Source: Longimicrobiales bacterium
GTDB lineage: Bacteria; Gemmatimonadota; Gemmatimonadetes; Longimicrobiales; Gaopeijiaceae
Direction of reading: 5' to 3'
Length of the DNA: 64,000 nucleotides
NCBI GenBank assembly: GCA_963422615.1
Contig: OY730414.1
Location: 1,346,302-1,410,301, forward strand
Shown here: in pieces, positions 1 through 64,000 of the stretch
Numbering within the stretch: the stretch's first letter is position 1
How the letters are laid out: each line of letters opens with the position of its first letter
Translations under genes and position numbers: made by a program
Notes under the pieces: model-generated
The model's input: the letters and a program-made list of their open reading frames with translations, nothing else
Told to the model about the DNA's origin: nothing
Databases searched by the model: none

Positions 1-2881
1 GCGAACTTCGGCCAGATGCTCGGCTACCACGTTCCCGGCCGCGTAAGCCTCCGCCTTGCCCTCGAGTTCCCGTTCGATCCAAGCACACTCCGGGCGGCCC
101 AGAATCTCATCCGAACGGGGTTCGTCCGCACGAAGCGGCCGCAGATCAAGGTAGGGAGCGTACCGCACATGTCCCCGCACCCCGCGGGGTCCGAGGTCAA
201 GGTAGATCATCCGCTTCGAGATCACCCGGTAGGCCCCGTTTCGTGTCGGACGCCCGTCGTGGATGGCATGCTCAAGGTAGAGAAGAACGTGTGGCTCCAG
301 CCCATGGTCCCGGTCGTCCACCAACACCGCGCCGCGCTTCAGAAGCATGCGGTTCTGTTCAAGGGTTAGGTCGAGCACGGCATCGAGAAGCGGGTGTCCG
401 GGACAAACGAAGGCCGCGCTAGGCCGTCCGGGTGGGGTGATGAGGGACTTCTCGAATGCAATGCGCTCGTAGCGGACCAGAACCGGCTCTCTGGCTCCCA
501 GTTCGGCGGCACGCCTTCGCACCACCGCGGGAACCCGGGAGATCTGATACCGCCGCGGCTCCCGCTCCCTGGCGGTGCCACCCAGGTGTTTGAAGGCCTC
601 CAGGAAGAACGACTCGATGAAGTGGGGCTGTAAGCGTCTTGCGTCGGCGCGTTCCATCTCCTCTCGGACCGCTTGCAACCGACGGGTGTCCATCGTGTCC
701 TGCGCCAGCGCGTCGGCGAGCATGAGCCCCCTGAGTCGGTCTCGGTCCAGGGCGTCGCTAACGACCGTGTCGAGATGGGCCCGGATCTCCGGTTGTTCCC
801 CAAAACGAATCGCTTTTACGAGCAGGTCCTGCAAAGATCGGCCCTCAAACTGGACCTGTCCAAGCACGTCGAACACCTGACCGCCCAACGCTTGGCGCTC
901 GGCCTCCAGCTTGTCCAGCAGGGTCTGATAGACCTTGCCCTCCCGGGTGTCCTGGGCGAGGAGATTCCAAAGGTGGCACACTTCGGTCTGGCCGATACGA
1001 TGGATGCGTCCGAAGCGCTGCTCCAGCCGGTTGGGATTCCACGGCAGATCGTAGTTTACCATCAGGTGGGCCCGCTGCAGGTTGATCCCTTCGCCTGCGG
1101 CGTCGGTGGCGACAAGCACCCTGACCTCGGGATCGTGGCGAAACGCCTCCTGGGCCTCAAGCCGATCGCGCCGGTTCAGTCCCCCATGAATCACAACCAC
1201 GGCCTCCGGCCGCCCGATCCACGTGGTGATCCGCTCCAGTAGGTAGCTGAGGGTGTCCTTGTGCTCGGTGAAAACGACAAGTTTCTGGTCCTGCGAGGGC
1301 TGTGGAGGCGGGACTTCCCCGGCTCCATAGTCGACCTCGGGCTCCTTGACCGGGGGGGCTAAACCCGAGGGGGCGAAGAGCTTGTCCAGGAGACCTGCCA
1401 GCTCCCGCCATTTCGTGTCGTCGCTTCGCTCCAGTACATTGCGGGCCAGACGCTCAAGGCTACGCAGAGTATCGATTTCCGCGCGCAGTTCGACTCTTGA
1501 CCGGGCGGCGGTTGCCTGGCCCAACACGTCGGCTTCCGCTGCCTCAACTTCGTCCTCGGGGGCGTCTTCCAAGCTCTCAAGGTCTTCCAGCTCCAACGCC
1601 CGACTTCCGAAGAAGGGAGAGGAGTCGGTGGTCTTGCCGTGGGGGAGCTCCTCCAGCCCCCGAAGTCGAGCCTGCAGGCGTTCACGGCGCCGTCCCAGGG
1701 AGCGGAAGATCGCCTGGGGCGAAGAGGCAAGACGACGTTGGAGGATCATCAACGCAAACCCGATGGTCGTCCGCTTCTTGCCGCCCAGCTTCTCTGCGCG
1801 ATCGAACTCCTGCTTCACGTACCGGGTAACCGCCTTGTACAGGATGGCCTCGGCCTCGGAGAGTCGGTAGGGAACGGTGTAGGCCCGGCGCATGGGAAAG
1901 AGCGGCGTACCGTCGAACTTCAGCAGCTTTTCCTTGACCATGCGGCGCATCAGGTCCGACGTATCGGAACGGTGAACGCCCGCGCGGAAGCGGCCCTCGA
2001 ACCGATCCCCGTCAAGGAGCGCCATGAAGAGCTGAAAATCGTCCTCCTTGCCGTTGTGGGGCGTGGCCGTCATGAGGAGGAAGTGGCGGGTGAGGCGACC
2101 AAGGAGCTGGCCCAACCGGTAGCGTTTCGTGTACTTGACCTTCCGGCCGGAATACGTCGCCGACATCTTGTGGGCTTCGTCACAGACCACGAGGTCCCAG
2201 CGGCAGTCGGGGGCCTGGAGCAGTTCTTGGACCTCCTCGTTGCGAGAGAGCATGTCGAGGCGCGCGATCACCAAGTCGTTCTTCTCGAACCAGTTGTCCG
2301 GGCGCGCCGCCAATCGCTCCTGGGGGGTATAGACGACAAAGGAAAGTTGGAAGCGGCGTTTCAGCTCCTCCTGCCACTGCTCGGCGAGGCTGCCGGGACA
2401 TACGACCAGACAGCGCTCGAGGTCGCTGCGGGCAATCAGCTCCTTCATGAGCAGCCCCGCCATGATCGTCTTGCCGCTGCCGGGATCGTCGGCGAGGAGG
2501 AAGCGGAGGGGCTGGCGGGGCAGCATGGATTCGTAAACGGCCGTGATCTGATGAGGCAGGGGTTCGACGAGTGAGGTGTGCACCGCCAGCAGGGGATCAA
2601 AGAGGTGGGCGAGGTGGATACGCTGGGCCTCGGAGACCAGCCTGAAGCGGGAGCCGTCAGCGTCGAAGGTCCAGGGACGGGCCTGGGAAGGGACTTCGAA
2701 GCGGTCCTCATCGATCCGGTGAACCACCTTAGGAGCCCGTCCCGCCCGATGCGATCCTGTAGGTGACCTGGATGACCTGGACACCCCGAGATCCCAGCCA
2801 CGTCGTGCCGACGACGGTGACCGGCCCGTCCGGGCGAATCCCTTCCACTTGGACGTGCGACTGAAGGTCTTCAAGCTTCAT
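1..2881 (-). CDS. SNF2/DEAH-box superfamily-2 helicase; C-terminus lies beyond window start; 5' end ambiguous (ATG at 2881 in one frame; GTG 2784 / TTG 2874 in the helicase-core frame)
   Basis: Minus-strand translation (frame with codon tops = 0 mod 3) is open from ~2880 to position 1. It contains Walker A LLADDPGSGKTIMAG, DEAH box LVVCDEAHKMSAT, motif III LLMTATPHNG, and a C-terminal helicase domain with DLPWNPNRLEQRFGRIHRIGQT (motif VI). The plus-strand ORFs 673-1242 and 1639-2574 are antisense artefacts. Confidence 0.85.
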
Positions 2882-3170
2882 GAGGCGATGGATCCGTTCT
2901 GACCCGGGAGGTCCCAAGGGCGGGCACGGTGGATAAGGGGGGGATGCGGAGAATTGACCGGATTCACCGCACCCATGAAGATAAAGCATGTGGGGGCCAG
3001 CCAACTTAAGTTCGCCCCGCCCTCGGACTCGGAGTATCTGCTATGAAGTCCTTCGGAGCATCATCCATCGTCAGGTCTTCCGCTTCGCGTTGGAACCCGA
3101 CGGAGGCCGGCGCTTTCGTGGCGGGCCTCACCCAGCCCCCGCTTCCAACCGCGACAGCAAGGGGCGTGCG

Positions 3171-6011
3171 GTGAGCAACATCCCCGGCGGGGATCGCCGA
3201 TGGCCGTACCCCGGCGCCCGTTGGTGGAAGTTCGACTTTCACACCCATACCCCGGCCTCGAACGACTACGGCAAGGGATCCGAGCAGGAGACCCTGCGAA
3301 ACGTTACACCGCGCGATTGGTTGCTCGGTTTTATGGGCGCCGAAGTGGATTGCGTAGCGGTGACGGACCACAACTCGGGGGAGTGGATCGACAAGCTCAA
3401 AGCGACCCTCGTGGAGATGGAGGAGGAGAACCATCCGGACTTTCGGCCCCTGTACTTATTCCCAGGCATGGAAATCACCGCCAACGGCGGCATCCATGTC
3501 CTTGCGATATTCGACCCCGGCAAAGGATCCGCGGATATTGCAACGCTGCTCGGAGCCGTTGGATATCGAGGCGACCGCGGTGCCAGTGACGAAGTGGCGG
3601 ATTCGGCGCCCAAAGGTGTCGTGAAAGCCATCGGCGAAGCCGGCGGAATCCCTATTCTCGCCCATGTGGATGGTCCGTCAGGCGCCTGGAAGTTGCCCGG
3701 CAATACCCTGACGCCGCTGTTCGATCTCGACGATCTTTTCGCGATGGAGGTGGTCGATCCTGCGAAAGAGAAACCCGAGCTGTATCGTCAACGCAAGCTC
3801 GCCTGGGCGGAAGTGCTTGGCTCCGACTCGCATCATCCCGGCGGACCGGCAGGGTCTCGTTTCCCCGGCTCGCACTACACCTGGATCAAGATGGCGGAAC
3901 CCTCGCTGGAAGGACTGCGCTTGGCCTTGCTGGACGGCGGAGGCTTCTCGGTCCGGCGCAGCGACGATCCGGAGCCTTTCAATCCCTTTGCGCTGCCCAC
4001 GCATCGCATCGAAGCCATCGAGATTGACGACGCGCGGTACATGGGGCGCGGTAAGCCGGCCAGTCTTGGGTTCAGCCCGTGGCTCAACGCCCTGGTGGGC
4101 GGGCGAGGCACAGGCAAGTCCACGGTCATCCATGCACTGCGGCTGGCGGCGAGACGCGAGAATGAATTGGCGAATCTGGAAGCACGCAGCGAGCCTCGTC
4201 TGACCTTCGAGCGATTCAATCGCGTGCCCTCGCATCGCACGGACGAGGGTGGCTTGCAGGGTTCGACGAAAATTCGGTGTACCATGATGCGCGACGGCGT
4301 TCGTCATCGCCTTCGCTGGCGGCAGGACGGCGTCGGCACGGTCGTGGAAGACGATGCGGGCAACGGCGATTGGAAACCCTCACTTGCTCAGACGGTGACG
4401 CCGGAGCGTTTTCCGGTCCGCATATTCAGCCAGGGACAGATCGCCGCCCTGGCCGGCGAGAACCAGCAGGCGCTGTTGCAGGTGATCGACGAGGCGGCCA
4501 AGACAAGCAGGCTGCATGAAGACCTCAAAGAGGCCCGAAAAGCATTCTTCGCATCAAGGACGCGGATCCGGGCGCTCGACGGCAAGCTGGGCCGATGGGA
4601 CGATCTCGTCGTGCAGCGACAGGATACGGAGCGCAAGTTGAAGCGTTTCCAGGATGCAGGACACTCCATGATCCTGACCGCTTACGGGCGCCGTCGCCGT
4701 CAGCGTACGGAAACGGATCGGCAGCTCGAGGCATCGGAGGAGATCGCCGATCGCATTGAAGCGCTGGCGGCAGGACTTGAAGCCGAAGACCTGCCTGATG
4801 GACTGTTCGACGAAGGATCGGAAGAAGATCGGCAAGCGGTTTCGATCATGGCAGCGCTGGCCGCCGGCGTGCGCATGGCAGCCCGGGACCTGCGTTACGC
4901 CGCCAAGCGCCTGCGAGGAATTGCCGAAGCACAGCGCAAGGAGTTGACCAATAGCATGTGGCAGTCAGCCGTGGAACAGGCGACGCAGGGCTACACTGCG
5001 TTGGTCGAGACGCTGCGCAGTGTAGGCATTACCGACCCGAACGAGTACGGCCGCTTGGTACAGGACCGGCAACGGCTCGATAGGGAATCGAAGGCTCTGG
5101 AGTCACTGCAGGCGGAACGGGATCGGCTGACGGAGCAATCCGGGGGACAACTGCGGAAGGTCCTGGAGGCCCGCCGCGCCATAAGCGCCGCCCGCGAGAA
5201 TTTCCTGTCCGGAACGCTCGCCCGGAACCGCTTCGTGCGCATCCGACTTCGGACCTACGGCGACGGTCCGCGAGTCATCGAACGTTCCTTGCGGGAGGCG
5301 TTGAGGATTCTTGACGACCGCTTCCGGGACGACATCCTCGTGATGGACGTGGATCGCCCGGCCAATGGGTGGGTTGCGGAACTTCTTGCAGACTTGCCGG
5401 AAGGTACAACAGAACGGTGCTCCGAGGTCGAAAGCCGCATCGAGCACCTCAAACAGCGAATCAGCCGGGCCTGTTCAGGCAGCGGTGATTTCGGCGGACG
5501 CCTCAACAACTATTTCCAGCGTGAATTCAACCGGCATCCCGAGCTGCTGGACAACATGCTGACCTGGTTTCCAGAAGACGGATTATGGGTCGAGTACAGC
5601 CGCCGGGGCGACGGCACGGACTTTCAGCCTATCAATCAAGCGTCGGCGGGTCAGCGGTCGGCGGCAATGCTGGCGTTTCTGCTTGCGCACGGCGAGGAGC
5701 CTCTGGTACTAGATCAGCCGGAAGACGATCTCGACAACCACTTGATCTACGACCTGGTCGTGCGCCAGATGCGGGAGAACAAGCTCAGGCGGCAGATCAT
5801 CGTGGTGACGCACAACCCGAACATCGTCGTGAACGGAGATGCCGAGATGCTGCATGCACTCGGTTTCCAGCGAGGCCAGTGTCGGGTCGTGCAGTCGGGA
5901 TCGTTGCAGGAAGAAACGATGCGCGAGGAAGTCTGCCGGGTGATGGAAGGTGGACGCGAAGCCTTCGAGCGCCGTTATCGTCGCTTGGGGCGGGAGCCGG
6001 CTCGTGTTTGA
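3171..6011 (+). CDS. PHP-domain phosphoesterase fused to SMC/Rad50-like ABC ATPase (Ppl-like defence protein); maximal ORF starts at ATG 2988
   Basis: PHP motifs WWKFDFHTHTPAS, AVTDHNS, PGMEIT, GSDSHHP. Walker A LVGGRGTGKST, Q-loop FSQGQ, signature-like QASAGQRS, Walker B LVLDQPEDDLD, H-loop VVTHNPN, with a ~300-aa helical insert between Walker A and signature (Rad50/SbcC-like). GTG 3171 is in frame and preceded by AAGGGG. The 61 aa upstream of it (from ATG 2988) are low-complexity. Confidence 0.8.
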   Translation: MSNIPGGDRRWPYPGARWWKFDFHTHTPASNDYGKGSEQETLRNVTPRDWLLGFMGAEVDCVAVTDHNSGEWIDKLKATLVEMEEENHPDFRPLYLFPGMEITANGGIHVLAIFDPGKGSADIATLLGAVGYRGDRGASDEVADSAPKGVVKAIGEAGGIPILAHVDGPSGAWKLPGNTLTPLFDLDDLFAMEVVDPAKEKPELYRQRKLAWAEVLGSDSHHPGGPAGSRFPGSHYTWIKMAEPSLEGLRLALLDGGGFSVRRSDDPEPFNPFALPTHRIEAIEIDDARYMGRGKPASLGFSPWLNALVGGRGTGKSTVIHALRLAARRENELANLEARSEPRLTFERFNRVPSHRTDEGGLQGSTKIRCTMMRDGVRHRLRWRQDGVGTVVEDDAGNGDWKPSLAQTVTPERFPVRIFSQGQIAALAGENQQALLQVIDEAAKTSRLHEDLKEARKAFFASRTRIRALDGKLGRWDDLVVQRQDTERKLKRFQDAGHSMILTAYGRRRRQRTETDRQLEASEEIADRIEALAAGLEAEDLPDGLFDEGSEEDRQAVSIMAALAAGVRMAARDLRYAAKRLRGIAEAQRKELTNSMWQSAVEQATQGYTALVETLRSVGITDPNEYGRLVQDRQRLDRESKALESLQAERDRLTEQSGGQLRKVLEARRAISAARENFLSGTLARNRFVRIRLRTYGDGPRVIERSLREALRILDDRFRDDILVMDVDRPANGWVAELLADLPEGTTERCSEVESRIEHLKQRISRACSGSGDFGGRLNNYFQREFNRHPELLDNMLTWFPEDGLWVEYSRRGDGTDFQPINQASAGQRSAAMLAFLLAHGEEPLVLDQPEDDLDNHLIYDLVVRQMRENKLRRQIIVVTHNPNIVVNGDAEMLHALGFQRGQCRVVQSGSLQEETMREEVCRVMEGGREAFERRYRRLGREPARV

Positions 6012-7281
6012 CAGCGTCGAGGAACTGCTCGACAAGATAAGACTCGGCGAAGACACGTTCCTGGAGTGCAAGGAAGTACGTTTTGCGGGACAGAAGGTCA
6101 GCGGCCCTCGCCGTGATTCGCTCGCGGACGAGCTCGCCGCCTTCGCCAACGGCCGAGGCGGTGTCTGCCTGCTGGGCGTGGAAGACGGCTCGCGTGAAAT
6201 CGTAGGCATCCCCGTTGACCGTCTCGATGTCGTGGAAGATTTCGTCCGTGAAGGTTGCAGCGATTCCGTGGATCCGCCTCTCGCGCCCGTGATCGAACGC
6301 ATCCAGCTACCTGCGACCACCGGGGAAGAGGTTGCGATCATCAAGATCGAGGTGAAACGCAGTCTGTTCGTACACCGCAGTCCGGGAGGCTATCTGCACC
6401 GGGTAGGCAGCGCCAAGCGCACCATGTCGTCCGAATACCTGGCCCGGCTGTTCCAGCAGCGCAGCCAGGCCCGGATGATCCGCTTCGACGAACAGGTTGT
6501 TCCCGACGCCAAGCCGGACGATCTGTCATCCGAGATCTGGAGGTCTTTTCGCACCCCGCTCACCAGGAATAAATCGGAAAGTCTGCTTGCAAAACTTCAT
6601 ATGGTGCGACCCGATATGGACGGTACGCCGAGGCCGACGGTGGCAGGTGTGCTCATGGCCTCTCCGGATGCCCGGAGATGGCTGCCCAATGCCTACATTC
6701 AGGCAGTCGCCTATCGCGGCACGACCGTCAGAGCCGATACCAGCGATCCCTACCAATTGGATGCCTCGGATATCTCCGGCCCATTGAACAATCAAGTGAT
6801 TCAAGCCTGCCAATTCGTGGCGAAGAACATGAAAGTGGCGGCATTCAAGCATCTAGGCCGCCTGGATCGACCACAGTTCGACATGGAGGCGGTGTTCGAG
6901 GCTGTAGTCAATGCCGTGGCCCACCGCGACTACTCGATCCATGGCTCGAAGATCAGGTTGAAGCTGTTCCGCAACCGTCTTGAAATCTACTCACCCGGTG
7001 CCATCTCCAACACGATGGGAGTGGAAGATCTGCCCCACCTGCAGGCCACTCGAAACGAGATCGTTACCAGTCTGCTCGCCAAGTGCCCCGTCCCGACGAA
7101 CGTACCGTGGCTGGAGACCGAGCGGCGCACCATGATGGACAGACGTGGCGATGGGGTGCCGGTGATCTTGAACAACAGCCTGGAACTGTCGGGGAGAGAA
7201 CCGGAGTATCGTTTGATCGGCGACGCCGAACTGCTGTTGACCATCTATGCGCCCCGAGATGCATCGGAGGAATTGACCTAG
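6004..7281 (+). CDS. AlbA_2 DNA-binding domain + HATPase_c_4 protein (divergent-AAA / Schlafen-like, often annotated RecG-like regulator)
   Basis: GTG 6004 overlaps the stop of the upstream gene (GTGTTTGA) with GGGAG 8 nt upstream. The N-domain VFDSVEELLDKIRLGEDTFLECKEV...ELAAFANGRGGVCLLGVEDG is typical of AlbA_2. The C-terminal region AVFEAVVNAVAHRDYS is typical of HATPase_c_4. The maximal ORF from ATG 5950 overlaps the upstream gene by 60 nt. Confidence 0.7.
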   Translation: MFDSVEELLDKIRLGEDTFLECKEVRFAGQKVSGPRRDSLADELAAFANGRGGVCLLGVEDGSREIVGIPVDRLDVVEDFVREGCSDSVDPPLAPVIERIQLPATTGEEVAIIKIEVKRSLFVHRSPGGYLHRVGSAKRTMSSEYLARLFQQRSQARMIRFDEQVVPDAKPDDLSSEIWRSFRTPLTRNKSESLLAKLHMVRPDMDGTPRPTVAGVLMASPDARRWLPNAYIQAVAYRGTTVRADTSDPYQLDASDISGPLNNQVIQACQFVAKNMKVAAFKHLGRLDRPQFDMEAVFEAVVNAVAHRDYSIHGSKIRLKLFRNRLEIYSPGAISNTMGVEDLPHLQATRNEIVTSLLAKCPVPTNVPWLETERRTMMDRRGDGVPVILNNSLELSGREPEYRLIGDAELLLTIYAPRDASEELT

Positions 7282-7329
7282 GCCGCTTCCGACTTGGCCG
7301 TCGGCGCATCCCGGCCTGCTGGTGGCGGG

Positions 7330-9615
7330 TCATGCCGCTTTTTGGTATGAGGACCCGTTCCGGTCGGTTCGAAGCTGGCCGCTCCTTCTCGGATGGATTC
7401 CGACGAAAAAGAACCAAGAGAACCGCTCGTAGCGAGTGTATATGGCCATGCCGGGGCCGATGGCGGCCTGGGCCAAGTCCACCGGCGCGATGCCGCCGGA
7501 CCGGAGGATGCGCAGGGCCGGGGGGAGTTCGGTACGGAGCGTTTCCAGGAACTCCCGGCGGGTGGCCAGGGGCAGGTCTTCGGCTCGCTTTCGGCAGGCC
7601 AGGACGATGCTGGAGGCGAGGGCGTTGGTGCCCATGCCCACCATCCGGTTGGTCAGCTCGGTCCGCATCGGCCAGGTGCCGTTTATGGCGAGTCCCGATT
7701 CGATGACGGCGCCCAGGAAGGTCTCCCAGCCCGTGGAGGCGGTTCCGGATTTTCTTCTTGTTTCGGACTGCTTGAAGGCGTAGTAGATGGTGACCGGGAA
7801 CCCCGGGTGGGCCTGCTCCGCAAGCCGCTCGAGAGCCCGGGTCATTCCGCTCAGGAAGAAGCGTTCCGCCGCCTGTTTGCTGCCGTGTCGGTAGGGCGTG
7901 GCGACCAGCTCATCGGCCTTGGGCACAGCAAGCGTGGCGAACAGGTCCGGGAACATCGGCCGCAGGGAGCGGCGCAGCCAGACGTAGAAGAAGTCCGACA
8001 GGTCCGCGTAGCCGATGTTGTCGTAATAGGGCGGGTCGGTGGAGATGACTTCGGGACCGGCCGCCGCCTGGCTCGTTGCGTCAATCTGTGTCGCCATGCC
8101 GGCTGGGCCGCGAGGAAACGCGCCCAGGGCCTTTGCCGCCAATGCGATCTGGCCGGTCCAGTTGCCGCTTGATCCGGAAAATGGGTTGGCTTCCGCAAAA
8201 TCCCACATCATCGGAATAGCCTGCCTGCCAAACGTGTTTCGAATTGCCTCTCCCGGGACATTCCAGCTACAGATGCTTGACCAGTGGTTGGCACACTTGT
8301 CGACTGCGAACGCCAGATACAGGGACACCGCCTGGGCATAGGCCGTCGCGCCCCTGCCACCGTCGCGCAGCGGCTTGCCGTCGTCAGGGAAGCCGGTGGC
8401 GACAGCGTCTCGGCGGATCCGCTCTCGCGCTTCCCCCACCAGATCGGAAAAGGTCGTCAGGGCAACCAGCTGGCGGGGCGTGAAGAGGTCGGCGAAAGCG
8501 GGAAGACCGTAGTTGGGAGTCTTGAAGTCTCGCGGATTGTCGGGCAACGGTATGTCCGGCTTCCAAGTCGGATTCGCTTGGCGAGCGATCGTCTCATGCT
8601 CCGCCGACGGTGACAGATACACCCTTCCCCGAACTCCCGCCGCCACCACTGCCATCAACCGCGCACTCATGCGCCCAGCTTTGCCTTCCCCTCGAATGTG
8701 CTCGTACGGCAGACCCACTCCTGACATGAGGCAGCGAAACGCGCGTCGTTTGCCGGCTGATGTCCCCCGTTTCGCCGCGTCCACATCCGGCGGCGTTCCC
8801 ACCTTCACCGTGAACCGGTATCCCTTCCCCTCGATCACCGGCTCGACGTACGCCTCCTTCCCCTTCTTCGTCGACAGCATCCACGTCGACGCCAGCGGCA
8901 CCTCCACATCCCCATACGCAGGGTTCGGACTCTTCACCGTCCGCGCCCACAACCACGCGATCACCGTCAGCTTCCGCCCCGCATACGGCTTCAGGTCCGG
9001 CCGCTCCCGCACCATCTCCGGCGTCACCTCGACCGGCGGATACAAATGCCCGATCCGCTTCGCCGCCTCCTCCCGCATCCAACCCCCGTACCGCCGCACG
9101 TCCTCCGCCAACCCCTGCGCCCCGGACCACGTCTTCTCAACCAGCGTCGCGTCCGCGCGCGCCTCCGAGTTCACCGGCCCCCGACCCGCAAACCTCGGCG
9201 GTACCTCGATCATCGCCTTGCAGATCAGCACCGCTACCGGATTCAGATCGCTCGCGTGCGACTCCAGCCCCAGCCGCTGTGCCTCCAACGGCAGCGCCCC
9301 ACCCCCCGCAAATGGATCGTGAAAAGCAGGCAACTTCTCGGAATCAAACAACTCCCTGGCCCTGGGATGATCCCCGTTCTCGGCACACGCCCGCCCCCAA
9401 CTCCGCCAGATCTCACTCCTAGCCTCTTCAAGCACCCTCTCGTTGTTCGTGTTCTCCCACCTCACCAACTCCTCAATCATCCGAAACAACCGCCCCCGCT
9501 CACGCCCTGCGGCGATCTTCCGCAGGAAACTCCCTCTCGTCTTCGCCGGCTTCATCCACCATCTGGCGTCACCTTGACCGGGCGGCGGCCAGCGGACGAT
9601 CCGTGCCCACCACAA
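7330..9615 (-). pseudogene. DUF1156-family N6-adenine DNA methyltransferase, partial inverted copy A (N-terminal domain decayed at 9620-9750; C-terminus truncated at repeat boundary ~7426)
   Basis: 761-aa ORF with MTase motif I DPFAGGG and motif [23 protein letters not shown]. It lacks the DUF1156 N-terminal [15 protein letters not shown] segment. Only a decayed remnant with a stop (RKKLIEV..., [16 protein letters not shown]) survives at 9620-9750. It diverges from copy B after ...AIYTRYE and so lacks the ~190-aa conserved C-terminus. Confidence 0.7.
7426..9590. repeat. Left arm of ~2.15-kb inverted repeat (DUF1156 gene body)
   Basis: Six-frame ORFs 8513-9322(+) and 12536-13345(-) are identical over 269 aa, and 8594-9130(-) equals 12728-13264(+) over 178 aa. 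9046-9675(+) and 11976-12812(-) are identical for ~150 aa. The outer part 7426-8500 matches 13350-14431 with scattered substitutions and indels. Confidence 0.9.
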
Positions 9616-10067
9616 GTGGAGTGTGCTCGGATGCCCAGTGCCGGATCGACTTCTCTCGCTTTGACGCCGCGTTGATCTACGACCTAGCGGAAGCCCGAGA
9701 CCTCAATCAGCTTCTTGCGTATCTGAACGGTAGTCACCTATGATGTTCACCCAGATGGATGGCCTTGAGATGCGGCCGGCCCGACGCAACATCGCATGGA
9801 ACTACGACTAGGCCCCATTCTGGCTTGGCCACTGGGAAGTGCGCAATCCTGGTTCATTTCGGGTAGAGCAGTGCGCATTCCCGGGGGCATGAGCGTCTGG
9901 CGGCGCCGTCGGCCGTCCTTGCCGATCTCCTCCACCGCTACAGGGCGGAGCAGATAAGGCGCCTCTGGTATTTCCGGATCGGATTCTTCCGCCTTGGATC
10001 ACACCGGGCGACGCGTTATGGGGTTCCGGACCTCCCGATTCCCCCTGCCCTCCAGAGGAGAAGTACG

Positions 10068-10970
10068 ATGTCCAATGGTTCCCTTGAAGGAAGGAAAGCC
10101 AACCGTAAGCCGGTGCTTTTGGAAACTGCTGGCCAAGAGGTATTCACCCGGCATGGGCAGCGTCTGGAAACCCAGCACGTTAACTGTAAACCGCCGGATA
10201 TCTTCAGGCAACATCAGATTCGGGCCCTCGGACCTTTCGCGGCCGACCCATTGAACGAGATCACGAGAGGAGAGGTTCGGCAGTGGTTCGGAACGCTGCA
10301 CCGAACACCGGCCGCGGGCAATCGCTCCCTTCCCGTTCTTTCCGTAATCTTGAGGGAGGCCGAGGCCTATGGATACCGGTCGGCCGAAAGCAATCCCTGT
10401 CGTCCACTTCGGCGGTACCGGGAGGTTGGGCGCAAGCGCTTTCTCAATGCGACAGAGATAAGGCGCCTAGGCAGAGTGCTTGCCGACCGACGGACCGCAT
10501 GGCCCCTTCAGGCGACACTTGTTCGTCTATTGCTGCTCACCGGCTGTCGGCAGAGCGAAGTGCGAACGCTCGAGTGGCACAACTATCGCGACGGACACCT
10601 ACATTTGCGCGACAGCAAAACGGGTCCACGGACGATTTGGCTGTCGTCAGCTGCACGGCGGGAACTGGGGGAACTGTCCCGAACGGGGCGCTTCGTGTTC
10701 CCTGCGCCGGATGGTGCAAGTCCCATGCCGACGGAAACGCTCTACCGCGCCTGGCGGCACCTGCGCCATGACGCGGGAATGCCCGGACTCCGGCTGCATG
10801 ACCTCCGGCACACGTACGCGAGTCTGGCCCTGCGTCGTGGGGAGACGGTGGTCGTGATCGGTCGGCTGCTGGGACACCGGGATCCGAACACCACACTCAA
10901 GTATACGCACTTTGGCTCGACGATCCTGCAGGAGGCCGCAGAAATCGTTACCCAAGCCTTGAAAGGGTGA
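10068..10970 (+). CDS. Tyrosine recombinase / phage-integrase family (XerC/D-like), intact
   Basis: Box I LLLTGCRQSEV, HDLRHTYASLA, and LLGHRDPNTTLKYTH with the catalytic Tyr. A GAGGAG RBS lies 7 nt upstream of the ATG. Confidence 0.85.
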   Translation: MSNGSLEGRKANRKPVLLETAGQEVFTRHGQRLETQHVNCKPPDIFRQHQIRALGPFAADPLNEITRGEVRQWFGTLHRTPAAGNRSLPVLSVILREAEAYGYRSAESNPCRPLRRYREVGRKRFLNATEIRRLGRVLADRRTAWPLQATLVRLLLLTGCRQSEVRTLEWHNYRDGHLHLRDSKTGPRTIWLSSAARRELGELSRTGRFVFPAPDGASPMPTETLYRAWRHLRHDAGMPGLRLHDLRHTYASLALRRGETVVVIGRLLGHRDPNTTLKYTHFGSTILQEAAEIVTQALKG

Positions 10971-10974
10971 CGCC

Positions 10975-11899
10975 ATGGCTCCGAACTTTGCCCGATTCGT
11001 TACGAACCCCTGGAGAACCGCCTGCTACAACCGATGCAAGCCTTCGACCCGAAAGCGCATGGACAGCGCGCTTCGCACCCAGCTTCTTCCCGTCTTTGGA
11101 TCTTTGCGTCTGGACGAAATCAACCGGGTGGCCGTGCTCCGGTGGTTCGACGGATACAGCCGAACCGCGCCGGCGGGTGCGAACCGTACCCTGGACATCC
11201 TGCGGCAGATCCTCAACTACGGCATCGAGTGTGGCCATTTGGAATCGAACCCGGCCTGCGGTGTAAAACGCAATCCCAGGCCGAAGGTCACTCGTTTTCT
11301 CTCGAAAGACGAAGTGGCCCGTGTCCACGCAACCATTGACGCCCACCGGGGCCGCGGCTCCCGGTCGCCAAGCAAGCCGACATCATTCGCCTGTTGCTGT
11401 GGACGGATGCCGCAAGGGCGAAATCCTGAATCTGCAGTGGAAGGAAGTGGACGGCAGCGTACTGCGTTTGACCGACAGCAAGACGGGACCCAGAACCGTC
11501 CTTCTTGAGCAAGGAGGCGCAAGCCGTACTTGGCCGCCAGCCGCCTAGCGAAGGTCCCTACGTCTTCCCATCCCTTCTTGATCGTCGCGTCCCGTTCAAG
11601 CGAGCTTTCCCTATGGCGAAAGGTCCGACGCGAAGCCCGAATCCAAGATGTTCGGCGGTGCACACCTCCGGCATACGTTCGCCAGCTACGCCGCCCATGT
11701 GCCGGTGAATCCCGCTGGCCCGTCGTTTGCAGAAAGCTCGGCTTACGGTTGGCCGCCTTCCTTCATGGCCCTACGCTATATTCACATTGATGATCGGGGG
11801 CCAAAGAAGCCGCAGAGCGGATTGGCAGGGACATCGCCGAGCTACTGGACCCGAATGCGGAAGAATCGCGATTCCGGAACGCATCAACAAGGCGCCTAG
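10975..11899 (+). pseudogene. Second tyrosine recombinase (paralog of 10068-10970) disrupted by at least 3 frameshifts
   Basis: The N-domain (VLRWFDGYSRTAPAGANRTLDILRQILNYG) is in ORF 10975-11508. Box I CRKGEILNLQW...LTDSKTGPRTVLL is in the frame of 11321-11548. GPYVFPS is in 11505-11708. HLRHTFASYAA is in 11648-11899. Confidence 0.75.
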
Positions 11900-11961
11900 G
11901 CTCCGCGCCTGTATCTGTCGGTGACCCAAGGTAGATCGGCAAGGACGTCGACGAGCCGACG

Positions 11962-14900
11962 GTGGCGCCAGACGCTCATACCCACCCCTGCTTAAACGAA
12001 ATGAACCAGGATAAATCACCCGGTGAAAACACGCAAGAAGCTGATCGAAGTCGCACTGCCCAGTGGATTCCAATCAATGTAGCGGGGGCGCTAGAGAAGT
12101 CGATTCGGCACGGGCACCCGTCAACGTTGCACCTGTGGTGGTCACGCAAGCCACTGGCCGTAGCCCGGGCGGTAATTTTCGCCCAGGTCGTAGATGACCC
12201 GTCCGAGTACGTCAACGCGTTACTGTCGGACCCGGTGACGCTTCGGGAAGCCCAACGGATACTCGTCCGCAGCGCCGAACGGTCAAGGGACGCCAGGCGG
12301 CGTATGCAAGCCGGGAAGACGAGAGGGAGGCCCTGCGGGAGATCGCCGCCGAGCGTGAGCGGGGGCGGTTGTTTCGGATGATTGAGGAGTTGGTGAGGTG
12401 GGAGAACACGAACAACGAGAGGGTGCTTGAAGAGGCTAGGAGTGAGATCTGGCGGAGTTGGGGGCGGGCGTGTGCCGAGAACGGGGATCATCCCAGGGCC
12501 AGGGAGTTGTTTGATTCCGAGAAGTTGCCTGCTTTTCACGATCCATTTGCGGGGGGTGGGGCGCTGCCGTTGGAGGCACAGCGGCTGGGGCTGGAGTCGC
12601 ACGCGAGCGATCTGAATCCGGTAGCGGTGCTGATCTGCAAGGCGATGATCGAGGTACCGCCGAGGTTTGCGGGTCGGGGGCCGGTGAACTCGGAGGCGCG
12701 CGCGGACGCGACGCTGGTTGAGAAGACGTGGTCCGGGGCGCAGGGGTTGGCGGAGGACGTGCGGCGGTACGGGGGTTGGATGCGGGAGGAGGCGGCGAAG
12801 CGGATCGGGCATTTGTATCCGCCGGTCGAGGTGACGCCGGAGATGGTGCGGGAGCGGCCGGACCTGAAGCCGTATGCGGGGCGGAAGCTGACGGTGATCG
12901 CGTGGTTGTGGGCGCGGACGGTGAAGAGTCCGAACCCTGCGTATGGGGATGTGGAGGTGCCGCTGGCGTCGACGTGGATGCTGTCGACGAAGAAGGGGAA
13001 GGAGGCGTACGTCGAGCCGGTGATCGAGGGGAAGGGATACCGGTTCACGGTGAAGGTGGGAACGCCGCCGGATGTGGACGCGGCGAAACGGGGGACATCA
13101 GCCGGCAAACGACGCGCGTTTCGCTGCCTCATGTCAGGAGTGGGTCTGCCGTACGAGCACATTCGAGGGGAAGGCAAAGCTGGGCGCATGAGTGCGCGGT
13201 TGATGGCAGTGGTGGCGGCGGGAGTTCGGGGAAGGGTGTATCTGTCACCGTCGGCGGAGCATGAGACGATCGCTCGCCAAGCGAATCCGACTTGGAAGCC
13301 GGACATACCGTTGCCCGACAATCCGCGAGACTTCAAGACTCCCAACTACGGTCTTCCCGCTTTCGCCGACCTCTTCACGCCCCGCCAGCTGGTTGCCCTG
13401 ACGACCTTTTCCGATCTGGTGGGGGAAGCGCGAGAGCGGATCCGCCGAGACGCTGTCGCCACCGGCTTCCCTGACGACGGCAAGCCGCTGCGCGACGGTG
13501 GCAGGGGCGCGACGGCCTATGCCCAGGCGGTGTCCCTGTATCTGGCGTTCGCATTGACAAGTGTGCGGATCACTGGTCAAGCATCTGTTCGTGGGATGTC
13601 GGGCTACGTCAAGATTCGAAACACGTTTGGCAGGCAGGCTATTCCGATGATGTGGGATTTTGCGGAAGCCAACCCATTTTCCGGATCGAGCGGCAACTGG
13701 ACCGGCCAGGTCGCATGGGTCGCAAAGGCCCTGGGCGCGTTCCCTCGCGGCCCAGCCGGCATGGCGACACAGATTGACGCAACGAGCCAGGCGGCGGCCG
13801 GTCCCGAAGTCATCTCCACCGACCCACCCTACTACGACAACATCGGCTACGCGGACCTGTCGGACTTCTTCTACGTCTGGCTGCGCCGCTCCCTGCGGCC
13901 GATGTTCCCGACCTGTTCGCCACGCTTGCTGTGCCCAAGGCCGATGAGCTGGTCGCCACGCCCTACCGCCACGGCAGCAAACAGGCGGCGGAGCGCTTCT
14001 TCCTGAGCGGAATGACCCGGGCGCTGGCTCGACTTGCGGAGCAATCCCACCCGGCCTTCCCGGTTACCATCTACTACGCCTTCAAGCAGTCCGAAACAAG
14101 AAGAAAATCCGGAACCGCCTCCACGGGCTGGGAGACCTTCCTGGGCGCCGTCATCGAATCGGGACTCGCCATAAACGGCACCTGGCCGATGCGGACCGAG
14201 CTGACCAACCGGATGGTGGGCATGGGCACCAACGCCCTCGCCTCCAGCATCGTCCTGGCCTGCCGAAAGCGAGCCGAAGACCTGCCCCTGGCGACCCGCC
14301 GGGAGTTCCTGGAGACCCTCCGCACCGAACTCCCCCCGGCCCTGCGCATCCTCCGGTCCGGCGGCATCGCACCGGTGGACTTGGCCCAGGCCGCCATCGG
14401 CCCCGGCATGGCCATATACACTCGCTACGAGAAGGTGCTCGACGCCAGTGGGAAGCCGATGACGGTTCGCGAAGCCCTGGCGCTCATCAACCAGATCCTC
14501 GACGAGTCGCTGGCGGAGCAGGAAGGGGAATTCGACCGAGCCACCCGCTGGGCACTTGCCTGGTTCGAGGAACACGGCTTCGAGGAAGGAGATTTCGGCG
14601 GGGCCGAAACGCTTTCGAAAGCCAAGAACACCAGTATCGCCGGACTGGTAAAAGTCGGCATCCTGGCGTCCCGTGCCGGCCGAGTCCGTCTGCTGCGCCC
14701 TTCCGAGTTGCCCGACGACTGGGACCCGTCTGCTACCGACCCGCCGACCGTCTGGGAAGTGGTTCACCAGCTCATCCGAGCGCTGGAAAGCGAGGGCGAA
14801 ATGGCTGCGGCAAAACTTGTCGAACGCCTAGGCAGCGTCATCGGTAACGCCCGTGACCTCGCGTACCGCCTCTACTCCATCTCAGACCGAAAGAAGAGGG

Positions 14901-15001
14901 CCGCGGAAGCCCTGCAGTACAACGGCTTGGCCGGGAGCTGGACCGAGATCAAGAACCAGGCCGCAAAAGCTCAGCAGACCGAATTCGAGATGGATTCGTG
15001 A
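11962..15001 (+). pseudogene. DUF1156-family N6-adenine DNA methyltransferase copy B; complete N- and C-termini but frameshifted near 12060, 13560-13620 (two compensating indels) and ~13905
   Basis: ORFs 11962-12381 ([46 protein letters not shown]), 12369-14006 and 13931-15001 together cover the full DUF1156 length including the conserved C-terminus (...YNGLAGSWTEIKN). Relative to copy A, a 1-nt deletion (cccggacctg to cccgacctg) shifts the frame after [13 protein letters not shown]. Confidence 0.7.
12310..14431. repeat. Right arm of the ~2.15-kb inverted repeat
   Basis: Reverse complement of 7426-9590; the central >1 kb is 100% identical. Confidence 0.9.
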
Positions 15002-15156
15002 ACAGTACTGCCCGCAACCGCCCAAACGGTCGGGCTGGCAAGACTTGTCAGCCTGATGGATGAGGGCGCGTTCACCGAGCTTTCAGGCGATACTTGACGG
15101 CATTGACCGCCTTGGCTCGTCCCCTTCACCCGCCAACCAAGACTGACTGACCCAAT

Positions 15157-18100
15157 ATGGCTCTAACCAATCATGAACGCGTCGGGAAGGCGATGGCGCT
15201 TCTCCGCGCCGGCCTGGCCCCCTTCGTCGAGCGCGAAATCAAGGCCGCCCACCCCCCTGCCGTCACCCCGGCCCGCGAGGCCTACCGGTACCTGAACGAC
15301 CGCAAGATCACGGCCGAGCCGATCCCGGAGTGGGACGTCCACGCGTTGCTTCGGCTCATGTGGGAGGCATGGAACCGAGTCTTCGGGAAGACGCTGGGCA
15401 GCGCCGAGCGCAACTACGTTTCCGAACTCCGCGCCGCCCGGAATGCTTGGGCCCACCAGCGGAGCTTCACCAGTGACGACGCCCACCGCGCCCTTGATTC
15501 CACATACCGGCTGCTGACCTCGATCTCGGCGCCTCAGGCTGCGGACGTTGAGAAGATGAAGATGGAGCTCCTCCGGCTTCGCTTCAATGAACAGGCCCGC
15601 CACGTGCGGCGCCAGGGTGCTCAGACGGCGCTCAAGATCGGGGCCACGTCTTCCTTGCCCGCCTGGCGGGACGTGGTGTCGCCCCACCCGGATGTCCAGC
15701 GCGGCGACTACAAGCAGGCCGAGTTCGCGGCCGACCTCTGGCAGGTCTACAAGAACGACGCCTCGGACGAATACCGTGATCCGGCCGAGTTCTTCCGGCG
15801 CACCTACCTGACCGAGAGCTTGCGCGCCATGCTGGTGGGCGCGGTGACGCGGCTCACCTCGGGCCGGGGTGACCCGGTCATTCAGCTCCAGACCAACTTC
15901 GGCGGAGGCAAGACCCACTCTATGCTCGCCCTGTACCACCTGTTTTCGGGTACCCCGCCCACGCGTCTGGCTGGGGTGGACGCGCTCATGGGGGAAGCCC
16001 GGGTCGATGGACTTCCACGGGTTCGCCGGGTCGTCCTGGTCGGCACCAAGATCTCGCCCGCCAGTCCCCAAAAAAAGCCGGACGGCACGGTCGTTCGCAC
16101 CCTGTGGGGAGAACTCGCCTGGCAGCTGGGCGGCCGGGATGCCTACCGTAGGATCGCCGACGACGACGAGAAGGGCACCAGTCCGGGCGATGCCCTCCGG
16201 GGCCTGTTCAACGACTTCGGGCCGTGCGTGGTGCTCATTGACGAATGGGTGGCCTACGCCCGGCAGCTTCACGATCGCAGCGACCTTCCCGCCGGCAGCT
16301 TCGAGACGCAGTTCACGTTTGCCCAGACGCTGACCGAATCCGTAAAGGCCGCGTCCAACTGCCTGCTCGTGATCAGCCTTCCTGCATCCGATGCGGCGCC
16401 CTCTCCCCAGACGCAGGCGGACGACGTCGAAGTCGGCGGAGTTCGCGGCCGGGAAGCGCTGGACCGGCTGAGCAACGTCGTGGGCCGGCTGGAGTCCGCC
16501 TGGCATCCCGCGAGCGCGGAGGAGGGCTTCGCGATCGTCCGGCGACGCCTCTTCACGTCCATGGACGATGAGGGCCAAAAGCAGCGCGACGTCGTTGCGA
16601 GGACATTCTTCGACTTCTACCGAAGGCAACAACAGGAATTCCCGGTCGAGTGCCGCGACTCCGACTACGAGCGCCGGCTGAAGGAGGCGTACCCGATCCA
16701 CCCCGAGGTCTTCGATCGGCTCTACGAGGACTGGTCCACGCTTCTGAGATTCCAGCGCACGCGCGGCGTTTTGCGCCTGATGGCCACCATCATCCACAGC
16801 CTCTGGGAGAAGGGGGACCGGAGTCCTTTGATCCTCCCGTCCCTGGTGCCGATCGACGACCGGCGGGTCCGCTCCGAGCTCACGAGCTACCTGCCGGACC
16901 GATGGGTGCCGATCATCGAGTCGGACGTGGACGGCCCCAACTCCCTTCCGCTTCGTATAGACAAGCAGTACAGCAACCTGGGCAAACTGACCGCCTGTCG
17001 CCGCGTGGCCCGGACGGTGTACTTGGGCTCCGCGCCGCTGAAGGATGCGGCCAAGAAGGGCATGGACGACCGCCGCGTGAAGCTGGGTTGCGTGTTGCCC
17101 GGGGAGTCGGCCGCGATCTTCGGGGACGCGCTGCGTCGGCTGGCCGGGGAAGCGACGTACCTGTACCAGGACGGCCCCCGCGTCTGGTATGACACACAAC
17201 CCACCGTGACCAAGCTCGCGCGGGACCGGGCCGCGCAGCTGGAAGGCGCTCCCGCCAGGGTTTCCGAGGAGATCAAGCGCCGCGTGCAGGCGGATGCCAG
17301 CCGAAACCGAGGGGACTTCCACGGCGTCCACTGCTTCCCCCGGGAGGCGGCGGATGTTCCCGACCACCCCAGTGTCCGTTTGGTGATCCTGGGCGTAGAC
17401 GAGAGCTACATCAAGAGTGGCGAAAGCCCCGCCGAAGCTCGGGCCCGGGAACTGCTGGAGTCCCGAGGGACTGCTCCCCGTCTCTGCCGCAACGCGGTCG
17501 TGTTCCTGGCGCCCGACAAGACCCGGTTCCAGGATCTTGCGGCAACGGTCCGGATGTACCTCGCGTGGCAATCGATCGTCGCCGAAAAAGAATCCCTGAA
17601 CCTCGACCCCTTCCAGCTTAGGCAGGCCGAGAGCCGTCTTGACGACCAGGATGGCAGGGTGAAGGGCCAGATCCCGGAGGTCTTCCAGTGGCTTCTGGTG
17701 CCAGGTCAGGTCAAGCCCGAGTCCCCGGTAGAGTGGAAGGCGGTTCGCCTGACGGGACCGGGTGAGTTGGTGGTTCGGGCGAGCGCAAAGCTGAGGCGGG
17801 AGGACATGCTGGTCGACTGTTACGCGGGCACCCTTCTCAAGCTGGATCTCGACCGTATTCCTCTGTGGCAGGATCATGTGGAGGTACGGCAGCTGGCAGA
17901 CCACTATTCGAAGTACACCTACCTCCAGCGGGTCGGAGATCCTTCGGTCATCGCCAATGCCGTGCGGGAGGGAGTCGGCCTGTTGACCTGGGAGAACGAC
18001 ACGTTTGCCTACGCTGAGGGTTACGACGAAGAGAAGGGGCGGTACCTGGGGCTTAGGGCGGGGACCCATCTGCCGCCTTTGAGCCCGGAGGACAGGGGAT

Positions 18101-18486
18101 TGGTGGTCCGTTCCGCGATTGCTCGGGAGCAGCTGGACAAAGAGGTCGTGGGTCCGCCCCCGCCCCCCGAGAACGGCGTCGATACGGATTCCCGGCCACC
18201 ATCCTCCCCGGACGACAGTGAAGGGCCGTCCCTCCCTCCCCCCCTCCGGCCAAAGAAGCGCTTCTACGGGAACGTGGCCGTCGACCCGGTCCGGTCCGCA
18301 GGGGCCGTAGGACAGATTGCAGAGGAGGTGGTGTCGCATCTGGTTGCCTTGGTTGGCGCAAAAGTGGATGTGACCCTGGAGATCGAGGCCAAGATCCCGG
18401 ATGGCGCGCCGGAGCACGTCGTGCGGACTGTCACCGAGAATGCCCGAACGTTGGGATTCGGGAGTTTCGATTTCGAGGAGGAATAG
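15157..18486 (+). CDS. DUF499-family P-loop ATPase with N-terminal Swt1-like HEPN domain (partner of the DUF1156 methyltransferase)
   Basis: HEPN Rx4H motif LRAARNAWAHQ near the N-terminus. P-loop QTNFGGGKTHSMLALYHL and Walker B CVVLIDEWVAY. 1109-aa ORF. The antisense 1084-aa ORF 15163-18417 is a GC artefact. Confidence 0.85.
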   Translation: MALTNHERVGKAMALLRAGLAPFVEREIKAAHPPAVTPAREAYRYLNDRKITAEPIPEWDVHALLRLMWEAWNRVFGKTLGSAERNYVSELRAARNAWAHQRSFTSDDAHRALDSTYRLLTSISAPQAADVEKMKMELLRLRFNEQARHVRRQGAQTALKIGATSSLPAWRDVVSPHPDVQRGDYKQAEFAADLWQVYKNDASDEYRDPAEFFRRTYLTESLRAMLVGAVTRLTSGRGDPVIQLQTNFGGGKTHSMLALYHLFSGTPPTRLAGVDALMGEARVDGLPRVRRVVLVGTKISPASPQKKPDGTVVRTLWGELAWQLGGRDAYRRIADDDEKGTSPGDALRGLFNDFGPCVVLIDEWVAYARQLHDRSDLPAGSFETQFTFAQTLTESVKAASNCLLVISLPASDAAPSPQTQADDVEVGGVRGREALDRLSNVVGRLESAWHPASAEEGFAIVRRRLFTSMDDEGQKQRDVVARTFFDFYRRQQQEFPVECRDSDYERRLKEAYPIHPEVFDRLYEDWSTLLRFQRTRGVLRLMATIIHSLWEKGDRSPLILPSLVPIDDRRVRSELTSYLPDRWVPIIESDVDGPNSLPLRIDKQYSNLGKLTACRRVARTVYLGSAPLKDAAKKGMDDRRVKLGCVLPGESAAIFGDALRRLAGEATYLYQDGPRVWYDTQPTVTKLARDRAAQLEGAPARVSEEIKRRVQADASRNRGDFHGVHCFPREAADVPDHPSVRLVILGVDESYIKSGESPAEARARELLESRGTAPRLCRNAVVFLAPDKTRFQDLAATVRMYLAWQSIVAEKESLNLDPFQLRQAESRLDDQDGRVKGQIPEVFQWLLVPGQVKPESPVEWKAVRLTGPGELVVRASAKLRREDMLVDCYAGTLLKLDLDRIPLWQDHVEVRQLADHYSKYTYLQRVGDPSVIANAVREGVGLLTWENDTFAYAEGYDEEKGRYLGLRAGTHLPPLSPEDRGLVVRSAIAREQLDKEVVGPPPPPENGVDTDSRPPSSPDDSEGPSLPPPLRPKKRFYGNVAVDPVRSAGAVGQIAEEVVSHLVALVGAKVDVTLEIEAKIPDGAPEHVVRTVTENARTLGFGSFDFEEE

Positions 18487-18814
18487 CCGCGGCGGTCAGG
18501 CGGTCGTCCAGTCCGAACGTTCTTCTCAGGTCGTGCCGGATGCCTTGAACGGATCCACGACCTTGACTTGGGGCCAGGGGTGCTGTTGCCATTCGGCCCC
18601 CAAGCCAATTTTCGGCTCGTAGCTGTCTGTCTGGTTCCGTGGCGTCCCGCTCCCCGAGCCAGCGCCGTCTTTGCCGGAACCAGAGACTCCCCGGCGGCTC
18701 CGGTCCGGAACGCCCCCGCCCGGAATTCACCTCCAGGCCCAGGGAACGCGGGAACCCCGGACGGCGGACAATAAGGGGATTCCCGGCGTTGAGCTTAACC
18801 CCCGCGGAAGCCCT

Positions 18815-18834
18815 AGGAACAAAGTGACGTTCCT
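18815..18834. promoter_or_regulatory. Inverted repeat AGGAAC-N8-GTTCCT in the 570-bp non-coding region between the island and the thiolase operon (candidate operator)
   Basis: Perfect 6-bp arms seen directly in the sequence, with no T-run after it. It lies ~230 bp upstream of the thiolase GTG start. Confidence 0.25.
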
Positions 18835-19060
18835 GTTACGTTTAACTGTTGTGCGCCCCAAACGGCAGGATGTCCGGGCTCCGGACCCTATCTGTATCCG
18901 GGGCCCAGGGCGAATCTTCCCGGCGAAGCGATACGATCGCCCGCCGCCGGCGCGCACCACCGGAGAAGTTGCCCTGAAAACGATCACGCGGCCCGCCTTG
19001 AGTCGAGGGGGAATCGTCGTTTTCTACCGACGACGGGCTGGAAATACAAGGAACCTCTGA

Positions 19061-20284
19061 GTGGCGAACTCCGCGCACGCCGCCAAGACGCCGGTGATTC
19101 TGGGGGGTGTGCGGACCCCCATCGGACGGTTTCTGGGAGGGCTAAGCCCCCTTTCAGGTCCCCAACTGGGCGCCATTGCGGTGCGCGAAGCGGTGACCCG
19201 TTCCGGGGTTGATCCGTCGGACATCGACGAAGTGATCCTGGGCAACGTGGTGAGCGCAGGTGCGGGCCAGGCCCCGGCCCGTCAAGCCGCCGTGAACGGA
19301 GGGGTGCCGTCGAGGGTCCCCGCCGTCACCGTGAACAAGGTGTGCGGCTCGGGGCTCAAGGCCGTCATGCTCGCGGCCCAGGCGGTGCGCGCAGGGGACG
19401 CCCGGCTGGTCGTGGCCGGCGGCTTCGAATCCATGTCCAACGTGCCCTACTACGCGCGGGGCATGAGGAGGGGCGTGAAGTTCGGGGACCGAACCCTTCA
19501 GGACGGTCTGGTCCACGACGGCCTATGGTGCTCCTTCGGCGGCTGCCACATGGGCGGACACGCGGAATACACGGCCGCCAAGGCGGGCATCACGAGGGCC
19601 CAGGCCGACGCGTACGCGCTTGCCTCCCATGAGAAGGCCGTGGCCGCCATGGACCAGGGGAAATTCCGGGCCGAGAGCGTGCCGGTACCCGTGGCGACCC
19701 GGCGCGGCACCGGGGCCGTGGATACGGACGAGGGCCCCCGGCGGGACACGTCCATCGAGGCGTTGGCCCGGCTGCGTCCGGCCTTTCCGAACGATGCGCC
19801 CGAGGGACTGGACGAGATGGTTGTGACGGCGGGCAACGCGCCGGGTCTGAATGACGGTGCGGCTGCGCTGGTCGTGGCCAGCTTGGCGTACGCCCTGGCC
19901 CACGGCCTTTCCTATCGGGCCGTCATCACCGGATATGCCTCGGGTGGCACCGAGCCCCGGGACCTCTTTTTCGCTCCGGCTCGGGCGGTGCGGAACATGA
20001 CGAAGCGGGAGGGTACGACGGTAGGCGACTACGGTCTGTTCGAGGTGAACGAAGCCTTCGCAGTCCAGGCCATTGCCAATATACGAGCGCTTGGGCTGGA
20101 CCCGAATCGCGTGAACGTCCGAGGTGGGGCCATTGCGCTGGGCCACCCAATCGGCGCGTCCGGCGCCAGGATCCTCGTGACTCTTCTGGCCGCCATGGCT
20201 GAACGGAACGTGGAAAAAGGCGTGGCCACCCTTTGTCTGGGCGGGGGCAACGCCGTCGCCTTGGCCGTGGGAATGAACAACTGA
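19061..20284 (+). CDS. Acetyl-CoA C-acyltransferase (thiolase)
   Basis: [17 protein letters not shown] active-site Cys region; C-terminal [25 protein letters not shown]; GTG start. Confidence 0.9.
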
Positions 20285-20295
20285 CGGAAGATACG

Positions 20296-20970
20296 ATGAC
20301 CGACTCCGAAGCAAACGCCGAACCCGCCCGCAGCGACGCCACCGGCCGGCCATTGACCGTCGTCGCCGCCTCGCCTTCTCTGGCAAGGCCGCCCTCCCTG
20401 GCGTCGCCGTCCTCTGTCGTCGCCCACCGCCTCGCCGAAATCCCCCACCACATCCGGGTTCCGGTGGCGGTCTTCCTCTTCTCCGTGCTGACAGCCCTGG
20501 GGGCCTACGCGGCGATCCCTCTTGGGTTCACGCCGGTCCCCATGACCCTGCAGACCCTTTTCGTCCTTTTGGCGGGCGCCGTCCTGGGGCCCGTGGCGGG
20601 GGCTTCGTCCCAGCTCCTCTACCTGGGCCTCGGGTTGATGGGCATGCCCGTATTCGCGATGGGGGGGGCGGGGTTGGCCTGGGTCTTCGGTCCCACGGGG
20701 GGCTACTTGATGTCCTTCCCGATGGCCGCACTGCTGGTGGGCTGGATTGCGGGTCGGGAGTGCACGCGGATCCGAACCGCGATTGCCCTGGTCGTCGGGA
20801 CCGGCGCGATCTTCGCGCTTGGGGCGAGCTGGCTTTCGGTGGGGATGGACGGCACGGGCGCCGAGATCTTCGCCTCGGCGGTTCAGCCATTCCTGCCCGG
20901 AGCGGCGGTCAAGGCCGCCATCGCCTTTATCGTCATCCGCCAGGTCTTGGCGAGGGGCCGGGGCCGCTGA
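20296..20970 (+). CDS. bioY: BioY-family biotin transporter (ECF S-component)
   Basis: [26 protein letters not shown]...[10 protein letters not shown] is typical of BioY. ATG 20296 lies 12 nt after the thiolase stop; the maximal ORF from 20233 overlaps the thiolase gene. Confidence 0.8.
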
Positions 20971-21026
20971 AGGGGGGCCGACGGGGTTCGTCCGGCGGGA
21001 GCGGAACGACGATAGAGCGCGTTGGG

Positions 21027-21875
21027 GTGGTCGGTGCGGGCACCATGGGAAGCGGTATCGCCCAGGTGTGCGCGCTGTCCGGGTTTGCCGTCGTGCTTGT
21101 CGATTCGGTTTCCGACGCCCTGACTCGAGGCGTTGATACGATTGGCCGCCACCTGGCACGCCAGGTGTCAAAGGGGCAGATTCCTGCCGGGGCGAGGGCC
21201 CGAGCTCTGGATCGGGTTCGCCCCGCTGGGTCCTTGGAACAAGTGTCCCGGGCGGACTTGGTGATCGAAGCGGTCCCGGAGATCCCCGAACTGAAGTACG
21301 AAATTTTCCGGGAACTGGACCGCTTGACACCAAAGGGAGCGATTCTGGCCTCAAACACCTCGTCCATATCCATCACCCGCATTGGGGCGCACACGGGGTG
21401 CCCCGAGCGGGTCGTGGGCATGCACTTCATGAATCCGGTGCCGGTCATGAAGCTGGTCGAGGTCATTCGGGGGCTGGTGACCGACGACGCCACGACCCGA
21501 ACGGTGGTGGAGCTTTGCGGGGTCTTGGGAAAGACCCCCGTCCAGGTTCGGGACTTTCCCGGCTTCGTGTCCAACCGGGTCCTGGCCCCGATGATCAACG
21601 AGGCCGTCTTCGCCTTGATGGAAGGGGTGGCGACGGCTGAAGCCATTGATGCAGTGATGACCCTGGGCATGAACCATCCCATGGGGCCCCTTGCCCTGGC
21701 CGATCTCATCGGCCTGGATACGTGCCTGAACATTCTGGAAGTCCTTCACCGGGAATTGGGCGACGACCGCTACCGCCCCTGCCCCCTTCTGCGCCAGTAC
21801 GTGGCCGCCGGCTGGCTCGGACGAAAGACCGGGCGGGGCTTCTACTCGTACGAACAGAACCCGCGGCCGTGTTGA
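21027..21875 (+). CDS. 3-hydroxyacyl-CoA (3-hydroxybutyryl-CoA) dehydrogenase
   Basis: Rossmann motif [16 protein letters not shown] plus the C-terminal dimerisation region. GTG 21027 is the most plausible start. The maximal ORF (20760) overlaps bioY in another frame. Confidence 0.8.
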
Positions 21876-23191
21876 CGGAGGAACAGCGGGAGATCCGGGA
21901 GTTGGCCCGGGACTTTGCGGAAAGCGAGATTCGCCCCCGGGCGGCGGCCTGGGACCGGGATGGCGCCTTCGACCGCGAGGTCCTTGACAAGCTGGCGGGC
22001 TTGGGCTTCCTGGGCATGCTCGTTCCGGAAACGTACGGGGGCCTGGGCCTGGATGTCCCCACCTACGTGGTCGCCCTGGAAGAGCTGGCTCGGGGGGACG
22101 CCTCTCTTGCTCTCACGGTGGCCATCCAGAATGGGCCCGTGCCCCGTCTCCTATTGACCCATGGAACCGAGGCGCAGAAATCCCGCTGGCTCCCGGTACT
22201 GGCCTCGGGGAAAACGCTGGCTGGAGTTGCCCTCTCCGAGGACCGGACGGGAAGCGACCCATCGGCGCTGACCACCGTGGCCCGAAAAGAAGACGGCGGG
22301 TGGACGATTACCGGCTCGAAGCGGTGGGTCACCAACGGCAGGTTGGCGGACCTGGTCGTTGTCTTCGCCCGGACAAGCCCCGACCCCGCAGACCCGACCC
22401 CCAAGTTGGGAACCGGGTCCGTCGCAGCAGAGGCCGTCCGGTCCCCCGGCGCGTCCCTTGAACCGCACGACGCCAGGGAGCATTCGGTGGACCCGGCCGA
22501 CGGCCGGTCTTCGGGTCGATCCCGCCCATCCATCGGCGCCTTCTTGGTGGACACCGTGGCGGAAGGGTATCGGGTCGGAAAGAGGGAGACCACCATGGGA
22601 TTTCGGGCTTCCGAAACGGTTGCTGTAGAGCTGGAAGGGGTCAGAGTCGATGCGGACCGCTTTGTGGGCGACCGATCCCGCGGGTCAAGTCATGCCCTGG
22701 CCGCCGCTCAGGACGTGGGGCGTTTGGGGATCGGGGCCCAGGCGGTGGGGATCGCCCAGGCGGCCTTGGAGCACGCGATCCGATACGCGGGCGAAAGGCG
22801 GCAGTTCGGGCGACCCATTGCCGCTTTCGGGGCGGTACGGGGCAAACTGGCGGGGATGGCGACCCGGATTGCCGCGGCCCGGGCCCTGGTCCTGGAAGCG
22901 GCCCGGGGGTGGGAGGCGGTGGAGGGCCGACCGGGATTCGGGGCCGGAGAAGACGACGGGCTATCCGTCACCGCCTGGTCGGCGATGGCCAAGCTCCTGG
23001 CCAGCGAAACCGCCTCTTGGGTCACCGACGAGGCGGTCCACATCTTCGGCGGCTACGGGTACATGCGGGAGTTTCCCGTAGAGAGGCTCCTGCGAGACGC
23101 CAAAGGAACGGAGATTTACGAGGGAACCAGCGAGATCCTACGGGTCGTAATCGGGCGATCCTTAACCGGCATAAGGAGGATGTGCGAATGA
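21869..23191 (+). CDS. Acyl-CoA dehydrogenase with unusual ~50-aa low-complexity insertion
   Basis: N-terminal [23 protein letters not shown]-terminal IFGGYGYMREFPVERLLRDAKGTEIYEGTSEI. GTG 21869 overlaps the upstream stop (GTGTTGA). Confidence 0.85.
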   Translation: MLTEEQREIRELARDFAESEIRPRAAAWDRDGAFDREVLDKLAGLGFLGMLVPETYGGLGLDVPTYVVALEELARGDASLALTVAIQNGPVPRLLLTHGTEAQKSRWLPVLASGKTLAGVALSEDRTGSDPSALTTVARKEDGGWTITGSKRWVTNGRLADLVVVFARTSPDPADPTPKLGTGSVAAEAVRSPGASLEPHDAREHSVDPADGRSSGRSRPSIGAFLVDTVAEGYRVGKRETTMGFRASETVAVELEGVRVDADRFVGDRSRGSSHALAAAQDVGRLGIGAQAVGIAQAALEHAIRYAGERRQFGRPIAAFGAVRGKLAGMATRIAAARALVLEAARGWEAVEGRPGFGAGEDDGLSVTAWSAMAKLLASETASWVTDEAVHIFGGYGYMREFPVERLLRDAKGTEIYEGTSEILRVVIGRSLTGIRRMCE

Positions 23192-24318
23192 CGGTCTTGA
23201 CGACTTCGGCCGACGGCGGCCCGGCGCTTTCTCGCATAGGAGATCCGGTGGAAGAACCGGGGGGGATCTTCGACCGGATGGCCCGGGCCAACCACAATCA
23301 GCTCGTGTTTTGGAGCGACCGGGAATCAGGCTACCGGGGTATCATCGCCGTCCACGACACGACCTTGGGACCGGCCTTGGGCGGGACCCGATTCTGGTCC
23401 TACCCGACCGAAGAAGCCGCGATCGTCGACGCCCTGCGCCTTTCGGAGGGGATGACCTACAAGGCCGCCATTACGGGCCTGGGACTGGGCGGGGGAAAGT
23501 CGGTCATCATTGGTAACAACCGGATCCGCGACCGGGAGCCGATCTTCCGCGCCCACGGGAGGGCCGTGGATGCCCTGAAGGGTCGCTACATTGCCGCCGA
23601 GGACGTGGGAACATCTGTTCAGGACATGGAGTTCGTTCGCATGGAAACGAACCATGTCGTGGGGCTGCTGGGCCGGTCCGGGGACCCTTCACCGGTCACC
23701 GCCTACGGCGTATACGTGGGAATTCGCGCGTGCATCCTGGAGCGCTTCGGGGATGACACCGTGGAAGGCAAGCATGTGGCCGTCCAGGGGCTGGGAAATG
23801 TAGGACGGAACTTGTGCGAGTACCTGGCCCGCTCCGGGGCGCGGATCACCGTCACCGACATCTGGCCGGACCGGGTCCGGAAGGTGATTTCCCGCATTCC
23901 AAATGCCTCCCCGGTGGCGCCCGGAGAGATTTACGCAGTGGACGCCGATGTCTTCGCTCCCTGTGCTCTTGGGGGCGTGATCAACGACGACACCCTGGAC
24001 CTACTGAAGGCGGGGATTATCGCCGGAGCGGCCAACAACCAGCTCGCTCAGGCCCACCACGGGGACCGAGTGCACGAACGCAACATTCTTTATGCACCGG
24101 ACTACGTCATCAATGCGGGGGGCCTTATCAACGTCTTCGGGGAGTTGCAGGGATGGGACGCGGGACGCGGCAAGCGGGAAGCCGGGGGCATCCATGACAC
24201 GCTTTTGCACATCTTCAAGCGTTCCCGGCACGAGAACCTCCCCACGAGCCGAGCCGCCGACCAGATCGCCCGGGCCCGGGTTCAGGAGGCAAAGGGATCC
24301 GGAAACGGACAGGCGTGA
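23188..24318 (+). CDS. Glu/Leu/Phe/Val-family amino-acid dehydrogenase (leucine dehydrogenase-like)
   Basis: GGTRFWSY...GLGLGGGKSVI and the NAD-binding VAVQGLGNVGRNL. ATG overlaps the upstream stop (ATGA) with an AGGAGGA RBS. Confidence 0.85.
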   Translation: MTVLTTSADGGPALSRIGDPVEEPGGIFDRMARANHNQLVFWSDRESGYRGIIAVHDTTLGPALGGTRFWSYPTEEAAIVDALRLSEGMTYKAAITGLGLGGGKSVIIGNNRIRDREPIFRAHGRAVDALKGRYIAAEDVGTSVQDMEFVRMETNHVVGLLGRSGDPSPVTAYGVYVGIRACILERFGDDTVEGKHVAVQGLGNVGRNLCEYLARSGARITVTDIWPDRVRKVISRIPNASPVAPGEIYAVDADVFAPCALGGVINDDTLDLLKAGIIAGAANNQLAQAHHGDRVHERNILYAPDYVINAGGLINVFGELQGWDAGRGKREAGGIHDTLLHIFKRSRHENLPTSRAADQIARARVQEAKGSGNGQA

Positions 24319-24359
24319 TCTTCGTCGCCGCTTTGAAGCGGTGAGAAACGGGGAGTCGG

Positions 24360-25631
24360 ATGGAACACGTGCGGAAACAGGACGAGGGGGTCTACCGAGC
24401 CGTGGCGGAAGAGGCGGCCCGCCAGCGTAACCAGCTCGAGATGATCGCCAGCGAAAACTTCGTCTCGCCCGCCGTGCGGGAGGCCCTGGGAACGGTCTTC
24501 ACCCACAAGTATGCCGAGGGGCTTCCGGGGCGGCGCTACTACGGGGGTTGCGAGTTCGTGGACCGGGTGGAGGAGATGGCTCGCTCCCGGTCGGTGGAGC
24601 TCTTTGGCGTCGGCCATGCCAATGTGCAGCCCCACTCCGGGACCCAGGCCAACATGGCGGGGTACTTCGCGTTCCTGAAGCCCGGAGACAGGATTCTGAG
24701 CATGAAGCTGACCCACGGCGGCCACCTGACCCACGGGTCACCGGTCAACTTCAGCGGGCGCCTGTACGACGTCACCAGCTACGGGGTCCGGGAGTCCGAC
24801 GGGCGGATCGACTACGACGCGCTCCGGGACTTGGCCCGGCGGGCGCAGCCCAAGCTGATTGTGGCCGGAGCGTCGGCCTACCCCCGGATCATCGACTTCG
24901 AAGCCTTTGGGCAGATCGCCCGGGAGACGGGGGCCTACCTGCTCGTCGACTTGGCTCACATCGCGGGCTTGGTCGTGGGTGGCCACCACCCGAGCCCGGT
25001 TCCCTACGCCGACGTCGTCACCACGACCACCCACAAGACGTTGCGGGGCCCCCGGGGCGGACTCGTCATGTGCCGGAAAGAGCACGCCGGGACGATCGAC
25101 AAGATGGTTTTTCCCGGCATTCAGGGCGGACCCCTCATGCACGTCATCGCGGCCAAGGCCGTGGCTCTGGGCGAGGCCCTCTCCCCGAGCTTTCGAGATT
25201 ACGGAAGGAGGGTGGTGGAAAACGCCCGGACCTTGGCGTCGACGGTCATGGAGCGAGGGGTTCGGCTGGTTTCGGGCGGTACGGACACGCACCTGATCCT
25301 GGTTGATCTTCAGACCCGGGCGCTCACCGGGAAGGATGCGGAGCAGGCCTTGGAAGCTGCCGGAATCACGGTCAACAAGAATACGGTTCCCGGTGAAACC
25401 CGCTCACCCTTTGTTACTTCGGGGTTGCGCATCGGCACCCCCGCCTTGACCAGCCGGGGCATGGGCACGGACGAGATGCGGCTCATTGGGGGCTGGATTT
25501 CCGACGTTCTGGAACACCCCGAAGATCTGTCTGCAATCCACCGAATCCGGGGCGAAGTTACAGAGTTGTGCGCTTCGTTCCCGCTGTTTGCCGAATTGGC
25601 GCAACCGGATGAGGCGTGCAACATTGCATGA
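24360..25631 (+). CDS. glyA: Serine hydroxymethyltransferase
   Basis: [43 protein letters not shown]...[13 protein letters not shown]. Confidence 0.95.
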
Positions 25632-26013
25632 CATGAACGACATCAGCTCCAGCAAGGGTGTCATGGACACCCTGAAGAAACGGCATCCGCGCTTTCATCC
25701 TTGCGCGTATCTGTTTCTCCTTGACGCCCTGGAGATGGTTCTGGCCGAATTGGCAGAACGGCGCCATGTCTCCGGCCCCGAGTTGGCGGAGGGAGTCCGA
25801 ACCCTGGCTATCGCCCGTTTCGGCCCCATGGCCCGTACGGTCTTGGCGTACTGGGGCATCTGTTCGACGGAAGACCTGGGCGAAGTCGTTTTTGCCCTGG
25901 TCAACGCCGGGGTTCTCGTCAAGCGCAAGGAAGATCGGCTGGAAGATTTCGAGAAGCTCTTCGACTTCGAAGAGGTCTTCGAGCGGAACTATCCCTGGAC
26001 GGTGGCGCTGTAG
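25609..26013 (+). CDS. Hypothetical conserved protein (alternative start ATG 25633)
   Basis: Protein-like 125-135-aa ORF (…[18 protein letters not shown]…[21 protein letters not shown]…) that immediately follows glyA. Confidence 0.5.
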
Positions 26014-26169
26014 GTCCTGGCAGAATCCGCGCCTTCCTGATACTTTCCCGCCGCGAAGACACGTAACGGAGACCGTCGGCCGAAGCGCCAGCGCCGGGTC
26101 CCGGCCTGACGAGAAGGTGGCCTGGTCCGGTCCCTTCGGTCGACTACTTGGCGAGGGGTTGATGACACG

Positions 26170-26364
26170 ATGGAAGAGGCTGGATTTGCCACCTGCATGA
26201 AGTGTAATGAGGGTGTTCTCCTGCCCATGTCCGATTACGGGCGGGACGGGGCGCCCATCCGCTACAAGGCGTGGGTTTGTTCGAATCCGGACTGCGGATT
26301 CAACATTCGCATCGACAACGGCGAAATCTCCTTCGGCCGGTCAATCGGGCAAAGCTTCAAGTAG
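26170..26364 (+). CDS. Small zinc-ribbon protein (64 aa)
   Basis: CxxC...CxxC arrangement (CMKCNEG...CSNPDCGF). It ends 3 nt before the nnr ATG. Confidence 0.45.
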   Translation: MEEAGFATCMKCNEGVLLPMSDYGRDGAPIRYKAWVCSNPDCGFNIRIDNGEISFGRSIGQSFK

Positions 26365-26366
26365 CT

Positions 26367-27956
26367 ATGAGCCCGGGCAGCCTCGGGAGGCCGTTCGGGA
26401 AACCGGGGGTGGAAGCCCCCACCGCCGACCAAGCAGCGCGCTTCGACCGGATCTCGATTTGGGAGCGCGGGGTTCCCGAGTCCGCCCTCATGGAAAACGC
26501 GGGTCGCCAGGCGGCGCTCATCGTGCAGCACCTGTACCCCGAGGGAGAAGTCGTGGCCCTGGCGGGTTCCGGAAACAACGGGGGCGACGCCCTGGTGTGC
26601 GCGAGGGCCCTGTCGGCGTGGGGCCGGCGGGTATCCGTCGTCGCCGCGGGAAACCGGCCGTCCTCCGATCCCGTGCTCCACGGGTGGAAGCTGCCGACGA
26701 CGGATTTCGACCTCCAGGGACCCTGCGCGCCGGAGAAACTCGCCGGTCACCTGGGCCGGGCCTCGGTCCTGGTGGACGGGTTGCTGGGGACGGGAATTCG
26801 GGGGGCACCCCGCGCGGTGTCCGCCGCCGTCATCCGGGCGGCCAACCGGGCTCCCGGTGCGGTGGTCGCCCTCGACGCTCCATCGGGTGTGGACGGCTCG
26901 AATGGCCGGGTCCCCGGCACCGCCGTCCGGGCCCAGGTGACGGTGGCCTTCGGGTGGCCGAAGCTGGGGACGCTTCTGTATCCGGGACGGGGGCATTGCG
27001 GGCGGATCGTGGCCGTGGAGATCGGGTTTCCGCCCGAACGTGGGGAAGGGTGGGCCCAACTGATCACGCCGGGCTGGGCGTCGGAGGCCCTCCCCAGGCG
27101 TTCGCCCGTCACCCACAAGCATGCGGCCGGAGCCCTCGCCGTCGTGGCGGGATCGGCCATGCCCGGCGCGGCGGTTCTGGCGGCCCGGGCCGCATTCCGG
27201 TGCGGGGTGGGTTTGGTTCGGGTGTGCGCCGCACGTTCGGTTCGGGAGGTCGTTCTGTCGGTACCCGAGGTGCTGTTCGTGGATGCCGGCGACGCATCGG
27301 CCCTCTCGGCGGCCGTCCGGAGCAGCGACGCCGTGGCCCTGGGACCGGGTCTGGGGACCGGCCCGGAGGCCGAACGGCAGCTGACACGGGTCCTGGAAAT
27401 TCGCGGGTCCCGCCCCGCGGTCCTGGACGCGGACGCGCTGACCCTTCTCGCGCGGGGGGCGGCAGGAGGTCTCGAAGCGCTGGCCGGAGGGCCTGCCGTC
27501 GTGACCCCCCACCCCGGAGAGATGGCCCGCCTGACGGGCCGGACTCCCTCGGAGGTCCAGAAAGACCGGGTTTCCTCGGCTGCGGCCTTCGCCGCGTCAT
27601 GGGGGGTGGTCACCGTGCTGAAGGGAGCCCCTTCGCTGGTGGCGGTGCCGGGGGGTGGGCTCTTCGTCAGCACCCTGCACGAGACTTCTAGCTTGGCTGT
27701 GGCGGGGATGGGAGATGTCCTCACCGGTGCGACGGGTGCCTTCCTGTCCCAGGGCAAGGCCCCCCCGGAGGCCGCCGGACTGGCCCTGGAGATAACCGGC
27801 CGGGCTGCGTCGTTTGGTTTTCCACGCGGCTCCGGTGCGGCCCTCATCCCGTCGGATGTGGTGGATAGGATCGGGTCGGTGTTGGCCCGGCGGGGCAGGG
27901 GTACCACGGACCTCCCGTTCCCCTTCGTCACCTTCGATCAAGACCCGCCCCGGTAG
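26367..27956 (+). CDS. nnr: Bifunctional NAD(P)H-hydrate epimerase / ADP-dependent dehydratase (YjeF_N + YjeF_C)
   Basis: N-domain ALAGSGNNGGDALVCARAL. C-domain HKHAAGALAVVAGSAMPGAAVLAARAA...GDVLTG. Confidence 0.85.
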   Translation: MSPGSLGRPFGKPGVEAPTADQAARFDRISIWERGVPESALMENAGRQAALIVQHLYPEGEVVALAGSGNNGGDALVCARALSAWGRRVSVVAAGNRPSSDPVLHGWKLPTTDFDLQGPCAPEKLAGHLGRASVLVDGLLGTGIRGAPRAVSAAVIRAANRAPGAVVALDAPSGVDGSNGRVPGTAVRAQVTVAFGWPKLGTLLYPGRGHCGRIVAVEIGFPPERGEGWAQLITPGWASEALPRRSPVTHKHAAGALAVVAGSAMPGAAVLAARAAFRCGVGLVRVCAARSVREVVLSVPEVLFVDAGDASALSAAVRSSDAVALGPGLGTGPEAERQLTRVLEIRGSRPAVLDADALTLLARGAAGGLEALAGGPAVVTPHPGEMARLTGRTPSEVQKDRVSSAAAFAASWGVVTVLKGAPSLVAVPGGGLFVSTLHETSSLAVAGMGDVLTGATGAFLSQGKAPPEAAGLALEITGRAASFGFPRGSGAALIPSDVVDRIGSVLARRGRGTTDLPFPFVTFDQDPPR

Positions 27957-27989
27957 CCGCGAGCCCGTGAAGGAATCATTCTGCGCCCA

Positions 27990-28942
27990 ATGAATGAATC
28001 CCAGCTGATTGACCGCCTTGTCGCCGCGGGGTGGAAGGGGAATCGCGCCGTCCTGGTGGGTCCCGGGGACGACGCGGCCGTATTGCGCGGGGGCGTGGTG
28101 GTGTCCACCGACCTGTTGGTGGAGGACGTCCACTTTCGGTTTCGCTGGATTTCGCCGGTTGAGGCGGGGTTCCGAGCGGGTGCGGCGGCCCTGAGCGATC
28201 TGGCCGCCATGGGCGCGGAACCGACGGCCCTCCTGGTCTCGTTGGCCGTGCCCGGGGACCCCTCCTGTGCTGTGGGCATACAACGAGGCGTCCGGCGCGC
28301 GGGAGACCGGGTCGCGGTGTCCATTGTGGGTGGTGACGTCAGCCGTTCTCCGGGTCCTGTCGTGGTCGACGTCGTTGCCCTGGGCAGGGGGGGAAGGGTA
28401 GTGCGGCGGAGCGGCGCGGCCCCAGGGCAGGCTCTGTGGATTTCGGGCGCCCTCGGGGGTGCCGCCGCTGCCGTTGCCGCGTGGACCCGGGGAAGTCGTC
28501 CCGTCCCGACAGCCCGGGAGCGATTCGTCTTTCCCCCCGACCGGATTCCCCTGGGCAGGGCCCTGGCGGCCGAAGGGATTGCTCGATCCATGAGTGATGT
28601 TTCGGACGGCTTGGTTGCCGATGCCCGGCGCGTCGCCCTCGCGTCTCGGGCAACGCTTGTCATCCGAGAAGCGTTCGTCCCCGTAGACGTGGCTGCCGAC
28701 GGAACCTTGAACCTTGCCCTGGAAGGGGGCGAAGATTATGAACTGATGTTTACGGCAGATACAGACGCCGAGGCCCGGATTCTGGCCCTCGGACGGGAGT
28801 TGTCCGTGCCCTTGACCCGGATCGGAACCGTGGAGGGGAATGTGGGTGTCGTTCTCGAAGGGAAGGGAGGACGGCGCCGCGTCCCCTCATCCCCGGGGGG
28901 AGGGTACGACCACTTTGCCGACTCAAGGGTCGGATCCCAGTC

Positions 28943-28946
<4 letters not shown>
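27990..28946 (+). CDS. thiL: Thiamine-monophosphate kinase
   Basis: LIDRLVA...GPGDDAAVL...VSTDLLVEDVHF. Confidence 0.85.
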
Positions 28947-31373
<2,427 letters not shown>

Positions 31374-31514
31374 TGGGCGAAGGCGACAACCAGGCCGACG
31401 CGACAACCAGGCCGGCCCCGCATAGGGCCCCCCGCCCGGCAACCCCTGCCGTTCGAACGTACCTGGCGGCTTGTAACAGGCGCCCCTTTGCCCCCCGATC
31501 CCGGGGGCCTGCGT

Positions 31515-32486
31515 CTACTCGTGTTCGGTGTCGGCGGCCTCCCTAGCGCTGCTCCGGGGTGCGCCCATTCCCAAGGCCCGCTTGGCCCCCTCCAGGAGGC
31601 GTTGCGCGTCCCCGGACTCCAAAGCTTCCGCGACATCTTCTCGGGTCAGTCCCAGCCCTTCGGCGGCGGCCTGGGCCAGGGCGCGGGCGTCCTCCTTGGC
31701 GAGGGTCCGGGGGAATCCACCGTCCGGCACACCCGTGGCCTTCTCGATGAAGGGGGCGAAGAGGTCGATCGGAACGGGGAACAACGTGGTGGAGTTGTTT
31801 TCCGCCGCGACTTCTACCACGGTCTGGAGGAAGCGAAGCTGAAGCGCGACCGGGTGCTGGGAGATGATCTGAGCAGCCGCAGCGAGCTTCTTGGACGCTT
31901 GGAATTCGCCTTCGGCGGCGATCACCTTCCCCCGTCGTTCCCGCTCGGCTTCGGCCTGCTTGGCCATGGCGCGCTTCATCTCATTGGGCAGGTCGATGTC
32001 CTTGATCTCGACGCTGGTAACCTCGATCCCCCACGGGTCCGTTTCCAGGTCGATGATGCGCCGCACGATTTCGTTGATTCGCTCCCGCTGGGCGAGCAAT
32101 TCGTCCAATTCGGACTGGCCCACCACACTTCGGAGTGTGGTTTGGGCAATCTGGCTCGTGGCGAAGTAATAATCCTCAACTTCGACGACGGCCTTGGACG
32201 GGTCCACGACCCGGAAGTAGACCACCGCGTTCACGGTGCAGCTGACGTTGTCTTTCGTAATCGTGTCCTGGGGCGCGATGTCCAGGGCGATGATGCGCAG
32301 ATCCATCCGTCGCATCCGTTCGACGCCGAAGGGTACGAGGAACACGATACCGGGACCCTTTGCCCGGGTGAGCTTCCCCAGGCGGAACACCACTCCGCGC
32401 TCGTACTCCCAGAGGATGCGAAGTGAGGTGAGCAAGCCTAGGGCTCCCAGGACCGAAGCCGGGATCAGCAGGGTACCGAAATCCAT
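31515..32486 (-). CDS. SPFH/band-7 (stomatin/prohibitin-like) membrane protein
   Basis: N-terminal TM segment [23 protein letters not shown] core [33 protein letters not shown]-terminal coiled coil. Confidence 0.85.
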
Positions 32487-32588
32487 GAGTCCTCCCAAGA
32501 AGTGCCTGCGTGTGACGACTTGTCCAAAGTGGGGTTCCCGGCGTCCGCTTGACAAGTTTCCCCCGGGTCGGGAGCTTTGGAACCGTAC

Positions 32589-32662
32589 GCCGGAGTAGCT
32601 CAGTTGGTCAGAGCAGCGGAATCATAATCCGCGTGTCGGGGGTTCAAGTCCCTCCTCCGGCA
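32589..32662 (+). tRNA. tRNA-Met (anticodon CAT; elongator vs Ile-lysidine not distinguishable)
   Basis: Cloverleaf: acceptor GCCGGAG/CTCCGGC, D-arm TAGCTCAGTTGGTCAGAGC, anticodon arm GCGGA-ATCATAA-TCCGC, T-arm GGGGGTTCAAGTCCCTC. 74 nt with no encoded CCA. Confidence 0.85.
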
Positions 32663-32770
32663 TGGCACCCCATGCCCGCCCGGAGCGCGCCCTCCCCCAG
32701 TCAGCGGGCGGGCCGCCAGCCATGACCAGGGCCATCCGGAGGCCGCGGGCCTTCACGGCGTCACTCGAAA

Positions 32771-35700
32771 TCAGGGATGGAATTCGATCGCCGACGTCGG
32801 TGGGGGTCGAAGGAGTCCGCGGTTCCTTCCGCCCGTCACCTTGTGGTGCACCATCGCCAGGGCGGGGACGATCATCATCAGGACGACGGTTGCGAAGATG
32901 ATTCCGAATCCCAAGGAGGCGGCCATGGGGATCAGAAACTGGGCTTGCAGGCTCCGTTCGAAGACCAGCGGAGCGACCCCCAGGAAGGTGGTCAGCGACG
33001 TCAGAAAAATCGGACGAAAGCGAGCCTTGGCGCCGGCAATGATGGCCGCCCTCCCGGACATCCCCTGCGCCAGCCGTTTGTTGATGAAGTCGATCATGAC
33101 CAGGGAGTCGTTCACGACGACGCCGCTGAGTCCGACGATTCCGAACAGGGACATGAGGCTGACGCTGAGCCCCAACAGCAGGTGGCCCAGCAGGGCGCCG
33201 ATGATCCCGAAGGGGATCGCGGCCATGACGATCAGGGGCTTGGTGTACGACGCGAAGGGGATCGCCAGTAGCGCGTACATCACCACCAGGGCAAGGGCGA
33301 AACCCCGTCCCAGAGCGCCGAAGGACTCCATCTGCTCCTGACGTTCGCCTCCGAAGGAGTAGGTGAGTCCCGGATTCCGGTTTGCGATCTCCGGGAGGAC
33401 CGAAGCCGTCAGATGGTCCGTTACCTCCTGGCCCGTCACCACGGCGGGGTTTATGTCCGCGGTCACGGTAAGCACGCGCTGGGTGTCCTTCCGCCGAATG
33501 GCGGAGGGGGAGTTGCCGAAGTGCACCGATGCGACCCGTCCCAGGGGAACTTCGGCTCCTGCGGGCGTGCGCACCAAGTATCCTTCCACGTCTGCAATGG
33601 CGTTCCGTTCCCCTTCGGGAAGTCGGACGTACACCCGCACCTCCTCCCTACCCCTCTGCACCCGGAGGGCCTCGTTGCCGAAAAATGCGGAGCGGACCTG
33701 GCGGGCCAATCCTTCCAGAGTAAGACCCAGGGTCCGGGCTTCGGGCCGCAGCTCGATCTGGATTTCCCGGAATCCCCCGTCCTGATCCGAGCGGATGTCG
33801 AAGACCCCCTGGAGCTCCCGCAGCCGGTCCGTCAGGGCGTCGCCGACGGGCCCCAGGCGTCCCGGATCCGGATGGGAGAGTTCGGCCTGGATGGGTGGCC
33901 CCAAGTCGATCAGTTCGGCGGTGAAGGTCAGGCTGCGGGCCTGGGGCAGGAAGCCGGCCTCCTCCCGCCACTCCTGCTGAAACACGGCGGCGGCCACATC
34001 CCTTCGCTCCGCTTCCAGAAGCTTGAACTCCACGGCAGCAACATTTCCCCTCGGGTCGTCATCGGTTCCCTCGCCTATGGGAGCGCTTCGGCGGGCCCCC
34101 TGACCCACCGTCACGTTCACGCCTGCCAGCAGGGGTTCGGCGCCCTCCGGCCGACCCGCGGAAAGCCGCTCCAGAGCCCTGTACCCCGCCGCCTCCAAGC
34201 CTCCGGCCACTTCGGCCGTCCGGGCTCCGGGCGTTCCCTCGGGCATCTCCAGATTGGCCGTGACGATGTCCGCTTCCACGGTGGGGAAGAACTCCACCTT
34301 GACGATTCCGGCGGGCACCAAGGCGACACAGAGGACAAACATGCCCGCGCCGACGGCGATCACCACGGCGGGCTGGTCCGTTGCCACCCGAAGGCCTCGC
34401 TCCAGGGGCCCGTCCGCAAAGCGCTTCAGCTCCCGGTCCACTCGGGCTCGGGCCCGGGAAACGAAGCGCCCGACCCGGTTGCCGGGTTCGGAGCGGAGGT
34501 CGGGCAGGTGGGACAGGTGGTTCGGCAGCACAAGGAGGGACTCCACCAGGGACAGAACCAGCACGGAAGTCACGATCACGGGAATTGCGCCCATGATTTT
34601 TCCCATGGTCCCGGGCACGAAGAGAAGGGGCGAAAAGGCGGTCACGGTTGTGAGAACCGCAAAGATCACCGGTCCCTTGATTCGGAGCGTTCCCCGAACC
34701 GCGGCCGCCAGTCCCGCCGCTCCCTTTTCCCGCTCCGCGTAGATGTTCTCGCCTACGACGATGGCGTCGTCCACCACGATCCCCACGGCAAGAATGAAGG
34801 CGAACATGGAGATCACGTTCACCGAGACACCCAGAGCCAGCATGACGGCAAAGGTGCCGACAAAAGAGACACCGATTCCCACGGCGACCCAGAGCGCCAG
34901 GCGGACCTCCAGGAACAAGGCGAGGGCCACGAGGACGAGGGTCAGACCCAGGAGGGCGTTTTTCTGGAGCAGCCGAAGGCGGTCCTGGAGAATCTCCCCG
35001 TCGTTGTTCCACACGTCGATTCCGACCCCGGTCGGAAGGGAGGGCCGGACGGCCCGGGCCAAGTGTTCCTCCACCGCCTCCACGATCTCCAGAACCCGCT
35101 CGTCCGATGTGCGGTAAACCTCCACGAAAGCCGCCCGTTTTTCCTTGTAACGGGTGATCAGCTCGGCTTCCCGGAAGCCATCCCGCACCTGGGCAATGTC
35201 TCCCAGGCGCACCACCGTGCCGTCGGCTCTGCTCAGGACGATGATGTCCTCGAAGTCCTGCTGGTCGTAGTTTTGGCCGACGGTTCGGACCCGCACCTCC
35301 GCATCCCGGGTCTCGATGGTGCCGGCCGACAGGTCCAGGGAACCGCTACGGACGGCGGCGGAGATGTCCTGCAAGGTGAGGCCCAGGGCTCGCAGCCGGC
35401 TCATGGGAACCTCGATGGAGATCTCGTAGTCGCGGACCCCACTGGTCTCCACGTAGGAGACTGCGGCAAGGGCAGAGAGTTCGTCTTCGATGCGGTGGGC
35501 CAGCTCCTTGAGGGTGCGTTCGGGGACGTCTCCGTACAGGGCGAGACGGATCACGCTCTGGCGGGTGGTCATCTCCCGGACTTCGGGGCGTTCGGCCCCG
35601 ACAGGGAAGGTCTGAATTCGGTCGATTTCGGACTTGATGTCGTCCAAGGCCCGCCCGGCGTCCGTGCCCCGCTCAAGTTCGACGACGACGGAACCGCGTC

Positions 35701-35941
35701 CTTCAGCGGCCGTGGCGGTCACTTGCTTCAGGCCGTCTACCGCCTTGATCTGCTCCTCGATCTTGCGGACGATGGACTCTTCCACTTCTTCCGGGGTAGC
35801 ACCGGGGTAGGGCACCGAAATCTGGATCCGGTCCAGGGAAAACTCCGGGAAGACTTCCTGGACGAGGCTTCCCAAGGAGACGATTCCGGCCACCAGGATG
35901 AAGAGCATGAGGAGGTTGGCGGCGACCCCGTTTCCGGCCAT
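32771..35941 (-). CDS. RND-family efflux transporter permease (AcrB/CzcA-like)
   Basis: ~1050 aa with 12 TM helices and large periplasmic loops. Family-typical segments include LLFVPGTMGKIMG and VVNDSLVMIDFIN. Confidence 0.9.
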   Translation of the reverse strand: MAGNGVAANLLMLFILVAGIVSLGSLVQEVFPEFSLDRIQISVPYPGATPEEVEESIVRKIEEQIKAVDGLKQVTATAAEGRGSVVVELERGTDAGRALDDIKSEIDRIQTFPVGAERPEVREMTTRQSVIRLALYGDVPERTLKELAHRIEDELSALAAVSYVETSGVRDYEISIEVPMSRLRALGLTLQDISAAVRSGSLDLSAGTIETRDAEVRVRTVGQNYDQQDFEDIIVLSRADGTVVRLGDIAQVRDGFREAELITRYKEKRAAFVEVYRTSDERVLEIVEAVEEHLARAVRPSLPTGVGIDVWNNDGEILQDRLRLLQKNALLGLTLVLVALALFLEVRLALWVAVGIGVSFVGTFAVMLALGVSVNVISMFAFILAVGIVVDDAIVVGENIYAEREKGAAGLAAAVRGTLRIKGPVIFAVLTTVTAFSPLLFVPGTMGKIMGAIPVIVTSVLVLSLVESLLVLPNHLSHLPDLRSEPGNRVGRFVSRARARVDRELKRFADGPLERGLRVATDQPAVVIAVGAGMFVLCVALVPAGIVKVEFFPTVEADIVTANLEMPEGTPGARTAEVAGGLEAAGYRALERLSAGRPEGAEPLLAGVNVTVGQGARRSAPIGEGTDDDPRGNVAAVEFKLLEAERRDVAAAVFQQEWREEAGFLPQARSLTFTAELIDLGPPIQAELSHPDPGRLGPVGDALTDRLRELQGVFDIRSDQDGGFREIQIELRPEARTLGLTLEGLARQVRSAFFGNEALRVQRGREEVRVYVRLPEGERNAIADVEGYLVRTPAGAEVPLGRVASVHFGNSPSAIRRKDTQRVLTVTADINPAVVTGQEVTDHLTASVLPEIANRNPGLTYSFGGERQEQMESFGALGRGFALALVVMYALLAIPFASYTKPLIVMAAIPFGIIGALLGHLLLGLSVSLMSLFGIVGLSGVVVNDSLVMIDFINKRLAQGMSGRAAIIAGAKARFRPIFLTSLTTFLGVAPLVFERSLQAQFLIPMAASLGFGIIFATVVLMMIVPALAMVHHKVTGGRNRGLLRPPPTSAIEFHP

Positions 35942-36036
35942 GTAGGCGATGGGACCGGACGGGTTCCGTCGGGATTGTCCGGAACCGTCTCCTCCGGCGA
36001 ACCCTTGGCCGCCCGGGGGAGTGCCGCCGTCCCGGG

Positions 36037-37224
36037 TCACTTGGTTTCCACCCGGTTGGTCCGGGTCCGCACCACCATCCCCTCCGACGCGATGCGAATC
36101 CCTCCCAAGACAATCGGCTGACCGGGCTCCAAGCCTCCGATCACGAAAACCTCTTCCTGGGAGCGCTGGAGAACCCGGATGGGGACGATCGTTACCAGGG
36201 TGTCGTCCCGTATGGCCCAGACCTGGTCTCCCGTCCTGAGTCCGGAGCGGGGAACGACGAAGTAGCGGGCCGGGGCCACGCCCTGAATCTGCACGTCCAC
36301 GAACTGCCCGACCAGGAGAGGCGGACCCTGGCCGCCAAACGGTTCCGGGACCCGGACGATCACGTTGAGGGTCCGGGTCTGTTCGTTCAGGGTCGCTTCC
36401 GCTCGGTCCACGTATCCTTCCCAGTGGTGCCGTGCGTCCCCGTAACGAGCCATCACCCGGGCCAAAACCCTCGGGTCCTCGTCTCCCGCTTCCAGCGCCC
36501 AGAGGTTGGGGACGAGGGCCGCATCGGCGTCGGAGAGAGGCACGACGACTTCCACTGCGTCGTCGGCGTAGAGGCGTCCCACCCCTTGTCCTGCCGCCAC
36601 GAACGCGCCCGGGTCTACCGACTCCCTTCGGACAACGCCGCTAAAGGGGGCTCGGACCTGGGTCCGGGACAGGGCCAGCTCCGCGTCGGCCAGGGTGGCA
36701 CTGTCTCGGGCGAGGGCGGCCCTGGCTGCCCTAAGCTGGGGTTCCCGGAGGACCAGGGGACTGGCGTCGGAGAGTGACGTGCTGTCGGTTCGGCGGCGCC
36801 GGAAACGCTCGTATTCGGCCCGGGCGATCCGCGCTTCCTCCTCCGCCTGGAGGAGCGCAACCTGCTGGGCGGCCACGTTGGCGCGGGCCTGCCGAACCCG
36901 GTTCCGATAGTCGGCGTCTTCGATACGGAAAAGGATCCGCCCCTCCTCGACCCGGCCTCCGCCCTGAAAGGCCGGTGCCACCCAGGAGACCTTCCCGTTG
37001 ATCTGCGCGGCGATCTCGATTTCCGCCCGGGGCCGGACCGTTCCGGCACCGTGGACGGGAATGGCGCCCGAGCCCGGTTCTGCGGGGGCCGCAGTGACAA
37101 AGGGGATGCGGGACGGAGGCGGCCGAAGGGGGGGATCAGGCCGGAGCTGAACCAGGAGTACGGCCACGGCGACGGATCCCAGAAAAATGGCCGCCGCCAG
37201 GTACAGACTTCTGCGCGGGTTCAT
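36037..37224 (-). CDS. RND efflux periplasmic adaptor (membrane-fusion protein, HlyD family)
   Basis: Signal/TM N-terminus, coiled-coil hairpin (ARANVAAQQVALLQAEEEARIARAEYERF) and beta-barrel domain. Confidence 0.85.
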   Translation of the reverse strand: MNPRRSLYLAAAIFLGSVAVAVLLVQLRPDPPLRPPPSRIPFVTAAPAEPGSGAIPVHGAGTVRPRAEIEIAAQINGKVSWVAPAFQGGGRVEEGRILFRIEDADYRNRVRQARANVAAQQVALLQAEEEARIARAEYERFRRRRTDSTSLSDASPLVLREPQLRAARAALARDSATLADAELALSRTQVRAPFSGVVRRESVDPGAFVAAGQGVGRLYADDAVEVVVPLSDADAALVPNLWALEAGDEDPRVLARVMARYGDARHHWEGYVDRAEATLNEQTRTLNVIVRVPEPFGGQGPPLLVGQFVDVQIQGVAPARYFVVPRSGLRTGDQVWAIRDDTLVTIVPIRVLQRSQEEVFVIGGLEPGQPIVLGGIRIASEGMVVRTRTNRVETK

Positions 37225-37248
37225 CCAACGCGTCCTTTCCTATTTGCC

Positions 37249-38805
37249 CTATTTGGGGGGTGCTGGGCGGTTTTCCGGAGGGGCTTCGATTGGAACGGTC
37301 GAAGGTCGCGCTTCCATAGGGGACCCCTTCGGAGTGATCCAGTCGCCTCCCAGGGCTCTGTGGACGGCCAGGCGGGCCAGGGCGACGTCTCGGGTGGCGT
37401 CCGCCAAGGCGGATTCCACGTTCAAAAGGGTGCGCAGGGCGTCCAGATAGTCGGAATAGCCGCCGACTCCCAATGTGTAGCGCCGCGCCTGAAGGTCGGC
37501 CGATGCCCGGGCTTCCTCTTGCTGTGCGGCGAGAAAGGCGTGGCGCCTTCCTTCGCTGTCAAGTCCGGCCAGGGCCGCTTCGACTTCGTGAACGGCGGTG
37601 ACCACCGTGCGCCCATAAGCGGCCGCTGCCTGGTCGAAGCGGGCGAGAGCCAGGGCCACGTTGTTGCGGAGGCGGCCCCCCTGAAAGACGGGCCCGGTCA
37701 GGTTGGCCACCAGGTTTCGGAACCACTGGTCTACGTTGAAGAGCCCGTCAACCTGGGAGCTCTGGAGCCCGATGGAGCCTGAAAAAGAGAGGGAAGGGAA
37801 CAACTCGGCCCGGCGGGCTCCGATTCCGTACCGGGCTGCTTCCAGGCGCTGACCCGCCGCTCGCACATCGGGCCGCTGGAGGAGTAGGTCGGCCGGAATG
37901 CCCGTGGGCACGGGGTCCGCCGGCAGAACCGGGGCGAGGGAGTCGGAGAGGATCGCCTCCACGTTTCTGCGGTACCCTCCCAGAAGGACGGCCAGTCGAC
38001 CCTCGGCGTCGGCCAGCCCGGTCTCGATCCGGGGTAGCGCCGCCTGCGTGTTGCGCAGGTCTCCTCGAACCTGGTACAGCTCCAAGGAGGGGGCCAGGCC
38101 GCGGTCATAACGCGTCTGGGCCAGGGCCTCCCGCTCCACCAGGACATCCACCGTCTCCCGAACGAGAACGACCCGGCGCCGAAGCGCGACGATCTCGAAG
38201 TAGGTCGTGATCGTTTCCGCCAGGACCCCGATGCGCGCGGCGTGAAAGTCCGACTCCGACGCCAGGTACTCACTGCCTGCGGATCGAGCCTCGTTGCCGG
38301 CTCGACCCCAGAAGTCCAATTCGTAGGAAATGTCGGCGCTCACCGACACGGTGGTCAAGGCGAGCCGGTCAAGGGACGGGACCACCGACGCCGAATCTCC
38401 TTGTCCCCGGCCGAGTCCCAGGGCCTGGAACTGCGCCCCGAACCCGGCGTTCGCCGGCGTATTCTGTTCTGCGACGGAGCCCGACGCCAGAACCGACGGA
38501 AAAAGGGCTGCTCTGACGATCCGGGCCTGGGCTCGGGCTTGCCGGACCCGCGCCACCGCTTCCACCAAATCGAAGTTGGAGACGAGCACCGAATCGACGA
38601 CCGCGTTCAGCACGGGATCGGAAAAGGCCTTCCACCACTCCCGGGATTCGTTCCGATTCCCTGTGATGCCCTCTGGGATGCCCCGAGAAAAGCGGTCGGG
38701 AACCTGGGCGACGGGTTCCGGGACCATGGGATCGGGGGCGAAGGAACAGGCCGACTGGGCGCAAGCGGCGAGAAGGAGAACGGCGACGATTCGAAGTACG
38801 TTCAT
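37249..38805 (-). CDS. Outer-membrane efflux factor (TolC/OprM/NodT-family lipoprotein)
   Basis: Lipobox MNVLRIVAVLLLAACA; two repeated OEP domains; it is first in the OMF-MFP-RND operon. Confidence 0.85.
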   Translation of the reverse strand: MNVLRIVAVLLLAACAQSACSFAPDPMVPEPVAQVPDRFSRGIPEGITGNRNESREWWKAFSDPVLNAVVDSVLVSNFDLVEAVARVRQARAQARIVRAALFPSVLASGSVAEQNTPANAGFGAQFQALGLGRGQGDSASVVPSLDRLALTTVSVSADISYELDFWGRAGNEARSAGSEYLASESDFHAARIGVLAETITTYFEIVALRRRVVLVRETVDVLVEREALAQTRYDRGLAPSLELYQVRGDLRNTQAALPRIETGLADAEGRLAVLLGGYRRNVEAILSDSLAPVLPADPVPTGIPADLLLQRPDVRAAGQRLEAARYGIGARRAELFPSLSFSGSIGLQSSQVDGLFNVDQWFRNLVANLTGPVFQGGRLRNNVALALARFDQAAAAYGRTVVTAVHEVEAALAGLDSEGRRHAFLAAQQEEARASADLQARRYTLGVGGYSDYLDALRTLLNVESALADATRDVALARLAVHRALGGDWITPKGSPMEARPSTVPIEAPPENRPAPPK

Positions 38806-39051
38806 GGGTACGCTCGCCTGCCGTTGAAGAGTATCGGGAATCGGTACCTGGGACGCCGGCGGTCTCGACCCCGAGACGTATGACCTCCTCCTCCCGCCGG
38901 GTAGACCCTGTGCGGTACGTTCGGAGGGCGGATTCGGCCTGGGGGGCGGATTCGGGCCGCGGCCCAGGACGAAGTCCGGTATGCTCCGCAACCTGTTCAC
39001 AATACCGGGAGCGGCGCAAGCGACCAAGCGGAAGGGACATCTAGATACGCC

Positions 39052-40755
39052 ATGGGTCCTCCACATCCAATGGGCAAGGGCGGAGACGCCTGCCCACCGG
39101 GATTGCCGCGCGCCCGCCCGCCGGGACTACAGGGAAGGTACCTCTACGATGTGGATCCGGTCGACGGCGACCAAGCCTGGGCCCTTTTCCAGGCTTGTCG
39201 CGACGGAGAAGAGGCTCGGGTGCGGGCGCTGATTCGGGCGGATCCCGACTTGGTCCACGCCCAATATTGGTACACGCAACCCGTCCACTTCTCCGTCTAC
39301 GCGAACCAGCCGGCTGTCCTTCGAATTCTACTGGACGCGGGAGCGGAGCCGGGACGAACCCGCTTCATGGATTCCGGCTGGAAGAAGCTGCTCCAGCACG
39401 CCGAAGCAATGGGGTTCGAAGCGGTCCGGGAGATTCTCCTGCATGCCGTACAAGAGCGGTTCGGATACGATGCTGCCTTCTCTGGGCTCAAGGATGCTGT
39501 CCTTTCCCGGGGGCGCCGTCGGATCGAAGCGGTGTTGGGAGGGCGCCCCGCGCTCGCTCGGGCGTCCGATGTCCAGGGCAACAACGCCATTCACTGGGCG
39601 GTCATGACCCGGCAGCCGGAACTGATTTCCCTGTTCTGCGCGTGTGGTGCGGATCCCCAGCACCGCAGGAGCGACGGTCAGACCCCGGCCCAGCTCCTCT
39701 TCAACGGCGACTACGAATACCGAACCTGGCGGGAAATGAAGGGAGTGGATCACGCCAGCGTCGGCGCTGTGCTCCGCGCCCTGGTTGATGCCGGTGCGGT
39801 CCCGGATTTCTCGGTGTCCTGTGCCACGGGCGACTTGGCCCGGATCCGGGCCCTCGTTGAAGGGAATCCGGACCCGGCTCGGCGCCTCGACTCCGGGCGG
39901 CGGAATCCGCTGACCTATGCGGCGCGGGGCGGCCACCTCGAGGTCGTACGCGTCCTCTTGGCCCACGGAGCCGACCCCAACATGCCGGAAGAACTGGCCC
40001 CCCGAGGGCACGCGCTATGGATGGCTTGTGCTTCGGGTCGCGCGGACATCGCGGAAGTCCTGCTGCACTACGGTGCCAATCCGAACTCCGCACCCGATTC
40101 ATCGGACAGCTGTCTGGGGATTGCCCGGTCGAATCCCGGCAAGGGGGCGCGCAGGATCGAGAGGCTCCTTCGGGCTCATGGAGCGGAAACGCCGATTTGG
40201 CACATGACCAACGAACAGCTTCAGGATGCCATTGTCAGGGCTGCGCCGGCCAGTCGGGATCCCTGGTTTCCGGTGGAGGTCTTCGCCCGCAACGACCTTG
40301 ACCTCGCCGCCCGGCTCCTGGAGGTGGATCCCGATGCGGCCAGTCGTATGAACGGGGGGACCCTGCGCCTCGGGAGTCCCGACGCGGCCATTACCGACGG
40401 CAAGCTCCTGGAGCGCCTGCTGGAAGCCGGCTTCGACCCCGATCGACGGGGATGGCTGGGCCAGACGGCACTGCACCACTATTCGGGGCGGGGCGAAACA
40501 GCCAATGTCCTGCGGTTGCTCCGGCATGGCGCTGGCGTGAACGTCCTGGACGACGAATCCCGCGGAACTCCGCTTGCCTGGGCCGCGGCGTCGGGACACG
40601 AAGATACCGTGAAGCTGTTGCTGGAGCACGGGGCCGATCCCGGTCTGCCCCACGACGTTTCGGCGGCGAGGCCGGGGGAACGGGCCCGGTCTGCCGGGCA
40701 TTCGCGGATTGTGGCCCGCCTGAAAGCCGGCGCCGCTTCTCGTGAAAGCATGTGA
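39052..40755 (+). CDS. Ankyrin-repeat protein
   Basis: Multiple ANK repeats (NPLTYAARGGHLEVVRVLLAHGADPN, TPLAWAAASGHEDTVKLLLEHGADP). Confidence 0.8.
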   Translation: MGPPHPMGKGGDACPPGLPRARPPGLQGRYLYDVDPVDGDQAWALFQACRDGEEARVRALIRADPDLVHAQYWYTQPVHFSVYANQPAVLRILLDAGAEPGRTRFMDSGWKKLLQHAEAMGFEAVREILLHAVQERFGYDAAFSGLKDAVLSRGRRRIEAVLGGRPALARASDVQGNNAIHWAVMTRQPELISLFCACGADPQHRRSDGQTPAQLLFNGDYEYRTWREMKGVDHASVGAVLRALVDAGAVPDFSVSCATGDLARIRALVEGNPDPARRLDSGRRNPLTYAARGGHLEVVRVLLAHGADPNMPEELAPRGHALWMACASGRADIAEVLLHYGANPNSAPDSSDSCLGIARSNPGKGARRIERLLRAHGAETPIWHMTNEQLQDAIVRAAPASRDPWFPVEVFARNDLDLAARLLEVDPDAASRMNGGTLRLGSPDAAITDGKLLERLLEAGFDPDRRGWLGQTALHHYSGRGETANVLRLLRHGAGVNVLDDESRGTPLAWAAASGHEDTVKLLLEHGADPGLPHDVSAARPGERARSAGHSRIVARLKAGAASRESM

Positions 40756-40823
40756 CGACCAACTGCGGTTCAAGTTCATCAACCAACTGGACGAGACGCG
40801 ACAAGAATCAAAGGAGCTGATAA

Positions 40824-41216
40824 ATGAAATTGGGTGCGTTTTCCGTGAGCTTGGCGGTCAAGGATCTGGACGCTTCCCGGTTGTTCTACGAAAAGCTCGG
40901 CTTCTCCCGAACGGGCGGAGATGGCAAGGGCTACCTGATCATGGTCAACGGAACCACGGTCATCGGCCTCTTTTGCGGGATGTTCGACGACAACATTCTG
41001 ACCTTCAACCCCGGCCTGGGACAGGACATGTCACGGCTCTCGAATTTCACGGACGTGAGAGACATCCGAAAGTCTCTGGTCGCCGACGGAATCCAGATGA
41101 CAACCGACACAGACCCGGAAGGCACGGGCCCGGCCCACATCGTATTCAAGGACCCGGACGGGAATGCGGTGCTGGTCGACCAGTTCTTCCCGAAGCCGGG
41201 GATCGGGGTGGAATAG
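40824..41216 (+). CDS. VOC-family (glyoxalase/bleomycin-resistance/dioxygenase fold) protein
   Basis: MKLGAFSVSLAVKDLDASRLFYEKLGF... is a typical VOC beta-alpha-beta-beta-beta start. Confidence 0.75.
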   Translation: MKLGAFSVSLAVKDLDASRLFYEKLGFSRTGGDGKGYLIMVNGTTVIGLFCGMFDDNILTFNPGLGQDMSRLSNFTDVRDIRKSLVADGIQMTTDTDPEGTGPAHIVFKDPDGNAVLVDQFFPKPGIGVE

Positions 41217-41261
41217 CTTGGTCGTGGCGACCGGGGGCACCGGTAGCCGACCCGGGGTAGC

Positions 41262-41674
41262 CTACCCGACCTGGTAATCCAGAGTGAGCGTGTGCCTTCC
41301 GTCCGGGTCGACCGCGATCTTGATCTTGCCCGACAATCCCACCAGCTGCTCCGTGCCCGATCCCGGCACGACATGGCCTCCGGTCCACGGCGGCTCCCCG
41401 GCCGCGGCGACCCCCAGTGCTGAATGACGAAGGTACCGCTTCGTTCGCCCAGCTTTCCGGTAATCCTCTCCGACGCCACGTAGCCCGCGTTCGTTGGGTT
41501 GGCTGGGTTCGCCTGGCACGTGAGCAGTCGCGCCCGACCTTCCCCTTCCAAGTCGCCCTGGTACCGTTTGACGACGACGGCCTCTCCCAGGGCAGAGCCG
41601 GAATCTCCTTCGTCGTACGGGGTCTGCTTCCAGCTTGTCACGTTGAAGTCGGAGGTTGCCTGCCGCTTCTTCAC
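41262..41674 (-). pseudogene. DUF3224-family protein with a frameshift near 41395-41415
   Basis: The N-part (...YVASERITGKLGERSGTFVIQHWG) is in ORF 40931-41674. The C-part (GGHVVPGSGTEQLVGLSGKIKIAVDPDGRHTLTLDYQV) is in ORF 41262-41519. The switch occurs at a G-run. Confidence 0.6.
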
Positions 41675-41774
41675 TTCGCTCCTCCCGGTTTGGGAATTGC
41701 CGTCGCCATCATTTCCACCCCCATGTACGCGCAGAAATCGTCCCTACCCCACATCCTCCTCCTACGACCCCCAA

Positions 41775-42947
41775 TCATGCTGCATCCAGGACTCGGTCTA
41801 CCGCCCGTTCCAGCGTCTGCACGGTTCTGTCCACGTTCCCAAGCTTGTCCAGTCCGAAAAGCCCGATGCGGAAGGTACGAAACCCCTCCGGCTCCCCACA
41901 CCGCAAGGGCACCCCGGCGGCGATTTGCAAACCGGCCATGGCGAACTTGCTTCCGTTCTGGATATCGGGGTCGTCGGTATAGCTCACGACGACGCCAGGG
42001 GCTCCGAATCCATCGGCGGCAACGCTCTGGAACCCTCGATCGGCCAGTAAGGTCCGGGTCCGGTCTCCGAGCTCCTGTTGCCTAGCCCGAGCGTTCTCGA
42101 AGCCGAAGGCCCAGGTGTCGGCCATCCCGTTCCGTAGCATCTTCAGCGCGTCCGTGGGCATGGTGCAGTGGTAGGCGTTCTCATCCCCTTCGTAGATATC
42201 CATAATCCGAAGCCACGCGCGAAGGTCGCCCGCAAAACTGGTGCTCCGAGTCCCTTCCATCCTGGCCAGGGCTTCGGATCCGAGCATGACCAGGCCCGCA
42301 CAAGGGGACCCGCTCCAGCTCTTTTGCGGGGCGCTGATGAGGACGTCCACGCCGCAGCGTTCCATGTTCACCCATATGGCGCCGGAGGCGACCGCGTCCA
42401 AGACGAACAACCCGCCTACCGAATGGGTCGCGGCTGCCACAGCGCGCATGTAGTCTTCCGGAAGGATGATTCCCGAAGCCGTCTCCACGTGGGGAGCGAA
42501 CACCACCTCCGGCCGACGGGATTCGATGGCGGCGACGACTTTGTCAACGGACGGAGGAGCGAAGGAGGGCGTCACCCCGGTTCCCAGGGGACGCGCCTTG
42601 AGCACGGTAGATCCGGAAGGAATCCCCCCGGCGTCGAAGATTTGGGTCCAGCGGTAGCTGAACCAACCGTTGCGGACCACCAGGCACCGCCTGCCGGTGG
42701 CGAACTGGCGTGCGACGGCCTCCATGGCGTAGGTGCCTCCGCCCGGAACTACGGCGACGGATTGGGCACCATACGTATGCTTCAGTGTAGACGACACGTA
42801 TTGCATCGTCTCCCGGAACGAAGACGACATGTGGTTGAGAGAGCGGTCGGAGAAGACGACCGAGTATTCAAGGAGCCCGGCGGGATCGACACCGGGGAGA
42901 AGTCCGGGCACGGTTGCCTCCCGAAGAAGTGAGATTCTCTGCTCCAC
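41775..42947 (-). CDS. Class V aminotransferase (alanine-glyoxylate / serine-pyruvate aminotransferase family)
   Basis: VVPGGGTYAMEAVARQF...LISAPQKSWSGSPCAGLV (PLP-lysine region). Confidence 0.85.
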   Translation of the reverse strand: MEQRISLLREATVPGLLPGVDPAGLLEYSVVFSDRSLNHMSSSFRETMQYVSSTLKHTYGAQSVAVVPGGGTYAMEAVARQFATGRRCLVVRNGWFSYRWTQIFDAGGIPSGSTVLKARPLGTGVTPSFAPPSVDKVVAAIESRRPEVVFAPHVETASGIILPEDYMRAVAAATHSVGGLFVLDAVASGAIWVNMERCGVDVLISAPQKSWSGSPCAGLVMLGSEALARMEGTRSTSFAGDLRAWLRIMDIYEGDENAYHCTMPTDALKMLRNGMADTWAFGFENARARQQELGDRTRTLLADRGFQSVAADGFGAPGVVVSYTDDPDIQNGSKFAMAGLQIAAGVPLRCGEPEGFRTFRIGLFGLDKLGNVDRTVQTLERAVDRVLDAA

Positions 42948-43496
42948 TCGGTGCGTGGCCGTCCCGGGACGTCAGCGCATGGCCCTACGGGCTCCCAGGG
43001 CAAGGGGCGGTACGAACGGAGGAGAGAAGGTTAGCCGATACGGTTCCCGAAGAGAATGGCTGCCCGAAAAAAGGTCCCTAGGTTCGGAAGGGGTGTCGTT
43101 TGGGAGTGCCTCCGCCTCTTGCTCCCGGGATCGTCGTCATGCAGGGGTGTCGCCCCAGCGGGTCCGCCGTCGGGCTGACGTCCCCGCCGGCGGGATCACA
43201 GAGACGGAGGGGTCGGCCCTGGCTTTTGGGAGGCAGACAAGACGAAGCCCCCTTGTCTGCGATAACTTTCGGGAACCACGATCGGAAGCATTGAGACAAT
43301 CCATGAACTCGGGAGGAATCATGCACCGCCTCGTTGCCGCCGCCATGGCCGCGATGTCTCACCTCGGGCTGCATAGCCGATTGGGCTACGGGGCAGCCCG
43401 GCGCGTCCTCGGTCAAGGTCGGGGTCGTGTGTCGTCGGGTTTTCGGGTTGTGAACCGGAGCTTCTCCATATTCTGCTTCTTCCGGCCCTCCCCCTC

Positions 43497-44213
43497 TTGG
43501 CGTGCGCCGGTCCGGTGGCGGAGCTCGGCTACGACGTGCGGCGGACGCTTCCTCATGATCCGGATGCGTACACCCAGGGCCTCCTTATCCATGAGGGCTT
43601 CTTCTTCGAGAGTACCGGGCGCTTCGGCGAATCCGAGCTTCGTCAGGTCGACATGAGGACGGGCCGGGTCGTTCGAAGCCACGCGCTCTCAGAAGATCAC
43701 TTCGGCGAAGGATTGGCCAGGGTCGGTTCGAAGTTGATGCAGCTCACCTGGAAGGCGGGCCTCGCCTTTGTCTACGACATGGAAACCTGGGCTCTGGAGA
43801 CAACCTTCGAGTATACGGGAGAGGGGTGGGGTCTCTGCTACGACGGAGAATCTCTGCTCATGTCGAACGGATCCGGCACCCTGACACGAAGAAGCCCGGA
43901 TACCTTCGAAGTGTTGCAAGAGATACAGGTGACCCGGGATGGCTTTTCGGTGAGAAGTTTGAACGAACTGGAGTGCGTGGGCGACCACGTATACGCAAAC
44001 GTCTATATGTCGAATGACATCTTGCGGATCGACAAAGCGACGGGAAGGGTCACGGGAGGACTCGACGCCTTCGCCCTCTCCGTGGAGAGTAACCGCCCGC
44101 CCGGCGAAGAAGCGGTACTCAACGGCATTGCATACGACGAATCCACGCGCACCTTCTACGTGACCGGAAAGCTGTGGCCGCGCATGTTCGAGATTGAGAT
44201 TACCGGAGGGTGA
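43497..44213 (+). CDS. Glutaminyl-peptide cyclotransferase (beta-propeller type)
   Basis: LPHDPDAYTQGLL...ESTGRFGESELRQVD...LMQLTWKAG...YANVYMSNDILRIDKATGRV. TTG start. A possible signal-peptide segment (MHRLVAAAMAAM) lies in a different frame upstream. Confidence 0.7.
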   Translation: MACAGPVAELGYDVRRTLPHDPDAYTQGLLIHEGFFFESTGRFGESELRQVDMRTGRVVRSHALSEDHFGEGLARVGSKLMQLTWKAGLAFVYDMETWALETTFEYTGEGWGLCYDGESLLMSNGSGTLTRRSPDTFEVLQEIQVTRDGFSVRSLNELECVGDHVYANVYMSNDILRIDKATGRVTGGLDAFALSVESNRPPGEEAVLNGIAYDESTRTFYVTGKLWPRMFEIEITGG

Positions 44214-44303
44214 CGGGGTCTTGTGGAGGAGGTGGGCGCGCGGGACCGGCGACGGTGCGAGAACGTAGCTAGACGTCCGACGTCCGCTGCCCGTTAGCGG
44301 TTT

Positions 44304-45617
44304 TCAGTCCCACGGCCGTTCTTCATCTGCAAAGGTAGCGAAACCGGCGACATCGGTCGCGGCTGCGGCGATGCGCGAAGTGCCTTGTCGGATGTCGTCC
44401 ATGCTGTTGGCGATGGAGAGACGAAGAAAGTCCTGACCCGTCACGTCAATCCCCCCGAACGAGGCCCGATCCATGGTGGCGACGCCGTGCCGGTAAAGGA
44501 AGAACATCTGCAACATGCCCGCTGGCGTCGTTCTGGCCCGGGAGCCCTGGGGCAGTCTTTCGTAGGCCTTGTAGACGCCTAGGCGACGACACAGTCCCGA
44601 CACATTCGGAAACACGTAAAACGCTCCTTTTGGCGTGTTGCACCGAATGCCGGGAATGGCGTTCAGGGCGGGCACGATCCAGTCCCGCCGGACCTGGAAC
44701 GCCCGGACCATCTTCCGTACCGCCGCTTCGGACGCCGGATCTGTGTAGGCAGCCGCACCGGCCTCCTGGAGGAAGGGAGGAACGCACGAGATGGTGTTGA
44801 TGTTGAGTTGCTTGAAGAGAGCCGCTTCTTCCGCCGTCGGAAGAACGGCCCAGCCCAATCGCCACCCCGTCATGGCAAAGCCCTTTGAGTGACCACTTGC
44901 CAACACGGTTCGTTCCGCCATACCGGGGTGGGAGATGATGCTCCGGTGCACAAGGCCGTCAAAAAGGATGTGCTCGTAGATTTCGTCGGCGAAGATCCGC
45001 ACGCCCGGCCGACATTGGTCCCGAATCACGGCGGCAATCCCGGCCAGGTCGTCACGGGAAAGAACGCCTCCCGTCGGGTTGGAGGGAGAGCAGAGGATGA
45101 CGAGTTTGGTCCGCTCGGTGACAAGGGGTGCCAGATCGTCGGCGGTAAAGGCGAAGTCGGTGTCCTCCGAAAGACGGAGCGGGACAGGAACGGCTCCCCA
45201 GAACCGAATCCAGGACTCGTAGATCGGGAAGCCGGGTGTGGGATACACGACTTCGTCTCCGGCGTTCACGTAGGTTTGAACGGTGTAGCCGATTGACGGC
45301 TTGGCCCCGGGGGTGACGACGACGCGGTCGGGAGCGACTTCCACGCCGCGGGTACGGCTCACATGCTCCGCAACCGCTTTACGGAGCGGAAGGATGCCGG
45401 CGGGGTCGCAATACCCGGATCGGCCGGCCTGGAGGGCTTCCATGGCAACTCGGTTCAGGTGCGAAGCAGCGCGGAAGTCCGGCGCCCCCAAGTTGAATCG
45501 GAGGACGTCCATCCCCCGGTCCAGGCACCGCTGAATGTCTTCGCCCAGCCGGAACGCATTTTCGGTTCCCAGACGGGCCATACGTTGTGCAATGACGTCC
45601 AAGGAGCCCTCCACGTT
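44304..45617 (-). CDS. PLP-dependent aminotransferase class I/II (aspartate-aminotransferase-like)
   Basis: LGAPDF...NPTGGVLSRDDL...SGHSKGFAMTGWRLGW (PLP-lysine motif). The start is uncertain: GTG 45617 or ATG 45581. Confidence 0.8.
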   Translation of the reverse strand, partial: NVEGSLDVIAQRMARLGTENAFRLGEDIQRCLDRGMDVLRFNLGAPDFRAASHLNRVAMEALQAGRSGYCDPAGILPLRKAVAEHVSRTRGVEVAPDRVVVTPGAKPSIGYTVQTYVNAGDEVVYPTPGFPIYESWIRFWGAVPVPLRLSEDTDFAFTADDLAPLVTERTKLVILCSPSNPTGGVLSRDDLAGIAAVIRDQCRPGVRIFADEIYEHILFDGLVHRSIISHPGMAERTVLASGHSKGFAMTGWRLGWAVLPTAEEAALFKQLNINTISCVPPFLQEAGAAAYTDPASEAAVRKMVRAFQVRRDWIVPALNAIPGIRCNTPKGAFYVFPNVSGLCRRLGVYKAYERLPQGSRARTTPAGMLQMFFLYRHGVATMDRASFGGIDVTGQDFLRLSIANSMDDIRQGTSRIAAAATDVAGFATFADEERPWD

Positions 45618-45771
45618 GGGAATTCGTCCGGGGTTGACCCGTGACTTCGGTTGCGAACCGTACTTCGGGAAAAATCTTCCCCGGGCGAAGAATGAAGCAG
45701 TATCCGCCGTGGCGCGTGCCGCGGGAGCCGCCGGAGCGGCGCCCCGCCCGCACAACGCCCAGCGGGGCCGG

Positions 45772-46281
45772 CTATCTCCGCGTCGCGATCCCTTGGACTT
45801 CGAACCGGGCGCCGAACAGCAATGTTCCGGCTCCCAGGAAGGCCCGGGCGGGGTATTCCCTGGTGAAGTACGTCCGGTAGACGCTGTTGAAAGCCGCGTA
45901 GTCGCCGACATCGGAAGCGAACACCTGAACGCTGACCAAGTCGTCCATGGTAAGACCCTCGCCTTCAAGCACCCCCTTGATGTTGTCGAGGACGAGGGTG
46001 GCTTCGGCCTCGGCCGTGGCCGGCACCTGACCACCCTCCAGTCCAAGGGCTCCCGACAGGTACAGGGTGTTGCCGACCCACACGGCTCCGCTGAACGGGA
46101 GCGCGTCCTCGTCGGCGGGGGAGCGGGGGTTGACGTATGTCCTTGATTCCTGGGCGGTGGCAGACTCCGGAGCATTCGATTCTTGGGCGGCCGAGGAGGC
46201 GTCGCCGGGGGCGCAGCCGGGGAGAAGGCAGAGGAGTCCCAGGATGGGGAGCAAGGGTGCGCGTGTTGTCTTCAAGTCCAT
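45772..46281 (-). CDS. RidA/YjgF-family (endoribonuclease L-PSP-like) lipoprotein
   Basis: Lipobox MDLKTTRAPLLPILGLLCLLPGCA. The C-terminus AFLGAGTLLFGARFEVQGIA is typical of RidA. Confidence 0.8.
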   Translation of the reverse strand: MDLKTTRAPLLPILGLLCLLPGCAPGDASSAAQESNAPESATAQESRTYVNPRSPADEDALPFSGAVWVGNTLYLSGALGLEGGQVPATAEAEATLVLDNIKGVLEGEGLTMDDLVSVQVFASDVGDYAAFNSVYRTYFTREYPARAFLGAGTLLFGARFEVQGIATRR

Positions 46282-46391
46282 GGAAAGTACCTTGGTATCC
46301 AGAGGATTCATTCGTGAATGGGGTAAGCTGAGGATAAGGAGTTTCCCAGCACCCTAGCAAGGAGGAGGACGGACGTGAACCACAAGCTGGA

Positions 46392-46740
46392 ATGGCGGTA
46401 CTACCGCCCGGGCTGAATGGGCTGCAAACGCACGCAGGAGTTTCTTGCGAAGAACGGGATCGAAACGGAATTCGTCCAGAATGCGGCGAGCGACCCGGTC
46501 GTTGGGGAGAGTGCCCTGGCCCTGCTCAAGGGGATGACGGAGCTTCGTGTGGGGAGGGGACGCAAGGCGGTGCGCTTCGACCTGGAGCAGGAGCGGCCCT
46601 CCGACCCGGAACTGCTGGGGTCAATGCTCGGACGTTCGGGGAAGCTGAGAGCCCCGGCCATGAAGATCGGCTCCACGCTCGTGATCGGTTACAACCAGGA
46701 CCTGCTTGCTTCGGTGTTCGGAAGGGGGGAGTCAGGATGA
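46392..46740 (+). CDS. ArsC/Spx-family (thioredoxin-fold) protein with a probable frameshift at ~46411-46419
   Basis: ORF 46417-46740 (CKRTQEFLAKNGIE...RAPAMKIGSTLVIGYNQDLL) matches the ArsC/Spx family but lacks the first beta-strand. That strand (MAVLPPGLNG) is present in the adjacent frame from ATG 46392. Confidence 0.5.
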
Positions 46741-49703
46741 CAGTTGGCCAGAAATCCAAGTCTTTGACGCAGATTCTGCGGGTGGCAGATCGAGTCCGTC
46801 GAATCCGAGGGACGAAACCTACTCGTGTCTTCACCCTCGCATTGCTCTTGGCCGTCGGGTTGCCGCTGCCCGCGCTCTCGCAGAAGATCGCCCTCGACCA
46901 CGAGGACGTGCTTCGCTGGAAGACGATCGGCAGTCCCTCCCTGTCCCCGGACGGGGTTTGGCTGGCCTTCGTGCTCACCTCCATGGAGGGCGATCCGTCT
47001 CTTGTCATCAAAGCCGCGAGGCCAGGAGGCCCGGAGGTTGCGGTTCGCGGGACGGATCCCGTGTTTACGTCGGGTTCCCGCTACCTGGTCTACCGGGTTC
47101 CTCCCCTGGAATCGGTCGTCGATTCCCTGAAGCGGGAGGGGACGAAGGGCGACGACCTGCCCGGGGACTCCCTGGCCGTGGCAGACTTGGCGGCAGTCTT
47201 TGCCGACGAAGGGCCCCGACTCTCCGGGATTCGTTCGTTGGGCCCCGTAGAGAACCACAAGGTCGCGCCCCAAGGAACCTGGGTGGCGTACACGCCCGTC
47301 AGGGAAGACGGCGAAGAAGGGGAAGAGGAAGCCCAGGACGAAGCCCCCCCGGACGAACCGATTCCCGCGGGGGAAGGGGACCGGGACAAAGCCGACGGTT
47401 CTGCCCTGGTGCTTCTGAACGTGTCCACGGGAGCGGAAACGCGGTACGATGGGGTGTCGCTCTACGATTTCGCGGAAGAGGGCGCCGTCTTGGCCTTTGC
47501 CACGTCCACGAAGGACGGAAGCGGCGACGGCGTCTACGTGGTTTCCCTGGAAGACCGGGTTCGCCACCCGGTTATGGAGGGAGAAGGGCGCTACGAGAAG
47601 CTGGCCGTGGCGAAAGATGGGCAGCGGGTGGCGTTTCTGGCCGACCGGGACAACTTCGATGCCGAACAGCCGGAGTTCACCCTGTACCAGGCCGCCTCTT
47701 CGAACTGGGCGGCAGCACCCCTGGCGAATTCCGGGACCAACGGGGTTCCGCCCGGCTGGTGGGTCAGCGAGCACGGAGACGTCCGGTTCTCGGAAGGCGG
47801 CGCATTTCTGTACTTCGGCACGGCGCCCAGACCCGAACTCGAGGAGGAAGACGAGACCCTGGAGGAGGACCAGGTCACCCTGGATGTCTGGAACTGGAAG
47901 GACCCGTACCTCCAGCCCATGCAACTCGTTCAGGCCGAAGAGGAGCGGAATCGCACGTACACGGCCGTGGCCTCTTTCGCCGGAGACGAGATCGTCCAAC
48001 TGGGTAGACCGGAGGTGCCCTCGGTTCGAATTGCAGCGGAAGGGGACGCGGCGCATGCCCTGGGCGTCAGCAACGTGCCCTACCGCCAGCTGGTCTCTTG
48101 GGACGGGCGCTACAACGACCTCTATGCCGTTGACCTGGCAAGTGGAGAACACCGCCTGATCGCGGCGAGGGTCAAGGGTTTCTTTGGCGCGTCCATTTCA
48201 CCGTCGGGAACATACGCCTCCTGGTGGGACGGGGCCCGCCGTCACTGGGTGGTGGCGCCTCTGGAAGGCGGCGACCCGGTGGTTGCGAGCGCCCAAGTTC
48301 CGCACCCCGTGTGGAACGAGCGGGACGATCACCCGGACCAGCCACCCCCCTACGGTTCCGCTGGTTGGACGGAGGAAGACGGAGCGTTTCTGTTCTACGA
48401 CCGGCACGATGTCTGGCGCTTCGACCCGGTTTCGGGGGCGACCGCAAACCTGACGGCGGGGAGGGGTCGAGAGGCCGGCACCCGGTTCCGGTACGCCCGG
48501 ACCGATCCAGAGCTGGACGCCATCCCGGAGGGGGAAGCCCTTTGGCAGGCTTTCCACTACCAGAACAAGCAATCGGGCTTCTACCGGGGACGGACGGACC
48601 GGCCTGTGCCCCCGGCCCGGGTGGTCATGGCGGACAAGGCCTACCGTCTGCGGGGAAAAGCGAAGGAGGCCGATCGGTGGCTCATCACCCGCGAAGACTT
48701 CCGGGAGTTTCCGGACCTCTGGGTGACGGACGGGGACATTACCGACATGGCGAGGATGTCCGACGCCAATCCTCAGCGGGCCGAGTACCGGTGGGGATCG
48801 GCGGAGATCGTGGAATGGACCTCCAACGACGGTGTGCCCCTCCAGGGCATGCTTTTCAAGCCCGACGGCTTCGATCCCGCGGGGACGTATCCCATGATGG
48901 TGTACTTCTACGAACGCATGTCGGACGGGATCCACAACTACAGGTTGCCCCGCCCGGGGGGCTCCTCCATTTCCGTGCCGTTTTATGTGAGCCGGGGCTA
49001 CGTGGTGTTCATCCCCGACATTCCCTACGAGATCGGTTACCCGGGGGAGAGCGCGTTGGACGCGGTGGTGCCGGGTGTGCTTCGGGTTCTGCAGGAAGGC
49101 TTCGTGGCAAGGGACAAAATCGGGGTCCAGGGCCATTCCTGGGGCGGGTATCAGATCGCCTACATGATCACCAAGACGAACCTCTTCGCCGCGGCCGAGG
49201 CCGGCGCACCGGTGAGCAACATGACGAGTGCCTACGGGGGAATCCGCTGGCAGTCGGGCATGAGTCGCATGTTCCAGTACGAGCGAACCCAGAGCCGCAT
49301 CGGGGGCACCCTCTGGGAATCGACCAACGAGTACCTCCACAACTCCCCCCTTTTCTACGCCGACAAGATTCACACCCCTCTCCTCATGATGCACAACGAC
49401 CAGGACGGGGCCGTACCCTGGTACCAAGGGATCGAGATGTTCGTGGCCATGCGGCGACTGCAGAGGCCGGTGTGGATGCTCAACTACAACGGGGAAGCCC
49501 ATGGTCTGCGTCGGGAAGCCAATCGCAAGGACTGGGCGGTGCGCATGCAACAATTCTTCGACCACTATCTGAAGGGTGCGCCAGCTCCGGTGTGGATGGA
49601 GGAGGGCATTCCCGCCATCGAGAAGGGAAAGACCTTGGGGACCGATCTTGTGAAGCCCCCGCTTGGGGATGGCCCCCCGGGCCCGGCGGCCGGGAAGCTG
49701 TAG
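46737..49703 (+). CDS. S9-family serine peptidase (prolyl oligopeptidase/dipeptidyl-peptidase-like) with N-terminal beta-propeller
   Basis: Signal peptide. Catalytic triad: GHSWGGYQ (Ser), MMHNDQDGAVP (Asp), NGEAHGL (His). ATG overlaps the upstream stop (ATGA), preceded by GGGGGGAG. Confidence 0.9.
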   Translation: MTVGQKSKSLTQILRVADRVRRIRGTKPTRVFTLALLLAVGLPLPALSQKIALDHEDVLRWKTIGSPSLSPDGVWLAFVLTSMEGDPSLVIKAARPGGPEVAVRGTDPVFTSGSRYLVYRVPPLESVVDSLKREGTKGDDLPGDSLAVADLAAVFADEGPRLSGIRSLGPVENHKVAPQGTWVAYTPVREDGEEGEEEAQDEAPPDEPIPAGEGDRDKADGSALVLLNVSTGAETRYDGVSLYDFAEEGAVLAFATSTKDGSGDGVYVVSLEDRVRHPVMEGEGRYEKLAVAKDGQRVAFLADRDNFDAEQPEFTLYQAASSNWAAAPLANSGTNGVPPGWWVSEHGDVRFSEGGAFLYFGTAPRPELEEEDETLEEDQVTLDVWNWKDPYLQPMQLVQAEEERNRTYTAVASFAGDEIVQLGRPEVPSVRIAAEGDAAHALGVSNVPYRQLVSWDGRYNDLYAVDLASGEHRLIAARVKGFFGASISPSGTYASWWDGARRHWVVAPLEGGDPVVASAQVPHPVWNERDDHPDQPPPYGSAGWTEEDGAFLFYDRHDVWRFDPVSGATANLTAGRGREAGTRFRYARTDPELDAIPEGEALWQAFHYQNKQSGFYRGRTDRPVPPARVVMADKAYRLRGKAKEADRWLITREDFREFPDLWVTDGDITDMARMSDANPQRAEYRWGSAEIVEWTSNDGVPLQGMLFKPDGFDPAGTYPMMVYFYERMSDGIHNYRLPRPGGSSISVPFYVSRGYVVFIPDIPYEIGYPGESALDAVVPGVLRVLQEGFVARDKIGVQGHSWGGYQIAYMITKTNLFAAAEAGAPVSNMTSAYGGIRWQSGMSRMFQYERTQSRIGGTLWESTNEYLHNSPLFYADKIHTPLLMMHNDQDGAVPWYQGIEMFVAMRRLQRPVWMLNYNGEAHGLRREANRKDWAVRMQQFFDHYLKGAPAPVWMEEGIPAIEKGKTLGTDLVKPPLGDGPPGPAAGKL

Positions 49704-50058
49704 AGTCCCGGGGAGCTTGGGGCAGACCCCGGGATGGCCCTGGCCGTCTCCCGGGAAGCGGAGAATGATGGGAGTCGTCCTTGCCGTGGGGAGCTCGGGA
49801 GCGAATCCCGCTTTAGTTATCGGCGGGGCCGACCCGGTTGCGTACCGTCCGACCCAATCGCTAGCTTGTGGGCACCATGTGGTGGCGTCCACCGGCCCCA
49901 AGCGCGGGGCCGGGGCGCCAACTTTGGGCTATTGATCTATTGATTCTACCTCCTCCCATCTTCTCTTCCGCCATCGGTTTTGCAACGATCGGGGGTCTCG
50001 CAGAGGGGATGTCGGGGGTGCGAATCCGAACCGAACTTCGCCTAGGAGATTCCGCCGA

Positions 50059-50364
50059 ATGGCCAAGAGGGGCAAAATTCAGAAGAACGACAAACGTGCT
50101 CGTTTGATCGCCAAGTATGCCGAGCGGCGGCGGGAACTCACCACAATCGTCAAGAATCCGGATGCGCTGCCTGGCGAAAAGCGGGATGCCATGGCCCGGC
50201 TTCGGGCGCTTCCTCGAGATTCCGCGGCGGTCCGGTATCGCAACCGTTGCCAGATGTCCGGGCGACCGGGGGGATTCATTGGGAAGTTCGGACTGTCCCG
50301 GATTGCCTTTCGCGACATGTCCCTCCACGGCCTGATCCCCGGCGTGCGAAAGTCTTCTTGGTAG
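50059..50364 (+). CDS. rpsN: 30S ribosomal protein S14 (long form, stand-alone paralog)
   Basis: MAKRGKIQKNDKRARLIAKYAERRREL...FGLSRIAFRDMSLHGLIPGVRKSSW. Only one Cys, so it is a zinc-independent type. Confidence 0.9.
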   Translation: MAKRGKIQKNDKRARLIAKYAERRRELTTIVKNPDALPGEKRDAMARLRALPRDSAAVRYRNRCQMSGRPGGFIGKFGLSRIAFRDMSLHGLIPGVRKSSW

Positions 50365-50514
50365 GAGGCCCGGTTTGATCCGGGTGGGTGTTCCCGGGCA
50401 GCCGGGTTGGTGGGAATGGGAAGAGGAGGCCCTTGCTGACGGCGTCGGGTTATTTTGGGGTTCGGGTCCTTGGATTGTTTCGGGCGCGGTCGGCAGAACG
50501 CGCGGGCCGCTTAG

Positions 50515-51264
50515 GTGAACCCTGGGAGCGAAGCTGGCGGGAAAGGCGAGGGCCGAAATGGTGGGCGCATTGACCGGTCCTACTATGACCACTCCGCCTA
50601 CTTTGACGGCGTTGCTCGTCTGCACGACTTCCAGAGCCGCTTCCAACGATACCGGGTGGAGAAGGTGCTGGCGCTTCACTCACCCCGGGCGACGGACCGA
50701 GTTCTGGACTTGGGGTGCGGCTGGGGAACGATAACCTATGCCCTGGCGCCTAGGGCAAAAGAGGTCGTCGGACTCGACTTTGCCGAACGAGCGATCGCGA
50801 TGTGCACCGCCCGCCTTGCCCGGGCCGGGCTTGACAACGTGGTCTTCCGGGTCGGGGACGCCAGGGACAGCGGATGTTCTCCCGAGACGTTCGATGTGGT
50901 CGTGGCAGCGGACCTGTTTGAACACCTGTATCCGGAGGATTCGGAGGCGGTGGCAGCCGAAGGATATCGGGTTCTGAAGCCGGGCGGCACCTTTGTCGTG
51001 TGGACGCCGTGCCGAAGTCACGTCATCGAAGTTCTCAAGAACAACGATATTCTCCTCAAGCGGGATGTCAGCCATGTCGACTACAAGTCGATGCCGCGCA
51101 TGAAGGAGATTCTTGCGAAGGCCGGCTTCGGGATCAGAAGGGCGACCTTCGTCGAGTCTCACCTTCCGGGTCTGAACCTGTTGGAGCGCTTGGCACAACG
51201 CTGGGTCCCCCTCCTTCGACGAAGGATCGGAGTGGTGGGCCGGAAGCCCCGGGACGCCCGATAG
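50515..51264 (+). CDS. Class I SAM-dependent methyltransferase
   Basis: Motif I VLDLGCGWGTITYALA; post-I GLDFAE; motif II VVAADLFEH; YRVLKPGGTFVV. Confidence 0.75.
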   Translation: MNPGSEAGGKGEGRNGGRIDRSYYDHSAYFDGVARLHDFQSRFQRYRVEKVLALHSPRATDRVLDLGCGWGTITYALAPRAKEVVGLDFAERAIAMCTARLARAGLDNVVFRVGDARDSGCSPETFDVVVAADLFEHLYPEDSEAVAAEGYRVLKPGGTFVVWTPCRSHVIEVLKNNDILLKRDVSHVDYKSMPRMKEILAKAGFGIRRATFVESHLPGLNLLERLAQRWVPLLRRRIGVVGRKPRDAR

Positions 51265-51267
51265 CGC

Positions 51268-52341
51268 ATGCTTCCGGTCGAGTTGTCGGATGGTGGCGGG
51301 TCCCTGCAGCGCGGCGGATCCCCGCAATCCCCGGATCCCCGCAGGGCCCCTGAGGACGGGACCGACCTCGTGGCCTCCTACACGACGCCCCTCACGGAGC
51401 ACGCCGGGATCCAGGTGCCCCTCATCTGCGGCGCGATGTATCCGTGTAGCAACCCGGAGCTCGTGGCCGCCGCGTCCAACGGAGGTGGCCTGGGGGTCTT
51501 ACAGCCGTTGAGCCTGACTCGGGTTCACGGATACGATTTTCGAGAGGGGCTTCGCTTCATCCGGCGGATGACGGGCAACCCCGTGGGCATGAATGTCCTG
51601 ATCGAGAAGTCGTCCCGGCGATACATGGACCGCATGTTCTGGTACGTGGATATCGCGCTAGAGGAGGGCATTCGTTTCTTCGTGACGTCCCTGGGCAACC
51701 CCCGGTGGGTGGTGGAGCGGGTAACCCCGCACGGAGGCGTAGTTTACCATGACGTCACGGAACGGAAGTGGGCTTTGAAGGGATTGGACTCCGGGGTACA
51801 CGGGCTGATCGCCGTGAACCGGCGGGCAGGGGGACATCCGGGGCCAGGGAGGATCGAAGAGCTCATTGAGGAGCTTGGCGGCCTGGGGGTCCCGGTGGTG
51901 TGCGCCGGAGGGATCGGCACGCCGGCAGGGTTTGCCCGGGCTCTGGCCCTGGGCTATGCCGGAGCTCAGTTGGGGACCCGCTTCATCGCCACCCGGGAAT
52001 GTACGGCCTCGAAGGCGTACAAGCAGGCGATTGTTAACGCCCAGGAAAACGATGTGCTTCTGTCGGAAAGGCTGACGGGTCTTCCGGTTGCCGTGTTGAA
52101 TACGCCCTACATTCGCCGCATGGGGCTCAAGGCCGGTCCCCTGGCGAAACACCTCTTGGGGAACCGGCGCACCAAGTATTGGATGCGAACCTTCTACGGG
52201 TTCATGGCTCGCCGACGATTGAAGCGATCCCTGACGGACGGCGAAAGGGAAATCTGGCAAGCGGGGAAAAGCGTCGGGGGGATCGAAAGCGTCGAATCTG
52301 CTACCGCCGTCGTTCGGGAGTACGCGGCCGCGGTTGGCTAG
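51268..52341 (+). CDS. NAD(P)H-dependent flavin oxidoreductase (nitronate monooxygenase / 2-nitropropane dioxygenase family)
   Basis: GIQVPLICGAMYPCSNPELVAAASNGGGLGVL and the TIM-barrel FMN-binding pattern. Confidence 0.85.
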   Translation: MLPVELSDGGGSLQRGGSPQSPDPRRAPEDGTDLVASYTTPLTEHAGIQVPLICGAMYPCSNPELVAAASNGGGLGVLQPLSLTRVHGYDFREGLRFIRRMTGNPVGMNVLIEKSSRRYMDRMFWYVDIALEEGIRFFVTSLGNPRWVVERVTPHGGVVYHDVTERKWALKGLDSGVHGLIAVNRRAGGHPGPGRIEELIEELGGLGVPVVCAGGIGTPAGFARALALGYAGAQLGTRFIATRECTASKAYKQAIVNAQENDVLLSERLTGLPVAVLNTPYIRRMGLKAGPLAKHLLGNRRTKYWMRTFYGFMARRRLKRSLTDGEREIWQAGKSVGGIESVESATAVVREYAAAVG

Positions 52342-52410
52342 CCAGCTACGGTTTGTTGGGTAAGCCATAAGGGCGTCCGACGGGGGGCCAAGGCCGCCAA
52401 ACGTGAACGC

Positions 52411-53862
52411 CTACCTGGGGGAGGAACCCCCGGGCGGCCGCTCCGAAGCATTCGGCAGGTCGATCAACTCGAAACGCCGGGATACCGGGACGAGTTCATT
52501 GGCGATCCGAATCACAGGCTCCTCCTGAAAGCCGTCGGCGGGCTCCAAGCTGCCCTCCGTATAACGGCTGGCCGCGTTCCAAAGAATCCACTCCCGGATT
52601 CCCGCATCATAGGTGGCCTGGATCTGGGCCCGCACCTCGGGAACATCGTATGCGGGCTCGCCAAGGGAAAAGTCCTGGAGCCAAGGCCGGGTCGCACCTG
52701 CTCCCTCCACCATGGCCGACCGCCGGACGGCGGACTCCAGAGCCTTGCGAACGACCTCGTAGGGGTGGGCATTCGGCGCTTGGAACCCGAAGGAACCCCG
52801 GTAGTAATGGCTGGGATACACCATGGGAAGCGCGACGTCGACGACATCAATGAACGATTCCCACACTTGCCCGATACCCACGTCGTGGGGCGAGGAGGTC
52901 GTGATGCCGAAGACATCGGCGGTCAGCAGCACGTCCATGGGGGACAGGGTGTTCCGGCCGAAAGCGAGAAAGTCCCGAATGGCGGACGCCTTCGACCGAC
53001 CTGCTTCGCCGGGGAAGTGGGCACGACCCAGATCCGAGGCGGGGGCGTCGGGGAAGCGCACGTAATCCCACTGGATCTCCGGGAAGCCCAGAGCGGCAAC
53101 CTCTCGGGCGATTGCGATGTGGTAATCCCAAACCTCCCGGTTGTATGGGTTGAGCCAAGCGATGCCGTTTCCGTCGATCCATACCCCCCCGGCGGTGTCC
53201 TGAACCGCGAGGTCGGGTCGTGCTGCGGACATCAGCGGATCCTTGACGATGACAATGCGCGCGATGGGATAGATTCCGGCGGAATCGAGCCGTGCCAGGA
53301 GGTCGGGCAGGTTCGGAATGCGGATTTCCTCCGTGGCCCCTGCCTCCCGGGCCAGAGGGACGGCGGTGGCGTGACTGACGTACCCGCTCGCGTCCTTGAT
53401 GTCGATGACAAACGCGTTGATCTCGGTGCGGGTCGCGAGATTGAGCAGCTCGGTCATGCGCCCTCGGGCGCCGGCGGACCAAGCGTTCACGTACAGGCCC
53501 CGGACATACGCGGGTCTGGGGAACCGGAACGGGCGCTCCCCTTCGGAAACGGAGGGGTGGGAGGCCGTCGTCGGTACGGGTGGTGTGCCTTCGGGTTCCC
53601 GGGTGGGCGAGGCTGACCCGCCGGGGTCCGGTGCCTGGGCGGTCCGTTCCGGCGGGTCGGTTGCGGGCTCCGGGACGACGGAGCCGGGATCGTCCTTCGC
53701 TGCGGTCAACGCGGGACTCGAGGCCATCGACGGCGCGGGCTGCGACAGGACGGTCCGGGCGGCGTCTGGAAAGTCCGTCGCACGACCGGGTTCGTCCGGG
53801 GCGGCTCTGCAGGCCGGGAGGAGAACCGTAGCCACCAGAAGGCTCAAAGAGGGTCGGACCAT
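52411..53862 (-). CDS. Secreted DUF4015-family putative glycoside hydrolase (TIM-barrel)
   Basis: Signal peptide MVRPSLSLLVATVLLPACRA, an S/P-rich linker, then the conserved GLYVNAWSAG...INAFVIDIKD...GIYPIARIVIVKDP core. Confidence 0.7.
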   Translation of the reverse strand: MVRPSLSLLVATVLLPACRAAPDEPGRATDFPDAARTVLSQPAPSMASSPALTAAKDDPGSVVPEPATDPPERTAQAPDPGGSASPTREPEGTPPVPTTASHPSVSEGERPFRFPRPAYVRGLYVNAWSAGARGRMTELLNLATRTEINAFVIDIKDASGYVSHATAVPLAREAGATEEIRIPNLPDLLARLDSAGIYPIARIVIVKDPLMSAARPDLAVQDTAGGVWIDGNGIAWLNPYNREVWDYHIAIAREVAALGFPEIQWDYVRFPDAPASDLGRAHFPGEAGRSKASAIRDFLAFGRNTLSPMDVLLTADVFGITTSSPHDVGIGQVWESFIDVVDVALPMVYPSHYYRGSFGFQAPNAHPYEVVRKALESAVRRSAMVEGAGATRPWLQDFSLGEPAYDVPEVRAQIQATYDAGIREWILWNAASRYTEGSLEPADGFQEEPVIRIANELVPVSRRFELIDLPNASERPPGGSSPR

Positions 53863-54112
53863 GGAGGGGAATCTAGCCCGAAAAGGCACAAGGGGTATAT
53901 AGTCTCAGTGCCTGTCGATTCTCAGGAGCGTGAGCCGACCGGCCACGAACCGCTTCTACGATGAACAGGTCATCAGTGGGCTGCGGGGGCGAACCCAAGA
54001 CCTCTGGACTCCGCCTGGGCTTCCCTGTCCCGAAGCTCAATGCCCAGGTCCGGTGACTTGGGCCCCCCGGCGACGGTCGCTATCTTTGTCTCCCCGGTCC
54101 TTATTCGGGGTT

Positions 54113-54185
54113 GGGGCCATAGCTCAGCTGGGAGAGCGCTGGCTTTGCAAGCCAGAGGTCACCGGTTCGATCCCGGTTGGCTCCA
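54113..54185 (+). tRNA. tRNA-Ala (anticodon TGC)
   Basis: GGGGCCATAGCTCAGCTGGGAGAGCGCTGGCTTTGCAAGCCAGAGGTCACCGGTTCGATCCCGGTTGGCTCCA. It has the G3:U70 identity pair, anticodon loop CTTTGCAAG, and a GTTCGATCC T-loop. Confidence 0.9.
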
Positions 54186-54313
54186 TTGCGCCGCAAGCCA
54201 AGCAGTTGTCTGCTTTGGATGTACGGTCGCTCGGGCGACTTCTCACCCGGCCCAACCCCCTCCCTTGTGTCGCCCGTCAGGCACGGTAACCCGTTTGGTT
54301 TCCATCGGTCGGG

Positions 54314-56629
54314 CTAGAACCGATACGTGTAGTTCGCCTTCACGGAGCTGCCCCGGGAGAGGGTGATCAGGTCCCGGTCGTCCAGGATGCCGGCCCCCAG
54401 GTTCCGCCAGTTGTGCGTGTACACGAGGAACACGTCGTTTCCCGGCCGGACGATCCAGCGCAAGCGGGCGAAGAGCCCCACGATATCGCTGTCGTTGTCA
54501 TACTGGATCTGGTTGGTGACGCTGACCCACTGGTTCGGGTTCCACTGTCCCTCCACTTCGTAGACGTCGGCTGTGAAGGTTCCCCTGGGCAAGGTGACCG
54601 CGTTGTGCTCGAAGTCCGTGGAAATGCTGATCCCGGGATTGGGCCTGAAGGTGACCCGAGCCTCCATTCGGGTTCGGTCGCCGTCCCAGAACCCGCCACG
54701 GCCGATGCCCCCGAACATCGATATTCGGCGGCGACCTGCGGTTCGGGCCTGAATATCCCACTCCCAGTTCGCATAGTCGCCAGACAGGATATCGACGCCG
54801 TCGCTGACCTCGAATCCGTAGTCCAAGACCTCCCGGGTTCGGGTCGCCTGGAGCTCGATGTTGTCCCCGCTCTCGAAATCGATGTCGAAGACGTCGAATT
54901 GCCATTGGCGCTCTTCCAGGACCCCCGTCGTCAACTGGGTCAGGTTCCTGAACTGGACCGCGAACTCGAACTGGCGGATCCAGGCGATACTTTCGGGCCG
55001 GGGCGCCCAGCCGATTCGGGGTTCGACCCGGCGAAATCCGTTCCGCCGGACGAAGCCCAGGGTCGGATTGTAATCGTCCCCGAATTCCCGGTACGACAGG
55101 TGTCCCGACCAAACGTCGTTGGGCAGGTTGAGCCGGAATCCCCGGGCCGACAGGTCTCCGAAAGACCGATCCACGGCGGGATCCGGGTTGGAGTTCCAAA
55201 CGACGAAGGCCTCCATTTCGAGGCGATTGTCGCCCCCAAAGTGACGGGTGGCGAGCTGAAGATCGACGCCCGCCGTATGGCCGTTTTCCGGAGTGGAGGC
55301 GGACGGGCCGGCGTTCGCGGACCTGCGCGTATAGATCATCCCGATGGCGGACTGCTCCAGGATGGATCTCTTTGCGCGGGCGACGGTGAAGGATTCCCTT
55401 GGAATGACGATGTCGCTGGCGTCCCCTTCGTCGCCGTCGGAGTACGTATGCGCGCCAGTGCCGATCTGGTAGAATCCGAGCTCGAACCGCCCGGTTTGCC
55501 CCGTAAGGCGGGTGCCGTATCGGATCGGGACCTGTTCTCCTGAACGCAAGCCGATCCGCCGGGAAAAGAAGGGCGAAGGACCACTTCGTGGCGCAAAGGT
55601 GAACACGCCAGAGCCCTCCAGGAAGAAGTCCCGCCGCTCCGGAAAGCGCTGGGGGAAGCGGGTCAGATTGACGCGCCGCTGGTCGCTTTCGACCTCGGCG
55701 AAGTCCGTGTTGATGCTCGCTGACGCCCGTAAGCTGGACGTCAGGCTGTAGTTGACGTCCAGGCTGAGGTCTCTGGGGAATGTTGTCGGGTCGGCGTGAT
55801 CGGGCACGTTCCTCCAGCTCGCGACGGTGGAAGGTCGGGCCTCCAGACCCAGGCCCTGGGACATGTTCCCCAGACCCACGAGGTGGCCCGCGTACACCGG
55901 CCGCATGAGTCCTTCGTTACGGCGGTAACCCCGCCAAAGGATCTCCTCGTTCTTTCGGCGTACGGTTCGCTGAAAGTTGATTCCCCAGGTGTCCAGCTCC
56001 GGATTGAAGTTCAGCGTTCGGAAGGGAATACGGATCTCCGCAGACCATCCGTCGGGTCGGGCCGCGGTTCTCGCTTCCCATATCCCGTCCCACGCTTTGC
56101 CCGCTCCGAAGCCACCCCCACCCCCACCCCCACCCCCACCCCCACCGGTCAGGAGTCCGTCCCCCATCAGTCCGGCGGGGTTGATTTCGAAGAAGTATCC
56201 CGTTCGCCCGTCCAGGAAGGTGTCCAGAATCCACATGAAGCGGTCGTCCGTCCGAAGACTGGCGTCCCGCTGCCGCTGGTAGGCCAAGATTCCGTCGGGA
56301 TCGTCGTAGAATACCGCGCCGATATACAGGTTGTCTTCGTTGAAGACGACCCGGACTTCGGTCTTCTCCGACGGTTCTCCTCCCTCTACGGGCTCCTGCT
56401 GGGTGAAGTCGGTAATGGGCTTGGCGTTCTTCCAGGCGTCTTCCGTGATCTGTCCATCCAGTTGGATGTCCGCCGAACCGGAAATGGAAAGGGCTTCCAA
56501 GACGAGCGTAGCCCCGTTTCCTCCGTTGGATGCCTGCGCCAAGATGGAGCCGGGAGTCGCCAACAGGATTCCGCTCGACAATGCCGAGACGGCAATCCGA
56601 GCCGTTTGGCTCACACTCAATTTCTTCAT
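54314..56629 (-). CDS. Outer-membrane beta-barrel protein with N-terminal carbohydrate-binding (CBM9/DOMON-like) domain (DUF5916 family)
   Basis: Signal peptide, YFFEINPAGLMGDG, and a C-terminal ...ANYTYRF aromatic terminus typical of OM beta-barrels. It contains an internal Gly12 run. Confidence 0.7.
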   Translation of the reverse strand: MKKLSVSQTARIAVSALSSGILLATPGSILAQASNGGNGATLVLEALSISGSADIQLDGQITEDAWKNAKPITDFTQQEPVEGGEPSEKTEVRVVFNEDNLYIGAVFYDDPDGILAYQRQRDASLRTDDRFMWILDTFLDGRTGYFFEINPAGLMGDGLLTGGGGGGGGGGGGFGAGKAWDGIWEARTAARPDGWSAEIRIPFRTLNFNPELDTWGINFQRTVRRKNEEILWRGYRRNEGLMRPVYAGHLVGLGNMSQGLGLEARPSTVASWRNVPDHADPTTFPRDLSLDVNYSLTSSLRASASINTDFAEVESDQRRVNLTRFPQRFPERRDFFLEGSGVFTFAPRSGPSPFFSRRIGLRSGEQVPIRYGTRLTGQTGRFELGFYQIGTGAHTYSDGDEGDASDIVIPRESFTVARAKRSILEQSAIGMIYTRRSANAGPSASTPENGHTAGVDLQLATRHFGGDNRLEMEAFVVWNSNPDPAVDRSFGDLSARGFRLNLPNDVWSGHLSYREFGDDYNPTLGFVRRNGFRRVEPRIGWAPRPESIAWIRQFEFAVQFRNLTQLTTGVLEERQWQFDVFDIDFESGDNIELQATRTREVLDYGFEVSDGVDILSGDYANWEWDIQARTAGRRRISMFGGIGRGGFWDGDRTRMEARVTFRPNPGISISTDFEHNAVTLPRGTFTADVYEVEGQWNPNQWVSVTNQIQYDNDSDIVGLFARLRWIVRPGNDVFLVYTHNWRNLGAGILDDRDLITLSRGSSVKANYTYRF
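56112..56146. repeat. Hexanucleotide tandem repeat (CCACCC)x5.8, encoding Gly12 within the OMP gene on the minus strand
   Basis: Seen directly: gccaccccca cccccacccc cacccccacc cccacc. Confidence 0.9.
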
Positions 56630-57012
56630 ATTGTCCCTAAATGTTATCCCTGATCGGTTTCGTTCCTGAAACGGCCATCAAGGAACGGGGTTCCACCGAG
56701 GGTGGGCCGAAGCGGTCACGTTCTCCCCAGACCGCCGAACCTGCTCCCTGCCGGATCGGTGCCCTCTGGCGAATGTTGTGAAGGGTGCTATGGTCTAACT
56801 AGGCTACAAGACACAAGACACCCCGCTAGGGAGGTTCGTTGGATCGCTTTCGGCGTTCTTCCGTGTCGCCCTCCCTCCCCGAAAGTGGGCGACCGACGCC
56901 CAAAGAGCGGGTGACGGGAACGCAAGATTTTGCACATGTTCTTTAACGGGGTTGACGGGGCGCTCCATCTTGTGGCTCCCCGGAAGTCCTGCGTCAAGTA
57001 CCCTTATCCGAA

Positions 57013-57534
57013 GTGGAGATGTTCATGGAATGGAAGAAATTTTTCCGCCCGACGGCCGTAACCGTTACCGCTCTGGTGTTCGCCGCCTGCGGGGCCGCTG
57101 ACTCGTACGAATCGGAGGCCGCCTCCGAACCGGAAGTTGCGGAAGCGCCCGCGGCGGATGAGGTCACCCTCGTCAACCCGAACCTGGCGTCTCAGGATGA
57201 GCTTGAGACCATTCCAGAGCTTACGCCCGAAGCGGTTGAAGCCATCCTCACCGGCCGGCCCTTCTCGGGAGTCACCGACCTGCATTCGGCCTTGGTTGGC
57301 GTGGTAGGTGAGGAGGCCGCCATGGCGGCCTACGAGGCCATTTGGATCCCCGCCAACCTGAACGACGCCTCCGGGGAGGCGTTCATGCTGATCCCCGGCA
57401 TGACCGACCGAATGGTCCACGAATTCGAGGAGTACCGTCCGTACCCGGACATGGATCAGTTTCGCCGGGAGATTGGCAAGTATGTGGACGAAGCCGAAGT
57501 CGCCCGTCTCGAGCGTTACGTGACCCTCAACTGA
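57013..57534 (+). CDS. Lipoprotein with tandem helix-hairpin-helix (ComEA-like) motifs
   Basis: Lipobox ALVFAACG. The acidic linker is followed by two HhH-like segments (LASQDELETIPELTPEAVEAIL; LNDASGEAFMLIPGMTDRMVHEF). Confidence 0.65.
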   Translation: MEMFMEWKKFFRPTAVTVTALVFAACGAADSYESEAASEPEVAEAPAADEVTLVNPNLASQDELETIPELTPEAVEAILTGRPFSGVTDLHSALVGVVGEEAAMAAYEAIWIPANLNDASGEAFMLIPGMTDRMVHEFEEYRPYPDMDQFRREIGKYVDEAEVARLERYVTLN

Positions 57535-57614
57535 GCTAGGGGGCCCAGGCGCCCGACCCTCCGCTCCGTAACTGGCCGTACTGCGGGTCGGGCTACCCCG
57601 GGGTCGCTTCAGGC

Positions 57615-58805
57615 GTGATCCGGACGATATTGTTTCGCCTGCACCTCTCCGTCGCTGTCGCCGGAGGCTCTGTGATCTTCGTGATGGCGGGGACGGGCGT
57701 CGTGCTGGCCTGCGAGAATGCGGTCATGGCCCTGGCGGAACGGCGGTACTTCGTAACGGTGCCGGAGGGCGCCGGGCCGGCTTCTCCCGCCGAGTTGGCC
57801 GAGTCGGTGAAGGGGGCCGTCGCCGTGGCAGAGGCTCCCTTCTTGGCAACGTCGATCCGCTACAAGTCGGATCCCCGGGCGCCCGTTCTGATCCGCGCGG
57901 GCCGGACCGTGCATTTTTACGCCAACCCGTACACGGGAGAAGTGCTGGGGAACGGGTTCCCCCGGATCGAGGGGTTCTTCGAAGGCGTTCGGGCATGGCA
58001 CCGGTGGGTGAACCTGCCGGTTTCTTGGGTCCGGAGGGGACGTGCCGTCACCGGGGCTGCGAATGTAGCCTTCTTTTTCCTTCTGCTCACCGGGCCTCTG
58101 CTCTGGATCCCCCACCGCATCACGGGTAAGACCCTAAGCGCAGTTCTCTTCTTCCGGCGTGGGGTCCAGGGAAAGCAGCGGGACCTCAATTGGCATCAGG
58201 TCATTGGGATTTGGTCTGTGGCTCCCCTCCTGGTCATCGTTGCCTCGGGGGTTCTCCTCTCCTATCCCGGCGTCGGCGACCGGGTCTATCCGGTTGTCGG
58301 CAATGGGATGGCGTTCAAGAGCCTGCCCGGGGGGGTGGTTTCGGTGCCCGTTCTGTCGGAGGGTGAAACCTGGGCACGAGGGATGGATGCGATGGGAAGC
58401 GCCCAGGATGGGGAACGGGATCTCGGAGCGGCGCTGGTGCGGGCGGCGTCCTGGGTGCCGGACTGGCGACACCTCGAGCTGACGCTGCCCCGGGAAGGGG
58501 ACGGGCGCGTGAGGGTCGAGGTGCGGGCCGGGGGCCGGGGTCAGCCCCAAAAGGCCGGCGTCCTCATGGTGGAACGGGAAACCGGCGTTCCCGTCTCCTG
58601 GGAACCCTTCGACGCCGCTTCGCCCGGCCGCCGGGCACAGCAGTTCCTGCGGTTTGCCCACACGGGGGAGTATTGGGGGGCGGGGGGGCAAGTGCTGGCG
58701 GGGCTGTTTTCTCTTGCGGCCGTCCTGATGACGTGGACGGGGCTTTCCCTTGCCCTGCGCAGGCTCGCCGGGGTACTTGCCAGGGTACGGGCGGGGGCTT
58801 CGTGA
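57615..58805 (+). CDS. PepSY-associated TM-helix protein (PiuB-like)
   Basis: 4 TM segments with His residues (RAWHRWVNL, HQVIGIWS) typical of the PepSY_TM family. Confidence 0.8.
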   Translation: MIRTILFRLHLSVAVAGGSVIFVMAGTGVVLACENAVMALAERRYFVTVPEGAGPASPAELAESVKGAVAVAEAPFLATSIRYKSDPRAPVLIRAGRTVHFYANPYTGEVLGNGFPRIEGFFEGVRAWHRWVNLPVSWVRRGRAVTGAANVAFFFLLLTGPLLWIPHRITGKTLSAVLFFRRGVQGKQRDLNWHQVIGIWSVAPLLVIVASGVLLSYPGVGDRVYPVVGNGMAFKSLPGGVVSVPVLSEGETWARGMDAMGSAQDGERDLGAALVRAASWVPDWRHLELTLPREGDGRVRVEVRAGGRGQPQKAGVLMVERETGVPVSWEPFDAASPGRRAQQFLRFAHTGEYWGAGGQVLAGLFSLAAVLMTWTGLSLALRRLAGVLARVRAGAS

Positions 58806-58827
58806 TGGCCGGGGCAACAGGATGCTC

Positions 58828-58856
58828 TTGACGAAATACAGGATCTGCAGTACATT
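58828..58856 (+). promoter_or_regulatory. Candidate sigma70-like promoter (TTGACG-N17-TACATT) for the small-peptide gene
   Basis: An AT-richer stretch located 60 bp upstream of ATG 58917. Confidence 0.3.
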
Positions 58857-58916
58857 ATTTCGTCTTCCGCTACCGGACGACCTTGATCCCCTCATCTCTT
58901 TTGAAAGGACTGCACA

Positions 58917-59279
58917 ATGACCTTCCTAGCCCGTAGAGCCATGCGCCTCATCGGAGTCTCCTTCGCGATCTTGCTGGTCACGGGGCTGACCCCTGCGGCA
59001 CCCGTCGCTCCGGATTTCGATCCAAGCGGTGTGGCGCCCCGTGTTGTGGGAGACGGCTCCGCAGCTTCGGTGGAAGCGACCGTGCCATCATCGGCTGCTG
59101 TGGTGATCGGCGTGGACTCGGAGTCTGACCCTGCCGTCGCTCGCATGTCTGAAGGTGGTACCGCAGCCGAGTCCCAGAGCGCCGACTGGTGGCCCAAATG
59201 GTATAGCTCCCATTTCGGTTGCTGGTGGAATTGCTGGGATTTGTGGTTCGATTGTCCCTGCTACGTCTACCAGTTCTAA
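58917..59279 (+). CDS. Secreted small protein (120 aa) with C-terminal Cys/Trp-rich 30-aa segment
   Basis: Signal peptide MTFLARRAMRLIGVSFAILLVTGLTPAAP and an acidic S/A-rich middle. The C-terminus is WWPKWYSSHFGCWWNCWDLWFDCPCYVYQF (4 Cys, 7 Trp). Confidence 0.55.
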   Translation: MTFLARRAMRLIGVSFAILLVTGLTPAAPVAPDFDPSGVAPRVVGDGSAASVEATVPSSAAVVIGVDSESDPAVARMSEGGTAAESQSADWWPKWYSSHFGCWWNCWDLWFDCPCYVYQF

Positions 59280-59359
59280 TGAGAGTGCCACTTTGGGGCT
59301 ACCCGCCTTATGATTCAGCGTCGGAGATGCTTGGATTCAGCGTTAGGAGGCATCGGACA

Positions 59360-60556
59360 ATGACGACCTTGGGCGCCTTGGACGGGTCTCCTGCTGGGGG
59401 CGCGCGAGCGCGCGCCCCCAGCAGGAGCGGCACCTTCACTCTTGCCGCGTCGTTGTCGTTGACGTTGACGACTCTGCCTGCTCATGCGCTCCAACTCGGA
59501 CCGGGGCTTGTTCTGGAAGACAGTGTGATATTGCGTGAGACTGCCCAGCATTACGTGGGCGAGCCGACGGCCCTTTTGGTCTCCGAGGATGGCTCGTTTT
59601 TTATCTCGGACAGGTTTTCGAACAGCATCCTGCGCTTTGATTCCGCCGGAGAATTCCGCGGTGCGTTTGGTCGAGCTGGGGAGGGTCCCGGCGAGTTCAC
59701 GTACATTGGCACGGCAGGCTTCGTTGCCGATGGTGTGCTCGGATTCCTAGATTTGCGGCCGTTTAGCCTGGAAATGTTTGAGGTGGCCACCGGGAGCTAC
59801 CGGGGCCATGTGGCGATTGACCACGGAACCTTTCCGATGTTGTTCTCCGTGCGCGACGACACGCTTTGGTTCGGGGGCATGCAAACGGAATCGTGGAGCG
59901 CCGCCGGTATGGCCTCCGTTTCCGACGTCATTGCGGAGTCCGCAGACCTTTCGCTTGACCGGGTTCCGGTTCCTCGTCCCTATGTGGAGAATAGAATGGT
60001 CTTCGGGACGCTGGCGTACACAGCGATCGACGTGGGTGAAGAGGACTTGATGGTCGGGTTCGGAGTGAGTCCGTTTGTCCTACTTGCGAATCGCGAGGGA
60101 GCCGTGTTGGATTCTCTCGTGTTTCCGGTGAGCAGACGTAGGGGTCTTCCAGACGAAGACGAGTTGGCCGCAATCGATATGAATGACGTGAGCGTCCCCG
60201 AACTCATCGGACGGGTATCGTCACTGTTGGCTGTGTCCCGCGACGACCGGGGCTACGTTTACGCCATACATCAGGATTTTGAGTTGGGGGGCCCCCGGGG
60301 CGGCAGTGGATTCGATGCACGCGCAACGTTCTTCGTTTCGAGCATCCGTCAAGACGGAAGTCGGGCGTGTCCGGACACTTCCCTTCCGACTTCGCGCGTC
60401 GGCGTCGCTAAAGTTGCGTTAAGCGGAAACCTCATTCACGTTTTGGACCAGCGGCTTGGGGACAGTGTCCAAGCTGCGCAGGCTGTCATTCGGCGCTTCA
60501 GGATCAATCCCTTGGATTGCACCGGTACGATCACTCGGCCAGACGGGAACTCGTAA
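59360..60556 (+). CDS. Secreted beta-propeller (NHL/6-bladed-like) protein
   Basis: Signal peptide ...TFTLAASLSLTLTTLPAHA. Repeated SxFxxPxGxxxD/gxxYVxD-like blades (SFFISDRFSNSILRFD, GYVYAIHQD). Confidence 0.6.
   Translation: MTTLGALDGSPAGGARARAPSRSGTFTLAASLSLTLTTLPAHALQLGPGLVLEDSVILRETAQHYVGEPTALLVSEDGSFFISDRFSNSILRFDSAGEFRGAFGRAGEGPGEFTYIGTAGFVADGVLGFLDLRPFSLEMFEVATGSYRGHVAIDHGTFPMLFSVRDDTLWFGGMQTESWSAAGMASVSDVIAESADLSLDRVPVPRPYVENRMVFGTLAYTAIDVGEEDLMVGFGVSPFVLLANREGAVLDSLVFPVSRRRGLPDEDELAAIDMNDVSVPELIGRVSSLLAVSRDDRGYVYAIHQDFELGGPRGGSGFDARATFFVSSIRQDGSRACPDTSLPTSRVGVAKVALSGNLIHVLDQRLGDSVQAAQAVIRRFRINPLDCTGTITRPDGNS
59388..59427. repeat. Perfect 19-bp inverted repeat with 2-nt spacer (CTCCTGCTGGGGGCGCGCG-AG-CGCGCGCCCCCAGCAGGAG) inside the 5' end of the beta-propeller ORF
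   Basis: Seen directly; it would form an extremely stable GC hairpin and is not followed by a T-run. Confidence 0.9.
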
Positions 60557-61021
60557 GTGCGTTCAATGCTCGGCATTCCCACGCGCATGGCAAGATGCCT
60601 AGTTGCTGTGGCTGTACTTTCGTGTGGAGTCGGTGACACGGATGGTATCGTCACGCTTGATTTGACTAACGGGCGTACCGTTGGCGATTTGGTCCGCCCA
60701 GGTGGTATCACTGTGGTGCTGGTCTATTCACCAGAGAGCTGCTTCTCCTGCGCCGGTGTCCTGGGGCGTTGGGTGCAGCTTGATCGGGAGGCAGCCGATG
60801 TCGAGGTTGCGTTAGTACTCGCAAGGGAGCCCAGCGAAGTACAGAGACGCCAATTGGCCCTGCGCCGTTTGGCGCCGGTCGGGGTCATCGAAGACGAGGG
60901 CGACGTACCGGCTGACCCCTCAGCATATGTGTTCACGGGTCGCAAGTTGACTGATTCGGCAATCGGCCTTCGTGACCAGATCGCTTTACTCGGCGAGTTT
61001 GCCGGTCACGGCGATCCGTGA
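60557..61021 (+). CDS. Thioredoxin-fold lipoprotein with CxxC motif (putative thiol-disulfide oxidoreductase)
   Basis: Lipobox AVAVLSCG. VVLVYSPESCFSCAG resembles a redoxin CxxC active site. Confidence 0.5.
   Translation: MRSMLGIPTRMARCLVAVAVLSCGVGDTDGIVTLDLTNGRTVGDLVRPGGITVVLVYSPESCFSCAGVLGRWVQLDREAADVEVALVLAREPSEVQRRQLALRRLAPVGVIEDEGDVPADPSAYVFTGRKLTDSAIGLRDQIALLGEFAGHGDP

Positions 61022-64000: not shown

What the first reader, a model, noticed from the sequence alone, without database searches (positions are those of the whole stretch)
3171..7281. Ppl-like PHP-Rad50-type ATPase translationally coupled to an AlbA_2/HATPase_c_4 protein, divergent from an SNF2 helicase
The 946-aa protein fuses a PHP phosphoesterase domain (HxH, DH, E, H and GSDxH motifs all present) to an ABC/SMC-like ATPase head with a long helical insert. 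Functionally this is a single-chain SbcCD/Mre11-Rad50 analogue, and it resembles the single-gene anti-phage protein Ppl. Here its stop overlaps (GTGTTTGA) the start of an AlbA_2 + HATPase_c_4 protein. Its promoter region is shared divergently with a >900-aa SNF2/DEAH helicase. A three-gene PHP-ATPase / AlbA_2-ATPase / SNF2-helicase arrangement is not a described defence system, and the coupling suggests that they work together.
Basis: partly seen in the sequence, partly recalled or inferred. Interest (0 to 1): 0.7.

Follow-up and report, generated by a model that had tools for sequence, protein, structure and literature searches.

The report
Ppl–Schlafen gene pair inside Hma
This is a conserved two-gene bacterial immunity cassette (a Ppl/TrlF DNA exonuclease-ATPase plus a Schlafen-type RNase-ATPase) nested inside a damaged Hma defence system; the neighbouring helicase belongs to Hma, not to a new three-gene system.

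Summary
The sequence features are real. There is a 946-aa PHP plus SMC/Rad50-like ABC ATPase (3171-6011). Its stop overlaps by 8 nt the GTG start of a 425-aa AlbA_2 + HATPase_c_4 protein (6004-7281). The three-gene interpretation fails. The divergent SNF2 helicase is HmaA of an Hma system, whose HmaB (two inverted copies around a tyrosine recombinase) and HmaC lie at 7330-18486. The pair is therefore an Hma-embedded cassette, which is a published phenomenon. The conserved unit is the two-gene pair. In 80 species-level genomes with a Ppl homologue, the partner lies directly downstream in 60 of 78 testable loci. About half of these overlap and the rest start 1-7 nt after the stop. They span about a dozen phyla, and the two proteins co-vary (r = 0.81). 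Most of these loci have no Hma; several sit between pglX and pglZ of BREX. NCBIfam calls the large protein a TrlF-family ATPase. The pair has the same architecture as trlF-trlG of the Photorhabdus temperature restriction locus (2020). The partner is a "Schlatpase" (Schlafen RNase + GHKL ATPase) with intact Ex4ExK and E-x3-N motifs. Verdict: a new member of a known kind. The modest new point is that Ppl, catalogued as single-gene, is mostly a coupled Ppl-Schlafen pair.

The parts
3171..6011 (+). TrlF/Ppl-family protein, 946 aa. It has an N-terminal PHP phosphoesterase (about residues 15-270), then an SMC/Rad50-like ABC ATPase head split by a coiled-coil insert of about 240 residues (446-682).
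   Evidence: PADLOC Ppl E 7.8e-131 over residues 15-939. NCBIfam TrlF_fam_ATP 569 bits against a cut-off of 350; NCBIfam Ppl_antiphage 519 bits against a cut-off of 1000. Foldseek matches JetC, MukB, SMC and Rad50, plus the RNase AM PHP domain. Motifs are conserved.
6004..7281 (+). TrlG-like 'Schlatpase', 425 aa: a Schlafen/AlbA_2 nuclease domain (16-141) plus a GHKL-type ATPase (PF13749, 314-406).
   Evidence: Pfam AlbA_2 2.5e-14 and HATPase_c_4 2.6e-15. Ex4ExK is present as E16...E21.K23, and the GHKL N-box as E299xxxN303; these residues are invariant or nearly so in 25 homologues. Foldseek matches 3LMM at 1.9e-18, then SLFN14/13/11/5, then PDK and histidine kinases.
6004..6011 (+). 8-nt overlap GTGTTTGA between the TrlF/Ppl stop and the partner's start (translational coupling). 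GGGAG lies at 5991-5995.
   Evidence: Read directly. In homologous loci the partner start overlaps the Ppl stop by 7-17 nt in 30 of 58 cases (8 nt in 22) and lies 1-7 nt after the stop in 27.
1..2881 (-). hmaA, the SNF2/DEAH helicase of the host Hma system. It runs off the left end of the window and has an apparent frameshift near 2735-2745.
   Evidence: PADLOC HmaA 1299 bits, model positions 48-936 of 1176. Residues from 2732-2881 hit HmaA model positions 2-45 in another frame.
7330..9702 (-). hmaB1, a partial copy of the Hma methylase. It covers model positions 77-782 of 967. The C-terminus is missing beyond 7425 and the N-terminal DUF1156 region is degraded.
   Evidence: PADLOC HmaB 1154 bits; alignment to hmaB2.
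10068..10970 (+). 300-aa Xer-like tyrosine recombinase lying between the two hmaB copies. It is followed by an integrase N-terminal fragment at 10975-11508.
   Evidence: Pfam Phage_integrase 4.3e-17; Phage_int_M and SAM_3 in the fragment; weak NCBIfam XerA/XerC-like matches.
11962..15001 (+). hmaB2, a full-length Hma methylase copy broken into three frames: 11962-12381 (DUF1156), 12369-14006 and 13778-15001.
   Evidence: PADLOC HmaB model positions 87-607 and 602-960; DUF1156 2.6e-21; a 1-nt deletion at about 13910 relative to hmaB1.
15151..18486 (+). hmaC, an intact DUF499 AAA+ ATPase with an N-terminal Swt1-like HEPN domain.
   Evidence: PADLOC HmaC 1069 bits, model positions 2-941 of 941; Pfam HEPN_Swt1 1.8e-32 and DUF499 1.6e-27.
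7426..14431 (.). Large inverted repeat formed by hmaB1 and hmaB2. The core, 8305-9526 against 12332-13553, is 1222 nt and 100% identical. The flanks are 97% identical. Weaker similarity extends inward to 9913 and 11955.
   Evidence: the repeat finder; pairwise alignment.

Best explanation
The locus is a two-gene defence cassette of the TrlF/Ppl-TrlG type, sitting as a passenger inside a rearranged and probably decaying Hma system.

Gene 1 is a Ppl-family protein. It has a PHP metal-dependent exonuclease fused to an SMC/Rad50-like ABC ATPase with a coiled-coil insert.

Gene 2 is translationally coupled to gene 1 and encodes a Schlatpase, that is, a Schlafen-type RNase domain plus a GHKL ATPase.

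Shown here: the identities of both genes, their intact catalytic motifs, the conserved overlap, their co-inheritance across phyla, and the independence of the pair from the SNF2 helicase.

Inferred mechanism:
- By analogy with E. coli Ppl, the large protein senses and attacks phage DNA 3' ends as a 3'-5' ssDNA exonuclease gated by nucleotide levels.
- By analogy with RorSlfn5, RzAgo and Photorhabdus TrlG, the Schlatpase is a growth-arresting effector, most likely a tRNA anticodon-arm nuclease. Its activity would depend on ATP-driven oligomerisation.
- The Schlatpase is probably held in check or licensed by the ABC ATPase partner, as in other ABC-ATPase/effector pairs such as PARIS, Gabija, Septu and Lamassu.
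- The result would be DNA degradation plus translational shut-off (abortive infection).

Hma merely hosts the cassette.
For: Identity.
- PADLOC Ppl E 7.8e-131; NCBIfam TrlF family 569 bits against a cut-off of 350.
- The structure model matches SMC, JetC and Rad50 heads and the RNase AM PHP domain.
- The partner has AlbA_2 and PF13749, and matches 3LMM, SLFN proteins and histidine-kinase folds.
- Ex4ExK and E-x3-N are conserved. These are the motifs required for activity in the published systems.

Pairing.
- The partner lies directly downstream in 60 of 78 testable species-level loci, at 33-74% Ppl identity and across about a dozen phyla.
- Overlap or a 1-7 nt spacing is the rule.
- Paired loci span the whole Ppl tree, including its deepest branches.
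- Pairwise distances of the two proteins correlate, Pearson 0.81 over 58 loci.
- In the reverse direction, 47 of 70 testable metagenome loci with a partner homologue have Ppl directly upstream.
- The distant Yersinia ruckeri TrlF, whose partner is only 26% identical, has the same overlapping arrangement.

Independence from the helicase.
- L001 (91% identical) has no Hma. L002, L005, L030, L041, L055 and L063 sit between pglX and pglZ of BREX. L029, L031, L033 and L035 sit between hmaB and hmaC.

Function.
- E. coli Ppl is a nucleotide-gated ssDNA 3'-5' exonuclease (review PMC12904381).
- In Photorhabdus, more than 30 temperature-tolerant mutants all mapped to trlG, and the operon causes growth arrest.
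- Bacterial Schlafens cleave tRNA (PMC13056530).
Against: Both genes can live alone:
- 18 of 78 Ppl loci lack the partner, including the enterobacterial clade, and hundreds of enterobacterial plasmids carry a solo copy.
- E. coli Ppl is reported to work as a single gene.
- 23 of 70 close partner homologues lack Ppl and sit next to other defence genes. They are as similar to the Ppl-linked copies as the linked copies are to each other, 60% in both cases.

In Photorhabdus no suppressor mutation fell in trlF, so TrlG toxicity may not need TrlF. In the Nat Microbiol screen, only the DUF262 and Ig-like Schlafen fusions gave defence, not the HisKinase class to which this partner belongs.

The window protein scores below NCBI's narrow Ppl equivalog cut-off (519 against 1000). 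Pfam does not recognise its PHP domain.
Confidence: 0.6

Rival explanations
1. Two autonomous defence genes (a solo Ppl and a solo Schlatpase) often travel together and are co-embedded in the same hotspots, but they act independently.
For: Each occurs alone in a sizeable minority of loci. E. coli Ppl is functional alone. [quoted passage not shown] No trlF suppressors were found in Photorhabdus.
Against: A stop/start overlap or 1-7 nt spacing is kept across about a dozen phyla. The order and orientation are always the same. The distances of the two proteins correlate at r = 0.81. The same arrangement is seen in the very distant Yersinia/Photorhabdus branch. Independent neighbours would not keep translational coupling over such distances.
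Confidence: 0.2
2. The cassette is an accessory effector module of its host systems. Hma and BREX lack a known nuclease and would recruit Ppl-Schlatpase as their killing arm. This is a weakened form of the first reader's idea.
For: The insertion sites recur and are very tight: hmaB-[pair]-hmaC with almost no intergenic space in L029, L031, L033 and L035, and pglX-[pair]-pglZ in at least 6 loci. On E. coli IncF plasmids a type I-like REase and MTase directly precede a solo copy.
Against: About 45 of 60 paired loci show neither Hma nor BREX within 10 kb, although my screen was crude. The closest relative, L001, is free-standing. Unrelated systems embed at the same sites. In this window the pair is on the opposite strand from hmaA and hmaB1, and the Hma genes are frameshifted or truncated while the pair is intact.
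Confidence: 0.1
3. The AlbA_2/HATPase_c_4 protein is not an effector. It is a DNA/RNA-binding regulator or antitoxin-like inhibitor that controls the Ppl exonuclease. COG2865 proteins are often annotated as HTH transcriptional regulators.
For: Source annotations read 'predicted HTH transcriptional regulator'. In Photorhabdus a trlG point mutant is more virulent than the operon deletion, which suggests interplay between the gene products.
Against: Loss of trlG relieves growth arrest instead of causing toxicity. The nuclease motif Ex4ExK and the ATPase motif E-x3-N are invariant or nearly so. This protein has no C-terminal HTH: the Pfam domains end at residue 406 of 425.
Confidence: 0.07
4. One reading: a novel three-gene system of PHP-ATPase, AlbA_2-ATPase and SNF2 helicase that shares a divergent promoter.
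For: The genes are adjacent, with a 290-nt divergent intergenic region. A few other loci have an HmaA-like helicase within 10 kb.
Against: The helicase is HmaA, with its HmaB and HmaC partners present. In other Hma-embedded cases the pair lies between hmaB and hmaC on the same strand, not next to hmaA. Most paired loci lack any such helicase. The helicase here carries a frameshift. No sigma-70-like promoter was found in the intergenic region.
Confidence: 0.03

Closest known systems
TRL (temperature restriction locus) operon trlR-trlF-trlG of Photorhabdus laumondii (Hapeshi et al. 2020, bioRxiv 10.1101/2020.06.02.129163 / PMC7554251)
   Same: The two-gene core is the same: a large 'histidinol-phosphatase'-annotated PHP-ATPase (TrlF), followed immediately by an AlbA_2 + HATPase_c_4 protein (TrlG). 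The window protein passes NCBIfam's TrlF-family cut-off. In the Yersinia relative the two genes also overlap.
   Different: There is no trlR-like small regulator upstream here. The Yersinia TrlG relative is only 26% identical to the window partner, and its TrlF scores only 119 bits on the PADLOC Ppl model, against 436 bits for the window protein. The window pair therefore belongs to the Ppl-proximal branch. The published phenotype is temperature-dependent growth arrest, not phage defence.
Ppl, the single-gene anti-phage system (PADLOC PDLC02208; NCBIfam NF042955; mechanism summarised in PMC12904381)
   Same: Full-length homology (E 7.8e-131) and the same PHP + ABC ATPase architecture and motifs.
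   Different: The catalogued and tested Ppl is a single gene, and E. coli copies have no partner. This one has a translationally coupled Schlatpase. It falls below NCBI's Ppl equivalog cut-off (519 against 1000).
Prokaryotic Schlafen nucleases: the pSlfn-HisKinase class (PMC13056530) and the 'Schlatpase' supradomain (bioRxiv 10.64898/2026.05.29.728809)
   Same: The AlbA_2 Schlafen domain carries Ex4ExK and is joined to a PF13749 GHKL ATPase with the E-x3-N motif. It is a stand-alone protein of about 420 aa, which is the commonest form.
   Different: In the text I could read, those papers report no conserved partner and do not mention Ppl or TrlF. Here the protein is operon-coupled to a PHP-ABC ATPase.
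Hma system with embedded defence genes (Payne et al. 2021 and 2024)
   Same: HmaA, HmaB and HmaC are all recognisable, and foreign defence genes lie between hma genes.
   Different: The Hma here is rearranged. It has two inverted hmaB copies around a recombinase, with frameshifts in hmaA and hmaB2. The cassette is on the opposite strand, between hmaA and a truncated hmaB. In other genomes the order is hmaB-pair-hmaC.
SbcCD / Mre11-Rad50 and ABC-ATPase defence pairs (PARIS AriA/B, Gabija, Septu, Lamassu, Wadjet JetC)
   Same: An SMC/Rad50-like head with a coiled-coil insert (foldseek matches to JetC, MukB and Rad50). Weak HMM matches to AriA, LmuB, GajA and PtuA. A nuclease is combined with an ABC ATPase.
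   Different: The nuclease has a PHP fold and is fused in cis, whereas Mre11/SbcD is a calcineurin-like subunit. There is no CxxC zinc hook. The coiled coil is far shorter than that of Rad50.

Membership tests
Ppl (anti-phage, single gene) | Full-length match to the family HMM | tested here: met
   PADLOC PDLC02208 E 7.8e-131, 436 bits, residues 15-939 on model positions 4-892 of 894.
Ppl (anti-phage, single gene) | Score above NCBIfam's curated equivalog cut-off (NF042955, 1000 bits) | tested here: not met
   519 bits, below 1000. E. coli copies are also named TrlF family by PGAP.
Ppl (anti-phage, single gene) | PHP phosphoesterase domain with its metal ligands | tested here: met
   No Pfam PHP hit. 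The model matches RNase AM PHP (9etk, 7ug9) and Pol III PHP. H24/H26, D66-H67, E101, H109, H165 and D219/H221 are conserved.
Ppl (anti-phage, single gene) | Acts as a single gene with no dedicated partner | tested here: not met
   8-nt overlap with the downstream Schlatpase gene. The partner is present in 60 of 78 homologous loci.
Ppl (anti-phage, single gene) | NTP-inhibited ssDNA 3'-5' exonuclease; protects against phage | not testable with these tools
   Known only from the review statement in PMC12904381.
TrlF-TrlG (TRL operon) | TrlF-family ATPase by NCBIfam NF045780 (cut-off 350) | tested here: met
   569 bits, residues 15-940 on model positions 2-944 of 944.
TrlF-TrlG (TRL operon) | AlbA_2 + HATPase_c_4 gene immediately downstream in the same operon | tested here: met
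   The arrangement matches that described and seen in Y. ruckeri.
TrlF-TrlG (TRL operon) | Small regulator trlR (about 79 aa) next to the operon | tested here: not met
   There is no plausible small ORF in 2881-3171. The Burkholderia plasmid has a 67-aa RHH-like ORF upstream.
TrlF-TrlG (TRL operon) | Direct sequence orthology to the Photorhabdus proteins; temperature-dependent growth arrest | not tested
The Yersinia relative's TrlG is 26% identical to the window partner.
Schlatpase / pSlfn-HisKinase | Schlafen AlbA_2 domain with the catalytic Ex4(E/D)xK motif | tested here: met
   PF04326 2.5e-14. E16-x4-E21-x-K23, with E21 invariant and E16 and K23 conserved in at least 90% of sequences.
Schlatpase / pSlfn-HisKinase | GHKL ATPase (PF13749) with a catalytic Glu and a Mg-binding Asn spaced E-x3-N | tested here: met
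   PF13749 2.6e-15. E299 and N303 are invariant. The fold matches PDK and histidine kinases. The RzAgo equivalents are E314 and N318.
Schlatpase / pSlfn-HisKinase | tRNA cleavage; ATP-driven oligomerisation | not testable with these tools
   Published for RorSlfn5 and RzAgo only.
Hma system | HmaA helicase, HmaB methylase and HmaC ATPase in one locus | tested here: met
   PADLOC HmaA 1299 bits, HmaB 1154, 806 and 525 bits, HmaC 1069 bits.
Hma system | Intact reading frames (a functional system) | tested here: not met
   hmaA has a frameshift near 2740. hmaB2 is split into three frames. hmaB1 is truncated at both ends. Sequencing error cannot be excluded.
SbcCD / Mre11-Rad50 | Calcineurin-like (Mre11/SbcD) nuclease and a zinc hook at the coiled-coil apex | tested here: not met
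   The nuclease has a PHP fold. There is no CxxC anywhere in the protein. Only the ABC head and coiled coil resemble Rad50/SMC.

The most novel reading that the evidence does not exclude
The coupled Ppl-Schlatpase pair is the ancestral and majority form of the Ppl/TrlF family, not the solo gene in today's defence catalogues. It works as a dual-nuclease abortive-infection system. The PHP-ABC ATPase detects phage DNA ends or nucleotide depletion. It then licenses the Schlafen tRNase to shut down translation. On this reading, the Photorhabdus 'temperature restriction' phenotype is heat-triggered autoimmunity of this phage-defence system.
Probability: 0.35. Interest if true: 0.6.

Novelty: new member of a known kind. 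Interest (0 to 1): 0.4.

Why it matters
Defence catalogues (PADLOC, NCBIfam, and reviews) treat Ppl as a single-gene system, and mechanistic work has used a solo E. coli copy. The census here suggests that about three quarters of species-level Ppl/TrlF homologues carry a translationally coupled Schlafen-type nuclease-ATPase.

That result links three separate literatures: Ppl, bacterial Schlafens/Schlatpases, and the Photorhabdus temperature restriction locus. It gives a concrete, testable model of a DNA-exonuclease plus tRNase pair. It also gives the most common bacterial Schlafen architecture (HisKinase/GHKL) a candidate sensor partner; members of that class did not protect when tested alone.

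For this window specifically, the result is mostly a correction. The 'novel three-gene system' is a known kind of cassette embedded in a known host system.

Tried and rejected
- Pfam search for a PHP domain, on the whole protein and on the N-terminal 290 aa at E<=10: no hit. The PHP assignment had to come from the structure model.
- Sequence and profile searches of the PDB for a solved Ppl: only SMC, AriA and ABC heads were found, and no Ppl structure.
- Exact-sequence look-up of the window's own partner protein P0121, to identify the source genome: not on record.
- Search for an alternative conserved partner in the 18 partnerless Ppl loci: none. Downstream genes were TauD, AAA_21, SbcD, HsdR, RecD2, BrxB, an SNF2 helicase and unknowns.
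- Search for the partner family on viral contigs: nothing.
- Search for a trlR-like ORF upstream of the pair: none.
- Literature searches for a link between Ppl and Schlafen, or for later work on TrlG: none in the library. The primary Ppl mechanism paper is not in the library; I saw only the review statement.
- The first 'TrlF' search was wasted on TRLFS spectroscopy papers.
- I considered that the hmaB inverted repeat might be an assembly fold-back artefact. I rejected this as the sole explanation, because identity drops from 100% to 97% with indels and then to 74-90%, and the two outer ends differ.
- I could not reconstruct a simple single-inversion history from the canonical order hmaA-hmaB-pair-hmaC to the order seen in the window.

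Full report
**1. What is in the sequence**

The window has about 64% G+C. The plus strand carries two long ORFs at 2988-6011 and 5950-7281. Homologues begin at the position of GTG 3171, which has AGGGG 6 nt upstream, giving a 946-aa protein. The closest relative, P0001, is 944 aa.

The second gene starts at GTG 6004 and encodes 425 aa. A 100%-identical public protein, P0121, has exactly that length. Read directly, the stop of gene 1 (TGA, 6009-6011) lies inside GTGTTTGA, whose first three bases are the start of gene 2. GGGAG lies 8 nt upstream.

**2. The large protein**

- PADLOC's Ppl model matches end to end (E 7.8e-131), with weaker hits to AriA, LmuB, GajA and PtuA.
- Pfam sees only the ABC/SMC head (AAA_21, SMC_N, AAA_23). 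It does not see a PHP domain even at E<=10.
- An AlphaFold model built on 28 homologues (pLDDT 79) has an N-terminal alpha/beta barrel-like domain, a split ABC head, and a coiled coil of about 240 residues.
- Foldseek matches JetC, MukB, SMC and Rad50 heads (E 4e-9 to 1e-5). Separately, it matches the PHP domains of RNase AM (9etk, 7ug9) and Pol III (4jom).
- The PHP metal-ligand motifs are invariant or nearly so. So are Walker A, the Q-loop, the signature, Walker B and the H-loop.
- There is no CxxC zinc hook.
- NCBIfam places the protein in the 'TrlF family AAA-like ATPase' (569 bits against a cut-off of 350). It falls below the narrow 'anti-phage protein Ppl' equivalog (519 against 1000).

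**3. The small protein**

- Pfam finds AlbA_2 (Schlafen) at residues 16-141 and HATPase_c_4 (PF13749) at residues 314-406.
- The model (pLDDT 77) matches DIP2311 (3LMM, E 1.9e-18), then the nuclease domains of mammalian SLFN14/13/11/5/12, then pyruvate dehydrogenase kinases and histidine kinases.
- This is the 'pSlfn-HisKinase' class, the commonest bacterial Schlafen architecture at 34% (PMC13056530). It is also the 'Schlatpase' supradomain (bioRxiv 10.64898/2026.05.29.728809).
- The catalytic Ex4(E/D)xK motif is present as E16/E21/K23. The GHKL pair is present as E299/N303. In RzAgo the equivalents are E314/N318, where E314A abolishes ATP hydrolysis. All these residues are invariant or nearly so in 25 homologues.

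**4. The helicase and the real context**

The minus-strand ORF to the left is HmaA (PADLOC 1299 bits). To the right lie, in order:
- an HmaB methylase copy on the minus strand (7330-9702);
- a 300-aa tyrosine recombinase and an integrase fragment;
- a second HmaB on the plus strand (11962-15001);
- HmaC (15151-18486), which carries an N-terminal Swt1-like HEPN domain.

Housekeeping genes follow. The pair therefore sits between hma genes. Payne et al. report that 62.7% of 1,485 Hma systems contain embedded genes, of which 22.8% belong to known defence systems. [quoted passage not shown]

The Hma here looks damaged. The first 50 codons of hmaA are in another frame. hmaB2 is split over three frames, including a 1-nt deletion at about 13910 relative to hmaB1. 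hmaB1 lacks both ends. The pair and hmaC are intact. I cannot exclude sequencing errors.

**5. Is the pairing conserved?**

*Forward test.* An alignment of 28 Ppl homologues retrieved 80 species-representative genome loci, at 33-74% identity and from about a dozen phyla. By tblastn, the Schlatpase gene lies immediately downstream on the same strand in 60 of 78 loci that have room. In the 58 loci scored, its start overlaps the Ppl stop in 30 (by 8 nt in 22). It overlaps by one base in one locus and lies 1-7 nt after the stop in 27.

On a neighbour-joining tree, paired loci occupy every major branch, including the deepest. The 18 partnerless loci are scattered and include the Hafnia/Pectobacterium clade. 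Pairwise distances of the two proteins correlate (Pearson 0.81, 58 loci). The partner is the more conserved of the two (mean 55% against 42% identity). Partnerless loci show no alternative conserved neighbour.

*Reverse test.* Of 80 metagenome loci holding a partner homologue (57-69% identical), 47 have Ppl directly upstream, 10 have no room to tell, and 23 lack it. In ten of those 23 that I examined, the upstream gene was AIPR, a PglX-like methylase, a dGTPase-like HD protein (in two loci), ApeA, an alpha/beta hydrolase, another HATPase_c_4 protein, a transposase, or (in two loci) a protein with no Pfam match. Ppl-free copies are as similar to linked copies as the linked copies are to each other (60% in both cases). 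Seven of the 23 have a linked copy as nearest neighbour. The two genes are thus usually, but not obligatorily, together.

**6. Is the helicase part of it?**

No. The 91%-identical relative (L001) carries the pair, with the same 8-nt overlap, among metabolic genes. L002, L003, L005, L030, L041, L055 and L063 carry it between pglX and pglZ of type 1 BREX. L029, L031, L033 and L035 carry it packed between hmaB and hmaC on the same strand, and L058 has it after two direct hmaB copies. About 45 of the 60 paired loci show neither system in my crude screen. The pair is a mobile cassette that often lands inside larger defence systems.

**7. Already described under another name**

PGAP's name led to Hapeshi et al. 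(bioRxiv 10.1101/2020.06.02.129163; PMC7554251). In Photorhabdus laumondii the operon trlR-trlF-trlG causes growth arrest at 36 C. TrlF is annotated as a 'histidinol phosphatase'. TrlG is an AlbA_2 + HATPase_c_4 protein mis-annotated as RecG.

More than 30 independent temperature-tolerant mutants all mapped to trlG and none to trlF. Deleting the operon gives the same tolerance. The authors found full synteny elsewhere only in Vibrio anguillarum and on Yersinia ruckeri pYR3.

In Y. ruckeri plasmids I see TrlF followed by an overlapping 'RNA-binding domain' protein. That protein is only 26% identical to the window partner, and its TrlF scores just 119 bits on the PADLOC Ppl model. The PHP-ABC + Schlatpase pairing therefore spans the whole superfamily, and the window pair belongs to the Ppl-proximal branch. 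There is no trlR-like ORF here. A Burkholderia thailandensis plasmid has a 67-aa RHH-like ORF followed by the pair.

I found no paper in the library that connects TrlG with Schlafen defence, or Ppl with a Schlafen partner.

**8. How it probably works (inferred)**

According to a 2026 review, E. coli Ppl is a ssDNA 3'-5' exonuclease that is inhibited by NTPs bound to both its PHP and NTPase domains. It is activated when phage depletes nucleotides and homing endonucleases create 3'-OH ends (PMC12904381). Bacterial Schlafens cleave the tRNA anticodon arm on activation. [quoted passage not shown] TrlG is the toxic component in Photorhabdus.

I therefore propose a dual-nuclease abortive-infection module. 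The ABC/PHP protein senses and attacks phage DNA. The Schlatpase arrests translation. Coupling through a complex is suggested by the conserved overlap and the co-variation of the two proteins. That each gene can exist alone, and that no trlF suppressors were found, keeps the 'two autonomous neighbours' rival alive (about 0.2).

**9. Verdict**

The modestly new and testable point is the generality of the Ppl-Schlafen pairing.

Noticed in passing
window 7426-9913 and 11955-14431: The two hmaB copies form a large inverted repeat around a tyrosine recombinase gene. The core is 1222 nt and 100% identical, the flanks are 97% identical, and the inner ends are 74-91% identical. The identical core suggests ongoing gene conversion or recombination. 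A crossover in the arm 7426-7947 / 13911-14431 would join the hmaB1 stretch that lacks the 13910 frameshift to the full hmaB2 3' end upstream of hmaC, bypassing that frameshift only (the copy would still carry hmaB1's degraded N-terminal DUF1156 region). This could be a phase-variable (invertible) methylase switch, or simply a rearrangement scar.
   Followed up: partly
window 2732-2881, about 12290-12380, about 13910: There are apparent frameshifts in hmaA (after about codon 47, in a G-rich run) and at two places in hmaB2. The embedded pair (4.1 kb) and hmaC (3.3 kb) are intact. Either the host Hma is decaying around an intact passenger, or these are indel errors in the assembly.
   Followed up: partly
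window 15151-15650: HmaC carries an N-terminal Swt1-like HEPN domain (Pfam 1.8e-32) ahead of the DUF499 ATPase. The PADLOC HmaC model starts only at residue 168. The HmaC of L058 aligns over this extension, but those of L029, L033 and L035 align only from about residue 150-170. The HEPN fusion is therefore a variant feature of some Hma systems.
   Followed up: partly
window 10975-11508: An ORF with only the N-terminal SAM-like and central domains of a P4-type integrase lies directly after the intact 300-aa recombinase (10068-10970). It is probably a remnant of a second integrase or of a mobile element. A 38-nt imperfect inverted repeat (10098-10135 / 11716-11753) brackets the region.
   Followed up: no
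L002 14114-14461; L003 6814-7161: In the BREX-embedded version of the pair, a 115-aa ORF with no Pfam match follows the Schlatpase gene with a 4-nt overlap. It is a possible third component in that sub-lineage and is absent from the window.
   Followed up: partly
L169 (E. coli plasmid p779-2, NZ_CP086222.1 44254-51802): On many enterobacterial conjugative plasmids a solo TrlF/Ppl gene directly follows a type I-like REase (DEAD/DEAH) and an N6 methylase near the IncF replication region. In total, 475 plasmids have a hit and 117 have near full-length coverage at about 52% identity. This is a recurrent helicase-methylase-Ppl block without the Schlatpase.
   Followed up: partly
L058 58-2277 and 4730-8050: In the Latescibacterota relative (67% identical pair), two direct copies of hmaB lie upstream of the pair and HmaC lies downstream. 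Duplication of hmaB next to this cassette is therefore not unique to the window.
   Followed up: no
window 7321-7339: A terminator-like hairpin with a T-run lies in the 48-nt convergent gap between the Schlatpase stop (7281) and the hmaB1 stop (7330). Only 3 such sites were found in 5 kb, no more than in shuffled sequence.
   Followed up: no
L168 3386-7140 (Y. ruckeri plasmid): The TrlF of the Yersinia/Photorhabdus branch also hits the PADLOC candidate PDC-M49A over its N-terminal 300 residues. This suggests that other catalogued 'phage defence candidates' share this PHP-ATPase module.
   Followed up: no

Follow-up and report, generated by a model that had tools for sequence, protein, structure and literature searches.

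The phase-variable Type I hsdS shufflons, such as SpnD39III/CreX of Streptococcus pneumoniae and the hsd loci of Mycoplasma pulmonis, combine inverted repeats in coding sequence with silent partial cassettes and a local tyrosine recombinase, and their target-recognition modules are the variable parts. These features are shared by the module discussed here, which is built around hmaB, a gene for a defence methyltransferase. However, in the shufflons specificity resides in a small subunit of its own that has two target-recognition domains (TRDs), whereas here the cassettes lie inside a methyltransferase of ~1000 aa; the repeat blocks measure hundreds of nucleotides in the hmaB module and tens in the hsdS shufflons. 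Programmed inversion is already known for PglX, for DrmMI and Type IIG methyltransferases, and for hsdS (PMC9881135, Milman et al., NAR 2023). In PglX (BREX type 1, Lacticaseibacillus rhamnosus GG), DISARM DrmMI and the Type IIG enzymes, the target is, like here, a defence N6-adenine methyltransferase. With these systems, the likeness extends to a partial inverted copy with an adjoining tyrosine recombinase, to several repeat blocks whose nested inversions swap the internal part while the termini remain constant, and to the appearance of both orientations in long-read data (here in a contig of relatives). Unlike in these systems, the target is the DUF1156 protein HmaB of a DUF499/SNF2 system, which is absent from the list in PMC9881135, two paralogous recombinases are always paired, and the cassettes in the window itself—the whole 64-kb stretch of DNA that was analysed—are homogenised.

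The canonical Hma system comprises, as does the locus described here, the SNF2 helicase HmaA (here as far as the window reaches, its NOV_C part lying beyond the edge), the DUF1156 protein HmaB and HmaC, a DUF499 ATPase fused to HEPN; its operon has a single hmaB, whereas two are present here. The system reportedly goes back to Payne et al. 2021. It has been studied in Halomonas meridiana, and that study reported the insertion of further defence genes into the hma region (PMC11232893), which the window shows too with Ppl; such loci are also called DUF499-centred BREX-related systems (PMC12839542). Neither of these two papers mentions recombinases, a duplicated hmaB or inversion, and a literature search for DUF1156 or HmaB together with inversion or a recombinase returned no relevant description. 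The first-pass annotation of this DNA had considered inversion switching of a DUF1156/DUF499 module undescribed, and the literature searched agrees with it: switches of this kind have been described before (PglX, DrmMI, Type IIG, hsdS), while for the Hma/DUF1156 case no description was found.

In the window, the SNF2-family helicase gene hmaA (1..2727, minus strand) is represented by its N-terminal 909 residues and runs past the window start. This stretch matches residues 1–909 of HmaA from a related locus, L001, at 98% in one HSP (tblastn); L001 HmaA contains SNF2-rel_dom, Helicase_C and NOV_C domains, and the NOV_C part of the window gene lies outside the window. An ORF at 1639-2574 (plus strand) is antisense inside hmaA and has no family match. 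Between hmaA and the first hmaB copy lies cargo (2949..7236, plus strand), consisting of a Ppl-type ATPase (2988-6011, plus strand; PADLOC Ppl, E=1e-130) and an AlbA_2/Schlafen protein with HATPase_c_4 (5950-7281, plus strand; Pfam SLFN_AlbA_2, HATPase_c_4). The cargo segment is missing from L001 (7137 joins 7210), L003 has it at the equivalent place, and the cargo is outside the switch. On the other side, hmaC (15157..18486, plus strand) is intact and encodes a DUF499 ATPase of 1109 aa with an N-terminal Swt1-like HEPN domain (PADLOC HmaC, E=0; Pfam HEPN_Swt1, 2e-32; DUF499, 2e-27). By sequence family, the locus is thus assigned to Hma (DUF1156 methyltransferase, DUF499 ATPase, SNF2 helicase) and is predicted to be anti-phage; as sequenced, its hmaB is disrupted.

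The centre of the locus is one inverted repeat of 2.17 kb, the sole long repeat in the 64-kb window, whose arms (left, 7426..9599; right, 12263..14431) are 97.2% identical in an alignment of 2178 columns that has 48 mismatches and opens 11 gaps (repeat search and blastn, 9599-7426 aligned with 12263-14431). Both arms are hmaB, arranged head-to-head, with the tandem Xer-like tyrosine recombinase genes int1 and int2 in between; hmaC lies 3' of copy B, and hmaA beyond copy A. Beyond the arms, weak hmaB homology extends inward to about 9917/11950. The first-pass annotation had proposed this repeat, and it is borne out; its identical stretch of more than 1 kb exists as a perfect core of 1222 nt (8305-9526 / 12332-13553), located in the inner, recombinase-proximal part of the arm and not in its middle. 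The identity gradient, taken there as a sign of ongoing gene conversion or inversion, fits gene conversion, with consensus blending possibly contributing as well. A palindromic or hairpin assembly chimera was ruled out by the differences between the arms and by the spacer of 2.7 kb, which is unique sequence. Two short inverted matches in the spacer, I6 and I7, had hinted that the recombinases are inverted duplicates; this was rejected, both genes being on the plus strand. I6 belongs to the diverged hmaB homology at the N-terminal end, whereas chance probably accounts for I7 (38 nt, 76%).

Copy A (7330..9737, minus strand), delimited by PADLOC HmaB, translations and a four-way alignment, is of a truncated type. 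Its open ORF (9615-7330, 761 aa) matches PADLOC HmaB at profile positions 77-782 of 967 (E=0), and it ends ~190 aa short of copy B, where 14441-14998 encodes this C-terminal part. The truncation is a conserved feature, because relatives show it too. Copy B (12023..15001, plus strand) is of the full type with a C-terminal domain, recognised by PADLOC HmaB on two ORFs (12369-14006, 1e-242; 13931-15001, 4e-152) that jointly cover profile positions 87-960. The DPPY motif and motif I were found in the window hmaB. The ancestral GTG starts lie at 9737 (minus strand) in copy A and at 12023 (plus strand) in copy B, and from both the reading frame meets a stop after 17-19 codons. In copy A, frameshifts together with a deletion of ~115 nt disrupt the N-terminal DUF1156 part (9737-9530). 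In copy B, the reading frame shifts at 12060-12072 and again at 12267, both in the N-terminal part; further on come a -1/+1 pair (13554, ~13607), which leaves about 18 codons out of frame, and a -1 at ~13910, a homopolymer change from CCCC to CCC. Pfam DUF1156 did not match the hmaB ORFs of either copy as called, because the domain sits in a frameshifted stretch; it is visible only in the frameshifted translation and intact in L001 and L004 (Pfam, 1e-31). A PDB sequence search with full-length HmaB as query returned no match. Inversion had been expected to re-associate an N-terminal segment thought to exist only in copy B with an intact central segment ascribed to copy A. Both copies, however, keep the DUF1156 N-terminal coding sequence, broken in each, and the central segment is identical in the two. 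No single or double crossover in the window as sequenced gives an intact full-length hmaB, because the copy B N-terminus is frameshifted at 12060-12072 and 12267; every inversion product would be broken.

The recombinase genes differ in their state of preservation. The Xer-like tyrosine recombinase gene int1 (10068..10970, plus strand; Pfam Phage_integrase, 4e-17) is an open ORF of 300 aa, 89% identical to int1 of L001 (P0001), with R161, K184, H244, R247, H270 and Y279 all in the invariant alignment columns of the catalytic residues. The second gene, int2 (10975..11889, plus strand), has more than 15 indels and is split into at least four ORF pieces, while in L001 int1 and int2 are both intact, the latter with 302 aa. 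The earlier description of one intact and one decayed recombinase therefore holds for int2 and for the open frame and catalytic residues of int1, but int1 residues about 29–63 are scrambled by eight small insertions (net +12 nt versus the L001 gene). The two proteins share 39.6% identity. Like XerC and XerD, they are paralogous Xer-like recombinases of ~300 aa encoded side by side and always co-occurring, and their best NCBIfam similarities are XerA, XerC and XerD, all far below the cut-offs. They are, however, not orthologues of XerC/D, and their reaction would be inversion within a gene, not dimer resolution. A scan of JGI metagenomes with L001 int1 gave a single, irrelevant match (27%), and look-ups by exact sequence with int1 and HmaC of the window matched no record.

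An inverted partial DUF1156 duplicate with an embedded recombinase, for which a search of other genomes had been suggested, was found there. The module hmaB copy–int1–int2–inverted hmaB copy occurs at about 33 independent loci; these belong to several phyla and lie for the most part in metagenome-assembled genomes (MAGs), and one of the two inverted hmaB copies is C-terminally truncated. With the recombinase alignment, 80 genome loci were retrieved, all 80 with the int1-int2 pair and about 30 with the hmaB module; the labels of these ~30 are Acidobacteriota, Gemmatimonadota, Binatia, Spirochaetia, and Alpha- and Gammaproteobacteria. The module is also present in L001 and L003/L004, and in L086 and L087, which were reached from the HmaB side. 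L001 is 88-93% identical to the window, and its architecture is intact. Another intact locus is L025, and samples with intact loci include ERZ25070786 (ctg150436c) and ERZ21742408 (ctg4353l). Many of the MAG names seem to resemble those of sponge and coral symbiont bins. In the usual layout each hmaB copy stands at the head of its own divergent arm, with hmaC further along one arm and, in many cases, hmaA along the other, and both head-to-head and tail-to-tail orientations of the copies were found.

Across these relatives, hmaB is divided into conserved blocks N (residues ~7-320), M (~413-480) and C (~563-770), which surround the variable cassettes V1 (~300-413) and V2 (~480-563, directly before the DPPY motif) in about 25 related loci, with boundaries consistent across loci and phyla. 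In L001 numbering, motif I is near residue 141 and DPPY near 566. Within a pair, V1 and V2 have a protein identity of 0.31-0.62, equal to the between-locus background, while the blocks exceed the background. For DUF1156 methyltransferases, a TRD insert of ~250 residues has been described that follows core strand 2 (PMC12839542, 2026), and V1 lies in this stretch.

Inversion itself is observed in relatives. L003 and L004 are two ends of one circular metagenome contig and contain the segment in both orientations, with centre and flanks 100% identical and the flanks swapped; their exact crossover point is uncertain because the arms include chimeric consensus. At two related loci, L014 and L086, the flanks are colinear and the centre is reversed. 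The middle segment thus flips in relatives, where both orientations exist. For the family, the invertible methyltransferase cassette driven by recombinases that the first-pass annotation proposed has strong support from the ~33 loci, from their conserved blocks around variable cassettes and from these two comparisons, though its window specifics do not hold. RecA-dependent recombination between repeats of 1-2 kb could also be a route to inversion, with the recombinases not required.

Taken as a whole, the best explanation, which we consider likely, is an Hma locus with a built-in inversion module, of which the window holds a collapsed instance. The complete hmaB linked to hmaC would be the expressed gene, and the truncated hmaB a cassette donor. 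The Xer-like pair int1/int2, situated between the copies and co-inherited with the module, would catalyse inversion, possibly as a heteromer, with the conserved blocks N, M and C serving as inverted recombination substrates. Inversion between matching blocks would flip the intervening DNA and move V1 and/or V2 between donor and expressed hmaB, and this exchange may change methylation and defence specificity. More tentatively, and at somewhat less than even confidence, we envisage a widespread Hma subclass in at least six phyla, in which a dedicated heteromeric pair of Xer-like invertases would use three blocks to shuffle two cassettes of the target-recognition region (up to four specificities). 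The pair would also have left this setting a single time and given rise, in Alphaproteobacteria, to an autonomous mobile unit of 2.4 kb that holds two recombinases.

The arms in the window make up a single block (residues 46-769, 97.2%), and variable segments bounded by repeats are absent: V1 is identical between the copies, and V2 differs only by a ~50-nt patch and SNPs. Gene conversion appears to have homogenised V1 and V2, and the window shows mosaic relationships to the L001 alleles. Because both variable cassettes are homogenised, inversion here would be predicted to leave specificity unchanged as sequenced. The instance is probably a collapsed member of the class, inactive or mis-assembled. 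With frameshifts in int2, in the N-termini of both hmaB copies and in copy B, and with differences that are mostly indels, the locus is either decayed or a blended consensus.

That the core, the small indels and the frameshifts are the consensus of a mixed population (two orientations and/or two strains), with intact true genes and more divergent arms, is a serious possibility, although we hold it at less than even weight. L003/L004 provides the precedent of one locus assembled twice in one contig, and its arm L4right is a mosaic of two real alleles, switching every 5-15 nt, with insertion noise. The window shows similar insertion-dominated noise only in the switch region, long ORFs elsewhere being intact, and the copy B frameshift at 13910 is the homopolymer change noted above. 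The inverted repeat itself, however, must be genuine, as more than 25 independent assemblies contain it, and both the ~115-nt deletion of copy A and the many substitutions at the core edges look real.

Somewhat doubtful, though still credible, is a static relic, i.e., an old inverted hmaB duplication decaying beside dead integrases, with occasional RecA-mediated gene conversion that preserves identity in part of it, and no programmed switching in this genome. The broken int2, the scrambled N-terminal domain of int1, the early stops from both hmaB starts, at least four frame disruptions in copy B, the deletion in copy A and the homogenised cassettes, which leave nothing to switch, all agree with decay. 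Against it, the architecture is intact and kept in L001 and about 30 other loci, and the central differences from L001 are mostly indels, a pattern that looks technical rather than evolutionary (4 substitutions versus 9 indels at 9950-10260 and 11 versus 22 at 11350-11900, compared with 102 versus 8 in hmaA). A relic in this genome can coexist with a switch in the family.

A mobile int1-int2 unit that targets hmaB and leaves inverted copies as an insertion by-product is very improbable: 50 of the 80 loci do carry the pair without hmaB, as ~2.4-kb units with several diverged copies per genome (75-83% identity) in mostly alphaproteobacterial MAGs, but these free units are one derived clade nested within Hma-associated lineages, the paired hmaB copies are not recent duplicates because their V1/V2 differ like those of random family members, block boundaries are kept across phyla, head-to-head and tail-to-tail loci both exist, and what swaps the flanks is reciprocal inversion, not insertion. 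RIT elements consist of three tandem tyrosine recombinases with terminal inverted repeats and occur in several identical copies per genome. A RIT or other multi-recombinase element was rejected here, with two recombinases at every locus and a single copy in the window, where the repeats flanking the pair are hmaB coding sequence.

For genome analysis, loci of this kind damage long-read assemblies, in which they give rise to a chimeric consensus and to contig ends that are duplicated. MAG curation should allow for this, and caution is due before the frameshifts in the window are read as decay. Hma and other BREX-related systems are still little understood, and so are the role and specificity of HmaB; when HmaB was overexpressed in the Halomonas study, T4 infectivity did not change (PMC11232893). 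The cassette-swapping module shows parts of HmaB evolving as exchangeable units, which makes them candidate specificity determinants, and its naturally occurring alleles form series that could be used to map methylomes. With it, the programmed inversions known from defence methyltransferases reach a further system and also bacteria that are uncultured and possibly host-associated.

Both arms of the inverted methyltransferase repeat reported by the first-pass annotation encode hmaB, the DUF1156 N6-adenine methyltransferase (PADLOC HmaB) of the BREX-related anti-phage defence system Hma, and the repeat is real by repeat search, blastn and base-by-base alignment. Copy A is one ORF on the minus strand (9615-7330; E=0) and copy B two pieces on the plus strand (12369-14006, 1e-242; 13931-15001, 4e-152). 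The proposed perfect identity over more than 1 kb holds (1222 nt, 8305-9526 and 12332-13553), with 97% segments extending to 7426 and 14431 in the repeat search, and blastn joins the arms into a single inverted repeat (9599-7426 against 12263-14431; 97.2% over 2178 columns). The core is, however, not central as claimed; base-by-base alignment places it at the inner, spacer-proximal end of each arm. Its outer edge is marked by a 1-nt indel (8304/13554); the next ~50 nt are divergent, after which identity recovers to ~97%. Beyond its inner edge, identity falls to ~80% and then ~60%, with homology traceable to about 9917/11950. No second long repeat was found across the whole 64-kb window. Upstream of both hmaB starts lies a short inverted element (9880-9935/11930-11985; 34 nt at 88% within a broader, weakly similar stretch); possible roles are a promoter or leader common to both genes, or recombinase binding.

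The spacer carries two tandem plus-strand tyrosine recombinase genes, int1 (10068-10970) and int2 (10975-11889), whose products are about 40% identical and resemble Xer-type enzymes, yet score far under every NCBIfam cut-off. Proteins of ~296 aa make up the large family of Int1, among them P0001 (89% identity) from the related locus L001 (ENA ERZ21742408). Copy B is followed by hmaC (15157-18486, plus), a DUF499 ATPase gene encoding an N-terminal Swt1-like HEPN domain. The N-terminal 909 residues of HmaA, an SNF2 helicase 98% identical to that of L001, are encoded at 1-2727 (minus); a 311-aa plus-strand ORF within it (1639-2574), without family match, is therefore almost certainly not a gene and was rejected as an artefact antisense to hmaA. 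The interval from hmaA to copy A contains plus-strand genes for a Ppl ATPase (2988-6011) and an AlbA_2/Schlafen-HATPase_c_4 protein (5950-7281). This cargo segment (2949-7236) is missing in L001, the closest relative, and occupies the same relative site in another related locus, L003, at about 72% nucleotide identity. Ppl and Schlafen genes are recurrent cargo of hma loci, in line with a report of further defence genes inserted within hma regions (PMC11232893).

L001 shares the gene order of the window with every ORF intact: hmaA(-), hmaB of 800 aa(-), int1 of 296 aa(+), int2 of 302 aa(+) and hmaB of at least 851 aa(+). Scanning a recombinase alignment against one genome per species retrieved 80 loci, all 80 of which contain the int1-int2 pair; hmaB adjoins the pair in about 30, with two inverted copies wherever the flank is long enough. 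Together with L001, L003/L004, L086 and L087, the module totals about 33 loci. Starting from the HmaB side, the short HmaB proteins P0133 (862 aa) and P0232 (793 aa) likewise adjoin a recombinase pair. Record titles span Acidobacteriota, Gemmatimonadota/Longimicrobiales, Vicinamibacteria, Bryobacterales, Thermoanaerobaculia, Binatia, Spirochaetia and Alpha-/Gammaproteobacteria, and many bin names resemble those that we take to be typical of sponge and coral symbiont MAGs. The copies are mostly head-to-head around the recombinases, and tail-to-tail beside them in L021, L033 and L046; the placement of hmaA and hmaC differs between loci, and L086 additionally holds a 1011-aa second hmaB copy, hmaC and hmaA. 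In each locus, one copy is C-terminally truncated, always at the same point (aligning with residues 1 to ~170 only of a C-terminal query), and the other is complete. In several related loci, one hmaB copy or int2 is split by 1.7-3.4 kb of inserted DNA (L008 13960-15739; L022 13549-15238; L046 12802-15067; L040 11541-14982). Locus L088 holds two full-length DUF1156 genes of 1034 and 959 aa (2152-5256, plus; 11305-14184, minus), which converge across a 6-kb interval containing AAA_21 ATPase genes; its 16-kb contig shows no recombinase.

Within a locus, the hmaB copies share three repeat blocks with consistent boundaries (L001 HmaB numbering): N (about 7-300/325), M (about 413-480) and C (about 563-770), whose within-pair identity exceeds background. 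They are separated by two variable cassettes, V1 and V2, without nucleotide homology between the copies of a locus; their within-locus protein identity is on par with that of unrelated family members (V1, 0.40-0.62 vs 0.36-0.60; variable parts of V2, 0.31-0.36 vs 0.25-0.30). In DUF1156 methyltransferases, a TRD insert of ~250 residues follows core strand 2 (2026 analysis, PMC12839542). Motif I (FAGGG) sits at about residue 141 and motif IV (DPPY) at about 566; V1 would lie in the second half of the TRD-insert stretch and V2 between that stretch and DPPY. A single cassette is homogenised in some loci (e.g., V2 in L001, L033 and L017; V1 in L040 and L061).

One 4.10-Mb circular contig contains both L003, its first 20.5 kb (reversed), and L004, its last 20 kb. 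Their centres are colinear, and each flank equals the opposite flank of the other locus, reversed. In a four-arm alignment, N-terminal halves are 100% identical on the same side (left with left, right with right) and distal parts 100% identical across sides (L003 left with L004 right, and vice versa); the two contig ends therefore share 15.3 kb, with a centre of ~8 kb inverted inside this overlap, the expected assembler output when the sampled population holds both orientations. This centre also holds two tandem ~529-aa AAA_22/AAA_16 ATPase genes (11767-13466 and 13629-15328; 90.7% mutual identity), absent from the window and L001. Likewise, L014 and L086 have colinear flanks (hmaB C-terminus, hmaC) around a reversed ~4-kb centre (88%). 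From these comparisons, the segment does invert in relatives, as seen independently in L003/L004 and L014/L086.

In the window itself, the arms form one block (residues 46-769), with V1 identical and V2 nearly identical. Relative to the two L001 alleles it is a mosaic: the N-terminus of copy A is A-like and that of copy B is B-like, part of V1 equals L001-B and part neither allele, and copy A carries B-type linker sequence beside a ~115-nt deletion; these are gene conversion footprints. From the ancestral GTG starts (9737 and 12023), stops follow after 17-19 codons in both copies; further frame changes affect copy B (12267; 13554/~13607; 13910, CCCC to CCC), over 15 indels fall in int2, and residues about 29-63 of int1 are scrambled. 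As sequenced, no single or double crossover would restore an intact hmaB. These frameshifts may reflect decay or, alternatively, an assembly artefact. In the spacer, the window departs from L001 mainly by small indels (9950-10260, 4 substitutions and 9 indels; 11350-11900, 11 and 22), compared with 102 substitutions and 8 indels in hmaA and zero indels at 10260-11350. The L004 right arm (16589-17722, compared with L004 7565-8647 and L003 16589-17704) alternates between two real alleles every 5-15 nt, with extra bases; it is an artefact of consensus building where both orientations are mixed, and assemblies of such loci can therefore hold chimeric consensus. The copy A deletion and the core edges, rich in substitutions, seem genuine and the clustered indels technical; the switch in this particular window appears collapsed.

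In 50 of the 80 recombinase loci, mostly from alphaproteobacterial MAGs, hmaB is absent. Here the pair (noted in L020, L024, L026, L027, L030, L032, L036-L039 and L041-L084) forms a ~2.4-kb unit of an about 400-nt leader, int1, a gap of ~280 nt (vs ~5-50 nt elsewhere) and int2 (e.g., L024 9620-12008 vs L032 9584-11974), present in several diverged copies per alphaproteobacterial MAG (75-83% identity); such units look like a two-recombinase mobile element. That this element merely landed in hmaB is countered by the int1 tree (NJ, midpoint-rooted), where all 50 hmaB-less loci form a single pure clade nested among Hma-associated lineages, suggesting one escape or one capture of the pair.

BREX PglX, DISARM DrmMI, Type IIG enzymes and hsdS are established cases of defence methyltransferases altered by programmed inversion, including nested inversions that exchange an internal part of PglX (PMC9881135), and the hmaB module would function like these. 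Our literature search found no paper tying DUF1156/HmaB to inversion or recombinases, and analyses of Hma and BREX-related systems (PMC11232893, PMC12839542) mention neither. DUF1156/HmaB is thus an added target of an already known type of inversion, and the module is distinguished by its obligate recombinase pair, its three-block/two-cassette design and its broad spread across phyla.

Follow-up and report, generated by a model that had tools for sequence, protein, structure and literature searches.

Programmed inversions have been described in BREX type 1 pglX (in Lacticaseibacillus rhamnosus and Brevibacterium casei), in DISARM DrmMI, and in Type IIG methylases (PMC9881135). Like these systems, the locus described here, part of a 64,000-nt stretch of DNA that we analyzed as a whole and call the window, combines a defence N6-adenine methylase with a partial inverted copy of it and an adjacent site-specific recombinase, and in both cases the specificity-bearing part of the protein is exchanged (putatively, in the window) while another part stays fixed. 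The two also differ in several respects. The methylase of the window belongs to a different family, DUF1156/HmaB, and the term DUF1156 is absent from PMC9881135. Its silent copy is truncated at the 3' end and keeps its own start, whereas the usual silent copy in the described systems is without its 5' end. In the window, it would be the 5' ~800 aa with their start codons that are swapped onto a fixed 3' part, unlike the layout reported there, and two tandem tyrosine recombinases take the place of one. Inversion in the window, as in the related loci considered below, is putative and known from sequence layout.

Inversion of Type I hsdS genes (Streptococcus pneumoniae, PsrA; PMC4948785, PMC7096588) resembles the window in using a tyrosine recombinase, inverted repeats within coding sequence, and silent partial copies, and its outcome is altered methylation specificity and population heterogeneity. 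There, half-target-recognition domains of a separate specificity subunit are shuffled, and the 5' end and promoter are fixed; in the window, by contrast, whole N-terminal modules of the methylase itself would be swapped. Canonical Hma systems (PMC8565338, PMC11232893, PMC12839542) share with the window a set of three genes, an HEPN-fused hmaC, and cargo defence genes inside the locus (Ppl in the window), as reported for Halomonas. Neither a second inverted hmaB copy nor inversion is mentioned in the searchable portions of the published Hma descriptions, and PMC12839542 contains none of the terms "invert," "recombinase," and "phase varia."

By its gene content, the locus is a Hma (Type-1 BREX-related) defence system, composed of hmaA, two cargo genes, hmaB, and hmaC (Table 1); DNA methylation and an anti-phage role are predicted from these genes. 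In a tblastn comparison, hmaA is 78% identical to the HmaA of a related locus (L005; itself a PADLOC HmaA match with E=0) across residues 87-1010; its C-terminal nuclease part would lie beyond the window. The hmaC product matches PADLOC HmaC with E=0 and Pfam HEPN_Swt1 (1.8e-32) and DUF499 (1.6e-27), and is identical at 858/1112 positions to the HmaC of locus L029, with no frameshifts; the HEPN-DUF499 fusion is known from Type-1 BR systems (PMC12839542). Of the cargo genes, the Ppl-like ATPase matches PADLOC Ppl (9.9e-131) and Pfam AAA_21/SMC_N, and the Schlafen gene shows zero frameshifts against its homologue in locus L066. Apparent frameshift pairs in the Ppl-like gene were dismissed as false positives, their position shifting with the reference chosen (34% identity). 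The DUF1156-type N6-adenine methylase, HmaB, is present with its reading frame interrupted as assembled. The long ORF of copy A matches PADLOC HmaB with E=0 and the C-terminal ORF of copy B with 3.8e-152, and the motifs DPFAGGG and DPPYYDN are found in both copies.

Table 1. Features of the Hma locus, in coordinates of the window
Feature	Position	Strand	Remarks
hmaA, Swi2/Snf2 helicase	1..2881	-	Start ~2881; gene leaves the window at the window's start
Ppl-like ATPase	2988..6011	+	Cargo defence gene between hmaA and the putative switch; intact
Schlafen/AlbA_2 + HATPase_c_4 protein	6004..7281	+	Second cargo gene; intact; Pfam
Module A	7426..9737	-	Silent, alternative N-terminal HmaB module of ~765 aa; homology 7426-9570, remnant to ~9737
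Outer repeat end in A	7426..7457		Putative recombination site (...GGCATGGCCATATACACTCGCTACGAG); homology stops there
Identical tract, 1222 nt, 100%	8305..9526 (A) / 12332..13553 (B)		Lesion-free in both copies
Int1, tyrosine recombinase	10068..10970	+	ORF open; Pfam PF00589 4.3e-17
Int2, second tandem tyrosine recombinase	10975..11934	+	Pfam Phage_int_M/SAM_3 on N-terminal ORF; homologous to L029 Int2
Module B	12023..14431	+	N-terminal HmaB module of ~803 aa, now joined to the fixed C-terminal part
Variable patch	13554..13613 (B), partner 8245-8304 (A)		Contains the compensated -1/+1 pair of B
Outer repeat end in B	14400..14431		Putative recombination site
Fixed HmaB C-terminus, ~190 aa	14432..15001	+	Outside the inverted repeat; lesion-free; PADLOC HmaB profile positions 611-960
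hmaC, HEPN_Swt1 fused to DUF499 AAA+ ATPase	15157..18486	+	Intact

The two DUF1156/HmaB copies are inverted relative to one another, A on the minus and B on the plus strand (12023-15001), and the arms of the inverted repeat (7426-9570 versus 12290-14431) lie within the coding sequence of both copies, one of which is partial. Homology between them ends at residue ~803 of B. Copy A, whose long ORF spans 7330-9615 (761 aa), is without the final ~190 aa and continues instead into a short unrelated tail (7330-7425). Outside the identical tract the arms are 97% identical, with 16 synonymous and 9 non-synonymous differences (dN/dS ~0.19). At the protein level the copies do not differ at all over aa 111-511 and share 97% identity thereafter, the main difference being a 20-aa patch encoded in a stretch (13554-13613) that is variable among homologues as well. 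Unlike the copies in related loci, those in the window do not differ in the specificity-determining part. The genes of the site-specific recombinases sit between the repeats, and both are frameshifted as assembled.

This layout, which combines an inverted HmaB cut short at its C-terminus, a tandem pair of tyrosine recombinases, and a complete HmaB, recurs. An inverted second HmaB copy with one or more recombinase genes between the copies is present in 11/79 related loci from several phyla, and 10 of those 11 carry the same Int1-Int2 pair; lineages with the layout include Acidobacteriota, Spirochaetia, and Gemmatimonadetes. In the relatives, A and B are mostly intact ORFs, which differ most at aa ~340-590, where similarity at the DNA level is absent. 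In the window and eight relatives, homology ends directly after the YTR(Y/H) codon, and 25-150 identical nt precede this boundary even where the neighboring DNA is only 71-77% identical. Where the partner copy is truncated, the plus orientation is found in the window and in L005, L022, L023, and L029 (n=5) and the minus orientation in L004, L014, L026, and L052 (n=4), a count made across different genomes and not within one population or species. By comparison with these loci, the absent C-terminus of A is by design, the normal silent state rather than a lesion, since homology ends at the same codon (...GPGMAxYTRY) in most of them.

The methylase gene is thus very probably built as a conserved programmed-inversion switch. 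In the mechanism that we propose, two head-to-head N-terminal modules of ~800 aa, each with a DUF1156 domain, a methylase core, and a variable target-recognition region, flank the two tandem recombinase genes. An inversion whose sites lie at the outer repeat ends, at the codons ...GPGMAxYTRY, would link one or the other module to the fixed C-terminal ~190 aa just upstream of hmaC. We infer that this inversion is site-specific and recombinase-driven and that it changes specificity. A scan of 7200-15300 for promoters and terminators returned nothing exceeding chance.

It could be asked whether a switch is needed at all. The partial copy and the integrases might be what remains of a mobile element, or of a duplication that arose by chance in inverted orientation, with any exchange being ordinary homologous recombination, for which the arms are long enough to serve the RecA-dependent pathway. 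A survey of Hma loci took nearby integrases (19.1%) as signs of mobility (PMC11232893); if the switch reading is true, part of that signal would be switching machinery instead. We consider the absence of a programmed switch highly unlikely, because the same layout, recombinase pair, and truncation codon recur in distant lineages, because the boundary retains a short identical island even when the arms are just 71-77% identical, and because both orientations are found. The idea that the inverted copy arose when a mobile element inserted was rejected on this recurrence and on the type of repeat, as such an insertion would leave direct repeats and not 2-kb inverted gene copies.

As the preliminary description of this DNA had recognized, neither copy encodes a full-length DUF1156 protein as assembled: frame changes interrupt B, and A is without its last ~190 aa and damaged at its 5' end. 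The three disruptions listed there for B (near 12060, at 13560-13620, and at ~13905) are confirmed in the assembled sequence, but the count was too low; we find 5-6 indels, at 12061-12072, ~12316, 13554, ~13600, and 13910. The frame path of B, 1 -> 0 -> 2 -> 1, requires a fourth frame change at the overlooked site, ~12316, where B reads GCCGG-GAAG against GCCGGCGAAG in A. The lesion near 12060 is best read as two +1 insertions of an adenine, LP[a]VDS[a]INVAG, and the N-terminus of B is consequently not intact, contrary to the claim that both terminal regions are; the C-terminal part, 14432-15001, is lesion-free. The N-terminus also carries a Leu in place of an Arg that is invariant in 16 aligned homologues. 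The compensated pair at 13554/~13600 replaces 21 residues by 21 others, and at 13910 one G is missing (CCCGGACC -> CCCGACC). Once its frame is corrected, B comprises 992 aa with zero in-frame stops, matches PF06634 with 82 bits, and is 70-72% identical to full-length homologues (700/995 versus P0002). For A, the central positions are in frame and the last ~190 aa absent, both as first described, but its N-terminus, said to lack function, is not simply missing: after frame correction it is recognizable as DUF1156 (PF06634, 65.9 bits). Relative to B, the 5' end of A (9527-9737) carries seven small indels and an in-frame 114-nt deletion. Four of its frameshifts fall in ~100 nt, where a corrected reading of 46 residues agrees with the family consensus at 42/46, and the one in-frame stop that remains in A lies inside a compensated pair.

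Damage extends beyond the methylase copies, to Int1 (four frameshifts), Int2 (at least nine), and hmaA (one). In Int1, two compensated pairs, 10161/10196 and 10225/10256, scramble ~30 aa and are revealed by the out-of-frame matches VWKPSTLTVNR and PRTFRGRPIE; all four frameshifts fall within 95 nt, with none across the remaining 800 nt. In Int2, the first 130 aa (390 nt) are clean, and the at least nine frameshifts, together with one TGA, occupy the next 450 nt (11369-11800); residues 131-230 are nevertheless 68% identical to the L029 protein despite five frameshifts. The relatives of Int1 and Int2 are frameshift-free in 11/11 loci. The lesion in hmaA, a single +1 G at ~2737, was seen in a frameshift-aware alignment and in the local DNA. 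Neither of the two models considered below, consensus error and decay, fully explains the clustering of lesions inside Int1 and Int2. An apparent mirroring of these lesions about the center of the repeat was merely approximate, and the idea was not used.

In all, ~25 one- and two-base indels lie between 9527 and 13910, among them four compensated pairs with partners ~20-46 nt apart. All of them fall in parts of the sequence that are not alike in the two orientations, namely in the diverged 5' ends, in the outer portions of the spacer within ~220-650 nt of the arms, in the variable patch, and at a single site of a 97% arm. Lesions are absent from the 1222-nt tract, from 1.1 kb at the center of the spacer, from the fixed HmaB C-terminus, and from hmaC and the Schlafen gene, and the housekeeping genes in other parts of the window have their full length. 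The reading that we favor for the locus as a whole, with a probability of roughly 60%, attributes the indels to consensus errors in a segment that is heterogeneous and probably inverts actively. Mixed orientations or strains in the sequenced population would make 9527-13910 heterogeneous and give rise to an erroneous consensus. Taken by itself, the proposition that the indels are assembly-consensus errors seems probable. The preliminary description had raised sequencing indels as an alternative, with B plus DUF499 as a working module and A as a donor cassette. This alternative is better supported than repair by recombination. The frame-corrected translations speak for it, as their conserved motifs are retained and in-frame stops number only one each in A and Int2, and so does the density of indels, which is far too high for the substitutions observed. 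The argument offered for it, that the lesions sit in homopolymer runs, is weak, as the runs are only 2-3 bases long. For A, the alternative N-terminal module of a recombinase-driven inversion switch is a better description than a donor for gene conversion.

The most serious rival takes the lesions as real and the locus as a defunct Hma system whose inversion switch is locked and decaying; we regard this as possible but distinctly less likely. Under such decay, the recombinases and the 5' end of A would have been hit first, and B and hmaA later, with hmaC unhit or kept for another role, while gene conversion from B kept the body of A clean. Several observations favor it. The rest of the window is clean, and assembly quality is generally good. 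The switches of relatives are intact in similar assemblies, many apparently long-read metagenome-assembled genomes, so inverted repeats do not as a rule garble such assemblies, which speaks against an artefact. So do the changes that are not indels, namely the 114-nt deletion in A, the Arg-to-Leu change at an invariant position in B, and the TGA in Int2, and so does the frameshift in hmaA, which lies outside the repeat. Module diversity has been lost, the 1222-nt identical tract spanning the region that is variable in relatives; because the modules are identical where those of relatives differ, an inversion would have little effect in the window, in keeping with a switch that is degenerating. 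Finally, if the damage is placed in two stages, the rates for B, hmaA, and hmaC agree, at ~4-5 events in 9 kb. Against decay, however, stands the composition of the damage. In bacteria, point mutations are ~ten-fold commoner than indels. The damaged patches hold one indel per 30-50 nt, where neutral decay predicts far more substitutions and stops; yet conserved motifs are intact once the frame is corrected, with only the two stops given above, and the dN/dS between A and B is low. Decay is also at odds with the strong clustering in Int1 and Int2 and with net lengths of Int1, Int2, and B that are each a multiple of three. The indels could alternatively be real and arise from localized, indel-specific mutagenesis or from reversible silencing tied to the recombinase module, which would produce frameshifts in the invertible segment alone and otherwise spare the conservation of its codons. 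We hold this very improbable, but if true, an indel-specific process within an invertible segment would be an undescribed shutdown of a defence switch.

It had also been proposed that the defects of the two copies are real and complementary, such that exchange between the arms, by gene conversion or by a double crossover, would restore the methylase, two broken copies making up an on/off switch. A is in frame at 13554, ~13600, and 13910 and could supply the correct sequence to B there, and the 1222-nt identical tract shows that the arms have exchanged sequence. A cannot, however, mend the lesions of B at 12061-12072 and ~12316. The former lies where A and B are 74% identical, and the counterpart in A is frameshifted too; at 12316, where homology is 74-78%, the base in A is right, but A has a +1 of its own ~15 nt off. 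A single inversion swaps whole 5' modules only, and hence no intact recombinant can arise from the assembled sequences. Damage of the same kind to both recombinase genes is left unexplained, and in the relatives, modules and recombinases are intact, so that broken copies are not part of the design. This proposal seems to us barely credible.

If the switch is real and active, Hma, a BREX-related system, would join BREX, DISARM, Type I, and Type IIG systems in varying a methylase by inversion. It would do so with an unusual layout, in which entire 5' modules, start codons included, move onto a fixed 3' part, and with two recombinases. Frameshifts that cluster densely inside an invertible segment and not beyond it, over codons that are conserved, can reflect population heterogeneity in an assembly, and in genome scanning such a cluster should not be called pseudogenisation without reads.

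Independent copies of the locus were sought in several ways. No second assembly was found in the collection used for the homologue searches, in which neither corrected B, nor a 251-aa stretch spanning the lesions, nor Int1 plus Int2 had a match above 73% identity. Look-ups of exact proteins (HmaC, Int1, Ppl, S9 peptidase, thiolase, and the Schlafen protein) gave no match; such look-ups may miss ORFs with a GTG start whose first residue is read as V, and the thiolase was searched with M as well. A metagenome scan with a 40-nt pattern at 13910, with either allele permitted, found nothing, and a GC3 frame plot of the whole window for hidden frameshifts was too noisy. The SHMT gene of the window was found in an independent 2.2-kb Logan contig (ERR11641160), which is 100% identical to the window over 2216 nt.

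By PADLOC profiles, the methylase is HmaB and the 1109-aa protein downstream is HmaC (E=0 for each), the latter carrying an N-terminal HEPN_Swt1 domain and DUF499 by Pfam. HmaA, the helicase product of the third system gene, is also present and is 78% identical to HmaA of the related locus L005. The system appears in the literature as Hma (PMC8565338) and also as a Type-1 BREX-related system. The two methylase copies, A and B, are identical across 1222 nt (8305–9526 and 12332–13553) and 97% identical in two further arms (7948–8244/13614–13910 and 7426–7950/13907–14431); they are more divergent in a 60-nt patch (8245–8304/13554–13613) and at the 5′ ends (74–84%). The differences in the 97% arms, 16 synonymous and 9 non-synonymous (dN/dS ~0.19), indicate that both copies were under coding-sequence evolution until very recently.

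Positions of the Hma genes, methylase copies and recombinase genes in the window
Feature	Position	Strand	Description
hmaA	1–2881 (start ~2881, leftwards past window edge)	minus	Swi2/Snf2 helicase, cut by window edge
Copy A	7330–9615 (long ORF)	minus	761 aa; inverted relative to B
Int1	10068–10970		Tyrosine recombinase between methylase copies, in tandem with Int2
Int2	10975 to ~11934		Tyrosine recombinase between methylase copies, in tandem with Int1
Copy B	12023–15001	plus	Same gene as A

This layout recurs. Among 79 related HmaB loci from species-representative genomes, 11 have a second, inverted copy with one or more recombinase genes between the copies, and 10 of these have the same Int1–Int2 pair. 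In the window and in 8 of the 11, the codons for ...GPGMAxYTR(Y/H) are the last that are homologous between copies; homology ends about ten codons farther on in locus L004, and the second copies of L018 and L033 run on to the C-terminus. Just before this end point lie 25–150 identical nt, also in cases in which the identity of the neighbouring DNA is no more than 71–77%. Where the partner is truncated, the block of module, Int1, Int2 and module is found either way round with respect to HmaB's fixed C-terminal part: plus in the window, L005, L022, L023 and L029, and minus in L004, L014, L026 and L052. In relatives, the partial copy has a start of its own and an unbroken ORF, of 791 aa in L029 and 855 aa in L005. 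Relatives' copies share no DNA similarity at aa ~340–590, where homologues also vary, a stretch that would correspond to the published target-recognition insert.

We infer from these comparisons that the repeat undergoes site-specific inversion at its two outer ends (7426–7457 and 14400–14431), which would join either N-terminal module of ~800 aa to the fixed C-terminal ~190 aa adjoining hmaC. The two copies would then be a recurrent switch rather than an accident. The preliminary description held copy A to be defective at both ends; its 5′ end is indeed damaged as assembled, but the missing C-terminus would be part of the design, as homology between the copies ends at the same codon in most relatives with this layout.

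Programmed inversions are known to alter other defence methylases, namely BREX pglX, DISARM DrmMI, Type IIG and Type I hsdS (PMC9881135; PMC4948785). In the usual layout, the silent copy lacks its 5′ end, whereas in the Hma switch it lacks its 3′ end and 5′ modules would be exchanged. We found no description of programmed inversion for DUF1156/Hma in the literature searched: the term DUF1156 is absent from the text of PMC9881135, although its supplementary tables may hold an entry, and the survey of BREX-related systems nowhere uses “invert,” “recombinase” or “phase varia.” A Halomonas study takes integrases near Hma loci as markers of mobility (PMC11232893). The locus points to a real switch of a known class, one that has probably not been described before.

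Other arrangements were also seen. Two full-length or near-full-length HmaB copies occur as inverted repeats in L018, L033 and L053 and as direct repeats in L015 and L045, so the truncated-partner layout is not the only one. In L014 (2489–4184), about 1.7 kb of unrelated DNA, perhaps an insertion element, splits the partial copy. In L001 (8726–9178), an inverted partial copy is present, but the sole recombinase match between the copies is a distant one (28% to Int1), and the Int2 query matches nothing there; other recombinases may serve the switch in some lineages. In L009 (4586–7147), an Int2–Int1 pair lies between a single hmaB and an hmaC that matches only residues 1–854, with no inverted copy within the fetched flank; this may be what is left of the switch after rearrangement.

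Three-frame translations and frameshift-aware alignment to the homologue P0002 bear out all three sites of frame disruption previously described in copy B and add a fourth, at 12316, that had been overlooked. B opens at GTG 12023 in frame 1, passes to frame 0 after 12061–12072 (best read as two inserted A's, giving LPVDSINVAG versus LPLDAINAAS in the family) and to frame 2 after ~12316, carries a compensated −1/+1 pair at 13554/~13600, and, with a G missing at 13910, regains frame 1. Frame-corrected B is 992 aa long with no in-frame stop, has 70–72% identity to full-length homologues (about 1000 aa) and matches DUF1156 with 82 bits; it carries Leu where aligned homologues have an invariant Arg.

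Copy A keeps its frame between residues ~106 and ~803, the latter being the point at which homology to B ends. Its 5′ end has seven small indels, of which four fall within about 100 nt and two others make up a compensated pair that brings a TGA into frame. At ~9585, it lacks exactly 114 nt (38 codons) of B 12169–12282, an in-frame deletion; this sits between two CGG motifs and removes a conserved 11-residue helix. Once corrected, the 5′ end (46 residues) agrees with our own consensus of the aligned homologues at 42 of 46 positions and, by manual count, with an actual homologue, P0004, at about 41 of 45 residues; it matches DUF1156 with 65.9 bits. Int1 has an open frame, although it holds two pairs of frameshifts that each cancel out (10161/10196 and 10225/10256), and its conserved peptides VWKPSTLTVNR and PRTFRGRPIE lie out of frame. 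In Int2, 130 clean codons are followed by at least nine frame changes (11369–11800) plus one TGA; residues 131–230 retain 68% identity to L029 (79% in the control pair). Both genes are frameshift-free in all 11 related loci that have them.

It had been proposed that recombination between the copies, with their complementary lesions, could regenerate an intact methylase. A could be a donor for B at 13554, ~13600 and 13910, where its sequence is correct, but not at 12061–12072, where the copies share only 74% identity and A too is out of frame; at 12316, A bears its own +1 about 15 nt away. A single inversion exchanges the 5′ modules whole, without giving an open frame of full length, and repair would leave the damage to the recombinases unexplained. 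The apparent complementarity is most likely the product of a local assembly problem.

About 25 indels fall within 9527–13910, at a local density of one per 30–50 nt. They are clustered, several are compensated within about 20–46 nt, and net length stays a multiple of three in Int1, Int2 and B. Corrected frames keep conserved motifs, with no in-frame stop in Int1, one in A (inside the compensated pair) and one in Int2. Bacterial point mutations outnumber indels roughly ten-fold, so neutral decay with so many indels should have erased motifs and yielded many stops. The lesions are confined to places where an oppositely oriented molecule would not match the reference: the diverged 5′ ends, the spacer's outer parts close to the arms, the variable patch and a single site in one 97% arm. 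The 1222-nt tract of either copy, A's body, B's last 1.1 kb, hmaC (3.3 kb) and the Schlafen gene have none, and Ppl has no frameshift that survives a change of reference homologue. Mixed-orientation or mixed-strain reads would give a consensus with such a pattern, and we therefore favour an assembly artefact (probability roughly 0.65). Real decay of the locus in two stages seems a good deal less likely, yet it stays a serious rival on several grounds. Related assemblies are clean; the deletion in A, the Leu for invariant Arg in B and the TGA in Int2 are not indels of this kind; hmaA has an extra G (GG to GGG) outside the repeat, at ~2737, some 48 codons from its start; and the window's modules are identical over the region that differs in relatives, as would befit a switch whose purpose has been lost.

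Between hmaA and copy A, on the opposite strand, lie two cargo genes, for a Ppl-like ATPase and a Schlafen/AlbA_2 protein (2988–7281). The pair also adjoins Hma genes in L051 and L066, and L006 has weaker matches to both, side by side, so the two may form a recurrent cargo pair. Hma loci with inserted Septu, PARIS or Ppl genes have been reported (PMC11232893). Thiolase, enolase, AcrB, YjeF, ThiL, SHMT and other genes across the window are full-length. A Logan contig of run ERR11641160 (L080) is 100% identical to 24264–26479 (2216 nt, around the SHMT gene), and thus the same or a very close organism was in that sample; a >1-Mb contig with the same SHMT protein was also indicated. At 39052–40755, the window encodes a 567-aa protein in which ankyrin repeats are numerous (Pfam Ank_2, 6.9e-40).

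Follow-up and report, generated by a model that had tools for sequence, protein, structure and literature searches.

The 64,000-nucleotide stretch of Longimicrobiales DNA analysed here (the window) very probably harbours a single copy of the known defence system Hma, a Type-1 BREX-related (BR) system, in its HEPN-fused form and in a two-operon clade layout for which exchange of methylase bodies is the best reading. Three core proteins match the PADLOC models HmaA, HmaB and HmaC with 1299, 1154 and 1069 bits, respectively, in agreement with the sequence-only reading, which had proposed a helicase-methylase-ATPase system resembling restriction-modification. Hma was named in 2021 (Payne et al., PMC8565338) and reclassified in 2026 as the Type-1 DUF499-centred BR system (NAR, PMC12839542). 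The only unusual trait of the locus is its clade-specific layout, with facing methylase genes around a recombinase pair. The features are as follows:

1..2881, minus strand: hmaA, SNF2 helicase truncated at the window edge, first ~954 residue-equivalents present
2988..6011, plus strand: Ppl-like/TrlF-family ABC-type ATPase, 1007 aa, PHP-like region at the N-terminus
5950..7281, plus strand: Schlafen-type protein, SLFN_AlbA_2 and HATPase_c_4 (Pfam), 443 aa, start codon uncertain
7333..9740, minus strand: hmaB', short second DUF1156-type N6-methyltransferase gene, C-terminal ~190 residues absent
7426..9570: inverted repeat left arm, body of hmaB'
10068..10970, plus strand: int1, tyrosine recombinase, 300 aa (Pfam Phage_integrase)
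10975..11850, plus strand: int2, second tyrosine recombinase gene, catalytic half spread over three frames as assembled
12023..15001, plus strand: hmaB, full-length-type DUF1156 methyltransferase gene, directly upstream of hmaC
12289..14431: inverted repeat right arm, body of hmaB
15157..18486, plus strand: hmaC, HEPN-fused DUF499 AAA+ ATPase, 1109 aa, unbroken frame
15187..15528, plus strand: Swt1-type HEPN domain, residues 11-124 of HmaC (Pfam PF18731)
15901..16248, plus strand: AAA+ core of HmaC, Walker A GGGKTH and Walker B LIDEW
18487..19060: right island edge, 574 nt without a detectable gene, then housekeeping genes

The fusion of a HEPN domain to DUF499 in the product of hmaC was borne out: HEPN_Swt1 matches with E 1.8e-32 over profile positions 1-115 of 115, DUF499 (PF04465) matches residues 291-627 with E 1.6e-27, and the PADLOC HmaC model covers residues 166-1108. 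The Rx4H motif RNAWAH, previously placed at the start of the protein, does belong to the N-terminal HEPN domain but occupies residues 95-100 (nt 15439-15456) rather than the very start. Walker A corresponds to residues 249-254 (nt 15901-15918) and Walker B to residues 360-364 (nt 16234-16248). Among the best 120 HmaC homologues listed, the fusion of PF18731 with PF04465, RNxWAH and GGGKTH are each found in all 120, and DEW in 119. In the AlphaFold model residues 1-150 are all helical (block pLDDT 75-96), which is compatible with a HEPN helical bundle; the model is poor past residue ~410, with a mean pLDDT of 64.7, and its comparison with the PDB gave no significant structural match. The HEPN domain is RNase-like, with RNase activity predicted from motif conservation. 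The architecture is already known: it was published in 2013 from RM-like operons of the Ava_2192 type, together with an SNF2-DUF3883 helicase (Anantharaman et al. 2013, PMC3710099), and most members of the family have it, HEPN-fused ATPases being recorded in 1370 of 2446 Type-1 BR taxa (PMC12839542). The tested Halomonas Hma has an HmaC of 958 aa without HEPN, and HmaA was the only component tested there (PMC11232893); no tested HEPN-fused HmaC was found in the literature.

The minus-strand gene at the left edge encodes SNF2-rel_dom and Helicase_C domains (Pfam) and matches model positions 48-936 of 1176 of PADLOC HmaA; the BrxHI and BrxHII models also match, with 307-315 bits. The C-terminus (~235 residues), where the NOV_C nuclease domain would be expected, falls beyond the window; this nuclease domain is present in HmaA of L002, L004 and the sister locus L130 (1143 aa, ending in NOV_C/PD-(D/E)xK; L numbers denote homologous loci in other genomes). 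The left-edge gene had been regarded as the only helicase of the window, and no other was found among the large ORFs scanned. Comparison with intact loci, suggested earlier as a check on the helicase type, revealed an SNF2 helicase of the same type beside hmaB-hmaC in 21 colinear hmaA-hmaB-hmaC loci, where HmaA is 58-70% identical to that of the window; this colinear order is found in 21 of the 25 loci having both genes. Furthermore, loci with a more similar HmaA tend to have a more similar HmaC (Spearman 0.71, p 7e-5). Because of the 1299-bit score, the colinear loci and this co-variation, the helicase is a bona fide HmaA and the cognate partner of HmaC, despite the distance of ~12 kb, as the sequence-only reading had supposed.

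Both methylase genes contain the DPFAGGG and DPPY motifs. The PADLOC HmaB model matches hmaB' with the 1154 bits given above (model positions 77-782 of 967) and the two ORF pieces of hmaB with 818 and 525 bits (positions 72-607 and 602-960). The DUF1156 motif is readable in the window methylase, frame-broken as assembled, and Pfam DUF1156 is detected in orthologues; L002, L004 and L130 have orthologues of hmaB' that encode 797-822 aa and include DUF1156. The arms of the inverted repeat comprise 1222 nt at 100%, 525 nt at 97% and 297 nt at 97% identity (repeats I1-I5), and the bodies of hmaB and hmaB' are 93-100% identical in the window, where they are almost homogenised. In relatives, the variable region is 41-59% identical between the two copies, and the homology of the copies ends at one and the same nucleotide in every clade genome examined. 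It is clear that the inverted duplication noticed previously is real, but its left arm belongs to a conserved second methylase gene, facing hmaB and accompanied by a recombinase cassette, and is no accidental duplication.

Ten other genomes have the layout hmaA<-hmaB'<-[int1 int2]->hmaB->hmaC, complete or partial, and in all of them a recombinase pair lies beside hmaB (L001, L002, L003, L004, L008, L009, L034, L041, L043 and L130); hmaB' or a remnant of it is also found in each of them except L003. HmaC is 76-80% identical in the ten genomes sharing this divergent layout, and the clade with the recombinase cassette belongs to Gemmatimonadota/Acidobacteriota. L130 is ~96% identical over hmaA and has the same divergent layout without the Ppl and Schlafen genes. 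Int1 has the complete catalytic set (R, K, H, R, H and Y), which does not vary across nine orthologues. Its residues ~31-64 are scrambled by compensating indels (10159-10255) relative to L131. The Int2 protein of L002 matches int2 over residues 3-288 through stops and frame changes (tblastn), and Int2 is intact, with 302 aa, in L130 and L131.

Between genomes, the orientation of the recombinase cassette differs: L001 and L003 have it the other way round from L002, L004, L008, L009, L034, L041 and L043. The hmaC-proximal methylase gene of L003 carries a core of the B' lineage, and the variable region of hmaB' in L004 is 83% identical to that of hmaB in L008. Blocks of within-genome identity between the methylase copies exceed between-genome identity, and these patches sit at different places in different genomes. 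Apparent exchange of specificity regions and concerted evolution between the methylase slots are seen in the sequences of the clade. The locus also has features of an inversion module, with inverted repeats in a full-length and a truncated paralogue with a recombinase adjacent, and hmaB and hmaB' together with the recombinases probably form an inversion switch. More specifically, and tentatively, Hma of this clade may possess a dedicated two-recombinase switch that moves the specificity-bearing methylase body between a full-length slot in the HEPN-ATPase operon and a C-terminally truncated slot in the helicase-nuclease operon. No description of an inversion switch for Hma was found in the literature; if true, the Hma/Type-1 BR family would have its first known case of programmed specificity switching. 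Since the methylase bodies of the window are 93-100% identical, such a switch would alter almost nothing in the window genome.

The genes lying between hmaA and hmaB' are foreign to the Hma core. The embedded ATPase scores 435 bits with PADLOC Ppl and 569 bits with NCBIfam TrlF_fam_ATP (cut-off 350), and it reaches 519 bits with the Ppl_antiphage equivalog, under the cut-off of 1000. Ppl itself was reportedly described as a single-gene defence by Gao and colleagues in 2020. A Schlafen homologue of 61% identity lies between hmaA and hmaC in L006, and L130 retains the last 38 codons of the Schlafen gene. Because of this remnant, the cassette is taken, on sequence grounds, to be ancestral to the window genome and its sister, L130 having lost it by deletion. 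Embedded genes are found in 62.7% of Hma systems, and 96.7% of the embedded genes run in the same direction as their host system (Payne et al. 2024, bioRxiv 10.1101/2024.01.29.577857); Ppl occurs within hma loci of Halomonas (PMC11232893), and Type-1 BR often has Schlafen RNases nearby (PMC12839542). On the other side, the non-coding gap after hmaC had been taken as the edge of the island, and this interpretation stands: no Pfam, Rfam or tRNA match was found in its 574 nt, and since housekeeping genes begin at 19061 (thiolase, 3-hydroxyacyl-CoA dehydrogenase, acyl-CoA dehydrogenase, SHMT, enolase) it represents the right island edge. As also remarked earlier, no DUF3780 ORF follows hmaC, the thiolase gene being next. 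Its absence is expected, since DUF3780 and a PLD-helicase define the sister Type-2 BR and the locus is Type-1. The island of L130 ends immediately past hmaA.

Several frames of the window are disrupted as assembled, with at least three frameshifts in hmaB, at least three at the 5' end of hmaB', at least six in int2 and one in hmaA. Those of hmaB were located near 12062-12072 and between 12264 and 12354 from the frames of tblastn HSPs, and at a 1-nt deletion at ~13906-13908 from the alignment of copies A and B; at the 5' end of hmaB' three N-terminal pieces (the first being RKKLIEV) lie in three different frames. The hmaA frame is broken between nt 2750 and 2736, where tblastn with the Caballeronia HmaA gave two HSPs in different frames; the shift is common to L130 and absent in L002, L004 and L034, and given its presence in the independently assembled sister locus it may be genuine. 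These disruptions would suit a decaying remnant, with the methylases, int2 and hmaA as pseudogenes and the intact HEPN-HmaC left without a working system, and other loci of the clade are visibly degraded: L006 has no hmaB and an internal deletion in hmaA, L001 carries an IS element in hmaB, and L048 is fragmentary. Nevertheless, decay is unlikely. Over 9617-12622 the window differs from L131 by 44 indels and 55 mismatches, whereas over hmaA it differs from L130 by three indels and 107 mismatches; the indel/mismatch ratio amounts to ~0.8 over the central 3 kb and to 0.03 over hmaA, as is typical of consensus errors. The central indels are 1-4 nt long, mostly insertions, and clustered at 9500-10260 and 11360-12270, sister sequences of 95% identity encode intact genes, and hmaC, the Ppl and Schlafen genes and the housekeeping neighbours all have full-length profile matches. 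Because scattered indels of 1-4 nt occur in otherwise near-identical sequence, most of those in hmaB, hmaB' and int2 look like consensus errors rather than natural decay. If the disruptions were real, the Hma system of the window would be dead; if the switch exists, the two indel zones, which lie on the inner flanks of the inverted repeat, would be the footprint of a population of mixed orientation in the sequenced sample.

That both recombinases belong to the 'phage integrase' family, that integrases co-occur with 19.1% of hma loci (PMC11232893) and that distant relatives of Int1 (≤49% identity) in 80 metagenome loci never adjoin hma genes would agree with integrases of a mobile island bearing Hma, with hmaB' as an independent second methylase and no programmed inversion. 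This explanation is possible but doubtful, since the pair is central between the inverted methylase genes in every clade genome and not at the island edge, there is no integrase at the edge beyond hmaA in L130, both orientations of the cassette occur between genomes, and B'-lineage sequence in the hmaC-proximal slot of L003, a variable region common to B' and B slots and the shifting patches of within-genome identity are seen. The earlier proposal that insertion of the Ppl pair and the inverted duplication split a colinear operon in the window genome is very unlikely. The Ppl and Schlafen genes do separate hmaA from the methylase, embedding of foreign genes is common in Hma and colinearity prevails among Hma loci; the divergent arrangement of two methylase genes around a recombinase pair is, however, shared by the ten other genomes, and L130 has it without the Ppl and Schlafen genes, its Schlafen remnant marking deletion there and not insertion in the window genome. 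Moreover, a minus-strand hmaB' precedes hmaA, an order that simple inversion of an A-B-C operon would not yield. Finally, assignment to Type-2 BR, the DUF499/DUF1156/DUF3780/PLD-helicase system, is hardly credible. Weak cross-matches exist (PADLOC DUF499 102 bits and DUF1156_MTase 71 bits, NCBIfam DUF499_antiphage 132 bits), but they are far under the HmaC and HmaB scores, and with NCBIfam the helicase scores 166 bits (cut-off 1100), the ATPase 132 bits (cut-off 1200) and the methylase 100 bits (cut-off 1000). The 166-bit phospholipD_antiphage match (cut-off 1100) spans only helicase residues 547-674, and the helicase has no N-terminal PLD/HKD match.

Most likely, going by the protein families and published work, HmaB, a DUF1156-type N6-adenine methyltransferase, would mark host DNA at a motif that its variable target-recognition region recognises, and HmaC, an ORC/STAND-like AAA+ ATPase with an N-terminal Swt1-type HEPN domain, would assemble or license a scanning complex on unmodified DNA. 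HmaA would then translocate along the unmodified DNA and nick it; nickase activity of the HmaA nuclease defends against phage T4 (PMC11232893). The HEPN domain would represent a second, RNA-directed effector that shuts the cell down if DNA restriction fails. In the clade, two divergent operons, hmaB'->hmaA and hmaB->hmaC, flank the two tyrosine recombinase genes, and recombination between hmaB and hmaB' would, as the best reading, swap the specificity-bearing methylase body between full-length and truncated slots.

The window resembles other Hma/Type-1 BR systems in the scores of its three core proteins (1069-1299 bits), its intact Rx4H HEPN, the DUF1156-type DPPY methylase, the SNF2 helicase with a NOV_C/DUF3883 orthologue and the embedded foreign defence genes. 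It differs from typical Hma in being non-colinear, with two inverted methylase genes and two recombinase genes between them, in hmaA being transcribed with hmaB' and away from hmaB-hmaC, and in its frames disrupted as assembled. The curation rule of Payne et al. 2024 demands the three hma genes on one strand and each present once; the window departs from it, having two hmaB copies and genes divided between the strands, hmaB and hmaC on plus and hmaA and hmaB' on minus. The nesting of the Ppl-like ATPase and the Schlafen gene between hma genes is as in 'guilt by embedding', but unlike typical embedded genes they point opposite to the flanking hmaA and hmaB', and unlike Ppl the ATPase meets the TrlF-family cut-off while falling short of the Ppl equivalog. 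With Type-2 BR the locus has in common an RM-like logic and a homologous core (ATPase, methylase, SF2 helicase), whereas a DUF3780 gene and a helicase N-terminal HKD nuclease are lacking and scores are far under the cut-offs; the HEPN fusion has been described for Type-1 BR and not for Type-2 BR. The core proteins of Hma/BR are homologues of BrxC, PglXI and BrxHII of Type-3 BREX (PMC12839542), from which the window differs in having no PglZ, BrxA, BrxB or BrxL and an ATPase of the DUF499 and not the DUF6079 type. Gene-altering programmed inversions are known from BREX-1 PglX, Class 1 DISARM DrmMI and Type IIG enzymes (Milman et al. 2023, PMC9881135), a survey in which the DUF1156/HmaB methylase is not listed. 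As in these and in Type I hsdS shufflons, the locus has full-length and truncated inverted methylase copies, inverted repeats inside the copies around a specificity region that varies in the relatives, and a tyrosine recombinase next to them. Unlike in the PglX, DrmMI and Type IIG cases, inversion in Hma is a prediction from assembled sequences, two tandem recombinases are present instead of one, and each methylase copy heads its own operon.

The fusion of a HEPN RNase domain to the DUF499 ATPase, proposed by the sequence-only reading, was borne out by Pfam searches of HmaC, whose gene lies in the following locus.

2881 to the left window edge, minus strand: helicase gene (hmaA), with Pfam domains SNF2-rel_dom and Helicase_C
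7333-15001: inverted methylase genes (hmaB', ~800 aa, and hmaB, ~960 aa) flanking a tandem pair of tyrosine recombinase genes
15157-18486, plus strand: hmaC, a single 1109-aa frame

Residues 11-124 of HmaC match the Swt1-like HEPN profile PF18731 over its full length (profile 1-115 of 115, E 1.8e-32), and DUF499 is found in the same frame at residues 291-627 (E 1.6e-27). The Rx4H motif RNAWAH occupies residues 95-100, the Walker A motif GGGKTH residues 249-254 and the Walker B motif LIDEW residues 360-364. One database protein (P0001) is 100% identical to HmaC. The 120 best homologues listed, of at least 8000, come from several phyla (61-100% identity) and all carry both PF18731 and PF04465, with RNxWAH and GGGKTH invariant in 120/120. 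Published counts agree (HEPN-fused ATPases in 1370/2446 taxa; PMC12839542), so the fusion is the usual form that this known protein takes, and the majority one. As written, the HEPN-DUF499 finding is thus of low interest and holds nothing new, the architecture being both published and abundant. No experimental work on a HEPN-fused HmaC came to light, the sole tested Hma system having an HmaC without HEPN. A sequence search of the PDB with HmaC gave no match. The full-length AlphaFold model reached a mean pLDDT of 64.7 and a pTM of 0.34, and Foldseek found nothing for it in the PDB at E <= 0.001, returning weak AAA+ likenesses only (proteasome Rpt, p97, FtsH); beyond a predicted AAA+-like core with a helical N-domain the model is uninformative.

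The sister family to which the sequence-only reading pointed, with DUF499, DUF1156, DUF3780 and a PLD-helicase, did not hold: its PADLOC scores are far lower (102 and 71 bits), its NCBIfam matches stay well under the cut-offs, and both a DUF3780 gene and a PLD domain are absent from the window locus. PADLOC identified the ATPase as HmaC (1069 bits, residues 166-1108), the helicase as HmaA (1299 bits) and the methylase as HmaB (1154 bits), assigning the three genes to Hma, the helicase-methylase-ATPase operon named by Payne et al. 2021 (PMC8565338) and renamed Type-1 BR in NAR in 2026 (PMC12839542). Because the HmaC match spans residues 166-1108, the HEPN domain lies outside the PADLOC model. 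Searching species-representative genomes with HmaC gave 45 loci, in which gene order was mapped by tblastn. The order hmaA-hmaB-hmaC on one strand was found in 21 of them (Planctomycetota, Accumulibacter, Nitrospira, Caballeronia, Dehalococcoidia and others), with HmaA 58-70% identical to the window's helicase. Over 25 loci the identities of HmaA and HmaC to the window proteins co-vary (Spearman 0.71, p 7e-5). An SNF2-type helicase is thus regularly present, which answers the question of the usual third component, and as judged from gene order and co-varying identities the window helicase is the partner of HmaC.

The closest relatives (76-80% HmaC identity), which are Longimicrobiales/Gemmatimonadota MAGs and two Acidobacteriota MAGs, are not colinear. 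The inverted duplication seen in the window was confirmed, with arms at 7426-9570 and 12289-14431 sharing 1222 nt at 100% identity. The order hmaA(-) hmaB'(-) int1(+) int2(+) hmaB(+) [AAA_15 + DUF4276] hmaC(+), where int1 and int2 are the recombinase genes, recurs in full or in part at seven database loci (L002, L004, L008, L009, L034, L041, L043), and two more (L001, L003) have these elements too, but with the cassette of recombinase genes reversed; on this comparison the layout is conserved, not accidental. A pair of AAA_15/AAA_21 ATPase and DUF4276 genes occurs between hmaB and hmaC or downstream in L002, L003, L004, L009, L028, L047 and L048; most clade relatives carry it between hmaB and hmaC, and the window lacks it, its hmaB and hmaC being 155 nt apart.

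HmaB' (~800 aa) has DUF1156 at its start and is without the last ~190 residues of HmaB, and in all the genomes examined the homology of the two genes stops at the identical nucleotide. A hypervariable stretch (about residues 480-600) immediately before the DPPY motif has 41-59% nucleotide identity between copies and between genomes, as a target-recognition region would. Within a genome, hmaB and hmaB' share blocks whose identity exceeds that between genomes, and the positions of these blocks differ among genomes. Concerted evolution of the two genes was observed across L001-L004, L008, L009, L034, L041, L043, L130 and the window. The conserved methylase core falls into two lineages, B and B'; in L003, with its inverted cassette, the hmaC-proximal methylase gene carries the B' lineage, and the variable region of hmaB' in L004 is 83% identical to that of hmaB in L008. 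Int1 keeps all tyrosine-recombinase catalytic residues. The shared homology end, the identity blocks, the exchange of lineages and variable regions and the intact Int1 together argue for recombination between hmaB and hmaB' that moves the specificity-bearing body from one slot to the other. The layout is a candidate inversion switch, for which we infer the inversion itself.

A scan of metagenomes with an Int1 alignment gave 80 loci (L050-L129; best identity 49%), none of them beside hma genes, and so did not extend the link of recombinase and Hma beyond the clade. The clade-specific layout is a moderate lead. Two or more integrase-like matches lie close together in 16/80 of these loci, and in three (L051-L053) an ORF of ~385 aa directly follows the Int1-like gene.

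As assembled, several window genes are broken by frameshifts, numbering at least three in hmaB, at least three in the 5' end of hmaB', at least six in int2 and one in hmaA; int1 contains a scrambled stretch with its frame still open. Pseudogenisation, the first reading of these frameshifts, was downgraded after comparison with two loci, L130 (the sister locus) and L131, reached through a recombinase with 90% or more identity to Int1. The central 3 kb differs from L131 by 44 indels (1-4 nt) and just 55 mismatches, and hmaA differs from L130 by 3 indels and 107 mismatches. This indel pattern is typical of consensus error and probably reflects it rather than decay. The indels cluster in two zones (9500-10260 and 11360-12270), one on the inner side of each repeat arm, with a clean core between them (10260-11360), and were possibly caused by mixed-orientation reads. 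The hmaA frameshift, at ~2736-2750 and about 46 codons from the start, stems from one surplus G in a run of Gs near 2740. As the independently assembled L130 shares this G, the frameshift may be a real mutation, a systematic sequencing error being the alternative; it is absent from L002, L004 and L034.

L130 has the order housekeeping genes, hmaA (1143 aa, NOV_C), hmaB' (800 aa, DUF1156), int1, int2 (302 aa) and hmaB, and its hmaA shares 95.9% identity with that of the window. It served for the leftward extension of the island: ~235 HmaA residues, including the nuclease domain, lie outside the window, after which the island ends. On the right, the non-coding gap reported after hmaC was verified, with nothing detectable in 574 nt and housekeeping genes from 19061. 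Scans for Rfam families, tRNAs, promoters and terminators around the island gave nothing significant. Farther on, beside an AcrB/OEP efflux cluster and unrelated to the hmaC finding, lies an ankyrin-repeat-rich ORF of 616 aa (38905-40752; Ank_2 E 1e-39).

The sequence-only reading also suggested that insertions had split an ancestral system. For the inverted duplication and the helicase strand this fails, because the layout is conserved in clade relatives; for the Ppl-like ATPase and Schlafen genes between hmaA and hmaB' it stands only in the sense of foreign genes nested in the system. L130 has no counterpart of window positions 2950-7152, which span Ppl and the greater part of the Schlafen gene, and retains the last 38 Schlafen codons. 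A recent insertion was rejected on this ground, and the remnant indicates an ancestral cassette that L130 has lost by deletion. Both cassette junctions (window 2950-7152 against L130 7129-7137) carry a short direct repeat (GATGGGG..TGCGG-like), which suggests loss by illegitimate recombination. In L006 a Schlafen homologue stands between hmaA and hmaC, directly upstream of hmaC. This locus (5626-13342), with no hmaB and an internally deleted hmaA, looks like the same island in a degraded state.

Such nesting is familiar, embedded genes having been reported in 62.7% of Hma systems (bioRxiv 10.1101/2024.01.29.577857), with Septu, PARIS and Ppl located inside hma loci (PMC11232893) and Schlafen RNases that carry a minimal histidine-kinase domain often neighbouring Type-1 BR systems (PMC12839542). 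A nuclease-bearing HmaA from Halomonas protects against phage T4 (PMC11232893, 2024). Anantharaman et al. (2013, PMC3710099) had reported HEPN-DUF499 proteins together with an SNF2-DUF3883 helicase in RM-like operons. The HEPN-DUF499 fusion, the SNF2-nuclease partner and the nesting of other defence genes are thus all already published.

The present analysis shows to which families all the parts belong, that the HEPN and ATPase motifs are conserved, that HmaA is the partner and that the divergent layout is conserved. Going by published family work, HmaB would methylate the host's own DNA, HmaC, as an ORC/STAND-like AAA+ protein, would license or assemble a complex on unmodified DNA, and HmaA would translocate on that DNA and nick it, with the HEPN domain as a presumed backup RNase aborting infection. 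The comparative data suggest that the recombinase pair could invert the stretch that the methylase repeats enclose and so change the variable region in the full-length methylase. In the literature searched, no description of DUF1156/Hma with a recombinase or inversion was found, and the BR-system paper (PMC12839542) mentions neither recombinases nor inversion. The survey of Payne et al. 2024 retained only loci with one copy per gene on one strand (bioRxiv 10.1101/2024.01.29.577857), a rule by which this layout would be dropped. Comparable programmed inversions have been documented in BREX-1 PglX, DISARM DrmMI and Type IIG enzymes (PMC9881135). Programmed switching of specificity has precedents in Type I RM, BREX-1 PglX and DISARM DrmMI, and the methylase duplicated head-to-head around two recombinases would extend it to the Hma/BR family.
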